A DNA stretch of 63,513 nucleotides, counting the filler, from Thraustochytrium aureum (taxonomy: Eukaryota), in NCBI GenBank assembly GCA_012862495.1. It is 5 parts of 4 records of this genome, joined end to end, with 100 filler letters (N's around TTAATTAATTAA, not from the genome) between each part and the next. Parts side by side here need not be neighbours in the genome. Positions count along the whole stretch, not along the records: positions 59,106 to 63,513 come from BLSG01000315.1; 4 more parts are not named here. The stretch is one strand, 5' to 3'. The translations under genes were made by a program, and so were the position numbers. The first letter of the stretch is position 1, and each line of letters begins with the position of its first letter. Below the pieces are notes generated by a model. It did no database searches, was not told where the DNA came from, and worked only from the letters and a program-made list of their open reading frames with translations. This document shows, in pieces, positions 1 through 63,513 of the stretch.

Positions 1-2073
1 GGCGCAGCCAGCCAAAGTCGGGGTGGCGGAACGAGCGCGCTGTTGGCGAGCGGGTGGTCCGCGGGAAGGCGACCGAGGAGCTGGCCGGGAAGCTCGCGCC
101 AGTCGCGGTTGACGGCGTTCAGGCTCTTCTCGACGGCGCGCGCGGCGAGCTTGGCGTGGTCGCCAAGGCCGTCTGCGCGGTCGACGTCTGCAACGAGCTG
201 CGGGGCTGCACCGGCCTCGGCGACCTTCACGAGCCAGTAAACGTCGAGCAGCTTGTCAGAGACAGCCCCGAGCTGCTCGCTCTTGACGAGGTGGAAAACG
301 AGGTGGCGCGCTGCGAACCGAGTTGCTACGCCAGCCGCAGCGCCTCGGCGAGACTCGTGTGGCCTTGCTTGACGTCGACCGCGAAAGGTTCTTTGTCATT
401 GTCGGTGCCGCCCGACTTTATTTCGCCAGCGCGGTCCTCGTCGAGCAGAAACTCGCTCATAGATTTGTTAATGAAGCCGACCGAGTGCTCGCGCACGTCA
501 AGGAAGACGCTGGCTTTTCGCAAAAAGCCCTTGAGCTTGCCCTTGCCTTCAATGCCGAGCAGCTTTCCGACAACTTCGAGCGGGAGCCGCTCGCGGGCGA
601 CGGCCATGCTGCCGAGCAGCGCTTGGTACTTGCCGTAATCGCCCGTGAGCGGGCCCTCCAGAAAGCGCNNNNNNNNNNNNNNNNNNNNNNNNNNNNNNNN
701 NNNNNNNNNNNNNNNNNNNNNNNNNNNNNNNNNNNNNNNNNNNNNNNNNNNNNNNNNNNNNNNNNNNNNNNNNNNNNNNNNNNNNNNNNNNNNNNNNNNN
801 NNNNNNNNNNNNNNNNNNNNNNNNNNNNNNNNNNNNNNNNNNNNNNNNNNNNNNNNNNNNNNNNNNNNNNNNNNNNNNNNNNNNNNNNNNNNNNNNNNNN
901 NNNNNNNNNNNNNNNNNNNNNNNNNNNNNNNNNNNNNNNNNNNNNNNNNNNNNNNNNNNNNNNNNNNNNNNNNNNNNNNNNCGACGCTCTGTGTCGGCGC
1001 GGCTACTGCCTTGCACGGCCCCGCGACGACCTCGCGGAACAGGTCGCTCATGTTGGTGATTTTGTCCAACTCTGCGCGGTCGAGCTTTTGGAGCGCCTCC
1101 TTTAGCCCCGGCAGGACGCCGGCGAGCTGGTTGGCGATCGAGTACAGGCAGGTGCGCACGCTGGAGGAGGTAGCGTCGTCAAACTTGAAAAAGTGCGCCG
1201 CGCCTACCAACAGCGAATTGTTCTTGCTAGCGCTCCAGCGCCGGGGATCAAAGCTGAAACGCTGTGAGGCGCGTTTGCCCTTTTGCCTGGATTCGCGCTT
1301 GGCGAGCAGACCGCCCTCGTGGCAGAGCTCGGCCAAAAGCACCGACTTGCCAAATCCGGCGGGGCCAAGAAACACCATGACGCGGTGCTTCTTCGTCTTG
1401 ACAAGGTCGTCTTTGTACCAGCGGTGGACGTCTTGGCGCGCCGCCTCGCGCGTGCCCTCTTCGTAGTCGCTGGCCTTGTTCAGGGCCGATATGAGCGGGT
1501 TGAACCCAGGCGGCAGCTTGAAGATCTCGCTCAACTTGCCCTGGTCTGCTGCCGTAAGCGCATCCAAGGGCCGTTGCTCCTTGGGGAGGGTCTTGGCCTC
1601 GATGATGGCAGCCAGGCCCGCCATGGTCTCCTCGAAGTTCTCGCTCACTTTCTGGAAGAGTTCACCGGCAAGGTGGAGACCAAGGATGCCCNNNNNNNNN
1701 NNNNNNNNNNNNNNNNNNNNNNNNNNNNNNNNNNNNNNNNNNNNNNNNNNNNNNNNNNNNNNNNNNNNNNNNNNNNNNNNNNNNNNNNNNNNNNNNNNNN
1801 NNNNNNNNNNNNNNNNNNNNNNNNNNNNNNNNNNNNNNNNNNNNNNNNNNNNNNNNNNNNNNNNNNNNNNNNNNNNNNNNNNNNNNNNNNNNNNNCATTG
1901 TCACCTCGAACGTTCTGGCGGTCGAACCAGACCTCCCAGCCCTTCTCGCGCTCCATCCACCCCGCGGCCTCCTCCACCACCGCCTTGGCTGAGCGACCGA
2001 GCACGACAGAATTCCAATCGTACGAGATCACGACCTTCGTCGGGCGCGCCGCCGCCGCCGCCGCCGCCGCCAT
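1..2073 (-). CDS. NLR-like TIR-NACHT protein; 3' end runs off the window, two N gaps and one frameshift near 335
   Basis: N-terminal KVVISYDWN...WEVWFDRQN is TIR_2-like. Walker A VMVFLGPAGFGKS, then AHFFKFDD...LYSIANQLA of NACHT-WD40-type NACHTs. After the stop at 326 another frame continues RHLVFHL...LLDVYWL...ELPGQLLGRL, the post-NACHT helical region that usually precedes WD40 repeats. Confidence 0.8.
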
Positions 2074-3015
2074 CTCTCGCGACGTCTCTCTCGCCCGACC
2101 CTCCTTTGCCACCGCCACGCTGTGCCGCAGCCACGCTGCCTCGCTCGTGGCGGCATGCATTTTGCAAGCAAGATCCGAGTCAGGGCAACTCCGGTTGCTC
2201 GATGTTAGAGTACGCTAAACTTGGGGGTGCTTGCCGTACGCTCGTGCGCTGCATTCTCTGCTGTTCCTCGTTTAAACCTCGCAACAACGCAACGACAACG
2301 TAACGTCAGAATCATCACCATTGCATTCGCCGAGACTCGCGGCTGACTTAACCTCTCACCGGTAGGGCCTCTTCCGCGACTCTATACATTCTGGCGGCTA
2401 ATCAACCGTTTCAAAATCCTTGTTTTTGGCGTTCAAAATTGGCCGCCAGATCCATTTTTTGTTGGTGGTCCGTGTGCACAGGATTCTCGTGGACGGGCAA
2501 CCCGGGTCTCAGATTTTGCGGCACACCCGTTACGAAGCGCAACCGCAATTGAGGTGGCGCCGCACAATAACGCAAAACGCGACGGGTGCGACAGGGGCAG
2601 CCCGGCCGGCTGGCCGGGCTTCTGGAAGGCCGGAGTGAGGCTTGCGCAGGAGTAGCTCGAGTGCGATGCCTGCGGCTCATTCTACTCTACCTAGCTTCTC
2701 CGCCCCTTGGCTGGCAGGGCTTCCAGCTTGTAGAGTGGGCGGGGCGCCGGACCTTGCGAGAAGAATCAAATCAAATCACCCCGCGCCGAAGCAGACCCCC
2801 AACCAAGCCGAGCAGCGCAAAGAGAGCTACTTTCTGGCAGAGCAAGCGGCGCAGAGCAAGCGGCAGAGAGCGGCGAACGTTGACTGGCGCAGGTCGAGTC
2901 GGAGCGAGCGCGAGAGCGCGAGAGCGGAGCAGAAAGGCGTGGAAATTTCCGAGCCCACAACGAACAACGCAGTGCGGCGGGCGGGCGACAGAGCGCAGCA
3001 CACAAGGCAGAGGCG

Positions 3016-5781
3016 ATGAGCGAGGCGGTGCTGGCAAAGCGTGCGGAGCGCGAGGCGCGCATCAGGATGCTGTACGAAGAGTACATCCAGCTGCACCCGG
3101 TCATGGAGACCTGGCACTCGCCGGTGACGGACAAGCCCCGCATCGAGCCCTGCTTTGCGGCGGGCATGCAGAGCATCGAACTCACGTTCGTGCTGCTCTC
3201 GCGCTTCCTTTCGGACGAGCGAGAGTACGTGGTCAAGCGACCGCGCATTGAGCGCGTTGCCGCCGATATCCAGGAGCAATGCCGCCTGCTGGCTGAGATC
3301 GTGGATGGCGAGCTCGAAGACGAAAACGTACCCGACGTCGTGCTCGGCTCCCTGACGCAGGCCTTTCCCTTCGACGGGTCGCCCCCAACGACGAGCGAGC
3401 GCGATTGCGACAGGGCGCGCCAGTCCGTGGCCCTCGACCTGGTCATCGACGCCGCACGCGCAGTGTTCCCGCGGCTGCGGGTCGAGGAGAAGCACTCGCT
3501 GCGAAAGGTAATCCGCAACGTGACCGGCACCTTCCAAACCCACTTTAGCGAGTGGACAGTCGGGATCGGGCTTGAGGAGCAACTCTCCGAGCTCCGTGTG
3601 CTCGTGGGCCTCGCGCCGTTCCAAGTCCCCTTCGGACGGAAATACCTCGACTTTGGCCGCCTTGTGCGCCCCAGGGTCATCGTCGACGCGCTCAACGCGG
3701 TCGAGTACCGGCACAAGGAGGACTTTTTCTTCCGCAGCGTTCACCTCGGAACCGAGTGCTGGTGCTTTGTCGCCCTTGAGAGGCTTCGCTCAGCGCTGGG
3801 CCAGATCGAGTCCTTCAACCACTGGGACAACGCCGCCGCGCACGTTCGCAGCGCGGCGAACATTTTGGAGTACCTCGGCAACCACGTCATGCTCTTGACC
3901 TCAATGGTCCTTCGCGACTACTTGAAGCTCAAGGTCGAGATCGAGGGCACCTCTGGCGCTGGGTCCGCTGCCGTCAAGCTCCTGCGAAGCTCGACCGAAG
4001 CGCTTTTCGCCCCGTTCGTTTCAGCTCTCGCCGGCTCGAGCGAGGCCGCCGCAGCGCTGCCGGAGGGCGGTCTTGAGGACCTTATCCTCGATCTGTACAA
4101 GCACCCCGAGCGGCAGCCTGGCATGTACAACTACGCCAAGAGTCTCGAGACGGTTGAATCCGGCCTGCTCGGGGGGTTCTTTTTCCGCCACTACTGTCTG
4201 GCCAGCAACGTGATCGGGTCTGGAGCCAAAGGGACCATGAAGATGGCAGTTCAGGCTCTCAAAAAGACCTACGAGCGCCCTGTGTTCCCGATCCTGGACT
4301 TTGTGCGCGCAGAGCTTGGCCGCCGCACCGACGAAGAGCTTGCGCACCTCAAGGGCCGCATCATGGACGAAATCGAAGAGCAAAAGCGATCTGGAACGCC
4401 GCCGCGTCGCGAGTTCGTGTCGAGCGACGCCCTGCAGCGGCAGCGGTCGTCTGAGGACGACTTTGAGGCGACGCGCCTCGCGCTTTACTCTGAGGAAGGC
4501 ATCCCCGACCTATTCCTTGCCGCCGCGCGAAACGAACGCGCTCACCGCGGCGATGCTCTGGCCTTTCTCGATCACGCATGGGGGCGCACGCCACCGGCGG
4601 CGCTTGCTGGCGCTTTGCGGCAGCAGTACGCGCTTTTAGACCTGGGCAACCGCGCTTGGGACGTTTTCTTCCAAGAACTGCTCCCGGAGGCGGCGGGCCA
4701 CGTTCGCCGCGTCCTCGATGCCGAGCGACAAGCGCCAGTGGAGTTTGGGCACAACAGCCACGAGCTTGCGTTTCGCCTGATCTCGATCAAGCTGGACGCC
4801 GTTCTGGGCGGGCCAAAGCAAAAGGTCCGTGTCTTGCTGACAGACGCCGAGTTCTACTCCATAACCCGTCAGGTGAACCGCCTCTCGGAAACCTCCAGCA
4901 TTGCTCTCGACATTGTGCCGGCCGAGCCGGTCGAGACCTTTGCTGACCGCCTCGTCAGCCAAGCGTCCAAGGGCTACGACATTGTCTACGTCTCACAGTG
5001 CACGTACTTGACGCAGCAAACGCTCGTTCCTGACGTGCCCAGCCTTGCGTCGCGCCTAAACGAGGCGATGGGAGTCCCGGACGCAAACTGCGCCGACGCG
5101 GGTGCGCCGTTCCTCGTGGTTGACGGATACCACGGCTTTGGCGCAATCCCGACCACGCTGCGAGGCGCACCTGGCAACTTGTTCTACGTTGCGGGGGTTC
5201 TCAAGCACGTGGCCGGAGGTCCAAACTGTGCCTTTGTTGTCACGCCTCCGGGGCGCGAGCTGCGCCCGTTTGTCACAGGGTGGCTCGCCGATCCGACCGT
5301 GCTTGCACCGAATGCCGCCGGCGTTTCGGTCGGGTCTAGCGTCGGCTACACGCCAGGGTTTGCGCTCATGGGGGGCACCCCTAGCTTTCTTCCCGCCGTC
5401 CTGGGCTTTGTGCAGGTTATGCGTCGATGGCTGGAGCGCGGTGTGACGGTCGAAAAGGTTCACGCGCATGTCCTCGGTCTCCATGAGAGGTTCGTGGGAG
5501 GCCTGCCTCCAGTGGGGCCCATCTCGCTTGAGACGCTGCGCAAACCGAAGGCTGGCCGCTGCCGCTCGCACACGCTGGTCTTCCAACAGGCCTCTCCTGA
5601 AGAAGCCACGCGCGTTGTCAAGGTGCTTTTCAATGACAAGCAAGTCGAGGTGGACACGCGTAAGGGAGTTGTCCGGGTCGGGTTTGGGCTCAACCACTCG
5701 CTCGGCGATGTGACTCGTCTGCTACATGCCGTGCAAGGCGCTGCATGGGATCCCCCCGGCAGCCGGGAGGGGCAGGTGTAA
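3016..5781 (+). CDS. Fusion of a tryptophan 2,3-dioxygenase-like heme domain and a class V PLP (kynureninase-like) domain
   Basis: Uninterrupted 921-aa ORF. TDO-colinear motifs HKEDFFFRSVHLGTECW, DY, TSGAGS, FFRH..., VIG..KGT, VFPILDFVR (about nt 3640-4320). PLP motifs FGHNSHEL, LTDAEFYSITRQ, VDGYHGFGA, GVLKH (Schiff-base Lys), TGWLA, VRVGFG. Confidence 0.85.
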   Translation: MSEAVLAKRAEREARIRMLYEEYIQLHPVMETWHSPVTDKPRIEPCFAAGMQSIELTFVLLSRFLSDEREYVVKRPRIERVAADIQEQCRLLAEIVDGELEDENVPDVVLGSLTQAFPFDGSPPTTSERDCDRARQSVALDLVIDAARAVFPRLRVEEKHSLRKVIRNVTGTFQTHFSEWTVGIGLEEQLSELRVLVGLAPFQVPFGRKYLDFGRLVRPRVIVDALNAVEYRHKEDFFFRSVHLGTECWCFVALERLRSALGQIESFNHWDNAAAHVRSAANILEYLGNHVMLLTSMVLRDYLKLKVEIEGTSGAGSAAVKLLRSSTEALFAPFVSALAGSSEAAAALPEGGLEDLILDLYKHPERQPGMYNYAKSLETVESGLLGGFFFRHYCLASNVIGSGAKGTMKMAVQALKKTYERPVFPILDFVRAELGRRTDEELAHLKGRIMDEIEEQKRSGTPPRREFVSSDALQRQRSSEDDFEATRLALYSEEGIPDLFLAAARNERAHRGDALAFLDHAWGRTPPAALAGALRQQYALLDLGNRAWDVFFQELLPEAAGHVRRVLDAERQAPVEFGHNSHELAFRLISIKLDAVLGGPKQKVRVLLTDAEFYSITRQVNRLSETSSIALDIVPAEPVETFADRLVSQASKGYDIVYVSQCTYLTQQTLVPDVPSLASRLNEAMGVPDANCADAGAPFLVVDGYHGFGAIPTTLRGAPGNLFYVAGVLKHVAGGPNCAFVVTPPGRELRPFVTGWLADPTVLAPNAAGVSVGSSVGYTPGFALMGGTPSFLPAVLGFVQVMRRWLERGVTVEKVHAHVLGLHERFVGGLPPVGPISLETLRKPKAGRCRSHTLVFQQASPEEATRVVKVLFNDKQVEVDTRKGVVRVGFGLNHSLGDVTRLLHAVQGAAWDPPGSREGQV

Positions 5782-5992
5782 ACGAAACTTGCACCTGCAG
5801 CGCATCGTTGCAAGTGTTTACAAGCACCGCACGGGCCGGGCAACGCTCGACGCCGCAAGAAGCACAACACCAATCCTAATCTTCATCGTTTCGATCGACA
5901 GGTTCTCTACATCGCATTTGCCTCTCTTCGAGTCGGCCCGTCCGTGGTCGCCGCGGCTCCAGGTCCAAAGCGCGCCGTGGAGGATTGCCCAA

Positions 5993-8900
5993 CTACCGGC
6001 ATAGCTCTGGGAAGGCGGCTTTGAACGCTGCTGTGTTGGCCTCCTTCTCCTCACCCGTCATCTCGCACCACAGTTTGGCTCCATACGAGAGCAAGAGCGA
6101 CTCAAGACGAGCTCGCGCGGGGTCGTCTTTGGGGCGCTCGTACACTATCGATAGCGCCGTTTTGCCCTCTGTCGAGGTCGAGCCGCGCGGCGAGGCCATG
6201 TTCACGTTGGCCCCATGTTCCAGCAAGACCTCCATGCAGTCCACGTAGCCGTTTTGCGTCGCAACGTGCAGCGAACACGTTCCAAACGGGACGTTGACCG
6301 GATTGTCCACTTCGGCGCCGCAATCGATGAGGAGCTTGACCGTGCTCGCATGACCCGCGACGCAAGCAGCAGCAAGAGCGCACACGCCAAGTTGGACGCG
6401 TTCATTGACGAGCTCCTTGGCAGAGACCACGTTGCCTTGCGAGGCGCTGGCGAGCAGCTGCCGCACATAAGCATTCCGCCCCTGAATCGCAGCAATGACC
6501 AAAGCGTCGACCGTCTTGGCCCCGGCTCTGATGAGCGCGGCAGCCACCTTGTTGAACCCGCAGGTCGACGCCATCAACAAAACCGAGTCCCTCTCGTTGC
6601 TCTTGGCGGTCGCAAGCATGCCCTTGCTCAAAAGAAACTCGACGGCCTCGACGCTGTTTTGCTCGACGGCAAACACGAGGCACGTACACCCCCTCCGCGA
6701 GGTGGCTGTCTTGTATGTTTCGTGGTGGCAGTCTAGCTCGACCAAAACCTGCAGCATCTCCATATCGTTGCGCGCTGCAGCCCACATCGTCGGAGTCATA
6801 TTGGTCGAGCCTTGCGCGAAGAGCTGCTGTGGGTCTGCTTCCAAAATCGCTATGACACCTTCCACATCTCCAGCTTTCACCTTCGCGATGATCTCTGGCT
6901 CGCGGTCCAGCCTTTCCCCCAGAATGTCCTTGTCGCCTTGGGTTTCAAGCAAGATGCGGTGGCACTCCAGGTTGTTTCGGCAAGTCGCCAAGTTGGCCGC
7001 GTCCCACGACAAGTGGTTGAGCTTCCGCGTGAGCGTCAAGGTCGCCTCCCTGTCGACCTGCGAGAGCAGCGCGCGCACATAGTTCGTGCGATTGTGCTCC
7101 GCCGCATGGTGCAAGCAAGTGTTGAAGTTCACGTCGGCGAGAAAGAGCATGTCGCTTGATGCCAGCTCACCATAGCACTTGTTTATCGTCTCGCGCAGCG
7201 AGAGAAACGCGACAAGGACTGCGGCGTTGCCAGCGGCCGCGACCGCCAGCCAAATGCCCTTGAGCGCCTTGAATGTCGCCATGCCAGCGTGGTTGTGCGC
7301 GAATAGGCCTCGAACGGCACTGTGCACGAGCGCCTCGCTGTGGCGCTCGTGCAGAAAGTCGCAGACGGCGAGGACACGTCGTGCCACCAAGGGTNNNNNN
7401 NNNNNNNNNNNNNNNNNNNNNNNNNNNNNNNNNNNNNNNNNNNNNNNNNNNNNNNNNNNNNNNNNNNNNNNNNNNNNNNNNNNNNNNNNNNNNNNNNNNN
7501 NNNNNNNNNNNNNNNNNNNNNNNNNNNNNNNNNNNNNNNNNNNNNNNNNNNNNNNNNNNNNNNNNNNNNNNNNNNNNNNNNNNNNNNNNNNNNNNNNNNN
7601 NNNNNNNNNNNNNNNNNNNNNNNNNNNNNNACTTGGCGTTCGAAGGCCACATCAGATACTGGCCCGCTGCGCGATCGTTCTGCGTTTCCATCACTTGACA
7701 GTTGCGCAACAGCCTGGAGTTGATCTGTGATGCGCTCCGCTGCGAGATGCTCCTGCAAAGTGAGGTGAGCAAACATGACAGTCGCTCAAGACCACCCCGC
7801 GCACAATCATCTCGCTTGACCTCGCGCTGCACGAAGAGAGGAACGTGGTCGCGACCGATACTTCTCTGCAACGCGTTGCAGACGTCGACGGCGCGGAGCG
7901 TCGACCGCGCTGGCGATTCAGCCGAGCCGCGAGCCCCGACCAGGCCTGGGCAAGCCTCTGCGGCGGCCGGTTCCTGCCACTCCAGCAGGACTGCTGCAAA
8001 GTCTTCGAGTGTGATGTCTCGAACGTTTTTGCAGTGCGTGTGAAGAGCGACGCGGCGCAAGAGCTCGAGCGCGACCTCGTCTTCCAGGAGGTCAAAGTCC
8101 CGCTCGATGATTTTGTCCTCCTTGCCTGCTCGCCGCCGGTACTTTGTGGCGTCGCCACGTCGAAGCATTTGCTCAATTGCGATGGCGAAGAGCCGCGACC
8201 GCGAGAGCGCTGCAGTCCCCGCGCCGGCCGCGGGCTCTGCGCCTGGAGCTACCAAGTCAGGAGACGCCCGTGCACTTTTCGGGGCAGCCCGCAGCGCAAC
8301 CAGGCCCTGGCAGCTTGAGGTTGCCCCCTCGCGGCCCTCTGGCATCCGGTCTCGGGCTGCGCGGTCGTCCTCGTCTCGAAGCGACGACAGAACATGAATG
8401 AGTAAGCTGAGCATCATCGGATTCTGCGCCAGCTCTGCGTATTCTGGTTGCTCCAGCTGCGCCTCCAAATAAGCAGCGCGATCTGCACCGCGCTCAAATG
8501 CGGACGTTGAACTCCGCCAACGCGAGGATCGCTGTTTGACTCGACGGCGAATGATTTTCCTAATCATCTCCTGGGTCAGCGGCTTGACCTTCGCGGTGGC
8601 AAATCCACTCGACTTGAGTGCTTCAATGTGCGCCGAGATGCTCGTTTCGCGAGAGGTCAGGATAACGCGCTGGGAGAGGTTGCGGCGAAGGAAGGACACG
8701 AGCCATCCCATGATTACGCCTCCCGCCGACCCGCTCTCATCAAACCCATCCAGGAGGAGGAGTATCCTGCCCGAGGCCAACGCTCTCTTTAGAAACTCTG
8801 TCTTTTGCGAGAGCGCACCAAACTTTTCCGTCAAGTAGACCCCGAGCAAGTCGTCGCCCGCCTCGAGTCGGAGCCGAGTAATGTGCCGGCCCATGTCGAT

Positions 8901-11900
8901 AAGCAGCACACGAAGAGGAACGAGGCAGTCGTGTGCTTTGAGGTTCTGCTCAAGAGCGCCGTACACGAGCGCCTTCCTCAAGAGCACGCTCTTGCCCGAG
9001 GCTGGGGCGCCAAGGATAACAATGCGCCGTTGTTCCACGAGGTTTGCCTCGGGCGGCAGCAGACTGTTTAGGCTGTTCAAATACGCGCTCGCCGTGCGGT
9101 CCTCCGCCCTTGCCAGCCGCTGGACCTCGGCGTCCAGTGCGGCGTGCTCGAGCATGTTGAGCTTGTCGCCGGCGTCGTCTGAGGTGCCCCGCTCGATTGC
9201 GTTGGCAACCAGCCGCTCAACCAAGACGTGGCAAAGGTCATCTTTGAAAGCAAATCCTGCCTGTGGCGCGCCGCTGCGGAGTCCGAGAAAAGCTGACATA
9301 AACTCGCCAACGTCTGTCGGAAGCAGCCCGAGTTCCGTGGCAGCCTCACGAAACCGGATCACAGCCTGGGCCTGCGAGCCTCTGATCCCGTCGGGGACCT
9401 GCGCTCCATGCCGAAGAAGTCTCTCGACGTCGGCATTGGAGAGCGTTCGAAGCTCCACCAATGCATCTTCGAGGCTCTGCTGTGCCAACGCGAGCCGCTC
9501 TTTGAGGTCTCCGAACCCCGGTGCCATAGTGGCCGACTTGCAATTTCTCTGGCCTCTGTTTCCGGTGTCCTGCTCTGCAATATCCAGGTTGACGCACTGG
9601 TGCAGCACGGACAGCTTGCGACGCGAGACGGGGTCCACAAAGTGACCGTCTTTGGCGCCAACCGCGGTAAAGTACTTGACGCGCTCCCTCGAGTACGCCA
9701 GTGCGCCCAATTCGATTGCGTCTTGCAATTCGCTGCCTGGCACAGACACCTGATGCACGGACAGGCATTTGATGCCAATCCTGCGAGCGACATCAGGGCT
9801 GATCATCTCTACGACCCGCGCAGCATGCCCCAAAGCAGACGCAAGGGCGAGCCGACGTTGGGCGGCGCATAGCTCGCGAAAGGACAGCGTTTTTACAGCA
9901 TGGTACAGGCGCCCAGAGTGCAGGCCCAGCGAATTGGGCTCGTCCTGAAGGTACGCCGGGGCGTGCTGGCGTATCATGCATATCGCGCTCCACGCCTGCT
10001 CGATGAATTGCGCGCCTGGTTTGCTAAAGTCGACTCCTAGCGAAGCGAGCGGCGGCGGCGGCCCGAGTTCGCCTGCCACGAGGGCTTGGAGGAGCTTGAT
10101 AAAGTCCGCTTCGCAGGCACCTTCGACACCAGAGGCACCAAGTCGCGTGTACTCGAACAGGATGGTATTCTCGAGCTTGGCAACGTCGTGCGCAACAGGG
10201 CCGGGACCAGAGAACGCAAAGTCGATTAGCCACACGATGCCCTCGCTGTCGATGAGAATGTTGCAGCCATTCAGATCGCCATGGACGTGCCCCATGAGAC
10301 GCAACCGGTCCCTGCGCTTGCCCTCGGCCTGCACTTCACCGTATTCTAGTTGGGCGTGCTCGTCGAGAACAGCCTTGACCTCCTTGAAGAATGTTCGCAC
10401 GTCCATCTTTCTTGCACCAGTCCACTCCTCCACCAGCTGGACGGACAGCGGGCCTTCCAGCAGCAGAGCGAGCGCATCATCAGGTTTCGGCGAGAATACG
10501 TGCTTGTCAAGCTGACGGGACACCTCGAAACCGCCAGGCGCGAATATGCTCTTTTCCTCGACGAACCTCGCCTCCGTGGCGCCGCGCAAAAGAATTGAGC
10601 CAAACACCTCGTTGAGCACGGCATTGGTCTCCCCGGCAGGGGCAACATCGCTCTGGCCTGGGTTGCTCGAAAGACTTCGCGAGCTGGCACTAGGCCCGCT
10701 AAAAAAGTGGGGCGAGCTGCTTCGCTCGCCCGCTGGGCCAATCCAGGAGGCAGGACCGCCGAGCGACTCACCTCAGCTTCGTAGAGGTCTTTGAAAGTGC
10801 TGATCGAGTCATTGACATGGTTCTTGAGCGTCGGGAGGCACCACGTTGCTCCGCACAACTCGATGCGCAGCGCAGCCATTCCTTCGTGCTCTGCGATGGC
10901 TAGGACCTTGGGAGAGTTCTCGCCGAGCAGCGGGGCCATGGCTCGCATCCGTTCGTACTCGTCTCTCAAAAAGGCCACCTCGTCAACCTTGACAACGCAA
11001 GGGACCTCCACGGTGCCGTCGTACAAAGTCGACCCACATCGAAAAACCCTGGCCGAGCTAAACCCGCCGCTGAGAGTCTCGACCTTGATTTTGCAGGCAG
11101 AGGGAAACACGGCTTGCAGGAGCACCCTAAGCGGCTCGGACAAGGCGTTGCCGGCCACCCCAACAAACATGCAGGCGCGCAGCCGCGCACGGACGACCTC
11201 GATCATTTCCCGTCCAATTTCGCCGGTCGCAGGAAAGCCTGCGAGAACCTTGGCGCTCGCTTCGGGCGAGAAGCCCCACCGGAAGACAAGCGAGTCTCGA
11301 AGGTCTTCGAGGTCGAGCGCTCCCTTCGCCGAGGCCTCGAGGTCAAATATGTCGGCGGGCTGATTGCGCGGTGCAGCTCCAAGAGCCGCGTTTGGTTGCT
11401 CGACACTGTCGCGCCGCGTCTCGACACGCGCCCCCTCCAGCTCTGTCTTGGCGCAGTTGTCCCGCCAGACCCAGCAACGCTTGCGGAATTCCCCGTTGCT
11501 GGTTTCAACTCGAAACGAATTGATTGGCATGTGCAGCTTGCGCACAACTGCATCGGGCAGCACGACTTTAATTTCGTTTGTCTGCGAGTCTGGAGGGAGG
11601 AACCTGATCTCATCCACAGGCAAGGGCTTTCCCGTACCGACGCCAATCTCTGTCGCGTCCTTTGACTCCTCTTCCTCCTCCGGGCCAATTGGAGACGAGT
11701 GCTGGCCAACCACATTTGCCTCCCTTTGTGGTGCCTGGCGACGTGCAGACGCCGCGTTGTTGGCTTGAATTGCACTTTCGGCTCGTCGGTCTCCCTGGTG
11801 GTTGGAGATATCCCCTGCCATGTCACTCGACACATGTGCGCGCTCGGCGAGGAACTCGCTTACTGGTGGAAGGTTGATGCACAGCTCCCGGACTGCAGCC

Positions 11901-12232
11901 TGCCTCCAGTCCGTCTCACCTGGAGCGAGCTCCACGGAGAGAGTCATGCGATAGTTGAGGCGCAACGTCCCGTCCTCCTGGATCTCCGTCGCGAGCACAA
12001 GAATTCGTTCTCCGCTCGCCTCCCCGCATATTCTCAGGTGAACCGCGCGGTTCACGGCGCTTGCAAGCTCCTTGGCCTTGCTGAGCTGCAGCCGGCGTGC
12101 CGAAAGTGGCCTGTCTGCTGGAGTTTTGCGCTCGATCGCAGTGATTTGCCCCACGCGCCTCTGTTTTGGAGACAGAGCCGCGGCTGCGTCCTCGAGCGTC
12201 TTGTCTGTCGCGCGCGCGTCTCTGTCGTCCAT
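5993..12232 (-). CDS. Large NLR-like protein: APH/TCAD9-like kinase fold + NACHT + ankyrin repeats (one intron, frameshifts near 7790 and 7375, N gap)
   Basis: LSGGFSSARVF...PCVVKVD...E, HGDLNGCNILID...LIDFA...DVAKLE (kinase fold). ILGAPASGKS, LLLLDGFDE, RVILTSR, NPMMLSL, FAHLTLQEHLAA, WWHDV (NACHT). Multiple ankyrin repeats (TCLHHAAEHN, TPTMWAAARN, SLHVATQNGYVDCMEVLLEHGANVN). Confidence 0.85.
10653..10771 (-). other. Predicted 119-nt GT-AG intron in the kinase-NACHT-ankyrin gene
   Basis: Minus-strand GAG|GTGAGT donor at 10771 and CAG| acceptor at 10653 join ORF 10346..12232 in frame to ORF 7167..10619 (FKDLYEAE|SDVAPAGETNAVLNEVFG). Confidence 0.6.
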
Positions 12233-13088
12233 CGCGTTTGATCTGCTTCTGGGCTGCCCACTCCGCGCAAAGCACGCAGTGGCGGCCCGGCAACTTGGGC
12301 CTCCAGCGCGCGAGACAGTCGCTATCCTGTCGGCGCTATGTGGCGCACTGCAGACTGGCGGAGCCTAGCCGTAAACCACCAGCTCGAAGCGCCGTCGCTC
12401 GAGCGTCAGCGCTCTGGAGCTAGAGACAGGTTGACGAGCTCTAGCTAGAGCTTCCGTTGCGGTCTGCCGGACTTGCCACGCGGAAGGCACGGCCCTGGAA
12501 GAACAACGAGGTCAGATGGTAGATGACACGCGCACGTTCCCTGGAAGGCGTAGAGTAGGTTCGCCATGGATGTCGCGCCCAAGCTAGCTAGCTAGAGTAT
12601 GCCCATGAGGGTGAGTGAAGCAGCGTCGGAGCGCTCAAAAAAAAGCTATCCTTGCCTACCGGATCTCTTTTTGCGACACCATAAAAAAGGAATCCTTGCG
12701 CAGTGTCCCTTGCTTGTTGAGGGCAACGATCGGTCGAGGGACGGGCGGCGAGCTGCTGAGCAGCGTGCAGGGCCGTCTCGCGTGCTGCTGCTGCTGCTGC
12801 TTGCGACCGTCTCGGCTGTGAGATTGGCGGCGTTGCGCTCGAATCAAATCGCTTCACGCAGCCGCGGCCCATGAAAAGTCACGCTCAGCTCGGCGCTCGG
12901 GTCGGCACTTTGTTCGGTGGTTTGTTTGGCTTCAATGGCTTGCTCGAGCCTGAACTGCTTTCAAAAGAGGCATGGGTGGCCGCGTGCAGGCAAGATGGCA
13001 CAGATAATGAGCTTTGGATACCGGCGTTGGGCGGAATCAAAAACAAACGCAGATGCAAATGCACAAATGCTCTTTCTGTTGTGGTCGC

Positions 13089-14664
13089 CTACGAAACCAT
13101 CGATTCATTGTGGTTTGGATAGCGGTAGTTGTCATAGGATCCAAAGTGCCCTGTCCCGGCCCGAGCTCGTCCGGAAGGAGCCAGATCCACCGTCACCGAT
13201 CTCCTCCGACCAGTTGTGTTGAGGAAGCTCGCTTTGACGATCGCATGCGCGCAGCCGAGGCGCGCGATGATGGCCAAAGTCCAAAGTCCTATCCACAGGT
13301 AGACCTTCCGGCGAAAGGGCAACACCATCAACCCGAGGGAGGTGATGACCAACATGGCCAGGAAAATACTGCACGAGTACATGTGCAGGACCATCTTGTG
13401 CAGGAAACGCAAATTGGCCGAGCTGCCGAGGTTGTTGGCCTTGACGAGGTCGCGGACGCCACGTGCAAACAGGCGCGACTGCTGGTTGAAAAACACGGCC
13501 GAGATCGACTCGAGCAGAGCGATTACGATCAAAAGCGGGATCCAGACGTCGTAGATGCTTCGCTGGAAAAGCTTGACGTACAGCAGGCTGAACGAGTCAG
13601 CAAAGAGACAAAAGAAAGCGACCGTGTAAAGTATGCGATGCATGTCCTTGTCGGAAATGCCTCGCACAGACCCAGGCAGGCTCTTGGACTGGCAAGACCC
13701 CTGAACTTTGCGCGCTTGAATTCACTGTCTGGCGCCGGAGCGTCCCGATCATCGAGCGCAGCCGCATCCAATGCAGCGCCATCATAAGAATGCTGCCCAT
13801 CGTCGTGCTTCGCGTCATGGTCAAGCACGCGCTGAACGTCTCGACAGTCAAGAACCCGGTCGAGCCCCACCCGTCCAAGAAGAAGACAAAGCTCATCATC
13901 CCGGAGGTGAGCATGTTGATTACCAGGCAGACCATCGGAAACCAAAAGACGGTACAAATCTCGTCCGAGGAGCAGTACCTAAAGTACTGGAATAAGCCAC
14001 GGACACACTCGAGGCACAGCGCCAGGAAGGCGAACCCCGTCACGAATTGGAAGAAAAAGTTGTAGACTGCCGAGTTCCACGCGTAGCGCTCAAATTCAGA
14101 CTCCTCGCGGACGACGTCGAGGACTGTACCATTTGCGATCAAGCCGCTGCTTTGGCTTTCCCATGTGCTTGGCAGCACGCAAGCGAGCACTGTAGTGTTT
14201 GTCCCAGAGTACTTTGCTTTTCCTTCGAAAAAGAAGTCGTAGTACACATTCGAGGCACTTTTGTCGAGGCTGTAATCCTTGTACGTGACACCAGAGTGCG
14301 CATCCTCGGCCTCGCTTTCGCTTGCCTCAGGAGGGAGGAAAACCGATTTCCCAATCATCACCCTAATGTTGGAGCGAAATACTACATCCAGGCTCACCAG
14401 GCCGCCTGCCACATCTTCATGGAATATCGCAAACCCACTGAGGTCGCGGTGCAAAAAGTCGTCTTCTGTTGGGTCGCGGAGCACCGTCACCCTGGCTGAC
14501 TCGAACGTGAGGTCGCCCATGAAGCGCGATTGGAAAAAGCAACTCGCGCCGTGACCCAGGTCTGCAACAGCCTCTGGCGACACGAGCTTGGTCTTCAACT
14601 TGTGTGCGCTGGCTGCACCAATCAGACTCGCGCCCATCGCTGCGAGCACAATCACACGAGCCAT
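13089..14664 (-). CDS. Multi-pass (about 7 TM) membrane protein with signal peptide and extracellular N-terminal domain; frameshift near 13690
   Basis: MARVIVLAAMGASLIGAASA signal-like start; hydrophobic segments in ORF 13597..14958 continue in ORF 13089..13667. Confidence 0.6.
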
Positions 14665-15639
14665 GCCTGCGCGAGGCAGGTGCGCCCTGTGGAGCCGAAA
14701 AAAAAAAGGCAGCGCACGCACAAGGGCACCGTCCAGGGAATAGGATCGCGGTTGTCTGTCCCGTGCGCTTCTTGACGGAGCTGCTTTGCCCTCCTCCACT
14801 TGGAGCCCTCGCCGCGGCTCTGCGCCGATCCTTGCGCACGTGGAGGCCTTGCGCTCGTGGAGGCCTTGCGCCCACTTCACTTGCGCTTGGCCGCTCGTGG
14901 AGGTCTTGCGGCAACTGCAGAGTACTTGCTCCTGTGGCGTCGTTATCCGTTCGTACAATCGTCACGGCGCAGGTGTTCCCAACGACTCTCGCAAGAGCGA
15001 GGGCGAGCGACTTGACGCATGGTGCAGCGCTCTTGAAAGAGAGAAAGCGCCTCATGAATTAAAACACGCAGCATGTATCTATCCACAGAAAGAGCATGTG
15101 TCAGGGCGCGCCTTGGCTGTCACTTGAGCCACAACGCGCAACGCCGCTCGCTCACGCGCACGAACCCCCACCCTGTTTGCCCGTTTCGTCGGCAACCACA
15201 ACAACCACCAGGAATAACTGGAACGAGCCGAAGACCGGACGCGAAAACCGGCAGCCGAGCAAACCGCGAACCATCTCAGCGTGGCATTGAGCCCGTCACG
15301 TCCGCCCCAAGCCGGCAGCTCCGCAGCAGCAGCGCTTTGGCGCATCGCCATCGCTGTCGGCAGCAGCGCGGGCACGCAACGCCTATACATCCCTCTATTT
15401 GCACGTGACTCCCTATTATGGTCGAGAATCGTCGTGTAACGGCTACATTGAACGCTGCGAAGAAGAAAGAAAAAAGTGCGAGCGACCGGGCGCCGATGCG
15501 ACCGGCGCCCAGACGCTCAACGCTCCGAGGCAGTTGCGAGCAGCGTGGGCGAGGTCGGCGGTGTGGGTTGCGCCTGGTTTTTTCTTTTAATCGAATCGAA
15601 AACGCGCTCGGTACTTGGTTCGTGGTGAGCTCGGCGAGA

Positions 15640-16335
15640 ATGACCTCGCTTCGCTTGGACGTGTTTCACACCGGGCTCGAGATGCGCATGCCCGAGCTCG
15701 TCTTCAATGTGGACAAGACCGTCGCTGAGGTCAAGGACAACTTGTACAGGCGCACCGGGACGGAGGTTGGCAGCATGGAGCTCTGGCTCGTGGACAGCCT
15801 AGGGCGAAAGCGGCAGATGCTGCACGAGCCGGGCCTCACAATGGCCGAGGTGTTCCCTCCGGAAGCGGAGCAAGGCGGTTGGCAGCTCCACATCGTCGAC
15901 ACAGACTCAAATAGCCTGTGTGCCACGAGGGAGCTCCTCGAGAGCGACGTGCCCAAGTACGAGGCGCCACACGGGCGCAAGGAATTCGCGGCCTTCCGTG
16001 TTGCGAAGCGGCAAGAAAAGTCGGGCCTGCCAGACTCACCGGTGGCAACAGCCACGACTGGCATGGCCGAGGCGGCCGAATTCGATGAGGACGAGCGCGT
16101 GGTCCTCCTCAAGGACGGGTCGAAAGGCACGATCAGGTACATTGGCAAGTGCGCCGCTGCAGCACCAGGGTTTTTCGTTGGCGTAGAGCTGGACGAGGCC
16201 AAGGGACGAAATGACGGCACGGTTAAGGGCAAGCACCTTTTCGACTGCGCCCCCAACCACGGCGTGCTGGTTCGCCCAAACGCAATTCGAAAAATGCGCC
16301 ACAGCGACCTTGGCGATGACCGCGAGGAGCTCTGA
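15640..16335 (+). CDS. TBCB: Tubulin-folding cofactor B (ubiquitin-like + CAP-Gly)
   Basis: Ubl segment (TVAEVKDNLYRRTGT, LHIVDTD, VPKYE) and CAP-Gly GTIRYIG...FVGVELDEAKGRNDGTVKGKHLFDC..NHGVLVRP. Confidence 0.9.
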   Translation: MTSLRLDVFHTGLEMRMPELVFNVDKTVAEVKDNLYRRTGTEVGSMELWLVDSLGRKRQMLHEPGLTMAEVFPPEAEQGGWQLHIVDTDSNSLCATRELLESDVPKYEAPHGRKEFAAFRVAKRQEKSGLPDSPVATATTGMAEAAEFDEDERVVLLKDGSKGTIRYIGKCAAAAPGFFVGVELDEAKGRNDGTVKGKHLFDCAPNHGVLVRPNAIRKMRHSDLGDDREEL

Positions 16336-16496
16336 GCTAGCTCGGTGGCACTCTCTCGCTAGAGCATCACCTTCTGCGGGTGGCGCTGGGCGAGGCTTGC
16401 TTTCGCAAGCTGACAGGATGTCTAAGGAACGAATCATGTTGTTTTCACAGTCAATTTCCAAGCGCCAGAGGGCCAGCGCAAAGCACACACGCTCTC

Positions 16497-17711
16497 TCAC
16501 GCCCAGGCTTGCGCTGGGCGCACTTTGCCGGCCTCCCCCAGCTCGACAGAGCTGAATCTGTTGCGGTAGAAGGCCACGCCTTGCAAGGTCTCGTCGCGGC
16601 ACAAGTGGCCGAGCCCCTCCGCGGCCTTGAGCTGCTCCATCGCAAGTTGCAGAGACAGCGAGAGCTCCTGCGCGACAAGCAGAGGGGTCAGATAGGGCTG
16701 CTCGGAAGACTCGCAGCGACCCAGCATCGCAAGGAGCGACTTGGCGGCCTCTTCGTCGCTAAGCGATCGGCTTTGCAGCACAGCGACTCCGCTCGGGAAC
16801 GTGCGAAGCGTGTGGTCAAGGCCGAGCGGCTCCATCATCGTGCAAGCCTGGTACAGGTCATTCGGGGAGATGAGTTCGGTGCCGCGCGCCCGGTTGACGA
16901 GGCAGTACAGGTCGGTGAGCGCGATCACGCCAGACTTGGAGTGGCGTTTGAGGTGGCGAGCAAGAAAGTCGCTCAACTCGCGGGCCAGCTCCTCGTGGTA
17001 TCGCGATCCGCAGGCTCGCTTGGTGGCAGGGTTGGCGATGCCCATGTCGTTGAGGAGAGCGAAGAACTCGCGCTCCTCGCTCCCCGGGTTTGCATCGGAG
17101 CTGCGCTCCTGCTTTTGCCGCACCGCAGCGGAGAACCGATCCGCGAGGCTGACAATCTCGGAGGCCGACTGCAAGAGCACGCTCAGGTCCGAAAACGCGT
17201 CTGTAGCGAGCGTTCGCGTCTGCTCGCGCGTCTGCTCTTGGCGGCGCATCACGCCGCCCACGCCCGCAAAGTGCGTCTTGTTCTCGCTCTCGCGCTTGAC
17301 GACCACTTTGGGCGCCTTCCAGCCCTGGCGCGAGATGGACGTCTGCAGGCGCTCGAAGAACTCGGAGCACTCGTTTCCAGAGAAAACCAGCCGAACCAGG
17401 GGCCTCGAGGGATCCTTCGCAAAGTAGAGGTCAATGCGGGGCTCTCGGCGAAAGATGCTTTTGTGTGCCTCTGCTTTGAGGATGCGCTGCAGGCCGAGCT
17501 TGATTGGGGCCCCGTTTGCGCGGTCGTCTGGCCACCACCAAATAAAGTGCGTCGTTACTGCTGCATGGCCTTTGGTCGCGCCGGGCACCGCGAGCGGCTG
17601 CTTGGCAGAATCGAGGATCGCGACGCCGCTCGCGGTCGCGACCTGCGTTTCCCCGTCAGCGAGGTCGGCCCGGCCGGCGTTTGTCAGCGACCCGGCCTCC
17701 AGGAACTCCAT
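16497..17711 (-). CDS. VPS36: ESCRT-II subunit VPS36/EAP45
   Basis: GLUE-like N-terminus, AGVGGVMR, AFSDL..LL..ASEIV, MGIANPAT, YHEELAREL, LTDLYCLVNRARGTELISP, LCRDETLQG..FY.NRF. Confidence 0.92.
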   Translation of the reverse strand: MEFLEAGSLTNAGRADLADGETQVATASGVAILDSAKQPLAVPGATKGHAAVTTHFIWWWPDDRANGAPIKLGLQRILKAEAHKSIFRREPRIDLYFAKDPSRPLVRLVFSGNECSEFFERLQTSISRQGWKAPKVVVKRESENKTHFAGVGGVMRRQEQTREQTRTLATDAFSDLSVLLQSASEIVSLADRFSAAVRQKQERSSDANPGSEEREFFALLNDMGIANPATKRACGSRYHEELARELSDFLARHLKRHSKSGVIALTDLYCLVNRARGTELISPNDLYQACTMMEPLGLDHTLRTFPSGVAVLQSRSLSDEEAAKSLLAMLGRCESSEQPYLTPLLVAQELSLSLQLAMEQLKAAEGLGHLCRDETLQGVAFYRNRFSSVELGEAGKVRPAQAWA

Positions 17712-19030
17712 CGCCTGCCGCCCAACACGGTTCGCCACTGCGCCAACCACACCCCGCGTGTCGGCGACGAGCCCAGCTTCCTCCAACGACGACCGCGGCA
17801 GCGTCCTCCACGACCGGCGAGGCCGACCCAACGAGGCCACCAGACAAGGCCCGAAATCCGGCGAAAGCGCAAAGCAAAACCTCGCCAGAGAAACAGCAGG
17901 GCGTCCCGGAGCTGCGCCACGCACGACTGACCAGCACGGCGAGAGCTCCGTGCCAGGATCGGCCTCCGCAGCGCGCCGCGTCCGCTCTAGAGCAGCGCCG
18001 CCGCCTTCACGTTCAGGGTCTACTCAGCAGCTTCATAAAGAGAGCGTGCGAGTAACGAACTCCTTGGACCTTGGAAACACGTGGGCAGCTGAGCAATGGC
18101 GCTGCTGGTATCGAACATGCCACGCCGTTGCCGCGTGGACGATCCCTGGAGGGCCTTGCACGTGCGCCCTCGTAGTCAGGAGATCGTTGGCGTCTGCTGG
18201 GCTATTTGAGTGATTGCAGAGCAGAGAATTCTCAGAGGTTGAAGCCACAGCTCAGACAAGTTCGATCTGGGCATTTGTTGTTGTCCGTCAGACTCGTATT
18301 CACTCCGGTGCTCCGGCATGTCGCGTCTTCTGCAGCAGCTCACCAAGAGGCTGCTTGGTGCAACCATTTCGATCCGCGGGCGATCGTCAACAAGTTTGTC
18401 ACGCGCGTTTCGTGTCAACATCGCAACTTGATTCGCAAGGCCATTACTCTAGAGTCAAGCTCTTCGCCATCTTCAGACTTTTGGATGTCCGTCCGGTTCC
18501 TGNNNNNNNNNNNNNNNNNNNNNNNNNNNNNNNNNNNNNNNNNNNNNNNNNNNNNNNNNNNNNNNNNNNNNNNNNNNNNNNNNNNNNNNNNNNNNNNNNN
18601 NNNNNNNNNNNNNNNNNNNNNNNNNNNNNNNNNNNNNNNNNNNNNNNNNNNNNNNNNNNNNNNNNNNNNNNNNNNNNNNNNNNNNNNNNNNNNNNNNNNN
18701 NNNNNNNNNNNNNNNNNNNNNNNNNNNNNNNNNNNNNNNNATGCGAGCGCCATCACCATCATGATGACGGCTCGCCGGCTGGTAAACGCGGTGCGCGAAG
18801 GCGTGCAGAGCAGAGCCACGGCGGTCGCATCAGTCGAGAACTGACTTCGGATGCCATTCTACTAGTAGTATCTTGCGGAGTACAGACGTATGCTCGCGTA
18901 CAAAGCGAGCACCAGGGCGATGCTGCATCACCAGCAACAGCAACAGCAGCACGACAGCGGCAGCAGCGGCGGCAGCAGCGGCGGCAGCAGAGCCCTGTTC
19001 CAGAGTCAGGCGCGCAGGCAAGGAGGCGCG

Positions 19031-19100
19031 GCTAGGGCAGGCTAGGGCAGGCTAGGGTAGGCTAGGGCAAGCTAGGGTAGGCTAGGGTTGGCTAGGGTAG
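19031..19100 (+). repeat. Seven tandem copies of the 10-mer GCTAGGGYAG
   Basis: Directly visible; ends 42 nt upstream of the ATG at 19143. Confidence 0.95.
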
Positions 19101-19142
19101 GCGGTGTTTTGGGCGAAGAAGGATTGACGCGCGTCGTGCAGG

Positions 19143-19463
19143 ATGGGCAGAGTGAGGCCGCTGGCGTGGGGACTGGCGAGCGGCGGCGTGGCGTACCTTG
19201 GCATGCATGTGTACGCGACTTCGAATTTGAGGCGCGTGGACGTCGGCCTCCGGGCGCTGCGACATGAGATCAACCCCGACGCGCCAGCGCCGACGAGTGT
19301 CGGGCACGAGGATAGCACCTCCGGGCTGGTGGCGTACCGCGAGCGGGCCGCAACGGCCTTTCGCGAGAACTGGAATGGGTCTATCAAGTGGATGTACAGC
19401 AAGTTTGTGACGTCGCTGCGCAACCCGTACTTTAACGACAGAGCCAGCGAGCAGAGCAAGTAG
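19143..19463 (+). CDS. Small membrane protein resembling MICOS subunit MIC13/QIL1/Mic12
   Basis: 106 aa; N-terminal TM with GxxxGGxxY (GLASGGVAYL) and C-terminal RENWNGSI, matching the conserved WN motif of MIC13. Confidence 0.55.
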   Translation: MGRVRPLAWGLASGGVAYLGMHVYATSNLRRVDVGLRALRHEINPDAPAPTSVGHEDSTSGLVAYRERAATAFRENWNGSIKWMYSKFVTSLRNPYFNDRASEQSK

Positions 19464-20042
19464 CTGCTGGCTTGGTCAACGGGGCCGGTCCCCGGCGATC
19501 GCTCGCAGCGGGGCTCGGAGCGGCGCGCGTCGCGGGTCGCGGCTTGGCGCCGAGCCGAGAGCGCTGGGGCTCGAGTCGGTGGAAAGCCCCCCTCACCCCG
19601 CCCAGTGCCGAGGCGCGCTTCTGCCAGGCTTTTGATAGTTGGCAGTGAAACGATTGATCTTTCTTGTCCGGCGCTTGCCAAGGCGGAACCCCCTATTGCT
19701 GTCTGCGCCTTCTCGATTGGAGGCTTTGCGCAAAGATACCACTCCGGGCCCTCCCTCCAATGAGCTGGGCGCGGTAGAGCGCTGCTGAGAGCAAACTGGT
19801 CAGGAGCCATGCCATTGCGTTACGTTTCTTCCTGTGCAAAAGATTAGTGGCAGGAGCGGAGGGGCCGACGGGCGGCCCCCGAAAAGCCGATACAGGGTCC
19901 GTCCTCGAAGGGGCGGATCTCGAGCTAGTCAAAGCAGTACCTGGGGATGGATGGGTCAAGCACTCAAGCTATCGTGAGGCGTGACGCTCAACCAACAGTC
20001 ACTGGACGCGCAGTCCTTTCGTCGGCGCGCCATTGTGCTGCG

Positions 20043-21401
20043 TCACTTGAGAATGGGCGTGCTCCCAGCCTTGCTCGCCTTGAGCAGCTCCAACGTCGTG
20101 GTATTGATGAGTTTGTACTTGACTGCGTACTCAAACAGTTCGTTGTCGTAGGACGCGCAGTCAGGCGTATTAAACCACATGCCAATGTTGAGGAAACGCG
20201 CGGCCTTGTCCAACCCGACTGTGTGCGCCAGGTACGGGATGTCGCCAGGCTTGAGGTACTTGAGGCTCTTCGACGACCAGTGCGTGTTAAATATGGCGTG
20301 CGGGGCAATCGCAAGCGCGAGCTGGCGGAAGCGGAACGAGCGCAGCAGCTGGTTGAGGAGGATCTGGTCGCTTCCCTTCTTCACTTTGCAGAGGTTGACG
20401 AACGAACTCAGGAAAATCTTGGTCTTCTTGGACGGCACAAAGAAGACCGCGCCCCCGTTCACGTAGCCGTACGAGTCCTCGCGCGGCGAAAAGCTGCCGA
20501 TTATGTCGCGCCGGTACTTGACTGCGTCGAAGAAGGGGAAAGGGTTCCGGAGCCAGACCACGTCGACGTCCATGAGGAACACTTCGTGATTAGCCAGAAC
20601 GAGTGCCTCCGCCGCGGCTGCCGCCATCGTGTTGATGAACGCGTGCGGGCCCACATTCGCTAGCCCCGTGTATCGGTGGTCAATGGTCAAACCCGCGTCG
20701 TGCAGCCAATCAAGCGGCTCCGCGGCGAAGCCAGCCTTCGTGGCCGCGTTGAAGGCGCGTTCGTCAGTCGTTAGAACAAAGGTAAAACTGCGCGGGTCCA
20801 ATCCAATCCGCTCGCAGGAGCACACCCAGTTCATGAACAAGTACATTTGGCCGTAGTTGACAGCAACCACGACCATCGACCGCGGCTTGGGCACACCGGC
20901 CGCGCTAATATCCGTGAAGCGCTCTTTCAGCATTGCCAAGCGCGGCTCCAATCGCTTTTTGCTGCGAAAAGCCTTTATCATCGCGGATACCTTGTCAAAG
21001 TTGGGACGGCACGCGACACAGGTCGGGTCTTCTGCGCACTGGTACTCATTCTCCCCGTGGGGGAGCCGAGCGTGCAGGCGTTCGTCGCACATTCGGATCT
21101 GCTTTTCGCTCAATGGAAAGCGCGGATACGCCACAAGCTCGCAGAGGTCGTCGAGAGGGTCGTCCACGCACCTATGAACTGAGCTGTTGGCCCTCCGCGC
21201 ATCTGCCATCTCGATCTCAGCTGCAAGTGTCGGCTGGTCCAGCTCGTTGCTCACAACCAGTGCAGTATTTTGATCCGCCACCGCGTTGGGCTGCTGCTCG
21301 AGCGTTCCAGCCATGGTGGACAGTCCCACCATCCCGAGCAACGCAACAGACACAAGCAGCACGATCGCAATCACCGGCCTCCGTTGCGTCAACAGCACCA
21401 T
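20043..21401 (-). CDS. Type II membrane nucleotide-diphospho-sugar transferase (Nucleotid_trans/GT77-like)
   Basis: N-terminal TM anchor, LFMNWVCS, DxD motif LMDVDVVWLRNPF, NGG..F, SDQ..LN. Confidence 0.85.
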   Translation of the reverse strand: MVLLTQRRPVIAIVLLVSVALLGMVGLSTMAGTLEQQPNAVADQNTALVVSNELDQPTLAAEIEMADARRANSSVHRCVDDPLDDLCELVAYPRFPLSEKQIRMCDERLHARLPHGENEYQCAEDPTCVACRPNFDKVSAMIKAFRSKKRLEPRLAMLKERFTDISAAGVPKPRSMVVVAVNYGQMYLFMNWVCSCERIGLDPRSFTFVLTTDERAFNAATKAGFAAEPLDWLHDAGLTIDHRYTGLANVGPHAFINTMAAAAAEALVLANHEVFLMDVDVVWLRNPFPFFDAVKYRRDIIGSFSPREDSYGYVNGGAVFFVPSKKTKIFLSSFVNLCKVKKGSDQILLNQLLRSFRFRQLALAIAPHAIFNTHWSSKSLKYLKPGDIPYLAHTVGLDKAARFLNIGMWFNTPDCASYDNELFEYAVKYKLINTTTLELLKASKAGSTPILK

Positions 21402-21748
21402 CGTGGGGCCTCCACCGTCGTCCCGCCCGAGGCAGGCCAGTCGCGTCGTCTGATTGTTGCGAGATCGGCGTGGCCGCCAGCCTCCGCGCAGACCGCAGCG
21501 AAGTCAAGCGCGGAGCAAAGCGCCTCGCCTGTCGCAGCGCAGCCGCAGCTAGTCTCCGCACAGCGCTGCCGCGGCCTGGCGTTTCTCCAGCGCGCGCCAG
21601 AGAGTCCGGCGCGCGGGCCGGGATGGGGTGGCCTATCTCGTCGTTTCGTGCTCTGACGAATGAACGTCGTGTTCCAGTCGTCAATCAAGGGAGTAGAAGA
21701 CTAANNNNNNNNNNNNNNNNNNNNNNNNNNNNNNNNNNNNNNNNNNNN

Positions 21749-21760
21749 TTAATTAATTAA
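21749..21760. other. Artificial scaffold linker TTAATTAATTAA flanked by 44 N on each side
   Basis: Six-frame stop linker; the same motif recurs at 50139, 57332 and 59050. Confidence 0.95.
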
Positions 21761-21804
21761 NNNNNNNNNNNNNNNNNNNNNNNNNNNNNNNNNNNNNNNN
21801 NNNN

Positions 21805-22160
21805 TCGATTGCCTGGACAGAGAGCTCAGTCTTGACTAGGGTGTCACGGAGCGGCCCAGTCGTCTGGCGGCCCTGCCGCTCGCTGGGCTCTTCAAAGTCG
21901 TCTGGGAGGCCAGGTTCAAGTTTGACGGCAGATGCTCCGCCCTTCGCGAGCCGCGCGCTCCTCCTTCCGCCGCGCTCCGCACCGCGAGCCATCGCCGTCG
22001 TCTTCTTTCGCGCCGTCGGCGCCGCTTTCGGCTTGCGTTTGCGTGAGACTTCCGAAGCAGGCCCAAGGAGGCCGAGCTCGCGCATGCTCGCTTCATTCGC
22101 AGCAATGTTGTCGAGTCGTTGTTGTTCGTACTCCGAGACGGCCATCTCCGTGACCACCAT
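21805..22160 (-). CDS. 5' fragment of a probable nuclear protein, truncated at the scaffold end
   Basis: SEYEQQRLDNIAANEASMRELGL followed by basic stretches and RRSARL, a leader seen in WDR76/CDCA7-like chromatin proteins. Confidence 0.5.
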
Positions 22161-22537
22161 CGTGTCGCAGGGCAGCGGGGACTCTGTTTTCCAAAATCGT
22201 CGGTGTCCTGGCTCTCCCGACCTCCTCGCGACTCGGGTTTCGCGCCTGCGTCCACATTGCGGACTGGCGCTCGCCAGCTCTTCGTCAGAACACGCGCGCA
22301 CCTCGTGCGACAGCCACGAACGCAAGAAAATGGGGAGGGCCATCGGTTGTGATTCAGGTTGCTTCGGGACCGGTCCAGGGCGGGTGGTGCCAACCTACGT
22401 TCAGCACGCGGCTTCTGGCGCGCGCAGACGTGCTCGTTTCGGGCTGCCGATCGGGGATGTTCGTGTTTTTCCTGTCGAGTACTTAATCAAACAAGGTCAT
22501 GGATGATCGACATCGCTTCAGCGCGCGGCAACTGTCG

Positions 22538-22952
22538 CGCACAGGGATGGTCCGTTTCATGGAGGCAGTCTTCTCCGCAGTTGACCCATCAACACTACCT
22601 TACTCTACCTATGGACGTGTGGATGGCTGGCTCATCGGACGGCCGTCATCATTCGCGAGACTCCTCGCCATGTCCAGGCTTCCGGTTGCGACCTCGGGTC
22701 CTGCGAGACCGCTCCGGAGACCCGACAGCACGCGGCCGCCGTAGCGCGCAGGGATGTTCCGCTTCATGGAGGCAGACTTCTCCGCAGTTGACCCATCAAA
22801 ACCATGGACATGCGGCTGGCTGGCTCATCGCAAGGCCTTCATCACTCGCGCGGCTCCTCGCCACGTGCATGCTTCCGGTTGCGACCTCGGGTCCTTCGAG
22901 ACCGCTCCTGGGGCCCGACAGCACGCGGCCGCCGCAGCGCGCAGGGATGTTC
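22538..22952 (+). repeat. Two diverged tandem copies of an approximately 200-bp unit plus the start of a third
   Basis: cagggatg..ccg.ttcatggaggcag.cttctccgcagttgacccatcaa and cttccggttgcgacctcgggtcct...cccgacagcacgcggccgccg each occur twice. Confidence 0.9.
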
Positions 22953-23507
22953 CCTTCTCTGCGTCTTGATTGAAAGTAGAGTTGGTTGACCCGAGGACGA
23001 GGACCACCACGCCAAATCGCCAAGTCGACGAGGCTCGAAATGGCGTTGGCGCGGCTGCTTCCAGGCGGCGGGAGGACCTCGGCAGCGGCCATGGCGGTGG
23101 TCATGCTGCTGCTGACGACGGCCGTCATCATCGCGGCTGGCGCGCTGGCGAGCGCGCGGTCCAGTCTGATGGGCAGGAAAGCGAGCCATGGATGCGCGCG
23201 GGACGCAAGGGCGGACGGGCTGGATTCGCGCGAGACGGAGCCTGCGGCTTGCCGCAGGAGGACCAGGAGAAGCGATTCGGCGTACGCCAAGGAGGCGAGG
23301 GGCGCGAGAAGACCGCCCCATAGCCCCGGCGCATCGGGGCTCGGGTCGCTGGGGTGAGGTCGCGAAATCTGCGCACCTGCTGCTGACCGCCGACTCGGCT
23401 GGTCGGCTCGCTGGCGCGCCGGTCTGTGATGCCGCAAGTTGTAATCGCATTCGTTTCTATTTACTCTGATGTTGAACCCTCGCGCGAACGACGCGGGCAG
23501 TGTGCGA

Positions 23508-24392
23508 CTAGTAAACACCGACGCCCACGACGTGCGCGATGAGGTTGCCTGCAGCGCGGTACTTCTCGATGTTGGCGGGGTCTGCTGACCACTGCGCGCT
23601 TTCCAACGCGTATGGCGGCGCCGAAAATTCGTACACGCCGATAAAGTGGCCTATGAAGGCGACGTACCATTGGAAAAAGGGCTCGTGCGCGTCCAGTCCT
23701 TCCTCCCGCGCGCTCCAGAACATTAGACTCATCCACATCCTGCAGTCGTCCAGCTTGAATCGCCGGCCATGCTTTCCCGGCTCGCGCTTCGGCGAGGTCC
23801 AAGCGTCGCGATGTGCCGTCTGCCTCGCGTCTGGGGGCCTGCGCGAGGTCCACACTGGCTCGCCACTCATCTTTTCGATTATCCAGGTGCCGAGGCGCTC
23901 CCCATGTGGGTCATCGTGCGACCGGATGAAGCGATCGAGCGCTTTGTCTTCGAACGCGTGATTGTAGAACCGTTCGGTCATTGCGAGAATCGCGTCGTGC
24001 CCCACGTCATTGAGCAGCGCTTTGGAAGTCTCCGTCGCGACCATTGTGCGATAGTTGAGGCCGAGCCGGACCTGACCGGTCACCGTTTGCCGTGCCAGCA
24101 AGGCCTCGACCTTTTCTTCGCGCGTTCGCAGCTCGCCGTGAGGGATTCTATCGCGCTCTCCGGCCTCGGAAGGCGCGGTCCCGGCCTCCACTTCTTGGAC
24201 TTGTTCGATTGCTGTTGCTCCTGCTTCTTCCTGCCGCAGCCGCAGCGCCTTTGCCAGCTTGGCCTTGCTGACCTTTCCGTCTTTGCTCCCTGCGACGAGG
24301 CTGTCGAACACCGACTTGTCCCAATCCTTTCCTGCCGCCACCTTGGCTTCCAGCTCGCTGAGCCTTCCGCGGGCGGAGGCCGCGTTGCCCAT
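23508..24392 (-). CDS. Truncated (2/2) hemoglobin-like protein with an N-terminal myristoylation-like extension
   Basis: VG..AI..MTERFY...ED..L..F, H..RL..W..E..SG...W, AH, F...D...WM..M resemble group II truncated globins; protein starts MGNAAS. Confidence 0.7.
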   Translation of the reverse strand: MGNAASARGRLSELEAKVAAGKDWDKSVFDSLVAGSKDGKVSKAKLAKALRLRQEEAGATAIEQVQEVEAGTAPSEAGERDRIPHGELRTREEKVEALLARQTVTGQVRLGLNYRTMVATETSKALLNDVGHDAILAMTERFYNHAFEDKALDRFIRSHDDPHGERLGTWIIEKMSGEPVWTSRRPPDARQTAHRDAWTSPKREPGKHGRRFKLDDCRMWMSLMFWSAREEGLDAHEPFFQWYVAFIGHFIGVYEFSAPPYALESAQWSADPANIEKYRAAGNLIAHVVGVGVY

Positions 24393-24859
24393 ATCGACAC
24401 CTCGTACCACCAGCTTCTCAACCGCCAGCCGCAGATCGATCCTTTTGTCTCCCCGGCTTCGCCTTGCCAATGATGTACTACACTGCGCTCGCGTTTCCCC
24501 GCAAACCTCGCGGGGTTGGGTGTCTGTCTGCTGTCTGCAGCAGCTCGCACTCGTGTGCGAGGTCCTCGGGTTTTGCAGCACAAGACCCGCGAACTGCCGT
24601 TCGGTCGCCTCGGCAGCGACTCTAGCGGAGTCCGACGCGATTCGGCCTCCGGCGCAGGCAGAGCGTTCGGCGCATGTATGTATGCATGCGCAGCCCAGCT
24701 GCCGGTTGCCAGCTTGCTTGGCTTTCTTGTCCTCGATGTTGTGGCATCGTCGGGTTTCGAGCGCTCCAATCCGATGCAAGAAAAGGGTCCTGTCCGTTCA
24801 CGGAAAAGAGCACAGATGCGCCCTTTCGAACTTGAGGGGCCGAGATCACGGGACGCCTC

Positions 24860-25450
24860 GATGGCGACGCGCGGCGCTACCGATGCGGACGACGGCTTGC
24901 TTTTTGTCAGGCCGAGCTGCTTTTGGTAGGCGCTGACGGTCAATCTCGGCCTCCTCCAGATGGCGACGCGCGGCGCTACCGATGCGGACGAGGGCTTGCT
25001 TTTTGTCAGGCCGAGCTGCTNNNNNNNNNNNNNNNNNNNNNNNNNNNNNNNNNNNNNNNNNNNNNNNNNNNNNNNNNNNNNNNNNNNNNNNNNNNNNNNN
25101 NNNNNNNNNNNNNNNNNNNNNNNNNNNNNNNNNNNNNNNNNNNNNNNNNNNNNNNNNNNNNNNNNNNNNNNNNNNNNNNNNNNNNNNNNNNNNNNNNNNN
25201 NNNNNNNNNNNNNNNNNNNNNNNNNNNNNNNNNNNNNNNNNNNNNNNNNNNNNNNNNNNNNNNNNNNNNNNNNNNNNNNNNNNNNNNNNNNNNNNNNNNN
25301 NNNNNNNNNNNNNNNNNNNNNNNNNNNNNNNNNNNNNNNNNNNNNNNNNNNNNNNNNNNNNNNNNNNNNNNNCTACCGATGCGGACGACTGCTTGCTTTT
25401 GTTCAGGCCGAGCTGCTTGTGGTAGGCGCTGACGGTCAATCTCGGCCTCC
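24860..25450 (+). repeat. 99-bp minisatellite (about 6 units if the gap size is right)
   Basis: Unit gatggcgacgcgcggcgctaccgatgcggacg... starts at 24860 and 24959; sequence after the gap (25373) resumes in near-perfect phase. Confidence 0.9.
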
Positions 25451-25657
25451 ACGATCTGCTCGGTTGCTGGACGCTTGGCGGCCGGATCGGTGGATGCTGC
25501 AGGTCGCTCAGCGCGGCTCGCAGGCCGTGGCAAGCGGCGGAGACGGGACGTAGAGAATTCTTAGGTGGTGTACTGTGGTATCCTACTGTGGCTGGCCGAC
25601 TCGCTCGAGCCAGCGATGGGCTTTGCGGCCCGCTCGGTTCAAGTTGCGTTCTGCAAG

Positions 25658-28466
25658 CTAGTCGAGGCGCGAGTATGACCCCCGGCGCCGCGGCGCCGCG
25701 ATGCGGCGGGGACGCCATGTGCACGGTCTCGCTGTCAATGTCGCTCACGCTAGAGAACTGCCGGTCGAGTGGCAGCCGGTCGGAACGCGCGCCGTTGCCG
25801 CGGCCGCTTCCCCGCTCCTCTTCGCCCTCCTCCCAGCCGTCGCCACGAGCGTCGGCGTCAGCGACCGCGGCCTTTGGACGCGAAGCGTGGAAAAGCGTCG
25901 AGGTCATGTTCATGACTGGCTTTTCCACAACGAGGTAGAGCGCGAGCGAGAGCAGGTAGGCAAAGAAGATGTAGCCAACGACCTCCAGCGCGATGCGCGA
26001 GGCAACCCAGTTGCTGGTGTGACGCGCCTGGCCTGCAACGAAGACGATGACGGGGATATGCACGAGGTAGGCGTTGTAGGTGAGGCGAGCCAGCGGTGTG
26101 AACGCTGGGTACGCGAGCGCCCACTTCACCCGCAGCACGTCGTACCTGTCGTCGCAAAAGAGGACGTAGATAAAGGCGGCAAGGCCGAGGCTCCAGAACA
26201 GGTAGCACCACGCGTAGTAAAAAACGACGACGCCTTTCGACCAGTTCGGCAAGATGAAGAAACCAAACTTGAACTGCGCAAGCCAGACCTGGCACTCATG
26301 CTCGGAAGCCTCGCAGCGGAACTGGTCGAACAAAGCGCAAACCAGCGCAAACATGGCCGCCACACCGCCAACCAGCAGCGCTTGCGGCAGCAAGCCGTGC
26401 GGCCAGCCGCGAATCGTTTTCCAGGCCGGGGCTGGCTCGTTCGCTGCTAGGAGGGCGGCCTCCTGCTCTCGGCCATCCTCCTCGACAGCCTGCGCCTTGG
26501 CGCTCTCGACGCGCTCAAAGTGAAAGAGCGCCAGAGCGACGCCCACCACATACGGCGTCATGCGGCACCAAGGCTTGGTGTAAACGCGGTCTGCAAAGTT
26601 CGGGTCGGAGCTGGGATTCGGCCCCATCCCAGCCAGCTCTGCGCTGGTAACCGCGAGTTGGGTGACGACGAGCACGAGCGAGGGGGCCCATTTGAGCAGC
26701 GAGGCGCGCAAACCCGACGAGTGCATTCCGTCGAGGTACAGCTGCGCAATCACAGGTGCGAGCAAAAAGAATTGAAAGTCGTTGGCAAGGTACCAGGTCC
26801 AGCCCGCGCAAATGTCCATCGCCCCGGCGTGACCCCAAGGGAAAATGTTGTTGACGTAGAGGAGATTGAAGATCCAGTTGTCGTCGCAGGCTTTGCGGGC
26901 CGTTCCGGACGCCGCGCTCCAGTTGGGCCCCGTCGACATGGTGGGCAAGACTTTCCAGTACACGAGCACGACCAGGGCGTACGTGGGCGTGAGTCGCAAG
27001 AAGCGCCCCAGCATCAGCATGCCGTACGTCCGCGGCGATAGGCGGCGCTTGCGAAACTGTTGCACCATGCCCCAAGTCGCTAGGAAACCGCTCATGAGGA
27101 AGAACGTGTCCACGGCGTACTCGGCGCCGCGGATGAAAACGAACGAAACCCAGTCACCACGCGGGCCACTGCGCTCGGGTTGGCCACGTTCGTGTAGGCA
27201 AGAACGGTGTGCCCAGTAATCACCCAGCACATGGACAGGAAGCGGATCCCGTTGAGCGCGTTAAAGTCGCCTGGAATGGCGGCCACGAGTCGGGCCCCAT
27301 TCTTGTTCATCGCAAACCAGCGGACCACCGCCGAATCGGCCGCAGGCGCGCCGTGCCCGCCCCAGGCAACAATCACTGTCGCAACGAGCGCAACCGCGGC
27401 GAATGCGCCGAGGACAATGAGCGTGGACCAGCCGACGCCGTCCAGCTCTATCTCGTCCGAGTCCACACAGCTCACCTCGAGCGAGCCGCGCAGTTTGTGC
27501 ACGAGTTTCTCGACGGCTTCGGTTGCGCTCGCGTTTGCGTGTACCAGCTTGAGCAAGCGATGTGCGAGAGACTCGAGCTGGGCGTTAAACCCAGTCCATA
27601 GCGCTTCGGGGTCGCAGCTCTTCGACACGCACTGGTCGAGCCGAAACGGTCCGAGTGGGAAGCCGCCAACATCGAGGTGGAAGGGCTTGAGCCCGGCCAC
27701 ATGCGACGTGGGGACCACCAAGGGCATGGTGGACTGGATCGAGCAAAAGTGCGCGTCCTCGAACGTCCTGCACAGGTCATAGTTGCCCTCGAACAGCAGC
27801 GGAAGCTGCAAGGGCAGGACACCTGCCGGCAGATGCCCGGACGCGGCAGCGCACGGCAACGTCAGGCTGGGCTCCCACGCGTGCCACGTCGACTTGCACG
27901 CGAGCGGCCCGCAAGCGGCCAGCACGTTCGCCTCGNNNNNNNNNNNNNNNNNNNNNNNNNNNNNNNNNNNNNNNNNNNNNNNNNNNNNNNNNNNNNNNNN
28001 NNNNNNNNNNNNNNNNNNNNNNNNNNNNNNNNNNNNNNNNNNNNNNNNNNNNNNNNNNNNNNNNNNNNNNNNNNNNNNNNNNNNNNNNNNNNNNNNNNNN
28101 NNNNNNNNNNNNNNNNNNNNNNNNNNNNNNNNNNNNNNNNNNNNNNNNNNNNNNNNNNNNNNNNNNNNNNNNNNNNNNNNNNNNNNNNNNNNNNNNNNNN
28201 NNNNNNNNNNNNNNNNNNNNNNNNNNNNNNNNNNNNNNNNNNNNNNNNNNNNNNNNNNNNNNNNNNNNNNNNNNNNNNNNNNNNNNNNNNNNNNNNNNNN
28301 NNNNNNNNNNNNNNNNNNNNNNNNNNNNNNNNNNNNNNNNNNNNNNNNNNNNNNNNNNNNNNNNNNNNNNNNNNNNNNNNNNNNNNNNNNNNNNNNNNNN
28401 NNNNNNNNNNNNNNNNNNNNNNNNNNNNNCAGCAACAAGCGCCGCGACCGCAGCGAGCCTGGCCAT
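25658..28466 (-). CDS. NRF-6-like O-acyltransferase (acyltransferase 3 family) with luminal N-terminal domain; gap, frameshifts, 3' end uncertain
   Basis: Signal-like MARLAAVAALVA, GNYDLC, LNGIRFLSMCWVITGH, AVDTFFLMSGFL, RFLRLTP, WTWYLANDFQFF, YTKPWCR, LTYNAYLVH, VEKP. Confidence 0.88.
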
Positions 28467-29813
28467 GGCGGCGCTCCACGGGCGCAATCCCAGGGACCGC
28501 CCTGCCTCGATGCGATGCGGGACGGCGCTTTGCAGCCAGATCCGAAACACTCCTCGCGCTCCGCCGAAGGTCTGCCTCGCTGTGTTGGTGCGTGCGTCTC
28601 GTTGCTCGATTGCCTCGTTGAATTCTTGTGGCGATGATTGGCAACGCATGTAGAGACGCGAGGGACACAGCTTTCGACTCGCGTCTTGTACCCGTACGAA
28701 GCGAACAAGCTCGCCTGGTCGACTCTCCTCGCTGCCCCGAGGCACCGTGGTGCCGGAGCCTCGTTGCCGATCAGCGAAGGCCGGCTTCGCAGGGGCAGTC
28801 GTTCAACGACGAATTGGCACGGCTTGGGCGGGGTCCAGCCTGAAGACAAGGGACTGGTGGGCGGCAACGCGTTGCTGTGTCCCCATGTGACGACGAGTTG
28901 AGCCGATGCTGGCAGCACCGAAGGAGCTCGAGTCGCATGCGACTGCATGCGGACGGCCTTTGACAACGTTCCATTTTCCACGCGATTCTGGCATGGACTC
29001 GTCGCCCTCATCTTTACGTGACTCGGATCGCGGTCGATGGAAACGCCGTGGGTTGACCCACGATCGCCTCGCGAGCGCTGCACTGCAAACCTCTGGCACG
29101 TATGTAGGGCCGGGAGGGCGAGGACGGCGGCCATGGAGCCATCCGTCGTTGGGAGGCCTCGAGGACATCGGCATGGATGCTGCGTCCGTCGGAGGTTGGC
29201 GTTGCGCTGTGCAGCGGATGTGCCATTTCTAACTAAAGGACAGGGCAGGGTTTACTTCATTTGGTTGGGTTGTTACTCTACGCGACGCTAAAAGACGTCA
29301 AGTTCAGTGCGGTGTCTTTCGGCCCGCCCAACCGCCCTTGATGCTCGGGTGCCCCTATCTGTAATTATGTAGGCTGGGGATGTCGAACAGCTCCGAACCC
29401 TCTGCGACGCTATACCCGCCCCGCAGCGACCCGCTGCGCTGCTGCCTCTACCTCGCCTGCTTCGCGCACCAGCCATGCATAGATAGGCCTACACGTATGT
29501 CCAACCGGTCCTTCCTTGCGTGCGCAGGTTCGATCGATACACCTTTTCGAAACGGTAACACGAGCCCCGCCGCCATTTCTCCCGTGCCGAAGAGCGAGTG
29601 CCGACGCCGACCGTCTTGATTCTTCGAATCGCTCCCTCGCGAGGCGCCGCCGCAGGTACAGCAAACCCGCTCCGAGATCGATCGCCCTGGTCAGATGCCA
29701 AGTCGAGCGTTCGGTTTGTGGTGTCTACGAACTGCGACGTAGACAGCACCGAGCACTCCGAGCCTGACTCGAGGAGCCTCCAGAGCAGCGCTGGCAACGC
29801 CATTTCGAGCCAG

Positions 29814-31419
29814 ATGGGCGAGACGGCCTGGCGCGAGGGGCTTGGCGCTCTCGTCGAGGTCTACACCGAAGAAGGCCCGAGAAAGCGGGGCTCGCTGCGA
29901 GAGGCGCTCGACCTCGTAGGGGCGCACAAACCCCTTGGTGTGCGCGTCGGTGCGCAAGCGCCAGACGACGCAGCCAGCCCGACCTCGGACGATCTGGAAG
30001 ACGACTTTATCAACGCCGGCGCTGCGCTGGATAGCGACGACTCTTCCGATGATTTGGCGGCGAGCTCTGTCGGCAGAGCAGCCACATTTGACGCGCTCAA
30101 GGTAGAAGAGCTGCGCCGCAGCCTCGTGAGGTGGAGGCTTGGGCTGGGGATCGAGCGCGCGAACAGCGCTCGCGTCGCGCTGGCGGGAGTCCTGAACCAA
30201 GTTCCAGCGCTTCTCCAACTCCTGGAGCCGCTAGCCGACTACTGGGCCTGCGAGCTGGCCGGAAAGGACTCGGCTTTGTACGATGACCAACTAATGAGCA
30301 GCTGGACGGGGGAGCTCGTGGCCAACCTCCTGTGCTTGTACACGTGCGCTGCGATGGACGACGCTACAGCTTGTGCCGCCTTGGCAGCCGTCCCGCGGGC
30401 GGTTCGCGATCTTGGCGACAACCTCAGNNNNNNNNNNNNNNNNNNNNNNNNNNNNNNNNNNNNNNNNNNNNNNNNNNNNNNNNNNNNNNNNNNNNNNNNN
30501 NNNNNNNNNNNNNNNNNNNNNNNNNNNNNNNNNNNNNNNNNNNNNNNNNNNNNNNNNNNNNNNNNNNNNNNNNNNNNNNNNNNNNNNNNNNNNNNNNNNN
30601 NNNNNNNNNNNNNNNNNNNNNNNNNNNNNNNNNNNNNNNNNNNNNNNNNNNNNNNNNNNNNNNNNNATGCTCTTTAGGTTTGCCGCCCTTGTGCCCTCTG
30701 ACGCGCTTGGTAGCGTCCTGGTCCCCGCGTTCCGGCAGCTCTGCAAGGCCAAGCCGATCCGCGCCGGATGCCTTGTTGCGTTGTGCAAGCCAGCGCTCGG
30801 AACGAAGGAAAATATCGAGAAGGCCAACCGCGAGCTCTGCAGCACCGCACGCACGTCATACGTGGCTCAGTTGTGCGAATGGTCAAACTCGGACGTGACT
30901 GCTTCCGAACGGGACGTCGCACTTGCGCTGATCGCCCCGAGCGCAGCGGACACGAACGCCCTTCGCAGCGTGCTTGTCTCGGACGATGCAGCGGTCGCTG
31001 CAGCCGTCGCACGAGCGCGGTTGTCCGCCGCCGTGAGTATGGCGCTTGATGTGCGCGTAGTAGACCCATCAGAACCCGGCATCGTCTCGCACGCCGAGCA
31101 CCGCACTCGAGTTCTTGCGAGCAAGCTTGGCCTTGAAGACGGCGTGGAGCGCATCGAGTCGGACATCGAGGCCTTGCGCCGCGAGCATGGCGATGCGGTG
31201 TGCAGTCTGGCCCAAATTGTACTCGACAGACACAAGGATGCGGCGAAGCCAGAGGAAAGCGCAGGCGGGGACCCGGCGAGAGGGGCAGCGAAAGACCCAG
31301 CGGACCCGGTTGCGGAAGAGGCCGCTCGTCCGCCCACTGAGAGCGCAACGGAAGCGAGTCTCGCCAAGCTGGACCAATTAGCCGCTTCTGACAGCGACGA
31401 CTCTGGCACTGACGAGTGA
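29814..31419 (+). CDS. Hypothetical helical protein, interrupted by an N gap
   Basis: Long ORFs on both sides of the gap with plausible composition and an acidic C-terminus; no family recognised. Confidence 0.55.
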
Positions 31420-31465
31420 GCGGCCCTCGAAACTGGACAACAGGCATTCTAAGGCAATTAGGTTT

Positions 31466-32461
31466 CTAGTTGGCAACAAGGGCGCGCTCTGGCTCTTCCT
31501 CCTCGCGCTCATATTCGATCTCAATCTGGCCGCCCTTGGAACCGCTTGGTTTGCGTTTCTTGGATTTCGGCCCAGCGCTCGCCCGAGCTGTCGGGCGAGG
31601 TTGTTTCCGTTTCTTGCCCTCTGCAGGGTCGGCCTCCACCGGGGCTTCGTCGTCGTCGTCATCGTCGTCGTTCTCATCGTCATCTTCATCGTCGTCTTCG
31701 TCGCTGCCCTCGTCTTCGTCGGATGGCGCGCCTTGTCCGGTCCAGCCGTCAAAGTCTTCGAGGTCGCTGCCTTCGTCAGAGTCCAGCGGTCCCTCCACAA
31801 ACTCGATCTTCTCCTCATAGTCCTCGTCAAAGTCTTCCGCGTCTTCCTCGTCCTCCTCTTCGACCTCGGCCTCCTCCTCGACCTCTGCAAGCGCGGTTTC
31901 GTACTGGCGCGCCGGGAAGTTGTAGATGTCGCCGTAAGTGCCTTGCTTCAGGCGCTCCAGAAGCTCTTTCTCGATCGACTTTTCGAGCATGGCAGCCGAC
32001 TCGGCCTTCTTTTCGCGGCGCGCTTCGCGCTGCTCGACCTTCTTGTGCACATTGACAAGCTTGGGGCGGATCTTCTTCCGGAGCTTGCGCATGCGGATCA
32101 GGTACTGGTGGATTTTGGTGAGCCGCTGTTTGCACTTGTGCTGCTGGAACCGTGACCAGAACTCTAGGTGCTTGTCGATGATCCCAAGCGCTTGGGTGTA
32201 GTTGCGCGGGAGCTCGATGCGCTCCCACAAGTACTTTGGCGTGTGGGCGCGCTCGACGGTCTTCATGTACAGGTAGCAAAGGCCATTATCCTCCTTGATC
32301 GTCGCGTACTGCGAGTTGGAAAGCGGGCATGCCTGCCTCGAGCAGAGCCCCGTCAGGTTGTACTCGTTCTTGCAAAAGTCGTTCTTGCCGACTGCCGCTC
32401 GAAACGAGCAGTGGTTTTTGCGGTGCCCGATCACCGACCAGATCAGATCGTCGTGCTGCAT
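31466..32461 (-). CDS. MAK16: 60S ribosome biogenesis protein MAK16
   Basis: MQHDDLIW...CSF...CKNEYNLTGLCSRQACPLSNSQY, YLYMKTVERAH, ELLERLKQGTYGDIYN, acidic tail with EIEYE. Confidence 0.97.
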   Translation of the reverse strand: MQHDDLIWSVIGHRKNHCSFRAAVGKNDFCKNEYNLTGLCSRQACPLSNSQYATIKEDNGLCYLYMKTVERAHTPKYLWERIELPRNYTQALGIIDKHLEFWSRFQQHKCKQRLTKIHQYLIRMRKLRKKIRPKLVNVHKKVEQREARREKKAESAAMLEKSIEKELLERLKQGTYGDIYNFPARQYETALAEVEEEAEVEEEDEEDAEDFDEDYEEKIEFVEGPLDSDEGSDLEDFDGWTGQGAPSDEDEGSDEDDDEDDDENDDDDDDDEAPVEADPAEGKKRKQPRPTARASAGPKSKKRKPSGSKGGQIEIEYEREEEEPERALVAN

Positions 32462-32910
32462 TCTCCCCCTGGTGTCCTCAGCGGCGGCGCCCAGCGAATC
32501 CCTCTACAGCGCGCGCGCAACAGCTGCGCCACCAGGTCAACGACTCTCGATGCCACCGCACGTCCGCCCGAGGACCGCTCGCAACTCAGCTCTGCCCATC
32601 GACCGCGTTCTGCCTGCCTACCAAACCAGTCCAACGAAAAACGTTTCGCACACACCGCGTTTCGCAGAGCTGAATTCATTCAAGAACAGAACAGAACGGA
32701 AGCCNNNNNNNNNNNNNNNNNNNNNNNNNNNNNNNNNNNNNNNNNNNNNNNNNNNNNNNNNNNNNNNNNNNNNNNNNNNNNNNNNNNNNNNNNNNNNNNN
32801 NNNNNNNNNNNNNNNNNNNNNNNNNNNNNNNNNNNNNNNNNNNNNNNNNNNNNNNNNNNNNNNNNNNNNNNNNNNNNNNNNNNNNNNNNNNNNNNNNNNN
32901 NNNNNNNNNN

Positions 32911-32992
32911 ACCCTTCGTCACGCCGCGTCACGCCACGTCACCCTTCGTCACGCCACGTCACTCTTCGTCACCCTTCGTCACGCCACGTCAC
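32911..32992 (+). repeat. 10-mer microsatellite (ACCCTTCGTC/ACGCCACGTC variants) at a gap edge
   Basis: Directly visible. Confidence 0.9.
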
Positions 32993-33473
32993 CTAATAAT
33001 AAACTCCCCATAAGGGGAACTTGGGCTCTCGGCATCTCTAGAGCATCTATCTGCTGTGGAGCGCATCACGCGCCGTCACGCGCCGTCACAAACCGATTGC
33101 TCTTACTGTGAGTTCGTGTGCCAGCCACTCTCGAGGAGACACACGTCGCCTGCGCGCTGCACTTCTGCTTGGCGTCATGGCAAGCTGTGCTGGATCGTTC
33201 TTGCAAGCGAACTACCCATGCATGTGGGGTTGAGGTACTCGTCCTGTTGCCGTCAAGTGAGGCCAAGGTCAGCTGGCCTTGGCTTTCGCAAGTCGACAAT
33301 CACGGCGCGGGACCAAGCTTGCGCCCACGCCGATAAAGGGGGGCTCAACGATGGCGCGGCAGAAAGCACGGCCGAAAAGATTCTCAAGCGCTTCGCTAGT
33401 CCCTTGGGACATGTTAGGAAGAAAGTAGAAGCGGTTGCGGCTCGCAAGCACACGCTGGGCAAGCCGGCGCAAG

Positions 33474-36083
33474 CTAGCTTTTTGCGCCAGGAATCTGCCA
33501 GCGCTTGCAGGCGAGATCGTTCATGAAGGTTTGCTCCCCCCTCTCATGGCTTGCGCAAAACAGTATGGCGCGCGTCTGGCTTTTGAACGCGTGCTTGACG
33601 TTGCTCGGGTCGTCGTCGACCAGGAGGCAATCCTGGGTGGAAATCGGGAGACTTTGTTGAGCACCACCCCTCCTAGTATTGAACGCCTTGCACACGAACT
33701 CAAGGTGGGATAGCTTGCCGTTGTGAGTGGGCGAAAAGGAGTCCAAGCATCCAGTCTGCGACCCGCAAGGCGTACAGGGGAGGGCACGAGAACAATCTGC
33801 CATCTCCTCTCCGCCAGGCGACATGGGCACCGGCCCTTGCGGAAGGGCGAATCCCCATCGCGCATCACGCACATGCCTGGACTGCCCTGCACTTGCGGTC
33901 CAGAGCCGCCGCCTCGCGGGTCGCCTGAGCCGCGTCGGCATTCGTCCGAGCCACACACGAAAAAGTTCTCCCCAATTCGGGCTAGGCGAGGGAAAATCAT
34001 TGTGACGAGGTTCTTGATGAGCTCGGTCTGCGGCGAGAACGTGACGATGGCCACCGAAATGCCACTCATCAGCAAGGCTGGAACAAGCGCCATGAACACC
34101 GGTCGAACGTGCTGCTTGAGCGTGCTGGGATTCGAAGTCCAGGTGCCTCCCGTGTGAATGTTTACGAACGTGTTGTCAAAGTCGAGAGCCACCATGCGGA
34201 TATGCGCAGTACGGCAGGCGCGCACTTGCTCCGTGACGTCCATCTCCGCCCTCGCGTTATAGAGGTCCTCCCGCGTGGGAGTCGCACAGGGCATGGCCTC
34301 AAAGTCCGGCCTGCATGTAGGGGTCATCATCGTCATCTGCGACCGCTTTCGTCGGAGCCCAGACCCATTCGAGGCGAGGGAATTGTTTTCATCTTGCTCG
34401 TCAAGACCCCACAGGTTCTCGCTGCCGGGGCCGCCTCGGACCGCGCTCACAGGCTGGTGTGGCCGTCCAGACCTCGGGCGCTGACGCGTGCGGAGCACCG
34501 ACGGGGAGTCTGACATTTGCGGTTGGTCGATGCCCGGCGAGCCGGGGCTACGGCTGCGGTGGCTCGCATCGCGACCGAATATCTGGTTTCGCTGCTCGTC
34601 GTGCGGCGGCCGATCGTCTTCGCGCAAGAGCGACTCGCCATGTGCCTGCCTCCCACTGAGCCACTCCCCACAGGCTGCCGCGGCTTGCCCCGGGCCCTGG
34701 GCGAGCGACGGAGGAAGCTGTTCGCCAAGTTGGCTAACTTGAAAAGAAGCAAACTGGCCTACGCTGGGAGGGGAGTGAAAGTTGCGCTCCTCGGACAGGA
34801 GCATGGACTCTGCCGTGCGAACGACGCCAACGTTGGTGGGCGACTGAGCCTCATCGATACGCGGCGCACCCTTTTTCCGCGGCAAGTTCGGAGGGCTGTT
34901 GGCTGCGATCGGCTTGGCAATATCCGAGTCGGCCAGGTTGGTGGCATGCAACGAAGACGCGGTTCCGGCGCCTGGGGAGCTGTGGCCAGGGAGAGAGTGC
35001 GACCTGCGGAGCACTGTGGCGCTCCGGTCCAGCGGGCTGCTGCTGGGCGTGGGCGAAAAGCTGGAGGTGTGCTCAAAGTCGAGGTCGGTCTCAACTGTGT
35101 TCGAGGACGTACTCGAGGCGGTTGACCCAAAGCTGACCCGCCCGACGGTGCGAGCGCCGTCCTCCTCGTCGAGAGTCTTGACAAAATAGGAGAACACGAA
35201 CGCCTCGTCGCTGCGGCGGAGCCGCTTGCGATCCACGTCTGCGTTCATGGACCGGTCCTCGTGACGGCTGTTCCCACCGCTGGACAGGGCGTCAAAGTCC
35301 GGCGGGCGCGATCCAATCACAGGCGACATGGAAAGCGACTTGCTCTGGAGGACGTTGGACCGCGGCAAGAGTTGCGTTTTGGCCCGGTTGAGCTTTGGCG
35401 GTTTGCCGAACGCGCCGTCGCTCCGAGTGGACAAGGACCTGGACAACTGGTTGGCCGCACCGTCGCTTCGCGACGACGAGGACCTCGTCAGCTGGCCTTC
35501 GAGGCTCTTGCGCACAGATCGTCGGTCCTGCATCGCCGACTTTCGGTTCGAGCCTCGGCGGACTAACCCAGAAGTTGTGCTTGCCCGAGGGCGCAGGGAT
35601 CCATCCGCTGAAGTGTGCACACCGCTAAACCCAAACTCAAACCCGGAATTCGCCTCTGGCGGCTGGCTCAGCTTGTACCGTTCTGCCAAGGGCGTTGGGC
35701 AGCTGCTCGTGAGCTCCAGGCGGGCGTCGTGTCCTGTACCTTGCTGCTGGACGTACCGCTGCTTGTATTCGGCCTCTTCGAGCTCCCGCTCCACGACCGA
35801 GCAGAGGTTCCTCGCGCATTCTGAGGGATAATAGGAGATCGACTTTTTCAAGTATCTGCATCAAAAACTGTGGCGTCAGCTCAGCATTCCTTTTCGGGAG
35901 CCGGCCCGAGCGATCGATCGTGTGATAGCCACAAACTTACTCGAGCGCTTTTTCCATATTATGGCCCTCGACCGAGCGGACGGCGTTTTTGTAGAGAACT
36001 TTGGCTCGCTTCTCCTTCGCAGAGCACCCTGGAGAGCTCGCGTCGTCCGAGTCGCGGCTGCCGACGCTCGACGGCGAGGCCAT
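33474..36083 (-). CDS. TPR + long Ser/Pro-rich region + C-terminal HAD-like phosphatase domain (one intron, frameshift in the HAD part)
   Basis: HAD motifs ALDFDNT, IAIVTFS-like (VAIVTFS), GKLSH, LLVDDD..NV. The spliced N-terminus gives the TPR-like AKVLYKNAVRSVEGHNMEKALEYLKKSISYYP. Confidence 0.7.
35856..35940 (-). other. Predicted 85-nt GT-AG intron
   Basis: GA|GTAAGT donor and TTTTTGATGCAG|A acceptor join ORF 35937..36143 in frame to ORF 33521..35851. Confidence 0.75.
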
Positions 36084-37920
36084 CGCATTTGGCGGTTGCC
36101 GCGCAGCCTCCAAGTACGCTGGAATAGATTGCGCTCGCTCCATCCCGTCGATGCTCTACGCTCGCACCAGAGTCCGCGTCCCTCGTCTCGCGCCCGTTTT
36201 CGGCGCGCGTGCCAACCGCGAAGCCGTCNNNNNNNNNNNNNNNNNNNNNNNNNNNNNNNNNNNNNNNNNNNNNNNNNNNNNNNNNNNNNNNNNNNNNNNN
36301 NNNNNNNNNNNNNNNNNNNNNNNNNNNNNNNNNNNNNNNNNNNNNNNNNNNNNNNNNNNNNNNNNNNNNNNNNNNNNNNNNNNNNNNNNNNNNNNNNNNN
36401 NNNNNNNNNNNNNNNNNNNNNNNNNNNNNNNNNNNNNNNNNNNNNNNNNNNNNNNNNNNNNNNNNNNNNNNNNNNNNNNNNNNNNNNNNNNNNNNNNNNN
36501 NNNNNNNNNNNNNNNNNNNNNNNNNNNNNNNNNNNNNNNNNNNNNNNNNNNNNNNNNNNNGCTGCTGCTGCTGCGTTCGGTGTCTGCCTGCTCGCAAGAT
36601 GCTGGGGCCGCAACCGCCCTTTTGGGTTAGGGTGCCTGTGTAGCTTGTCTACGGTCAACGATGCGCCCCGTTGATGGTCGAAAACCGCCGGCGTGGGTGG
36701 GTGGGTGGGCGGGTCGCAGTGTGGCGAGGCGCTCGGCACGGGGAAGGAAGGCGCGATCGGCCTGTGGCATGCAACGCGATGATGATTCTCACGCGGCACT
36801 GCTGCAGGCTCGCTTGCGTTGCCGTTGATCAAGAAGAAACTCGCATCGAGTTTGAACTTGCTCTCGTCGACCTGGACCTGGACTGTCGTCGGCCGGCCAC
36901 TGGCGATTGATTCTACGAGATGATGATCGATTTTGATCGAGTGCTCGTTTGCTCCAGCTCGCTCAAGAAGCGCGCGACCGTGAGTGGCTGGCGGTGGAGG
37001 GAATGACACCACTTACTCCAACCCCAGCCTGGTGAAGCCTGAATCAAGGAGACCTGAGTGCGAGGCAGGGTCTGTTCTGCTGCGATTGCGGCGCGAGCCA
37101 AGAGCGGTCATGCAAGAAAGTAAGAACTCTACTTACTCTAAAGAGCAAGGTCGCGCCTGCCTTCTTGGCGGCAGCGGCGCTGAACATGAGGATGCCAACC
37201 AAGTCGGGACAGTTTACCGAGGAACGGGGAAGACGCTGGCGTGAAATCGGGCAGCCAAAAGTACGGCGAGCCTGCCCCAGGGAGCATACGCAAGTTTGCA
37301 GACAGACAGCACGTGAAGTGTGCGTGCGGAGTGCATGTACTCCTGACCGAGCAAGGCCTTGCTTGGCCTGAAAGGAAAGAATGCAGGGGTGCCAAGTAGG
37401 TCAATCGCCGCTTCCGACTCGCCTGCGTCTCAACCCAGCAATCAAGTGTGCCCGGCCTGAGGCCGGCCCGCTGCACGAGACCGCGGTCGAGCAGCCGCCG
37501 CCTGGCCGATGTCCGGGACGCTCGCGAGCATGATTCGACATAGAATCATCATTCGTTCAATCAATCAAGATCGATCAATCAAGGTGAAGAAAACTCCCCA
37601 AAACAACGGAACATTTGAATTCCCCCACAGAACGACTACTAGAGAACAACGATTTGATCGTTGCTCGTCGCCGAGCGACAGGCGCAGTCCCAGGACACCA
37701 CGCGCGGGGCAGCGTCGTGGATCGATTGAACGTGTTGGTCCTGCGCCGGCATCGCGTTTGGCTGGACAAAGAGATCTGCGGCTTCGCGTTGGTTTTAGTC
37801 CTGTTGGCCTGGCGCAGAATGGGCTTGCGCCTGTTGCCACGACGACTCGCCTCGGCCACCTCGCTGCCGACTCGGGCCGTGGCTGCGGCGAGACGGACGA
37901 GGTGCCGCACGCGCAGCTCG

Positions 37921-39684
37921 ATGGCGGAGACGAGCTCGATTGCGCTGGCCGTGGCCAACCCGCAAGCGCTCCTGAACGCCATCGCGTCGAATTACAAGTC
38001 GACGGCGAGGGTGCTGATGGAATATGTGGATAATGCGATTGATGCCGCCGAGGTTGCTCGCAGCGAGAGCAGCGAGGCAGGGCGTTCGACGCGCATCGCC
38101 GTGGACATAGACCTCGCGGAGAAGAACGTCTGGGTCCGCGACAACAACTTTGGCATGAGCCCCGCAGAGCTTGCACGGATCGTGCATGGCGTCGGCGACT
38201 CGCGCAAGCGCGAAGTGGCCTGGTTGAACGGCCAATTCGGGTTTGGCGTCCACGCATTTCGCGCCGCGTGCGAGGGGCTCAAAATCTACTCGGCAGTGCC
38301 GGCTCCTCGCGGCAAGCCCCCAATGGTGGCCGTGCTTTCGATGAACCGCAGTGCGAGCAACGTGCCACTCCCCTCGATTCATCGGCTCGAAGACCTCGCT
38401 AGCGAGGACGCCGACGTCATGTCGGCCATGGAGCGCGGAGTCTTCAATTCCACGGACGCCTCCCTATTCCCGCGCTCTGAGGGCGCGGTTGCCGGGGCTG
38501 GCCTGCATGGAACAGTCGTTGTGATGAAGGACATCCAGCCTGTCTGGTTTGACACGGTCAGGGCGCAGTCGGTGGCGCGCGAGATAGAGTTGCACTTTGA
38601 GGGCCTCCTCTCCGAGGGCAAGACCCGCGTCACGGTGAGCCAGAGCGGAGGCAAGCGCCGTCGAGACATCGAGTGCGGCCTGCTCGACTACCAGAGCCTA
38701 GCAGGAAACGGCGGCTCGCACTTTTCCCGCGTCATACCCGTCCAGCTAGAGGGCGGCGAGAAAGCCGAGCTCAAGTGCGAGATCGTCGTCTCGCCCACTG
38801 CAATCCAGGGCAAGGCGGCCCGTTTCTTTCGTCCGCGGACGGTGCATCAGCACAGTGAGTGAAACGCGCTCCTTCATAGAGCACTCCGAGTTTGGCGCTC
38901 AGCTCTGGGAGCACCCCGGCGTATGTGGGTTCATCGAAGTGAACAACGCCTTGGAGCCTGTTCTCACGCGTGACGAGTTCAAGCGCACAGCGAGTCGTCG
39001 GTTGGTCTATGAAGCTCTCCGGCCGCTCGAGGCAGAGCTAAAGGCCGCGCTCGACCAGGCCATGGATGGCGTCGTGGACAACTCGATGGCAGAGCTCGAA
39101 GATATCCTCTCCGACTCGCTTGACGCTCTCATCAAAATGGACGAGATGGAGAATAGCGAGGAAGACGAGGTCGAGGAGAAGGACGAGAAACCCGACGACG
39201 GGCCCATTGCCGAGGAGGCGGAGCCCAATCAAGTTGTACACGACGAAGTGGTGTACAAGCCCGTCTTACAGCAGACGAAAGAGGCTCGCCAGAGGCGTAA
39301 AAGAAACGACCGAATGGCGCATTCAGTATTCGCTTTGTCAGGTCACCAGAGGGAGCTGGTGCCCCGAAGCGCTCTTTCGCCGTGGATGGCGTGGTCTATA
39401 TCAACGTTGACCACGAGCACTTCAAATTGCGCGTTGCCTTGGACCGCCAAAACCGCGTCAAGATGGGCGACCGGATGGCCTCCTACCTGGCAAACGAGCT
39501 GGCGCTGTACTACCGAAACTCGTACTACGAGCGCTTTCACAAGCCCTCGCCTGAAGATCGCCAGCACCTCTTCGAGGACCTCTTGGACAGCGCAACGGCG
39601 CTTGAGGCGAGCCTGAACCACAAGCTTTCCCGTGTCAAGAACCTGCCGCCCGATGCGTTCGGGGACCGAACACGAGAGCCTTAG
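37921..39684 (+). CDS. GHKL (HATPase_c/MORC-like) ATPase; frameshifts near 38830 and 39340
   Basis: LMEYVDNAIDA (N box), VRDNNFGMS (G1), GQFGFG (G2), GTVV (G3); downstream GFIEV..LEPVLTRDEF and GVVYINVDHEHF. Confidence 0.8.
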
Positions 39685-40148
39685 CAAGGGTTGTTGGTGC
39701 ACTTCTCCGGGCATCAATCGAAGGCAGGGCATGCACAGCTTTTGTTGGACCAAGCCGAACCTCCATGAGGCGCGCGCGCGCATACAAGTGCGACACTTCT
39801 GTGCCTCGAGTTTGGCAAGAGCTTTCAGGCCAACTCTGTGNNNNNNNNNNNNNNNNNNNNNNNNNNNNNNNNNNNNNNNNNNNNNNNNNNNNNNNNNNNN
39901 NNNNNNNNNNNNNNNNNNNNNNNNNNNNNNNNNNNNNNNNNNNNNNNNNNNNNNNNNNNNNNNNNNNNNNNNNNNNNNNNNNNNNNNNNNNNNNNNNNNN
40001 NNNNNNNNNNNNNNNNNNNNNNNNNNNNNNNNNNNNNNNNNNNNNNNNNNNNNNNNNNNNNNNNNNNNNNNNNNNNNNNNNNNNNNNNNNNNNNNNNNNN
40101 NNNNNNNNNNNNNNNNNNNNNNNNNNNNNNNNNNNNNNNNNNNNNNNN

Positions 40149-40248
40149 GCAAGCAACTGGGTGCAAGCAACTGGGTGCAAGCAACTGGGTGCAAGCAACT
40201 GGGTGCAAGCAACTGGGTGCAAGCAACTGGGTGCAAGCAACTGGGTGC
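40149..40248 (+). repeat. 14-mer tandem repeat GCAAGCAACTGGGT (about 7 visible copies) inside an intron of the acyl-CoA dehydrogenase gene
   Basis: Directly visible; on the minus strand it follows the donor TTG|GTAAGT at 40255. Confidence 0.9.
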
Positions 40249-40255
40249 GACTTAC

Positions 40256-41410
40256 CAAGCGCTCCACGACTGCGCCTTTCCCCTCAAGCTGAATGATCGA
40301 GGAGCCCCCGAGAAGCTGCGAGGCCTCGCGCGCGCAAAACTCAAACGCGCGGCTCGCGCGCACTTTGAGCATCGAGCACTCATTCCCGAGTTTGTTGTCC
40401 TCCACGCCGCACTTGAACTGATACGCGACGCGGTCGATGTGGTCCTGGCAAGCCTCAATCTCGCGCACCATCTCTGCGAGCTTTGCCTGGATCACCTGGT
40501 GCTGGATCAGCATCTTGCCGAACACCTTGCGGGTGGCCACAAAGCTGAGCGCCTCGCGAAAGCAGGTCCGCGCGGCCCGGCAAGCAGAGATCGCGATCAC
40601 AAGCCGCTCGTGGTTCAAGTTGGTCACGATTTGCATGAACGCCGAGCCTTCCTCCCCGATGAGGTTGCTCGCGGGCACCTTGACGTCTTCAAATGTGATA
40701 AAGGTTGTCGAGTGCGAGGTGTCGAACTGGGTCTTCATCTTGCGTACTTTAACGCCAGGCGCCTTCGTTTCGATGAGGAGCATGCTCAGCCCGAAGACGC
40801 CGGCTTCCGGGTCCGTCTTGACGAGCGTCGTCAAGTAGTCGGCCTGCGCGCCGCCAGTGATCCACTTTTTCGAGCCGTTCACAATGTAAAAGTCGCCTTC
40901 GCGCACGGCAGTGGTCTGCAGCTCCATAATGTCAGAGCCAGCCGTGGGCTCCGAAATAGCCAGCGAAATGTTCTTCTTGCCCCGAACAATGTCGGGCACG
41001 ACGCGCTGCTTCAGCTCGTCGGACCCAGCGTTCAGGATTGGCGGCAGGGCCATGCTATTCACCGAGAGCTGAGCAAACACCATGCCACCGCCGCAGCGCG
41101 CCAGCTCGTCCCAGAGAATCACTTCGTGAAACGTGTCAAACCCGGGCGGCGGGGTCCCTCCGAATTCGACCGGGAAAATGGCGCCTTGGATCCCGAGCTC
41201 GTAGGCGCGCTCGTGAATGGACATGGGATACCCGTCGGGGCTCGCGATCCACTCGTCGGCGTGAGGCCGGAGCTCGTCGTCCACGAACTTGCGGACCTTG
41301 GCACGCCACGCGCGATGGCTTTCGCCATAGTACGGCGAGTGCCCGCCCTGGTACCAATGCGGCTCGCAGTACGGCAGCAGCTCGCCGAAGCTATCGCGCG
41401 AAGAGTCCAT
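40256..41410 (-). CDS. Acyl-CoA dehydrogenase (first exon; the last exon is probably in the gap)
   Basis: LAISEPTAGSD, YIVNGSKKWITGG, FEDVKVP..NLIGEEG..F, NHERL, RKVFGK.L...QVIQ, QLLGG. Confidence 0.93.
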
Positions 41411-42425
41411 TTCAACCCGGCGAAGCCGCTCTTTCCCAGCCTGCTTTGCAGGGCTTCCGTCGCGTGTGGGCCTGCTGAGCCGAGCGCGAGCCAGGCAATA
41501 CAATGCGTCTCTCGCACGCAGCAAACGCCCGCAACCGTCGTGGCGCACGACTCGGGTTTTGTTGCGCGGCGCGTTGCCGGTCTGCGCAGAATTCCAATGC
41601 GCAGAGACCCACTTGCTGGCGGGCTTTGTAGCTTCGGTCTGCTCTTGCGCTCTAGGCGTCGCGGTCTGGAGCGATTGCCGAGGTCCGTGAGCCTCTGCAT
41701 GCGACGTTGTTGGTGGTGGTGACGGTGGTGGAAAGAATGTTGGAAACGCTTTGCGTCGTCGCGAGGTCATAGATAGGACAAAACGGGATCGGAATCGACC
41801 GATCAGCGAAGTGTTCTGTCCCTTGCAACCATCTGTCAACNNNNNNNNNNNNNNNNNNNNNNNNNNNNNNNNNNNNNNNNNNNNNNNNNNNNNNNNNNNN
41901 NNNNNNNNNNNNNNNNNNNNNNNNNNNNNNNNNNNNNNNNNNNNNNNNNNNNNNNNNNNNNNNNNNNNNNNNNNNNNNNNNNNNNNNNNNNNNNNNNNNN
42001 NNNNNNNNNNNNNNNNNNNNNNNNNNNNNNNNNNNNNNNNNNNNNNNNNNNNNNNNNNNNNNNNNNNNNNNNNNNNNNNNNNNNNNNNNNNNNNNNNNNN
42101 NNNNNNNNNNNNNNNNNNNNNNNNNNNNNNNNNNNNNNNNNNNNNNNNNNNNNNNNNNNNNNNNNNNNNNNNNNNNNNNNNNNNNNNNNNNNNNNNNNNN
42201 NNNNNNNNNNNNNNNNNNNNNNNNNNNNNNNNNNNNNNNNNNNNNNNNNNNNNNNNNNNNNNNNNNNNNNNNNNNNNNNNNNNNNNNNNNNNNNNNNNNN
42301 NNNNNNNNNNNNNNNNNNNNNNNNNNNNNNNNNNNNNNNNNNNNNNNNNNNNNNNNNNNNNNNNNNNNNNNNNNNNNNNNNNNNNNNNNNNNNNNNNNNN
42401 NNNNNNNNNNNNNNNNNNNNNNNNN

Positions 42426-44703
42426 CTGATATAGCTTTTGCGGGACAGGGCGAACGAGTGCTTGCTGATTCTTCACAGTGCTGCTCGAGACACTTTGGCT
42501 ATGGTTTGACGAGGCTGAATCGAGGGCATGCTGGATCGAGGCGTGCTCCTGCACGATCTCGGGTTGGCCCCAATTGCCTCGCGCGGCTTGCGTGGACGCG
42601 CCCGGCAGCGTCTCAATCATAGCTTGAACATTTTGGCGAAAGCCGTCTGGCAGGCTGGCCAAGAGCGCGACGAGGTCGGCTGCTTCTGCTGTCTCGTGCT
42701 TGCGCTCCTTTTCCAGCCGTGCCCGCAACCTGTGCAGCCGATCGGCAAAGAAAGCTTCTCGCCGATGTGGCTGGCATGTTGTATCGAGGGCTTGCGGATC
42801 TGGCTGGTCCTGCGATTCACGGAGCTTGTCGAGCTCGCGCAACTTGCGCTGCCGCTCTGCCCAAGCTTCTGCAGAAAGCTTGACGCGCTCACGCGATTCC
42901 CGAACCGCTTGCGCGTCTTTCTCGCTTGGCTTCTTAGATGGCATGCTTGAACCGGCGTTCGCAGTCGCCTCGGGGTCGCCGTCGTCGCTCTGGGCGAGTT
43001 CGGGCCCCACCCAAGACGCCCGGGGTTGATCTCGCGTTCCCCACCGCTGCCCCCATGCGTCGGAACCTTCCGTGAGAGTCGAGACGAGCAAAGCTGCGTG
43101 CTGCCTGGGCTGCGGCCCGCTGTTGCTAGTTGCGTTCACAGCGCTCGCGCGAGTCGACCGCAGCTTTGGCGAGCGTTTCGGCGAGACAGGCATCCGCTCC
43201 TTGAGCGCCGAGTTGGCAATCGCATTGAGCTCCTTTTCGAACGCTGCTGCATCAAAGTCGTCAGAGCGGGCGCCGGCCCGGGAAACCAAGAGGCCGTCTG
43301 GCCTCTGGTCGCTCGAGTGCCATGTTCGATCAAGGCTGTCGTCAAATACGCTTCGCATAGCGGCTGAGTCTTCAAACGACTTGTCAAGCAAAGCCACGCG
43401 CTTGCGCGAGCTCTTCGTCGGCGTCGAATCCAGCTTGGCTGCTATCGCCTGCTCGCGGGCCGTCGGTGGGCGCAAGAGCCGCTCTCTCGCAATCTCTTCG
43501 CGCTTCGCGTCTGCAACGCGCTCGCGCTCGCGCGTCTCGGCCACAGCCGTGGGTTTGACGAGCCGGCTTGTTTTCTGTATGGGCTTTGGCACTACGGGCT
43601 TCGCCGCGAGCTTGCGCAGCTCCTCGAGGCGCTCGCTCTGCGCAGCTTCGTATGCCTCCGTCTCTCGAACTAAGCGACTGTTTGACTCAAGCATGCGCGG
43701 CGGGGGAGGCGGAGGGGGGCGGGCATTTCGCTGCTTGGACTGCAGCTGCCTTGCGCCGGTGGCTCTCGGTAGGCTTTGATAGCGAGGCCGATGGCGGCGC
43801 GCTTGCTGGAGGGACGGTCTTGGTCGCTGCTTGCGATGCGGCCCTGCGCTCTTTGCTGGGGACAGCTTGCAATACCTTGCCTCGTCTCTGACCTGCGAGG
43901 GTGGCCTGCTCGCGCGCTGAGGAGGCGGTGGTGCCGCGCAAATAGCCTCTGCTGTCAACTCGCTCTGGCTGCTTTGGCAAAAGCGAGGTCGCGTCCTCGC
44001 GTAGAGAGGTCTGCACAAGCCTGCTCATCCTGGCGCTTGTGGAGGCGAGCTCTTCCCTGAACTCTGTGATGGACTCGCTACAAGCCTTAGCTAGGCCCTC
44101 CACTCGGTCTTTGGCGCTCGAGCTGGCGCTGGCCGCCCCCTCGACGTCGAGCATTGAGTCTTCAAAGCCCGCATCGGGAGAGTCATCGGCGCGCTCCTGT
44201 CCGTTTGCTAGTGGAACGTGAAAGTCGTCTTTGGTCTTGGCTGTGGCCTCTCTCGCGAGCCAGTCGCCTGTCGTGCGGCCCACCTTTTCCGAGTGCCTTC
44301 TGCCCCGCTTTGCTTCGCTGGGACTTTTACTGGCCGGCAGGGGAGGTTGATGCGCAAGCGCAAACATGGCTGCGCCGTCCTCCGCTTCCAGCGAGTCCCT
44401 CCCGCGGCTCTCCTTCGTCTGCGCTTTCGCTAAGCGCAGGGCGGACGGCTCTTGTTCGCCGACCGCCTTGGCGGGCTCCGCATCGGCAACGACCTTGACA
44501 GGCTCCGCGTACAGTGACGAGCCGGTCGCCTCGAGCCCGTGCAGCAAATCAGACCCGTACAAGCCAAACCCGCCAAACATCCAGCCATGGCCTCCATGGC
44601 CTTCCTCCTCTTCGGCGTCCTCCACGACAACGTCCCTCGCATGCACGATCCTCTCGATGCTCGGCCTTCGCGCGCAGTTTGGTTCGCTGTATCGTCGCGC
44701 CAT
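42426..44703 (-). CDS. Hypothetical low-complexity/coiled-coil protein (frameshift near 43750, 3' end in gap)
   Basis: Overlapping long ORFs 43687..44703 and 41652..44018 with charged coiled-coil composition; no family recognised. Confidence 0.55.
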
Positions 44704-45453
44704 GGCGTCAATCTATCGCGCCAAAAGACGCACTTGGCCAGGCCACGCGGCGCGGGCGCGCAGGAGATCCACGCCAGCAATCCCGGCAAGGACGTACGTG
44801 CAAAGCGCGACGCTGCCTGGCTGCCTGGACGCACCAACTGCGCCGCAGACTCCGATGCGGTACGGGTTTTTGGAGCTCGAAGAGGTCGCCTGGCGATTTT
44901 GCCGACGGCTTTTTGTAACCGTTGAACAACGAGCAACTTGAGGTCGCCGATGTGGACGGGCGCCTGCCTGCCTGCTTGCCTGCATGTAGGCATCCATGCA
45001 TGCATGCGGTTGTTGTTGCGCGTGCGGTTGTTTGTGCGGCAGGTCTGTCTACATGGGCTGCAGATGCGTTGCTGGTCGGTGGGCGACGACNNNNNNNNNN
45101 NNNNNNNNNNNNNNNNNNNNNNNNNNNNNNNNNNNNNNNNNNNNNNNNNNNNNNNNNNNNNNNNNNNNNNNNNNNNNNNNNNNNNNNNNNNNNNNNNNNN
45201 NNNNNNNNNNNNNNNNNNNNNNNNNNNNNNNNNNNNNNNNNNNNNNNNNNNNNNNNNNNNNNNNNNNNNNNNNNNNNNNNNNNNNNNNNNNNNNNNNNNN
45301 NNNNNNNNNNNNNNNNGAACAGGACAGCTCGTGCTTCTGGACGCGAGCAAGGAACAAGGGAGCGGAAACCGAAGCAGCAAGCACTTCTGTCGAGCTCGAC
45401 CGACCGGCGCATCGCTCTGTAGCAAAACTCGTGGGGGTTGAAGGCGTTGAGGA

Positions 45454-47035
45454 CTAGAGGCTAGCGAGGGTGCGAACGACGCGGCGGCGAAAGCTAGTGT
45501 ATGCCGGGAATCGAGCATCCTGGAAGGCGCGCATCGGCGCCATCTGGTCCGCCCAGGCGCTCTTCTGCAAGACGGCCTTCTCGTGCGAAAACGTCTTGAA
45601 GGAATACTCGCGATGGTAGTTGCCTTGCCCAGAGTTGCCGACACCGCCGAACGGCAGGTTGCCGTTGATCACGTGCATGGAGGCGTCGTTGATGCAGAGC
45701 CCTCCTGAAGTTGTGCGGAACTTTAGAGCCTTGATGAAGACCGGGTCGCTCGAGAAGCCATACGCGCCAAGCGGCTTGCCAGTCGGGAGGCCCCGGACGT
45801 GGTCAATCGCGTCGGTCAACTTGGAGTAGCGCACCATGGGCAGAAGCGGTCCGAAGAGCTCGTCCTCCATCGCGCGCGAGGTGCGAAACGCCTCCCAGTC
45901 GGACCCGAAATCAAAAAACTGTTGGCGCGATATATTTGTCCGCCTCATCGTGGTCGCCGCCGTGCACGATATACTGGCGGTCCGCCTCTACAATGTCGGC
46001 GAGGCGCGCGTATGCGCCCTCGTTGATGAGGCGGCCGTAGAACTCTGAATTCTGCGGGTCGATTCCGTACATCTTGACGATCTGCTTCTTGAGCTCGGCA
46101 ACGAATTTGTCGGCGACCGCCTCGTGCACCAGCAGGTGGTCGGCGCGGATACAGAGCTGGCCGCTGTTGTTGAAGGCAGAAAAGGAGATGCGCTTGGCCG
46201 CAAGTTGAATATCCGCCGTCTTGTCAATGATGCAGGGCGACTTGCCGCCGAGCTCGAGGACGACCGGGGTGAGGTGCTCGGCGGCGGCCCGGGCCACGAT
46301 GCGGCCCACGTACGTGCTCCCGGTGTAGAAGATCTTGTCGAAGCGCTCGCGCAGCAGTGCGGTGCTCAGCTCGCGGCCGCCTTCGACGACCTTGATGCAG
46401 TCGTTGTCCAGGTACTTTGGCAAGAGGCGGGCCAAGACGTGGCTGGTTTCGTGCGCGAGCGAGCCGGGCTTTACGAGCACGCAGTTGCCCGAGGCAATGG
46501 CGCCAACAACGGGCACCAGCGTGAGCTGGACCGGGTAGTTCCAGGTCCCCATGACGAAGACGACACCGAGGCTTTCGTAAATGGTCTGGCTCTTGGCAGG
46601 CCAGACCAGCCAGGCGGTTCCCTTCTTTCGCGGCTTCATCAGCTTGTCGAGGTTTTTCAAAAAGTAGTTGACCTCGTCCATGATGAGGGAAAACTCGGTC
46701 ACGAAGCTGTCGAACTTGCTCTTGTGCAAGTCGGCCATAAGAGCGGCTTCCCAGGCTTCGCGCTGCTCGAGCATCATGCGCTTGAATGCCTTGAGCTGCT
46801 TGATCCGCCAGGCCTTGGAGCGCGGCTTGTCAGCATTGTACGCCGCTCGAAGCTCGCGCACAATCCCAGCGGCCTCGCTGGGGTCCACTTCGACGTTGGG
46901 GATCACGCTAAAGCGGCGGTTTTTGTACCTGTCGGCGAGCTTGACTGTGGCCTCCGTTGTCGAGCCGACGGATTCCTGCTCTTCGCTCTGCGGCGAGGGC
47001 TGTGCCAGCGCGGTTTTGCTGGCGTCCTGGTCCAT
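45454..47035 (-). CDS. Aldehyde dehydrogenase, ALDH3 (fatty aldehyde) family; frameshift near 45915
   Basis: GTWNYP, FYTGS..VG, LELGGKSP, NSGQLCIR (catalytic Cys), ELFGPLLP, LPFGGVGNSG.G.YH. Confidence 0.95.
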
Positions 47036-47665
47036 GTTGTCCTCGGATCGACTCGCGCTACAGGGCGTGATTCACAGATCGCCGCCTTCGTTCGGGCTTT
47101 GCCTGCGCTGTCGGCAGTGCAGTCGTTGCGTTGACGATTGGAGCGCCAACAATGCCAAGCAGCACCCACTCTTGCAAGCCCAATTCTTGCAGCGGTGGTC
47201 TGGCCGAGAACGTCCGCCACTCTGCTCTAGCTGCTAGCTTGAGCTGCTCGAAGAGAGAGCCCAAGCAAGCACCGAACGGCCTTGAACAAGACTCCGAGTC
47301 GGCCCAGGACGCTTGTCGTCACAGTAAACCTGTGTCGAGACACCCTTCTTCAACCCAAGCAGTCGCCAGCCTGATCACGAAAGGCTGCCACTCGTCAGGC
47401 TGCCAGTGCCAAGCGTATGTGGACTCATTGTGGAGTGAGGAAGTACTCACTCAGTACTGGCGTGGATTGGACCAGTCGAGAGCAAGTCCAGAGTTCCGCC
47501 TTGTCTTCATTCGGCGAAGCAAGGCGCGCGCAAACAAACTGCCACTCCGAGTCCTTGCTGATGACACGCGCAGGCCAAGTCTCGCCCCCAACTCACAGAA
47601 GTCGAACAAGTCGGCATTTTGCACGAACGAAGGACACACCTTGCTTGGGTCGGAGTGCGCGTGCT

Positions 47666-48200
47666 GATTCGTGTCGTTCGTGTCGTTCGTGTGTTCGTGT
47701 CGNNNNNNNNNNNNNNNNNNNNNNNNNNNNNNNNNNNNNNNNNNNNNNNNNNNNNNNNNNNNNNNNNNNNNNNNNNNNNNNNNNNNNNNNNNNNNNNNNN
47801 NNNNNNNNNNNNNNNNNNNNNNNNNNNNNNNNNNNNNNNNNNNNNNNNNNNNNNNNNNNNNNNNNNNNNNNNNNNNNNNNNNNNNNNNNNNNNNNNNNNN
47901 NNNNNNNNNNNNNNNNNNNNNNNNNNNNNNNNNNNNNNNNNNNNNNNNNNNNNNNNNNNNNNNNNNNNNNNNNNNNNNNNNNNNNNNNNNNNNNNNNNNN
48001 NNNNNNNNNNNNNNNNNNNNNNNNNNNNNNNNNNNNNNNNNNNNNNNNNNNNNNNNNNNNNNNNNNTTGGTTCGTTCGCTCCTTCGCGTCGTTCGTTCCG
48101 TTCGTTTCATTTCGTTCGTTCGTTCGTTTCGTGTCGTTCGTTCTTTTCGCTCGTTTCGCTCGTTTTGTTCGTTAGTGTCGTTCGTTCGTTTGTTCGTCCG
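47666..48200 (+). repeat. TTCG/TTCGTG-rich simple repeat flanking a gap
   Basis: Directly visible on both sides of the gap. Confidence 0.85.
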
Positions 48201-48269
48201 TCCTCGTCGACATTGCCAGTGATTTTCGCCACGCTGTGATGAAATCAATCAAAAATTGACGTCGACGAG

Positions 48270-48878
48270 ATGGCTTCGATGGGCGCCCGCCGCGCCGGGC
48301 CGCTGCCCAAGATGGTCGTGTTTGACCTCGATGCGTGCTTGTGGACGCCCGAAATGTTTCAGCTGCCTTGCTGCCCGTCGGTTCCGGTGCGCGGGGACTT
48401 GCTGGGGCGCGGCGAAGGCGTGGTTGGACTCAAGTGCGGGGCAGCAGGCCCCACTGTGGAGCTCTACCCCGGCGCGCTCGCGGCGCTGCAGGAGCTGGTG
48501 AGCCGCGAAGAGTGGGGCGGCGTCGTGATCGCCGCGGCGAGCAGCTCGCTGGAGCCGAGCTACTCGGCGGCCTGCATGAGGCAGCTCGAGGCGCTGCCGG
48601 GGCTTGGGCTGGACGAGGTTTTCCATTTCAAGGCCATCGGGCGCGACGGGGAGCTCTCTCCCGACAAGAAGACGCACTTTACCAAACTGCACAACGAGTC
48701 TGGCGTGCCATACAGCGAGATGCTTTTCTTCGACGACTGCATTTGGGGCGACAATGTGGGCCGCGTCGCGGCCTTGTTCGGGGTCCCTGGCGTCCGCACT
48801 CCGAACGGCATCACGCCCGAGGCCTGGGAGGAAGGACTCGCAAAGTTTGCCTCGCACAAAGCAGCGCAGGCCAAGTAA
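48270..48878 (+). CDS. MDP1: Magnesium-dependent phosphatase 1-like HAD
   Basis: PKMVVFDLDACLW, LYPG, AASS, K..HF..L...SGVPYSEMLFFDD, GIT...W..GL..F. Confidence 0.88.
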   Translation: MASMGARRAGPLPKMVVFDLDACLWTPEMFQLPCCPSVPVRGDLLGRGEGVVGLKCGAAGPTVELYPGALAALQELVSREEWGGVVIAAASSSLEPSYSAACMRQLEALPGLGLDEVFHFKAIGRDGELSPDKKTHFTKLHNESGVPYSEMLFFDDCIWGDNVGRVAALFGVPGVRTPNGITPEAWEEGLAKFASHKAAQAK

Positions 48879-49671
48879 ACGCGTGGTCGAAGCCTCGGAA
48901 CGGATCCTCCTTGCTTCTCCTGTACCAGTGAACAAAGCCATTTCGTGACGGTTTCGCCGGACCGGGCCCATCGTACGAGGCGGGCCCGCGCCAAGCGCGT
49001 GGCTGGGTAGACGCTTGGGTAGACGCCTGGCTCGTCGTTTCTCAGGAGGGTCATTTCGCAACCGCACGGCCAACAGGTTGCCGTTCTGTCCGCCCCGACA
49101 AGGTGCGGCTGTCGCACGTCAACGGACATGTGCGCTTGCGCTCGTGTGTTCTGAGCTGGGAAGGCGCAGCGTCAGCGTCACTCAGCTCATGAGTAGAACA
49201 GGCTACGATGGGCCGCGAAATACTTTTGCTCCCTCTTTTGCAACGTCTTCCAACGCGCCCATGGCGTCTGCTTGCCAAGAAAGACAACGAATTCGGCAAG
49301 GTGCAAGCGTTGGTCGCCTCTACTCGGCCCTCCGAACAAACAAACGTCCTGGGTTTACGCTCCAGGCTGCTAACGTCGTGCAGTTGGGCCACGACTCTGC
49401 CTGGACGGGCAGGGAGAATTGCTTCTCTGGCGCCTTTGTGACTTGATCGACAATGGCCGTTCGTCTCTTTCCCTTTCGCGAGCGGTTTTGACGGAAAGAA
49501 GCGAAAGAGCCGGATTGCTCGGCCTGCCAGGAATGAAGCCCCGTTGTGAAATTGTGACAGTCCCCATTCGCGATCAAGCTCTGCGTCACAAACGGTCGAG
49601 GTCGGCACACTTTGCTTGCACGAAGCCAGTCGAAATTCACTTTGGCCGAACCAAGCGCCCCGATCTCCAAA

Positions 49672-50094
49672 ATGAAGCATGTTGGTTTAGCACTGCTGGC
49701 AGCGGCGCTTGTGTCGCACGCCCAGGCAGGCGCGGAGCGCCTCCGCGGGCTAACGGAGGATCAACTCATTACCCTCCCACCTTTCCCGTCTGGAGGTGAT
49801 GACGACAGCCACTATGACAAGGACATTGACGCCAACGAGCGGGACTACAGTTCGATCGTCGTTGACACTGAGTACACCTCCGCTCTAAGCTACTCTTCGA
49901 CCACTGAAAGTGACGATTACACAACCAACATCGACGCGAACTCAACTGACGACTACACTCGCACGAAAGACGTGTACGGATCCACTGGCCAGAACGAGAC
50001 GGAGAGCTACACAACTGACGAGTACACGGCAAGTGACACGAACCCGCCTAGCGAATACTCTTCGACGAGCGACGAGTACACGTCGACAAGCCAG
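49672..50094 (+). CDS. Secreted Ser/Thr/Asp/Tyr-rich protein, truncated at the scaffold end
   Basis: Signal peptide MKHVGLALLAAALVSHAQA, RLRG motif, repeated (D/E)Y(T/S) units. Confidence 0.65.
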
Positions 50095-50138
50095 NNNNNN
50101 NNNNNNNNNNNNNNNNNNNNNNNNNNNNNNNNNNNNNN

Positions 50139-50150
50139 TTAATTAATTAA
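50139..50150. other. Artificial scaffold linker
   Basis: TTAATTAATTAA between N runs. Confidence 0.95.
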
Positions 50151-50382
50151 NNNNNNNNNNNNNNNNNNNNNNNNNNNNNNNNNNNNNNNNNNNNAGAAAG
50201 GACACTTGGCCACAAACACCCAGCCAGAGAGCCAGGCAGCGACCAGGCAGCGAGCCAGGCAGGTTTGCAGGTTTGCAGGCGAGCGGAGGCGCGCGGTGGA
50301 CGCGGACAGAAGTGCACGCGCGTTGCACGGCGGCTGCTTGCTTGGGTCCTGAAGGCGTGACGGAAGGAAGGCGACGGCAAAG

Positions 50383-52916
50383 ATGGCCTACCGCGGTGCA
50401 CGCAGCGGCGTCGTGAATGACTTGGTGATGCTCGACCAGCTGAGCGAGCAGGCCGTGCTGGAAGCGCTGGGGAGGAGGCACGCCGCGGACGAGATCTACA
50501 CCTACATCGGCGAGACGCTCATCTCGGTCAACCCGTACAAGTCTGTGAGCGGGCTCTACGGGACCTCGCAGATGAAAAAGTACATCTCGAAGAAGGACTA
50601 CCAGAACGCGCCGCACGCGTACGCCACCGCGGAGCGCGCGTACCGCAACATGCAGCTGCAGACCTCGAACGAGTGCATCGTGATCACAGGCGAGTCCGGC
50701 TCGGGCAAGACCGAAGCCTCCAAGGTGTGCATGAACTACATCGCCTTTCTTGCCTCAAAGTCCAAGCACGTGCAGCGCGTCAAGGAGCAGCTGCTCGAGA
50801 CCAACCCGCTGCTCGAGGCGTTCGGGAACGCCAAGACCCGCCGCAACGACAACTCGAGCCGGTTCGGCAAGTACTTTGAGATCCTCTTCAAGTTCAACGA
50901 CCCGGAAGGCGGCCGCATCAGCCAGTTCCTGCTGGAAAAGAACCGCGTCACCGCGCAGCAGCAGGGCGAGCGCAACTTTCACATCTTCTACCAGATGCTG
51001 ACCGACTCGCGCCTCTGCCGCGAACTGGGCCTCTCGGGCGGCCACAGCTCGTTCCGCTACTTTAGCGATCCCTCCGCCGCCTCGGTGCGCACCTTGGACG
51101 ACGGCCGGGATTTCAGCGAGACGACGCGCGCCATGGACTGGGTGGGCATCCGCGACCAGGACCAGGTCGCCATCTTTGCCATCCTGGCCGGCATCCTGCA
51201 CCTCGGCAACGTCGAGTTTCAGGCCGCGGGCCGCGACAAGAGCACAGTGAGCAACCAAGCCGCCCTGCGCCAGGCCGCCGACTTGCTCGGCGTGCAGGAG
51301 CGCGACCTCGGCATCGCGCTCACGCACCGCACGGTCAAGAGCGGGATCGAGAGCGTGCGCACCGGCCTCAGCGTCGAGAAGGCTGCCTTCGCGCGCGACT
51401 CGCTGGCCAAGAGCCTCTACGGCAAGGTGTTCGAGTGGATCGTGGCCCGCGCCAACGAGACCATCCACTGCGAGCAGTTCTCCACCTCGATCGGCGTGCT
51501 CGACATCTACGGCTTTGAGATCCTCGGGGTCAACGGGTTTGAGCAGCTCTGCATCAACCACACCAACGAGCGCCTGCACCAGCTCTTCATCGAGCTCACT
51601 CTGCGCCGCGAGCAGGAGGAGTACCAGAAGGAGGGCATCGCCTGGTCCAAGATCGACTTTATGGACAACCTGCCCATCTGCACCATGATCGAGCGCCGCG
51701 GCGGTGTGTACAGCCTCATCGACGAGGAGTCCATCTTCCCGCAGGGCTCGGACGCCTCGCTCATGAAAAAGCTCGCCAGCAACATGCGCGACCGCTACTT
51801 TGAGCCCTCGCGCCAGAGCCCGTCCCAGTTCGTCATCAAGCACTACGCCGGCGCCGTGACGTACGACACCAACGGCATGCTCGACAGCAACAAGGACACG
51901 CTCTTCTCGGACCTCGTCCTCGTCAGCAACACGAGCCGCAACCCGATCGTGGGCCAGGTCTTCCGCGACCACCCCGCCGCGGAGACGGGCCGCAAGACCA
52001 ACAAGCGCCCGCCCACCACCTGCATGCAGTACAAGAAGCAGGTGTTTGACCTCATGGAGACCCTCAAGAGCTGCAACCAGCACTACATCCGCTGCATCAA
52101 GCCCAACGACCAAAAGCGCAGCGGCATTTTCCAGAACGACCTCTCCCTCGAGCAGGTCCGCTACCTCGGGCTCTTGGAGAACGTCAAGGTGCGCCGCGCC
52201 GGCTACGCGTTCCGCATGGAGTTTACCGAGTTTATGTCAAAGTACAAGGTCACGCTCAAGGGCCACCCCGAGTTCGAGCCCGACGCCAAGCGCGGCGTGC
52301 AGCGCATCCTCCAGAACGCCGGCGCGCGCGACTTTGAGCTCGGTCGCACCAAAGTCTTCATCAAGGACGCCAAGACCATCCTCGGCATCGAGGACGCGCG
52401 CAAGGCCTTCCTTGACCAGGCCTCGGCCTTTCTGCCCGAGGACGACGGCCTCATCTACGCCGACAAGTGCCTCAGCTTCGACTCGCGGTTCGTGCGCAAC
52501 AGCCACTTTTTCGCGTCGGCGGCAAGGGGTTTTACTGGTTTTCGCAGACGGGCGTGCTCGAGCACTTTGTGTCGATGGCGAACATCGAGCTCCTCGCGTA
52601 CAACGACCGCGAGGGCTGGATGGTGACTTGCAGCAGCTACGACGCGCAGCCCACCAAGCAGGACCCCAATCCGCCGCGCGTGCAGCTCAGCTACCTCAGC
52701 TCCAACATTTATGGGTCGGAGATTGCAAACTTTTGCGAGATCCTCAAGACCAACATGAACTACGACATCCAGGTCTCGACCTCGAGCACCATTCCCATGA
52801 ACGCCCAAGACCCGCAGCGGTACAAGGAGGACCTCAAGAGCATTGCCAAGGGCGCGCTCGGTCTGCCGATGATTCAGAACACGCCGCCCGCCAAGGGCTG
52901 CTGCACTATTTCGTAG
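50383..52916 (+). CDS. Class I-like myosin with short TH1/PH-like tail and C-terminal CaaX; frameshift in a T run near 52507
   Basis: GESGSGKT, LEAFGNAKT.RNDNSSRFGKY, DIYGFE, HYIRCIKPND, VRYLGLLENVKVRRAGYA, GRTKVFIK; tail ends KGCCTIS*. Confidence 0.92.
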
Positions 52917-53334
52917 AGATCAACGCCGCACGTCCGCGGTGCCGGTCAAAATATTGTGTTGTGTCTTTCGCACTCTCGCTCTGCTCTGCTACCGCGTTGT
53001 TGCGTTCAAGTTGTTGCCAAGCCGGGCTCGTTGCGAACGACGCGCGCAAAAGGAGCCAGCGCGTGTCCGTCAGTGCGTCGCATGTGCGAACGCGCGCGCG
53101 CGTTTTCGGCCGCGGAATTGATCGATCCCGCGTTGACCGCCGCGAGCCTCGCGGCGTAAATGCGGCGCAAGATTCTCACCAAGGGTACCGCGTCGCGTCT
53201 CGTGCCAAGCGAGCGCGGGAGAAACAACTCTGTAGGGCATGGTCAAAGAGAAGACTCTTGCGCAAGCTCGTGCTCCGCTGGGTGAAGGCAACATGATGGG
53301 GCCAAAGCTTGCTTACATTGTGTTTCCTCGCCAA

Positions 53335-55403
53335 TTACAGCTTGGCCTCTGGCGCCAGTATGCCCACCCGATAGTTCTCCGCCTCGGCAATCGCGAAAGT
53401 GCTGTGCTTGGTGATCTCAAACAGCCGCGTCACGTCCTTGCCAGCTGCGCGCACAAGGACGTCGCCGCCGCCCGGATGGTCGCGCAGCCAAGGCGTGACG
53501 TCGTACACTTTGCCGGAAATCACAAANNNNNNNNNNNNNNNNNNNNNNNNNNNNNNNNNNNNNNNNNNNNNNNNNNNNNNNNNNNNNNNNNNNNNNNNNN
53601 NNNNNNNNNNNNNNNNNNNNNNNNNNNNNNNAAATCACAAACCAATACCCCGCCTCGGCGCTTGTGTGCTTCTGCACCTCTGCCATCGAAATGAGCCGGT
53701 CCTTGTTAGCCGCCTCTTCGCGTTGCTCCTTCTGCACCTCCCCAAGCCGCTTGACGGCGTCCTCCAACGTGGCGCGCTTCGCCGGGGCCTCGGCGGCAAT
53801 TCGGGCCTCTGCGCGGGCCTCTGCCTCCGCGTCGCGCGGTCGGGTCTCAAGCGTGACATGGCAACCGTCTTGGACCTCGATGAAGCCGAGGATCTGGTCG
53901 CTCTTGAGCGTGTTGAACTCTGCCTTTCGCTGGCCTGGCCCCTTGAACAAGCGATAGCCCGAAACCACGCTGGCCCAGAGCATGATCGCAAACTCTTGCG
54001 CGAGGTTGCGCCCGATGCACGAATGGCCACCGATTGAGAACGGGAAAAACCCTTCCTTGGCGAAGCCGCGCGCGCGGGCAGGCTCGTTCGGGCCAGCCTC
54101 GTTGAACCGGTCCGGGTTGAACGTCAGGGGGTCCTCCCAAAACTTGGCGTGCCGATGCGCTCCGTACAGGTTTGCCATCACGTTCGTGCCTGCTGGGATC
54201 GTAAAGTCGCCCAGCGGCGAGGCCTCGGTGCAGTGGCGGGGTGCCACCGAGGTGGACGGCGTGTAGAGGCGTAGGCACTCCATCATCACACACTTGAGGT
54301 ATTGCAGCTGCATCAGCTTGTCGTACGTGTACAGGTCGCGGTTGCGCGAGCCCGGCACTGCCCTGCCCTCCTTCGCAGCCTGCTTGGCCTCCGCCGCAGG
54401 CAGGCCGCCCAGAACGCAATGCAGCTCCTCCAGGACACGCTCTTGCACCTCGGGGTGCTGGGCGAGCATTTCGATTGCGATTGTCAGCATTCGCGCGGTG
54501 TTCCCCACCCCGGCCAGAAAACCAATCATGTTTGAGACGGCCTCCAGCTCGGTGGGCTCCTTGCCCATGGGGCACTCGGCGGACCGGTTGGCGAGGTTGG
54601 CCTCCACCATGTGCGAGAGGATGTTGTGGTTTACGGTGGCCCCGTCCTTGATTTGCCAAAGGCCTCGGTGAACGTGTCCGCCAGCACCTTCTTGTTGGCC
54701 TCAAACTCCTCGGTGACCGCTTTAGGCTCGGTCTCGCGCCAGCGCTTGTTCATAGCGCGGTTCAAAAAGATGCGGTCGCACGCCTTCAGGGCGTCCAGCT
54801 GCGGGCACTCGCCGGTGCGGACCGCCCCATAGGTACGGCCCATGCTGATCGCGGCTGACACGTCTGCTGCAGCGAGCTCGGCCAGCTCGTACGCCTCTAG
54901 CTCGGCCTGGCCACCGCCGCCGCCGCCGCCGTGGCTCGCGCGCTGCGCCTCGATGCGGTCCAGCACGTCTGCGACGATCTCGCTCAGCGGCTCGACCATT
55001 TTGGCGTTGTGCGGCTCCGCGAAGAGCCACTGCGAGAGCATGCGCTTGTTGGCCTGGTGCTCCTCGCCATCAAGGGCGATCTGAGCGCGCCCGAACAGGA
55101 TCTTCACATTGGCGATCACGTTGGGGGGTCGAGGAAACGCTCCGTCGCCGACCCGCCCAGCAGCTCGCGGATCTGAACAGGGTCGCGTGTGACCACCAGC
55201 GGCACGTCGCCGAGCGGCAGCATGAACACATCCCCAAACTCTTCATGCAGCTTTTGGTACGTGTTGATGTCGCGCAGGTTGAGCTTCTTCGCGACGCTCC
55301 TCGGCGGTCCGGGAGGATAGCCCTTTGACATGAGCTCTTTGTTCAGCTCGTCGTTCAGCCCTGCCTGCCGGAGGTCCACATGCTCCCGCGGCTGCACCTC
55401 CAT
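53335..55403 (-). CDS. Cytochrome P450 fused to a C-terminal cytochrome b5 domain; frameshifts near 55120 and 54650
   Basis: ECLR (ExxR), FNPDRF, heme motif FSIGGHSCIG; b5 motifs EVQKH..WFVISGKVYDVT.WL.DHPGG...AGKDVT..F...HS. Confidence 0.9.
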
Positions 55404-56752
55404 TGCTCCCTGGCCTCTGCCCTCGCTCCTGGTCCAGCGCCGGAGATCGGTCGCTCGTGCTCGCCCGTTCAGGCTTTGCTCTGTGCCGGCGCGCGGGCGG
55501 CTCTGAAAGCTGAANNNNNNNNNNNNNNNNNNNNNNNNNNNNNNNNNNNNNNNNNNNNNNNNNNNNNNNNNNNNNNNNNNNNNNNNNNNNNNNNNNNNNN
55601 NNNNNNNNNNNNNNNNNNNNNNNNNNNNNNNNNNNNNNNNNNNNNNNNNNNNNNNNNNNNNNNNNNNNNNNNNNNNNNNNNNNNNNNNNNNNNNNNNNNN
55701 NNNNNNNNNNNNNNNNNNNNNNNNNNNNNNNNNNNNNNNNNNNNNNNNNNNNNNNNNNNNNNNNNNNNNNNNNNNNNNNNNNNNNNNNNNNNNNNNNNNN
55801 NNNNNNNNNNNNNNNNNNNNNNNNNNNNNNNNNNNNNNNNNNNNNNNNNNNNNNNNNNNNNNNNNNNNNNNNNNNNNNNNNNNNNNNNNNNNNNNNNNNA
55901 AAGAAGGCGCGAAGCGCATGCCGTAATGTGAAGCGCAACTTCCGCGGCACAACAGCGAGCATGATCGACAGCTTCCAGGCCACGCTGACGCCGCACTGTT
56001 GGTGGGGCAACGACTGCCGCGTGCTCAACAAGTTCGCGCCGCTCTACGACACGTACCAGCCAGGCGATCAGGCCTAGATGCGACGTTTTACCTGCTCCTC
56101 GAAGGCGCCTGAGCAGTGCAGATCTCAAGCAACGAGTCGCACAAGGTCACGCGAGCAGGAGGGCAAACTCGCTGAGGCCTACGAGTAGGTCGTGCGCGCG
56201 AAAGAAGCCGCGAGCTAGTCAGGCTGAACTGGAATCACAACCAAATCGCCTTCCGAAGTTCCGATACTACTCACTCATGCACGATAATTCTGCTGTACTC
56301 CATTTGGGTGGGTTCAATTGTGACCAGGGGCATCCGCCATGCCGTTTTGCACGACGCGCTCGCGCTCGCCCTCTCGATTCACAACAGTTTCGTCCCTCAT
56401 TCGAGGCGATTGCTCCGTCATTTTCGTCTCCTCCACACTGAAGAACAGAAGAAGCGCTCTAATCAATAAAGAACAGAAGAAACGTTCTTGATCTCGTTCA
56501 TCGATCGAGGAACATAAAGAGCAAAAGGAACGCGAGAAGACAGTAAAGGATCAAGAGAAGCGTTCCATGGTGGAGGGAAAATTTGCGAGCAGAGCGCGAA
56601 CAGCACGCGGGCTGCCCGTCGAGCGCGACGCGGGTTGCGCGCAGTGTTGCAAGCAGGCACGCCAGGCAGGCAGGCAGGCAGGCTGGCAGGCTGGCAACGG
56701 GCTGGCGTACCTGAGGCCTGGCGTTTCTGTTGTCTCAACTGTGGCGGAGCAG

Positions 56753-57287
56753 ATGGGGGCGGTTCAATCGAATGACGACGACGGGCAGGACGCCGGCTGC
56801 GCTGAGACCGGGCCAGACTCTCCAGCGCTCGGCGCGACGGCATGGGACGCCGTCGTGGTGTGCGCGAATGATGCGGAGACCTGCAAGGTCTACGCTGCGG
56901 CGCTGGAGCTGCGGAAGACGACAGGCAAGCTGCCGGCAGGGTGCAAGGTTTTGGAAGCCGCGCTCGAGGGCGGCTTGCGGCTTCCAGGTTCTGGCGCGGC
57001 CGCAGCGAACGGGATTGTGGCCGTGGCAAGGCATTTCGGGCGCATGGTGGACGTTCTCCCGCGCGTTTTGGTGCTCCTTCTCGGGAAAACGCCCCACTTC
57101 CTTGACCTAGCCGCCTCCTCCCCACCCGTCGTTGACGGCGACGCGCTTCTTTCTTGGGCCGACCTGGCGTTGGACGCAATCGCAAAGCTTTTGGGGCTGC
57201 CATTCTGGCGCCTGGGCTCGGGTTTTCCATCTCGACGCAATTCTCGTCGGGGCGTCCGCTCTCGACACGACCACAGTTGACCACGAT
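56753..57287 (+). CDS. N-terminal fragment of an L-fucokinase/fucose-1-phosphate guanylyltransferase-like protein
   Basis: WDAVVVCA......Y...LELR...GKLP.......GSGAA..N.......RVLVL resembles the FUK/FPGT N-terminus; truncated at the linker. Confidence 0.6.
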
Positions 57288-57331
57288 NNNNNNNNNNNNN
57301 NNNNNNNNNNNNNNNNNNNNNNNNNNNNNNN

Positions 57332-57343
57332 TTAATTAATTAA
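57332..57343. other. Artificial scaffold linker
   Basis: TTAATTAATTAA between N runs. Confidence 0.95.
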
Positions 57344-57819
57344 NNNNNNNNNNNNNNNNNNNNNNNNNNNNNNNNNNNNNNNNNNNNGAGGCGGCTGCCG
57401 CTGCGGCGGGCCTGGATTTCAGCGTGCCAGCCGATCAGCAAGTGTACGCAAGCAGAGCCGACTTCGCCTGCGCCACCTCGGCTGTGGAGCAGAGCGGGCC
57501 CCACATTGCCGATGATTCGAACTGGCTCGAGCAGCTCCTTGAGTGGCATGACGAGACTGGGCTCGAGGCTGTCCCGTAGGAGAACCGCCCCCCGCCCCAG
57601 CGTTGGTTGGCCGGGTGACCCGGCCCGATCGTGCCCTGTTGATTTGTTGAGGATTTTCTTCCAAAGCGATTTTCATGAATGCAATTTTGATGGAGAGGCA
57701 CGTCTCGGCGAGCACAAAAACAAGAGAAACTTGTCTTCCTTGGCTTTTTGCTTTCCTAGTTCATTTCCCGTTGGCGGGAGCGGGCGCGGGTGGCCTCCGG
57801 TGCGCCTGTGCGCTCCCGC

Positions 57820-59005
57820 TCAGTGGCCTTCGTTGATGTCCAGGTCAGTGAGCAAGTGCGAGACGAAATCCTGCAATTGAGGGTCGTCCACCTCTTGAGC
57901 CGGGTCGCTGTCGTCCTCCACCCTAGTCCGAATCCCGTGCGAAGCGGGGTTGCCCAGCGCAGACACCGACCGCTGGCTTTCGCCGCTCAAGTTGACGCCG
58001 CCAAAGGACGAGAACGCGCCGCTCCCAAACATAAGCGGTGGAGAGCACGAGTCGGGCCGCATGGACGGCGAGAGCGACGACACGGACGTGTTGGCCGAAG
58101 GGCCCATAAGAAACGGCGAGATTGCACCGAAGCGAGGAGGCATGGGGCCAGGGGCGCGGCTCTGCGGCGCGGGAGTAGCCGCTCCGCTGATCGAGGACGC
58201 ACCCGACGATCCGTAGAACTGCGACGAAGAGGCCATGCTGACTGAGCTGGAGTTGCTCATCCGGCTCGGCAGCCCGCTGCTCCCAGCAACGAGGTCGCTG
58301 ATCACACTCTCCGGGGACGGATTCTCCTCGTTGCGCTGCTTTTGCAGCTGCTTGATCGCCTCACTGATGAAGGGGCACTCGCGCGCCACGTGGCCGACCT
58401 TGCCGCACTGAAAGCACTTGCGGCCGTACGGGCAGTTCTTCAAGCGGTGCCCTGGCTCGGAGCAGTTCAAGCAAATGTTCCGCTTCTTCTCTCCACCCTC
58501 GGCGTCACCAGCCAGGGGCGGTTCCGCGCCCTCGGCCGACTCGTGGATTTCGCTCACACCAGAGCCGACAGTCCCGGGCGTGGTCGGCGACGCGCCACGC
58601 GAGGTGACCTGCTCTGGCGTCGCGGCGCGCCCCTGCGCGCGCGCGTCGGCCTGGGCCGCCTCGTCGGCGGCGTTTGCCAGCTCGTGGGCGGTCTCCTTTG
58701 CTAGGGCGGAAAACTTGCACTGCTTGGCCACGTGCGTGGTGAGCCCGCAGAGGAAGCAGGCTCGGGGCTGCACACAATCGCGCGAGAGGTGGCCGACCTT
58801 GTCGCAGTTGAAGCAGCGCATGTCGTCGGGGTTTTCGACGGGGGCGCCGCCCTCGGCGTCCTCGCCGTTGGTGCTCGGGCTCTTCTTCTTCTTCTTCTTC
58901 TTTCGCTTCTTCTTCTTGTCCTTGTCGTCCGCCGACTCTGAGCCCGCAACGCTCCCAAGCTGCTGCTGCTGCTGCTGCGGCGGCGTTGGGGTTCGACGCG
59001 GCGGC
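57820..59005 (-). CDS. CCHC zinc-knuckle nucleic-acid-binding protein (5' truncated)
   Basis: Four CX2CX4HX4C knuckles (CFNCDKVGHLSRDC, CFLCGLTTHVAKQC, CLNCSEPGHRLKNC, CFQCGKVGHVAREC), a poly-Lys stretch and a Ser-rich tail. Confidence 0.85.
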
Positions 59006-59049
59006 NNNNNNNNNNNNNNNNNNNNNNNNNNNNNNNNNNNNNNNNNNNN

Positions 59050-59061
59050 TTAATTAATTAA
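59050..59061. other. Artificial scaffold linker
   Basis: TTAATTAATTAA between N runs. Confidence 0.95.
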
Positions 59062-59252
59062 NNNNNNNNNNNNNNNNNNNNNNNNNNNNNNNNNNNNNNN
59101 NNNNNCGCCATCGCGCCCTCGCCTCCCTCGCTCTGCTTGACTCGCCTGCTCGCGCGCTCGCTCTGCTATGCTGCTGTTCCGCTGTTGCTGCTCTGCCAGT
59201 GGTTCACACAAAGTTCCAGTCTGCTCATGGTGGCAGTGGGCAGTGACCTTTT

Positions 59253-59744
59253 TTGAAAGGCGAGGCCGAGACAGTCTGGATAGCGCGGGTCGTGATTGTG
59301 CCAACGGGGTTGGAGCTGGAGCTGGAGCGGGCGGGGGCGCGCCAGAACGCCGACCGTCCTCATTGCGATAGGGGCAGCGGCCACGATAGTGGTTGTGGCG
59401 ACAAGGACCATGACAGTGACAACGATGGCAAGAGGAGCGTCGGTGACTGTGACGGGAGTAGCAGCAGCAACAGCGGCGACAACACGCCCACACAAAGCAG
59501 CGAGCCGACACCGGAAGCCCAAGAGACCCTGAAGAAGGGCAAGAAACGCGTTTCGGCACCAGAATCTACCCAAGAGCAAACCGACAAGAAGCGCGTTCGG
59601 GCCCCCAACGCGGCGCGGCCCAAGCTTGGCCTCGACTCTGGCAGGATCCAAAAGGAGCTAGCGCGAATCCGCGCGTACTACACAGAAGTAGACTGCTCCC
59701 CCCTCATCAAGGTTAGAGTCGGCAGCGACTCTGAGCAAAAATGA
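59253..59744 (+). CDS. Small hydrophilic protein with a sororin-like C-terminal motif (start uncertain)
   Basis: Disordered basic/acidic body ending KELARIRAYYTEVDCSPLI, similar to the RAYFxEID..EL type sororin C-terminus. Confidence 0.4.
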   Translation: MKGEAETVWIARVVIVPTGLELELERAGARQNADRPHCDRGSGHDSGCGDKDHDSDNDGKRSVGDCDGSSSSNSGDNTPTQSSEPTPEAQETLKKGKKRVSAPESTQEQTDKKRVRAPNAARPKLGLDSGRIQKELARIRAYYTEVDCSPLIKVRVGSDSEQK

Positions 59745-59857
59745 GACTGGCAGCCTCTAGAGTTTGAATCGATTGTGCGACGCCAGCAATTGAGGCTGGC
59801 ATCACAACACTCGCGCGTCTCTCGACCAGGTGCCTACCGATAATCGCAGTCCAAAAA

Positions 59858-60352
59858 CTAATCCATTTGAGTATTTACGTTCTTGATTCCAAGCGTGTGG
59901 TCGAGGAAGCTCGCGCGCGAGGCGCTGGCCACGACGAGGTAGGGCAGCGCGACGACGGGCACGGCGAAGAGTGAAGCCAGTGCGAAGCGGAAGGTGAAGT
60001 CGTCTGAGTCGCTCGGTCGGATCATCTCCGCCAGGCAGGTGAGCGTGAACACAATGAGCAGCACGCGCGTGGCTGTCGCAGCGAGCGCGACCGGGGAGCC
60101 GTTCGTGCAGGCGTTGTCGGTGCTGAGCGGCACGGGCGCGATCGGCACGAACTCGGCGAGTCCGAAGAAGCCCGTAAGCATGGCCACCACGACCCAGGAC
60201 CACTGTGGCGCCGCGTAGCTCACGGCCAGCAGCAAGAGCAGCAGCACGAGGAAGGAGTGGTCGAAGAGGGTCATCAGCAGCGGGTAACCGTACCAGAAAG
60301 CCGAGAGGCCCTCCACCCACCGCGGGCGCGCCTGTGGGCCGGTCGCGTCCAT
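59858..60352 (-). CDS. Small multi-pass membrane protein, possibly viral
   Basis: 164 aa, about 4 hydrophobic segments, 29-bp spacer to the upstream gene. Confidence 0.55.
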   Translation of the reverse strand: MDATGPQARPRWVEGLSAFWYGYPLLMTLFDHSFLVLLLLLLAVSYAAPQWSWVVVAMLTGFFGLAEFVPIAPVPLSTDNACTNGSPVALAATATRVLLIVFTLTCLAEMIRPSDSDDFTFRFALASLFAVPVVALPYLVVASASRASFLDHTLGIKNVNTQMD

Positions 60353-60381
60353 GTCTCTGGCCAGGGCCTAGATTTTTCCCG

Positions 60382-61074
60382 CTAGAACTTGGCGGGGCCC
60401 TCGCTCGGCATCGCGTCGTAAAAGCCCACGTTCTTGTCCACCGCCCAGGCGGGGTGCAGTCGCGGGAACACGTCTTGCTGCACGCCGTATAGGTCCATGA
60501 CGTGCGTGCGGTCGCTCGTGGCGATTGGGCGGTCGATCGTCGCCCACTCGCGCTCGGGGTTGCGGAAGAGCGTCAGGTCGGGGTCCGCGTGCGCGTAGGG
60601 CATCTCGTCGGCCACGCCGTGCCTGGCCCACCCCTCCTGTGCGTAGTGATTCATCATCTGCGCGAGCCCGGGCAGCTCGTCGGCCACCTCTCGCGCGGCG
60701 CCCTCCAGCAGGCGCGCGATGATCTGCTCGTGCGTCTCCTGCTCCACCATGACGTTTCGCGTCGCCGGTTCGACGCCGTAGAAGGCGGCCATCTCGGGCT
60801 CCTCGTAGACCCCGTAATTGGGCATCTGGAACTGCTGGTCGGGCCCCTGGTTTACGGCGAAGCGGCGCTGCAGCACCTCCATGAACCTCTCGCGCATCTC
60901 GGGGCTGTAAGCCAGCTGGCCGCCGCCGAAGCGGCCCGCGAGGATGTCCAAGCCGCGTCTGATCACCTCTGGCTTGAAGATCTCATCCTGCAGGAGGGCG
61001 TCGCCGCGGACGACGCGGTAGTAGAGTGACTGGTTGTCCTGGCCGGCGTCTGCGTGGAAGCGCGGGTGTGCCAT
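60382..61074 (-). CDS. Hypothetical protein weakly resembling NCLDV minor capsid P8/DUF5761
   Basis: Intact 230-aa ORF; L...IF..E.I, QII..LL......V..EL.....Y and IDRPIATS recall the P8 pattern (judged by eye). Confidence 0.4.
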   Translation of the reverse strand: MAHPRFHADAGQDNQSLYYRVVRGDALLQDEIFKPEVIRRGLDILAGRFGGGQLAYSPEMRERFMEVLQRRFAVNQGPDQQFQMPNYGVYEEPEMAAFYGVEPATRNVMVEQETHEQIIARLLEGAAREVADELPGLAQMMNHYAQEGWARHGVADEMPYAHADPDLTLFRNPEREWATIDRPIATSDRTHVMDLYGVQQDVFPRLHPAWAVDKNVGFYDAMPSEGPAKF

Positions 61075-61140
61075 GCTCGCCCTGCACTCGTGCGAGACAA
61101 AAAATCACACGCCAGCGATCATGGGTGCGCGTGCGTTTCG

Positions 61141-63461
61141 CTAGCACACGACCATGGGCTTGCGTTCCCCAGCGGAGACGTGGTCGGACACGTCGAGGTG
61201 GAACACCTCGAGCGAGAGCAGCAGCTGCCGGNNNNNNNNNNNNNNNNNNNNNNNNNNNNNNNNNNNNNNNNNNNNNNNNNNNNNNNNNNNNNNNNNNNNN
61301 NNNNNNNNNNNNNNACCGAGCGCAGGACGACGCCGCCGATGGCGCGCACGGTGAGGTTCAGCCTGCGCAGTCGCGGGATGGGCTTGGAGAGAAGGCGAGC
61401 GCCGAGGGGAAGCTCTGTCGCGTGGTGCGGGCCGTGGCGAGGTCCCCGAGGCCGCGCTGCGGGAAGACCGCCTCCCAGGGGCTGCTCTCCGGTATCCATC
61501 GATGTAGAGGTAGATTGCGCGCGGGGAGACCCTCGTGGCCTCCAGGTCGACCGAGTCGTCGACCAGGCCGCCCTCCATCTGTGTGTTGGCCGCGCGGAGG
61601 CGAAGGACGCGCACGCCGCCCGCCTGGTCCGCGCCGACAAGCGGCACAGAGCCGATGGCGACCGTGCCGCCGTCGGCGGAGAGCGACACGGAGAAGCCCA
61701 CCTCGTCGCCTATTCTGTCGCCGCCAATGCTGGAGTCCCGTTGGGTCCAGAGCCCCTCCCAGGCCCCATTCGCGAAGCGCACGATGCGGGCGCTGCCCCT
61801 CCCGCTCTCCGCCTGGGGCGAGCCGGCGGCGAGCGTCTGGCCGTCGCCGGACAGCGCGACCGACCAGCCGAACTTCTCGGAGCCTTCTTCGCCAAAGATG
61901 GTGGCGCCCTTCTGCACCCACGAGCCAGAATCGAGGAGGAAGACGCGCACGCGGCCGTAGTCTTGCAGTGTGGCGCCCTTGCTCCAGGGGGCGCCCGCGG
62001 CCACCGTCTCGCCGTCCGCGGATAGCGAGACCGACGAGCCGAGTCGGTCCCCGCCCTCCTCGCCATCCACGTCGGCCCCAAGCTGGGTCCAGGTGCCCGC
62101 CAGCAGCCGAAACACGCGGACCCTCCCTGCCTGGAAGGCTCCCAGGAGGCTGAAGGGCGACCCTACTGCGACGGTTTCGCCATCGGCCGCGAGGGCCACC
62201 GACCAGCCGGCGCCGTCCCAGAGGGCCTGGCCCTCGATCTTGGCGCCGAGCTGGACCCAGGAGTTCGAAACGAGGCGAAACACGCGCACGTGGCCCTCGC
62301 CCGAGGAAAACAGGCTGTCGCTGTCTGGCGAACCGATCGCGACCGTGTTGCCGTCTGCCGAGAGCGAGACGGAAAACCCCTGTTTCGTCGCCGGAGCTCG
62401 AGCCCTCCGATGGTGGCGCCAAGTTGCTCCCAGTCGCCGGAGACGAGTCGGTAGACGCGCGTGCTGCCCATGCCGGGGTCGGTGCTGTCGTTGTAGGGCG
62501 CGCCGACCGCGATGGTGTTTCCGTCTGCAGAAAGCGCGACCGAGAACCCGAACAGGTCGTTGTCGGTCGCGCCCGAGGTCCCGAACGAGCCGTCGTCGGC
62601 CCCCGTGATCACGGAGCCGAGCTGGTCCCACTGGCCGGCGACGAGTCGGTGCACCCGCACGATGCTCAGAGGGGCGCTGCCCTGGCCAGCGAAAGGCGAG
62701 CCGATTGCCACGGTGTTTCCGTCTGCAGAGAGGGCTGCCGGGCGGCCGTCTTGGCCCCAACTCTCCACGCTGGTGCTGATCTGGTCGCCCAGCGCCTGCC
62801 ACACTTGGTCGGTGCCACCAGCGGGCACACTGAGGCTCGACGTACGGGACGAGAGGTTGAGTCGCTTCGCGAGCAAGGGGTCAATGAGCTGGGTCTCGAC
62901 GCGGAAACTGTACCTGGGCTCGGTCTCGGGTAGGTTGCCCTCGCCGTCGGCGAGGAAGATGGCGTAGGTGTCTGTGCTGGAGAGAAACATGAAGCTGAAG
63001 GTGACGTCCGTCACGCCCGGGTGGTTCGTCTGGAGCGCGAGCGTGAGCATCTCCGCGATGTCCTGGACGAGCGCGCCCGCGTAGCGTAGTCGCTTGCGGC
63101 GCGTGGGGACCTTCCGCGGCTCGCCCTGGATCAGCGAGCTCGCGAAGCGCACGCGCCTTGGGGCCCTGTGCGGCAGCGAATCGTCTATCTGGAGCTGGTC
63201 GGTGCGCAGCGTGGTCTCCCAGCCCGTGTCGAGGTTGCGCAGCGTGACCACGAAGGGGCTCGTGACCACGGAGGCCGCGGGGAGCGAGAAGGACTGGAGC
63301 TCCACGCCGACCACGTTCTCGACGAAGTGCGGCATCTCCAGAGTGGCGCGGATCGTGTCTTGGCCGAAGCGCACGTCCGACATGGCCTTCTCGGCGTGGA
63401 AGAGGCTGCTCTGGAGGAAGGGCCTGGCCGAGTCTGTCACGGCGTGCCCGAAGCTCGGCAT
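61141..63461 (-). CDS. Penton/minor-capsid-like single jelly-roll protein with inserted FG-GAP-type beta-propeller; frameshifts near 62390 and 61485, N gap
   Basis: N-terminal LEMPHFVENVVGVELQSFSLP and C-terminal IYLYIDGY...PIPRLRRLNLTVRAIGG...LLLSLEVF match NCLDV/Polinton-type penton-like motifs. About 7 repeats of (F/G)GxSV(A/S)LSADGxT(V/I)A(I/V)G(A/S)P...VRV(F/Y)RL...WxQLG lie between them. Confidence 0.65.
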
Positions 63462-63480
63462 GTTGGGTCTGCCGAGGGGC

Positions 63481-63500
63481 GAGAGAAAAGTTTTTCTCTC
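63481..63500. promoter_or_regulatory. Inverted repeat GAGAGAAAA-GT-TTTTCTCTC just upstream of the penton-like ATG
   Basis: Perfect 9-bp arms directly visible; function inferred only. Confidence 0.35.
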
Positions 63501-63513
63501 GGTCGCAGGAGAG

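What the first reader, a model, noticed from the sequence alone, without database searches (positions are those of the whole stretch)
3016..5781. Single-chain TDO-like heme oxygenase fused to a kynureninase-like PLP enzyme
Seen: one clean 921-aa ORF with no gap or frameshift, carrying TDO-colinear motifs followed by a full class V PLP domain. Known: TDO (KynA) and kynureninase (KynU) are steps 1 and 3 of the kynurenine pathway and are normally separate proteins, with kynurenine formamidase between them. Inference: the fusion may channel Trp to N-formylkynurenine and on to (formyl)anthranilate plus alanine, or act on a modified Trp. I do not know of a described eukaryotic fusion of this kind. 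The PLP half looks like the bacterial kynureninase-like subfamily (TDxEFxSxxRQ, DGYH), which hints at gene transfer.
Basis: partly seen in the sequence, partly recalled or inferred. Interest (0 to 1): 0.85.

Follow-up and report, generated by a model that had tools for sequence, protein, structure and literature searches.

The report
Algal HSPRO heme enzyme–kynureninase fusion
This gene, shared with many algae and related protists, joins a relative of the plant 'nematode-resistance' HSPRO proteins, predicted to fold as a tryptophan-dioxygenase-type heme enzyme, to a kynureninase-like vitamin-B6 enzyme, so it likely breaks down tryptophan in two steps and suggests that plant HSPRO proteins may be tryptophan-oxidising enzymes.

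Summary
The 921-aa ORF is real, gap-free and bridged by independent contigs. It is a TDO pseudo-dimer in one chain: a heme-less first copy carrying the Tyr cap, then a copy with both histidines (Z 15.6 to Xanthomonas TDO). The C-half is a class V PLP enzyme of an unstudied bacterial kynureninase-like subfamily, whose genes lie directly beside a TDO gene in 48 of 80 bacterial loci. The fusion is not unique: 24 other near-full-length copies were found, among them Chlorella, Nannochloris, Hondaea and Triparma; this scan had also noted it in a diatom. The halves co-diverge and derive from two different bacterial subfamilies, long ago. Best reading: Trp to N-formylkynurenine to (formyl)anthranilate plus alanine (about 0.5). 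Against it: the TDO Arg is Lys, the GTGGS loop is altered and the kynureninase Tyr226 is lost, so neither half is a member of the canonical family and the chemistry is untested. The main value is as a Rosetta stone for plant HSPRO proteins, whose land-plant sequences I could not inspect.

The parts
3016..5781 (+). Intronless ORF, 921 aa: HSPRO-type tandem TDO module fused to a kynureninase-like PLP enzyme
   Evidence: contigs bridging the junction; 24 other near-full-length fusions
3055..3615 (+). Repeat 1 (aa 14-200) = Pfam Hs1pro-1_N; degenerate TDO copy with no conserved heme histidine; Tyr20 and Tyr23 match the TDO N-terminal YxxY cap
   Evidence: PF07231 over cut-off; profile-profile match to 48 TDOs P 77%, E 2e-5, score 40.2 against at most 23.5 in 40 block shuffles; Y20 in 27/29 eukaryotic and 31/31 bacterial rows
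3637..4350 (+). Repeat 2 (aa 208-445), predicted catalytic heme domain: His243 (codon at 3742) = XcTDO His55; Lys306 (3931) in place of Arg117; His392 (4189) = proximal His240; Thr407 (4234) = Thr254
   Evidence: HMM alignments to 2nox and 2nw7; VIA Z 15.6, rmsd 2.8, 222 aligned to 2nw8; conservation counts
4393..4449 (+). Low-confidence linker (aa 460-478), highly variable in length among homologs
   Evidence: pLDDT < 50; motif-to-motif distance 55-161 aa
4444..5757 (+). Class V PLP domain (aa ~477-914), kynureninase-like: Asp703, His706, Lys730 (codon at 5203), Trp756, Thr788, Arg887; Leu729 in place of Tyr226
   Evidence: the six residues invariant in 21/21 fusions
2807..5842 (+). Span covered by contigs of runs X1-X3, possibly the transcript with short UTRs
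   Evidence: one study, RNA status guessed by the tool

Best explanation
The gene encodes one protein in which an HSPRO-family module, predicted to be a heme enzyme, likely opens the indole ring of L-tryptophan with O2, and a tethered PLP domain likely cleaves the product (N-formylkynurenine, or kynurenine after deformylation elsewhere) to (formyl)anthranilate plus alanine. In the N-half, repeat 2 would bind heme through His392 and hold Trp with His243, Lys306 and Thr407. Repeat 1 has no conserved heme ligand and would supply the Tyr20/Tyr23 cap that a neighbouring subunit gives in tetrameric TDO, so one chain replaces a TDO dimer. The C-half would bind PLP at Lys730 and, like other fold-type I enzymes, work as a dimer (recalled). 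The likely role is Trp catabolism or recycling to anthranilate, not NAD synthesis. Shown: ORF, architecture, conserved residues, distribution, bacterial gene pairing. Predicted: folds. Inferred: heme and PLP binding, substrate, products, role.
For: N-half model pLDDT 90.5, pTM 0.90; all 9 Foldseek hits at E<=0.001 are bacterial TDOs. H392 in 60/60 and H243 in 59/60 aligned family members. The nearest bacterial relatives (tandem TDO + SnoaL, ~540 aa) keep Arg, both His and SGxQS and hit PDB TDO at E 2e-20, bridging the family to TDO. R118K in MarE weakens substrate binding only about fivefold (KD 4.6 to 23.7 uM; PMC11904535, passages). The C-half profile's best PDB hit is P. fluorescens kynureninase, E 4e-16 against 6e-5 for the next; Foldseek rank 1 is the same chain. 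Of 80 bacterial loci of the C-half's nearest subfamily, 48 have a TDO gene adjacent with no gene between (41 tandem, 5 divergent, 2 convergent; 4 of these TDO ORFs confirmed by Pfam). Of 24 genomes tested from the 32 unlinked loci, 22 have a TDO elsewhere. Only 8 of 39 paired genomes have a canonical kynureninase over cut-off. The halves co-diverge in 19 fusions (Spearman 0.78, 0 of 2000 permutations). N-formylkynurenine deaminates to a thiol-reactive electrophile when hydrolases are scarce (bioRxiv 10.1101/2024.11.15.623703, passages), a reason to tie the consuming enzyme to the producer.
Against: Arg117 is Lys in 29/29 eukaryotic rows, SGFQS is SG(E/A)GS and GTGGS is mostly GT-M-K/N/R; small changes in this loop shift TDO towards monooxygenation (PMC12312684, abstract). 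MarE ties with TDO in the structure ranking (Z 15.8 against 15.6). Tyr226, which precedes the PLP lysine in kynureninase and in the bacterial subfamily, is Leu or Ile in 21/21 fusions. C-DES ties with kynureninase structurally (Z 31.0 against 30.9). The eukaryote-only profile finds no kynureninase in the PDB at E<=1, so the call rests on the bacterial relatives. Family scores are far under cut-off (TIGR03036 29.9 against 390.7 bits; no TIGR01814 hit). The TDOs beside the bacterial genes are canonical ones, not the tandem type, and the 8 tandem-TDO loci show no kynurenine-pathway neighbour among the 38 neighbouring ORFs scanned. No member of either subfamily has been assayed as far as my searches show.
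Confidence: 0.5

Rival explanations
1. The N-half dioxygenates Trp, but the C-half, lacking Tyr226, transaminates or eliminates rather than hydrolyses, so the product is kynurenic acid or another quinoline or enone.
For: Tyr226 lost in 21/21 fusions with an invariant His after the lysine; C-DES, SufS/NifS and PvdN lie within 1.5 Z of kynureninase.
Against: W756, T788 and R887 match kynureninase W256, T282 and R375; the eukaryotic C-halves group with the TDO-linked bacterial subfamily.
Confidence: 0.17
2. The N-half is a MarE- or PrnB-like heme oxygenase acting on Trp or a modified indole (monooxygenation, oxindole formation), and the pair makes a specialised metabolite.
For: MarE ties for the top structural match; altered GTGGS and SGFQS loops and Arg to Lys; bacterial relatives fused to SnoaL, MFS or condensation domains.
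Against: Thr407 (TDO Thr254, which binds the Trp amino group; PMC11904535) is kept in 27/29 rows; the partner's subfamily is paired with true TDO in bacteria; a spread across green algae and stramenopiles suits a common substrate; no biosynthetic cluster in the window.
Confidence: 0.2
3. It supplies the first and fourth steps of NAD synthesis by the kynurenine pathway, being the first enzyme that Ternes and Schoenknecht suggested is still unidentified in some stramenopiles.
For: PMC4217691 (passages) says the first enzyme may await identification in some stramenopiles and that Labyrinthulomycetes use this pathway; the window's protein groups with the Hondaea protein.
Against: The fusion also occurs in green algae, which use the aspartate pathway (same paper); the G-T motif (aa 787-788) matches the Pseudomonas enzyme that prefers unhydroxylated kynurenine (alignment; specificity role recalled); a monooxygenase step would have to come between the two fused reactions.
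Confidence: 0.07
4. One or both halves are no longer catalytic, and the protein is a heme- or Trp-sensing regulator, as plant HSPRO proteins are usually described in signalling terms.
For: [quoted passage not shown]
Against: Every cofactor ligand is invariant or nearly so across homologs 40-69% identical.
Confidence: 0.06

Closest known systems
Bacterial tryptophan 2,3-dioxygenase (Xanthomonas campestris 2nw7/2nw8; Ralstonia metallidurans 2nox)
   Same: Fold of aa 210-436, proximal and distal His, Phe51, Tyr113, Thr254 equivalents, N-terminal YxxY cap.
   Different: Two copies in one chain, the first without a heme ligand; Arg117 is Lys; altered SGFQS and GTGGS loops; about 20% identity; fused to a PLP enzyme.
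Plant Hs1pro-1 / HSPRO1-2 proteins (PF07231 + PF07014)
   Same: PF07231 over cut-off; PF07014 in 7 of 21 fusions at E<=0.1 and colinear with repeat 2 in a relative (P0140 aa 198-421, over cut-off); top ESM Atlas cluster is HSPRO2 at 0.94; NCBI names the Hondaea fusion HSPRO2.
   Different: Plant clusters are 435-479 aa with no PLP domain. Their active-site residues were not inspected here. They are described as resistance or LRR-like proteins (PMC7583174, passages).
Kynureninase KynU (Pseudomonas fluorescens 1qz9)
   Same: Fold (Z 30.9, rmsd 3.2, 378 aligned); D201, H204, K227, W256, T282, R375 equivalents.
   Different: Tyr226 lost; 15-16% identity; far from canonical KynU in the tree; no TIGR01814 hit.
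MarE, 2-oxindole-forming heme monooxygenase (9ca3, 8vyy)
   Same: TDO-type fold, Z 15.8; a non-GTGGS loop.
   Different: MarE keeps Arg118, has SLGGR and is a single-domain homotetramer acting on beta-methyl-Trp.
Bacterial kynA-kynB-kynU route to anthranilate
   Same: First and last chemistry inferred; bacterial relatives of the C-half sit beside kynA.
   Different: No formamidase gene between them in 48 of 48 adjacent pairs; here both are one chain in eukaryotes.

Membership tests
Tryptophan 2,3-dioxygenase (TIGR03036/PF03301) | TDO helical fold | tested here: met
   VIA Z 15.6, rmsd 2.8, 222 aligned to 2nw8; Foldseek
Tryptophan 2,3-dioxygenase (TIGR03036/PF03301) | Proximal heme His (His240) and distal His55 | tested here: met
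   H392 and H243
Tryptophan 2,3-dioxygenase (TIGR03036/PF03301) | Arg117 binding the Trp carboxylate | tested here: not met
   Lys306, in 29/29 eukaryotic rows
Tryptophan 2,3-dioxygenase (TIGR03036/PF03301) | GTGGS and SGFQS active-site loops | tested here: not met
   GTMKM and SGAGS; Gly-Thr kept
Tryptophan 2,3-dioxygenase (TIGR03036/PF03301) | Family score over the curated cut-off | tested here: not met
   29.9 against 390.7 bits; no PF03301 hit in this protein, 6 of 21 fusions hit at E<=0.1
Tryptophan 2,3-dioxygenase (TIGR03036/PF03301) | Heme binding and Trp dioxygenase activity | not testable with these tools
   needs purified protein
Hs1pro-1/HSPRO | PF07231 (Hs1pro-1_N) over gathering cut-off | tested here: met
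   37.2 bits against 25; 20 of 21 fusions match
Hs1pro-1/HSPRO | PF07014 (Hs1pro-1_C) following it | tested here: inconclusive
   no hit in this protein; 7 of 21 fusions; over cut-off in relatives P0137 and P0140
Hs1pro-1/HSPRO | Orthology to land-plant HSPRO1/2 and shared active-site residues | not tested
   no identified land-plant sequence was returned or 42 (best 150 of 617 hits shown)
Kynureninase (TIGR01814) | Fold-type I class V PLP fold | tested here: met
   shared with C-DES and SufS, so not specific
Kynureninase (TIGR01814) | PLP Lys, Asp, His, phosphate-binding Trp, carboxylate Arg, G-T motif | tested here: met
   K730, D703, H706, W756, R887, T788 in 21/21, mapped on 1qz9; roles recalled
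Kynureninase (TIGR01814) | Tyr226 before the PLP lysine | tested here: not met
   Leu in 15, Ile in 6 of 21; Tyr kept in the bacterial subfamily
Kynureninase (TIGR01814) | Family score over cut-off | tested here: not met
   no hit at E<=0.1
Cysteine desulfurase / selenocysteine lyase (the automatic JGI label) | Catalytic Cys loop before the last Arg | tested here: not met
   the loop with the Cys is an insertion absent from the profile in the 4w91 alignment; no conserved Cys there in A1

The most novel reading that the evidence does not exclude
HSPRO/Hs1pro-1 proteins, long filed as plant resistance or signalling proteins, are a third architecture of Trp ring-opening dioxygenase (a single-chain TDO pseudo-dimer). 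In algae and stramenopiles the module is fused to a new kynureninase subfamily that takes N-formylkynurenine directly, a formamidase-free one-gene route from Trp to formylanthranilate. In land plants the free module is the missing source of kynurenine-pathway metabolites and acts in defence by oxidising Trp.
Probability: 0.33. Interest if true: 0.9.

Novelty: new variant of a known kind. Interest (0 to 1): 0.7.

Why it matters
Plants and green algae are held to lack the kynurenine pathway (PMC4217691, PMC8151846; passages), yet kynurenine and kynurenic acid are reported in plants (bioRxiv 10.64898/2026.05.18.726114, start of abstract). HSPRO genes are stress- and pathogen-linked, and the role of Hs1pro-1 is in doubt (PMC7583174). 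A conserved fusion of an HSPRO module to a kynureninase-like enzyme gives a concrete substrate, cofactor and residues to test, which makes both questions directly testable. It also points to two unstudied bacterial subfamilies and to a possible route that skips formamidase. The folds and pathway themselves are well known, and the kinship of HSPRO to the TDO/IDO fold is probably already visible in databases (recalled Pfam clan and InterPro labels, not checked; PF03301 on 11% of one HSPRO2 Atlas cluster).

Tried and rejected
Assembly artefact or two genes: rejected (an MMETSP 'complete' transcript ORF of 979 aa lies in the nearest homolog's cluster). Recent transfer or contamination: rejected; GC3 0.77 against 0.73-0.92 for six other ORFs, eukaryotic neighbours, one eukaryotic clade per half (quick trees, SH-aLRT only; the careful tree did not finish). 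Fusion of a bacterial kynA-kynU pair as is: not supported, because the adjacent bacterial TDOs are canonical and lie outside the tandem clade. Cysteine desulfurase label: rejected (no Cys loop). Formamidase-free route: 0 of 40 paired genomes have KynB over cut-off, but 22 of 40 have weaker matches, none of the 14 control genomes passes the cut-off either, many are MAGs and alpha/beta-hydrolase formamidases were not sought; inconclusive. Single-sequence PDB search found nothing. No relative in viral contigs; plasmids gave two partial hits only. No listed run is on record as RNA; contig depth was not used to rank genes. No whole genome is held, so other kynurenine-pathway genes of the host could not be sought. 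Paper searches for a description of this fusion or of HSPRO as a dioxygenase: searches (0 papers; 0; 0; 5; 6; 5; 19; 17), seen as listings, none describing it; (4,467 papers, 12 listed, none with HSPRO) was uninformative. Subscription papers, including the primary HSPRO studies, are not in the library; no supplements were read.
Full report
Observation. The ORF 3016-5781 (+) encodes 921 aa, holds no N although the window has many gaps, and has an in-frame stop upstream. Three public runs of one study hold it (RNA is the tool's guess). Their contigs cover 2807-5842 without joints or indels, two of them bridge the junction of the halves, and none covers 2200-2720. Of 18 listed differences in the ORF, 16 are synonymous. 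The neighbours are ordinary eukaryotic genes (Vps36, a CAP-Gly protein, Mak16, myosin), unrelated to Trp metabolism. GC3 of the gene (0.77) lies within that of six other ORFs (0.73-0.92).

Distribution. A search among proteins of 506-1612 aa gave 31 hits, 20 of them full-length at 44-54% identity in alignment A1, including named proteins of Triparma laevis, Hondaea fermentalgiana, Chlorella variabilis and Nannochloris. Among the 279 proteins held at that point, 25 (this one included) carry nearly all of both halves and 35 carry parts of both. Proteins with the N-half only also exist, for example five Trebouxia models of about 490-584 aa; whether these are true stand-alone genes or split models was not tested. 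Pairwise identities of the two halves correlate across 19 fusions (two near-copies dropped; Spearman 0.78, 0 of 2000 permutations), which fits one old fusion. The window's protein groups with the Hondaea and Triparma proteins, so the host is likely a stramenopile; this rests on this gene alone.

The N-half. Its only Pfam hit is Hs1pro-1_N, aa 18-104, over cut-off; 20 of 21 fusions hit it and 7 hit Hs1pro-1_C. The top ESM Atlas cluster is plant HSPRO2 (0.94, 213 of 256 features). The profile of A1 finds PDB TDOs (2nox E 4e-7). An AlphaFold model of aa 1-460 is confident (pLDDT 90.5, pTM 0.90), and aa 210-436 superpose on Xanthomonas TDO 21-284 (Z 15.6, rmsd 2.8, 222 aligned), tied with MarE (Z 15.8) and above IDO1 and PrnB (Z 10-12). 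The mapping gives H243 = His55, Y302 = Tyr113, K306 = Arg117, H392 = His240, T407 = Thr254. In 29 eukaryotic and 31 bacterial rows, H392 is invariant and H243 is missing once; position 306 is Lys in all eukaryotic and Arg in all bacterial rows. Residues 14-200 align with a profile of 48 TDOs (P 77%, E 2e-5; score 40.2 against at most 23.5 in 40 block shuffles and 18.1 reversed) and weakly with repeat 2 (E 6e-4); with only 12 TDOs the first match was not significant (P 2%). This copy keeps the YxxY motif (Y20, Y23) but has Met at the distal His position (His one position later in 21 of 29) and no conserved proximal His. In MarE and TDO, Tyr24 comes from the neighbouring subunit to close the indole pocket (PMC11904535, passages). 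I infer that repeat 1 does this within the chain; no structural superposition of repeat 1 was possible.

Bacterial relatives of the N-half. A profile search of 1.84 billion representatives gave 617 hits at E<=0.001, of which 150 were shown. After the eukaryotic proteins come about 30 proteins of 510-590 aa with both repeats, nearly all with a C-terminal SnoaL-like domain; the named ones are from Herpetosiphonaceae and Nostocales, and I treated the group as bacterial. They keep the canonical Arg and SGxQS. In a quick tree of repeat 2 the eukaryotic sequences form one clade (100) that joins this group apart from canonical TDOs. Eight metagenome loci of the group show no shared neighbour among 38 of the 72 ORFs scanned. 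No identified land-plant HSPRO sequence came back, so the plant link rests on Pfam, Atlas and source names.

The C-half. aa ~477-914 have the class V PLP fold. Foldseek ranks Pseudomonas kynureninase 1qz9 first; VIA ties it with C-DES (Z 30.9 and 31.0). The nearest non-eukaryotic relatives are bacterial proteins of about 385 aa at 29-37% identity, labelled kynureninase or cysteine desulfurase by automatic pipelines. A profile of 7 fusion-type C-halves and 31 such proteins finds 1qz9 at E 4e-16, the next hit at 6e-5. D703, H706, K730, W756, T788 and R887 match D201, H204, K227, W256, T282 and R375 and are invariant in 21 fusions; Tyr226 is Leu or Ile and is followed by K-H. The roles of these kynureninase residues are recalled. 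The desulfurase Cys loop is absent. The eukaryotic C-halves form one clade on a long stem within or beside this bacterial subfamily, away from 8 canonical KynU sequences, with no donor resolved (quick tree).

Gene context of the bacterial subfamily. Of the 80 best GTDB loci (from 580 confirmed), 48 have a TDO gene directly adjacent: 41 in tandem upstream, 5 divergent, 2 convergent, none with a gene between. Of the 32 others, 24 genomes were searched and 22 have a TDO elsewhere. Of 39 paired genomes, 8 have a canonical kynureninase over cut-off. These loci include clusters of related species and many incomplete genomes, so the counts are not independent events. One row (L050, genome G022) is from a genome flagged unpublished. 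KynB passes its cut-off in 0 of 40, but the test is weak. So in bacteria this subfamily works with TDO, often as the only kynureninase candidate, and eukaryotes have joined it to a different, tandem TDO-type module.

Mechanism. The best reading is Trp + O2 to N-formylkynurenine at the repeat-2 heme, then PLP-dependent cleavage to formylanthranilate, or to anthranilate after deformylation elsewhere, plus alanine (0.5). That kynureninase can take N-formylkynurenine is recalled from pathway databases, not checked. N-formylkynurenine is reactive when hydrolases are scarce, which would favour a tether. The full-length model has pTM 0.53 and a disordered linker, and the stretch between the halves varies from 55 to 161 residues, so proximity is more likely than a tunnel. 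Rivals are a MarE-like oxygenation (0.2; loop changes shift TDO chemistry, PMC12312684, abstract), a transaminating or eliminating C-half (0.17), NAD synthesis (0.07) and a non-catalytic sensor (0.06). The Arg-to-Lys change alone is mild in MarE.

Comparison and novelty. It works like KynA plus KynU but fails membership of both curated families, and it belongs to the HSPRO family by its N-terminal Pfam domain. Automatic pipelines already label homologs with both activities or as HSPRO2. My ten paper searches found no description of the fusion or of HSPRO as a dioxygenase, in a library lacking most subscription papers. Papers seen: PMC4217691, PMC10080060, PMC5897657, PMC11904535, PMC8151846, PMC7583174 and the two bioRxiv preprints as passages; PMC12312684 as abstract; the rest as listings. 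This scan noted what appears to be the same fusion in a diatom, and an IDO-like plus kynureninase-like fusion in marine bacteria; these are unchecked notes, seen after I had my reading. Verdict: real, a new variant of a known kind, interest 0.7, mostly for the testable lead on plant HSPRO proteins.

Noticed in passing
P0157, P0158, P0176 and about 30 others; loci L081-L088: Unstudied bacterial family of about 540 aa: tandem TDO (HSPRO-like, with Arg and both His kept) plus a C-terminal SnoaL/ketosteroid-isomerase-like domain; single cases fused to an MFS transporter (P0190) or condensation-type domains (P0193). The SnoaL domain might act on N-formylkynurenine (speculation).
   Followed up: partly
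L001-L080, match near 5001-6100: Widespread bacterial kynureninase-like subfamily (AHSHH...GGYKY motifs; about 2300 stored GTDB stretches estimated), under the TIGR01814 cut-off in the members tested, adjacent to kynA without kynB in 48 of 80 loci.
   Followed up: partly
window 5993-12232 (-): Consecutive frames with TCAD9/kinase-like, NACHT and ankyrin domains, broken by an N gap and frame changes; contigs show single-base insertions at 7373 and 7782, so this may be one large gene with assembly errors. TCAD9 is recalled as a domain of prokaryotic conflict systems.
   Followed up: no
window 326-2160 (-): NACHT/NPHP3_N-type NTPase preceded by a segment that looks TIR-like by eye; interrupted by two N gaps.
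   Followed up: no
window 23508-24392 (-): 294-aa ORF whose C-terminal part looks like a truncated globin by eye; no Pfam hit at E<=0.001.
   Followed up: no
window 60382-63461 (-): A 230-aa ORF with a weak DUF5411 hit (under cut-off) and a 432-aa FG-GAP repeat ORF at the window's end; possibly foreign or virus-like, not examined.
   Followed up: no
ESM Atlas answer, rank 8: A cluster of 332-aa hypothetical proteins with Nucleocytoviricota as commonest phylum scored 0.91 against the N-half; the viral contig scan found no relative.
   Followed up: partly

What the first reader, a model, noticed from the sequence alone, without database searches (positions are those of the whole stretch)
59858..63513. 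Probable endogenous giant-virus (or Polinton-like) virion gene block next to a host-like gene
Seen: after an AT-richer spacer (about 59745-59890) come three compact co-oriented ORFs with 29- and 66-bp spacers and a GC-richer look. Two carry motifs I associate with Nucleocytoviricota structural proteins (penton/DUF5901-like and P8/DUF5761-like). They share a scaffold with a eukaryote-like gene, which suggests an integration junction near 59800. Inference: edge of an endogenous viral element, possibly from an undescribed high-GC lineage.
Basis: inference. Interest (0 to 1): 0.8.

Follow-up and report, generated by a model that had tools for sequence, protein, structure and literature searches.

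The report
Skiavirus capsid genes beside host gene
Three tightly packed genes that likely encode shell proteins of a recently described group of large protist viruses (skiaviruses) are joined to a gene that looks like the protist's own, which would make this a piece of such a virus lodged in a host chromosome rather than a free viral genome.

Summary
The three minus-strand ORFs and their 29- and 66-bp spacers are real. The window is five scaffolds joined by artificial linkers, so only about 750 bp of host-type DNA shares their scaffold.

ORF2 (230 aa) has 34 relatives at 42-59% identity. One lies on a 67-kb contig that encodes a nucleocytovirus major capsid protein and that a 2026 preprint names as carrying skiavirus genes. 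ORF2's predicted fold best matches a PBCV-1 capsid chain, likely P8 (Z 7.6, moderate). ORF3 carries a seven-bladed FG-GAP propeller inside a penton-like frame; the penton call is weak. ORF1 is a predicted four-helix membrane protein.

In an independent public run, two sequence versions both tile across the junction, so it is not a chimera. That run shows no break at ORF3's frameshifts, and variants in the three ORFs are mostly silent (pN/pS about 0.3). The neighbouring ORF has host codon usage and a Sororin-like tail.

Best reading: a skiavirus-type virion gene block integrated in a protist chromosome (about 0.6). Main rival: an episomal virus carrying captured host DNA (about 0.3). Polinton-like origin is not supported.

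The parts
59006..59105 (.). Artificial scaffold linker (N44-TTAATTAATTAA-N44); left limit of the scaffold that holds the finding
   Evidence: four such linkers in the window
59106..59228 (+). GC-rich low-complexity upstream region of host type, with no A/T tract
   Evidence: 13-16-nt matches to host scaffolds (43904, 52975, 2917); other contigs of runs X1 and X3 match it and run on unlike
59229..59744 (+). Host-like ORF, candidate divergent Sororin-like protein. Open frame 59247-59744; the nearest ATG (59229) is out of frame at a T6 run (59249-59254). Disordered middle, K/R cluster, C-terminal YYTEVDCS
   Evidence: GC3 0.72, codon score -0.11 per codon, like host genes; motif compared by eye with PMC11148194; no Pfam or PDB hit
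59745..59857 (.). 113-bp convergent intergenic spacer; the candidate host-virus junction
   Evidence: GC 0.54; tiled by two contig versions in run X3, no loose end or joint
59858..60352 (-). ORF1, 164 aa, about four predicted transmembrane helices; likely virion inner-membrane protein; no relative found
   Evidence: hydropathy and 9 silent / 8 replacement variants; no hit
60353..60381 (-). 29-bp spacer with an A5 tract upstream of ORF1 (likely viral promoter element)
60382..61074 (-). ORF2, 230 aa, conserved skiavirus-type protein, likely homologue of PBCV-1 minor capsid protein P8
   Evidence: 34 relatives; 14 metagenome loci and 1 viral locus; top structural match 8h2i_bR, Z 7.6, rmsd 3.1, 89 aligned
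61075..61140 (-). 66-bp spacer with a T6 tract upstream of ORF2
61141..63461 (-). ORF3, about 745 codons: penton-like (predicted single jelly roll) N- and C-terminal parts around an inserted propeller; four single-base breaks and an N gap in this assembly
61645..62751 (-). Seven FG-GAP repeats (predicted seven-bladed beta-propeller) inside ORF3, spacing 171, 171, 168, 171, 170, 198 nt
   Evidence: PF14312 E 1.1e-9 and 2.6e-6; repeat family D1; seven motif copies
63462..63513 (-). Upstream of ORF3, A5 tract; the window ends here, so the extent of the element is unknown
   Evidence: contigs of X1 and X3 run 65 and 46 letters past the end

Best explanation
The three ORFs are a virion-gene block of a nucleocytovirus, likely of the skiavirus (SmDNAV-related) group, joined to host-type DNA and likely integrated in the chromosome of a protist. 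SHOWN: ORF2 belongs to a family whose members sit among nucleocytovirus genes; the junction exists in an independent run; the ORFs carry mostly silent variation. INFERRED: ORF2 is a P8-type glue protein under the capsid shell at the five-fold arrays. ORF3 is the vertex (penton) protein with an outward seven-bladed propeller that would serve in attachment. ORF1 sits in the inner membrane. Each gene is likely driven by a short A/T-tract viral promoter read by host RNA polymerase, since skiaviruses encode none. A virus that depends on the nucleus and persists in its host would have ready access to chromosomes. One insertion behind a Sororin-like host gene, older than the 2-3% divergence between the versions seen today, would explain the shared junction. 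The coding sequences have been kept under selection since, as in a maintained provirus or a co-opted block.
For: Viral origin: 34 relatives of ORF2 at 42-59% identity, some on 135-220-kb contigs. L001's 67-kb contig has Capsid_NCLDV at E 8.8e-40, with 0 of 14 control genomes ringing, plus a UL9-like helicase, YqaJ, PCNA, WLM and S8 peptidase. An A22 resolvase neighbours the homologue in L005, L010 and L014. MCP, A22, WLM, the UL9-like helicase and YqaJ are listed as skiavirus core genes, and this contig is named as holding skiavirus gene hits, in 10.64898/2026.07.28.741200. No relative was found in 185,579 prokaryote genomes by one pattern. Fold: best of 48,161 chains is a PBCV-1 capsid chain, aligned over 44-137, matching P8's central region 33-137; BFVD lists P8 proteins at ranks 2, 9 and 18, none significant. 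Junction: in X3, contig pairs cover 59560-59690, 59664-59820 and 59795-59963 with no loose end or joint. Host character of the left part: codon score negative like 14 of 15 host genes, while all 4 viral segments are positive, two barely; an A5/T5 tract lies upstream of 3 of 3 viral ORFs, 1 of 12 host genes, and not the host-like ORF. Selection: 23 silent / 18 replacement among 41 listed variants, no stop, pN/pS 0.29, p 9e-5; one of the 18 was scored in a wrong frame and is silent. X3 shows compensating indels at all four ORF3 breaks and closes the N gap; the host myosin-I gene is also frameshifted in this assembly.
Against: No unambiguous host gene is on the scaffold. The host-like ORF has no database hit, lacks an in-frame ATG here, and shows 3 silent / 12 replacement variants (pN/pS 1.39). 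Purifying selection and coexisting 97-99% identical versions are also what a free virus population would show. All long-read skiavirus genomes in the preprint are circular episomes, and they exchange genes with the host. Z 7.6 is within the range that tool calls common for unrelated helical models. The ORF3 penton link is weak: 3.5 bits, reached by 2 of 2000 shuffles, hhalign probability 3%, to a family that itself has no Pfam or PDB annotation. In the ORF2 tree the window's protein falls in no well-supported clade and is not sister to the L001 protein, so 'skiavirus' rests on family membership only. The host is shown to be a eukaryote with an intron-less class I myosin; 'thraustochytrid' is inferred from the viruses' reported host range.
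Confidence: 0.6

Rival explanations
1. The whole 4.4-kb scaffold is part of a free or episomal skiavirus genome co-sequenced with its persistently infected host. The host-like ORF and its upstream DNA are a piece of host DNA captured by the virus, and the sequence versions are coexisting virus strains.
For: Episomal skiavirus genomes turn up in draft thraustochytrid assemblies and swap genes with the nucleus (10.64898/2026.07.28.741200). pN/pS near 0.3 in the viral ORFs and 1.39 in the host-like ORF fit a replicating virus carrying neutral cargo. No proven host gene is on the scaffold.
Against: The cargo would include a host-type upstream region without the viral A/T tract and unchanged host codon usage. 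It is shared by both versions in X3 and is also held by X1 and X4. Two versions recur in each of X1, X3 and X4, as alleles of a nuclear locus would.
Confidence: 0.29
2. The block is nucleocytoviral and integrated, but comes from a relative outside Skiavirales (another branch near Mamonoviridae/'Manesviridae' or an unsampled lineage), and the host need not be a thraustochytrid. This overlaps the best reading in everything but the lineage.
For: The ORF2 family spans loci of 26-60% GC and reaches divergent members at 26-31% identity. A medusavirus protein has the highest query TM-score (0.32) among the 50 BFVD rows, though at E 1.3. The window's protein is unplaced in the tree. The preprint did not accept the L001 contig as a resolved skiavirus genome.
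Against: The one long annotated neighbour contig carries the skiavirus core set, and identity to its ORF2 homologue is 49%.
Confidence: 0.2
3. The join is an assembly artefact between a host contig and a viral contig.
For: The assembly is fragmented, gap-rich and carries indel errors.
Against: There is no N between 59106 and 61231, and two independent contig versions in X3 tile the junction.
Confidence: 0.04
4. The block is a Polinton-like virus or ordinary host genes.
For: Compact gene packing; FG-GAP propellers are common in cellular proteins (known).
Against: ORF2 relatives lie on 45-220-kb contigs and beside a Capsid_NCLDV gene; no terminal repeat was found at the junction.
Confidence: 0.04

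Closest known systems
Skiavirales / 'Ariadnavirales' (SmDNAV and relatives; bioRxiv 10.64898/2026.07.28.741200 and 10.64898/2026.08.29.747986; PMC8354545)
   Same: ORF2's family occurs on a contig named there as carrying skiavirus genes; compact genes; found inside a protist assembly.
   Different: The described genomes are virion-derived or circular episomes of 190-252 kb (SmDNAV GC 50.3%). Here the genes are 65-69% GC and joined to host-type DNA. Neither main text mentions a penton (0 hits), and I saw no P8 in the parts read (one names a P4 homologue); their supplements were not seen.
Giant endogenous viral elements (Chlamydomonas punuivirus, Ectocarpus phaeoviruses, Acanthamoeba insertions; search listings and a passage)
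   Same: Nucleocytovirus genes contiguous with host-type DNA, possibly kept functional.
   Different: Different virus order and host; only 3.7 kb is visible; no integrase, terminal repeat or second flank seen.
PBCV-1 minor capsid protein P8 (PMC6344570; Pfam P8_CR)
   Same: Helical wedge of about 90-105 residues; top structural match, with a coinciding residue range.
   Different: 8% sequence identity, no Pfam match, and an extra conserved C-terminal region of about 80 residues.
PBCV-1 penton P1 and its variant P1v1 (PMC9617893)
   Same: Predicted jelly roll split by a large insertion, as in P1v1.
   Different: The insertion here includes a seven-bladed FG-GAP propeller; the jelly roll itself was not demonstrated.
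AurliV-2, chromosomal mirusvirus integrant of Aurantiochytrium limacinum (abstract in listing, PMC12606086)
   Same: Large DNA virus integrated in a heterotrophic protist chromosome.
   Different: Mirusvirus (Duplodnaviria), not a nucleocytovirus.

Membership tests
Nucleocytoviricota | Double jelly-roll major capsid protein in the same genome | tested here: inconclusive
   Not in the window's 3.7 kb; present on the contig of an ORF2 relative at E 8.8e-40
Nucleocytoviricota | Genes belong to families whose members lie in nucleocytovirus contexts | tested here: met
   ORF2; not shown for ORF1; weak for ORF3
Skiavirales / 'Ariadnavirales' | Monophyly with SmDNAV in an MCP-A32-VLTF3 tree | not testable with these tools
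   Markers absent from the window, no whole genome held, SmDNAV sequences not available
Skiavirales / 'Ariadnavirales' | Core genes MCP, A22, WLM, UL9-like helicase, YqaJ around family members | tested here: met
   On relatives' loci only, compared with the list
Skiavirales / 'Ariadnavirales' | No RNA polymerase, mostly no PolB | not testable with these tools
   Only a fragment is available
Skiavirales / 'Ariadnavirales' | Thraustochytrid host | tested here: inconclusive
   Eukaryote with an intron-less class I myosin; lineage not determined
Giant endogenous viral element | Real physical junction between viral and non-viral DNA | tested here: met
   Two contig versions tile 59560-59963 in X3
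Giant endogenous viral element | Flank consists of bona fide host genes | tested here: inconclusive
   Host codon usage and upstream motif; no homologue found
Giant endogenous viral element | Read depth equal to single-copy host genes | not tested
Giant endogenous viral element | Terminal repeats or target-site duplication, second flank | not testable with these tools
   The other end lies outside the window; nothing telling at the junction
P8 minor capsid protein (P8_CR) | Helical wedge fold | tested here: inconclusive
   Top match 8h2i_bR, Z 7.6, rmsd 3.1, 89 aligned, 1.5 above the next row; the chain's identity as P8 is inferred from its residue range
P8 minor capsid protein (P8_CR) | Pfam PF19065 match | tested here: inconclusive
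   No match in 32 + 18 family members or on G001; the family is too distant for the profile or unrelated
Nucleocytovirus penton (single jelly roll; DUF5901-like) | Eight-stranded jelly roll | tested here: inconclusive
   The single-sequence model of the N-part has pLDDT 45.6 and its searches are uninformative; the terminal motifs that suggest it are recalled, not from a call
Nucleocytovirus penton (single jelly roll; DUF5901-like) | Sequence match to a penton family | tested here: inconclusive
   No DUF5901 hit; weak collinear match to the P0040 family, 327 aa without the propeller versus 326-335 aa
Polinton-like virus | 14-40-kb element with Polinton-type capsid genes | tested here: not met
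   Relatives lie on contigs up to 220 kb, one with Capsid_NCLDV
Sororin-like cohesin regulator (host-like ORF) | Short protein, K/R cluster, then C-terminal F/Y-x-x-V/I-D-x-F/Y motif | tested here: inconclusive
   K/R cluster and YYTEVD present, second aromatic residue absent (sequence; PMC11148194); no Pfam hit

The most novel reading that the evidence does not exclude
A skiavirus-type provirus, or a co-opted block of its capsid genes, fixed in a protist chromosome behind a cohesin-regulator-like gene, shared by diverged haplotypes and kept intact by selection, with a penton that displays a seven-bladed integrin-type propeller. It would be the first resolved chromosomal junction for this RNA-polymerase-less order and would point to integration as a route to its long-term persistence.
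Probability: 0.35. Interest if true: 0.72.

Novelty: new member of a known kind. Interest (0 to 1): 0.5.

Why it matters
How skiaviruses persist for decades in healthy cultures is left open by the preprint that named them, which found only episomal or virion genomes. A real host junction with conserved capsid genes would make integration and vertical inheritance testable by PCR and long reads. The locus also offers candidate identities (P8-like glue protein, propeller-bearing penton) for two unannotated structural gene families of this group. If the scaffold is simply episomal, it is one more skiavirus fragment of modest interest.

Tried and rejected
No whole genome is held, so the scaffold's continuation could not be read.

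Pfam and NCBIfam gave nothing for ORF1 or ORF2. The DUF5411 hit (E 5.7e-4, 1 of 32 members) is rejected as chance. P8_CR and DUF5901 did not ring on G001. Sequence searches of solved structures with A1, A2 and A3 found nothing meaningful. Foldseek gave no E <= 0.001 match for either model; 8h2i_bR was only rank 28. The ORF3 N-part model was too poor to use, and no penton was listed. The ESM Atlas had no usable hit for ORF2 or the ORF3 N-part.

Single-protein scans of viral contigs with ORF2, the ORF3 N-part, ORF1 and P0040, and a scan with A3, found nothing. A search for longer relatives of the ORF3 N-part found 0 of 2460 candidates. ORF1, ORF3 parts and the host-like ORF had no match in the fetched loci. 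A first C-terminal comparison of ORF3 with P0040 used a wrong frame and was not significant; redone, 32 of 2000 (C-part) and 20 of 2000 (N-part) shuffles reached the score.

Expression: no RNA holder listed. X4 is RNA only by guess and is not used as evidence. X1 and X2 give identical tables and count as one data set, possibly the window's source. X5 and X6 held one short piece each. X1 has no cover at 59730-59856, which proves nothing. Short GC-rich motif counts did not separate host from viral DNA.

Earlier scan notes: four look-ups, nothing. Literature: a search for skiavirus/Skiavirales/Ariadnavirales/SmDNAV gave 7 papers, and searches on endogenous elements in thraustochytrids gave 3 and 8; no listing describes an integrated skiavirus. 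A search on penton with FG-GAP or propeller gave 2 unrelated papers.
Full report
Layout. The window is five scaffolds joined by artificial linkers (N44-TTAATTAATTAA-N44); the finding lies on the last, 59106-63513. The other four carry ordinary, intron-poor eukaryotic genes: myosin, P450, MAK16, VPS36, acyl-CoA and aldehyde dehydrogenases and others. The myosin is class I (best solved relatives myosin IE, Ib, Ic) and has no intron over 2.1 kb. This points to a protist; that plants and red algae lack myosin I is my own knowledge. No whole genome is held. Three minus-strand ORFs lie at 59858-60352, 60382-61074 and 61141-63461, with 29- and 66-bp spacers. A plus-strand ORF (59247-59744) converges on them across 113 bp.

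ORF2 is viral. It has 34 relatives at 42-59% identity among 448 candidates, none with a Pfam domain; a profile search added 19 representatives. The alignment retrieved 1 viral and 14 metagenome loci (L001 and L002 are the same contig) and none among prokaryote genomes. Their neighbours are typical of large eukaryotic DNA viruses: A22 resolvase, WLM, subtilase, HNH, SWIM-RING, ATG8. The 67-kb contig behind L001 encodes Capsid_NCLDV at E 8.8e-40, a UL9-like helicase, YqaJ and PCNA. Latimer et al. (10.64898/2026.07.28.741200; parts 1-4 of 6 read, plus passages) list most of these as core genes of 'Skiavirales' and name this contig as holding skiavirus gene hits, though not as a resolved genome. 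Yutin et al. [quoted passage not shown] I did not see either preprint's supplements, which may already annotate these families. In a 45-protein tree the window's ORF2 is in no well-supported clade; its nearest row is P0001 at 57%. The skiavirus label is therefore by gene family, not by phylogeny.

What the proteins likely are. The ORF2 model (32 sequences, pLDDT 66.5, core above 90) matches best, of 48,161 chains, chain bR of the PBCV-1 capsid (Z 7.6, rmsd 3.1, 89 residues, chain range 44-137; next row 6.1). PMC6344570 (passages) gives P8's wedge as residues 33-137, so I infer bR is P8. BFVD lists P8-domain proteins at ranks 2, 9 and 18 with E 0.28-1.4. The two results agree, but each is moderate, and Pfam P8_CR does not match. 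ORF3 contains seven FG-GAP repeats. Without them it is 327 residues, the size of a ten-hit family (P0040; nine full-length members of 326-335 aa) whose gene follows an ORF2 homologue in L008. It matches that family's profile collinearly at both ends but weakly (3.5 bits, 2 of 2000 shuffles as high; hhalign 3%). That both look like pentons rests on motifs I recall; no tool named the family. PBCV-1's penton variant P1v1 shows that pentons take large insertions (PMC9617893, passages). ORF1 has about four hydrophobic helices and no relative found. All three ORFs have an A5/T5 tract within 52 nt upstream, against 1 of 12 host genes; 4 of 9 ORF2 homologues have one within 60 nt.

The junction is real. 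Eleven of 18 listed runs hold part of the stretch. X1 and X2 are one data set and may be the source; X3 is another study. In X3 two contig versions, at depths of about 12 and 5, each cover 59560-59690, 59664-59820 and 59795-59963, crossing the host-like ORF's stop and ORF1's stop with no loose end or joint. X3 covers all 30 bins of the scaffold, mostly 1-4% diverged in both parts. X3 shows compensating single-base indels at all four ORF3 breaks and closes the N gap; X4 agrees at the two central breaks and X1 at the one near 61496. The 170-nt repeat spacing in the window, not a multiple of three, points to the same two central breaks. The host myosin-I gene is also frameshifted beside a homopolymer, so the breaks are likely assembly errors rather than decay.

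Selection. The tables showed 40 of 232 variant rows and 40 of 48. I scored the 56 that fall in coding segments, leaving out intergenic rows and one at a break. The viral ORFs gave 23 silent and 18 replacement changes with no stop, pN/pS 0.29, binomial p 9e-5; per gene 9/8, 2/0 and 12/10. One ORF3 site was scored in a wrong frame and is silent, giving 24/17. The two listed indels inside ORF1 and ORF2 are 3 nt. The host-like ORF gave 3/12 (pN/pS 1.39), as a disordered, fast-evolving or dead gene might.

Is the left part host DNA? Its GC3 is 0.72 against 0.87-0.92 for the viral segments, and a leave-one-out codon model scores it like 14 of 15 host genes. Its upstream 123 bp lack the viral tract and share short motifs with host scaffolds. 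The protein is short, with a K/R cluster and a C-terminal YYTEVDCS that resembles the Sororin motif described in PMC11148194 (passages), lacking the second aromatic residue. No database confirms it. So it looks like host DNA, but one unconfirmed gene is a thin flank.

Mechanism and rivals. Skiaviruses lack RNA polymerase and mostly DNA polymerase, depend on the nucleus and persist in cultures. A single old insertion of such a genome behind a host gene explains the shared junction, the host-type left part and the paired versions; selection on the ORFs then implies a maintained provirus or co-opted genes (0.6). The main rival is an episomal virus carrying captured host DNA, with the versions as virus strains (0.29); it explains the selection pattern at least as well, and depth against host genes was not tested. 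A chimeric join (0.04) and a Polinton-like or cellular origin (0.04) are unlikely. Independently of these, the lineage may lie just outside Skiavirales (0.2).

Novelty. Endogenous nucleocytoviruses and skiaviruses are both known. SmDNAV itself is 50.3% GC (PMC8354545, whole text), but a 66%-GC homologue exists in L014. Searches listed no paper that resolves a skiavirus-host junction, and search 116 none on an FG-GAP penton; most listed papers were seen as listings only. I rate it a new member of a known kind, interest 0.5; the integrated-and-maintained reading would deserve about 0.7.

Noticed in passing
window 21705-21804, 50095-50194, 57288-57387, 59006-59105: Four artificial scaffold linkers (N44-TTAATTAATTAA-N44); neighbours across them are not real neighbours.
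   Followed up: yes
window 50383-52916: Intron-less class I myosin, frameshifted near 52510 beside a T run; ends in CCTIS, a possible prenylation signal (recalled).
   Followed up: partly
window 45454-47035 and 7167-12232: Aldehyde dehydrogenase and a TCAD9/NACHT gene each split over two adjacent frames; likely further assembly indels.
   Followed up: no
window 7632-12364 (-): TCAD9 + phosphotransferase + NACHT protein, domains better known from bacterial conflict systems (recalled), beside ankyrin and NPHP3_N genes.
   Followed up: no
window 3016-5781 (+): 921-aa protein with a Hs1pro-1 N-terminal match (E 1.8e-9), a family I know from plants.
   Followed up: no
window 57820-58821 (-): Zinc-knuckle (CCHC) protein on the neighbouring scaffold, not linked to the finding.
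   Followed up: no
L016 600-3528 and L017 4971-6803: On the skiavirus-like contig the major capsid gene appears interrupted near its start, and a P-loop ATPase (likely A32) is split around another ORF; possibly self-splicing introns with homing endonucleases.
   Followed up: no
L001 13984-15924 and 16376-18412: Two long ORFs whose N-termini resemble myristoylated L1/F9-type membrane proteins (recalled motif; no Pfam hit).
   Followed up: no
L013 666-1013; L014 3320-3949: An ATG8 gene and a DUF4116 repeat gene lie directly beside ORF2 homologues.
   Followed up: no
runs X1 and X3: Their longest contigs are 231 and 241 kb, within the size range of skiavirus genomes, while this locus lies in pieces under 1 kb; what those contigs are was not examined.
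   Followed up: no
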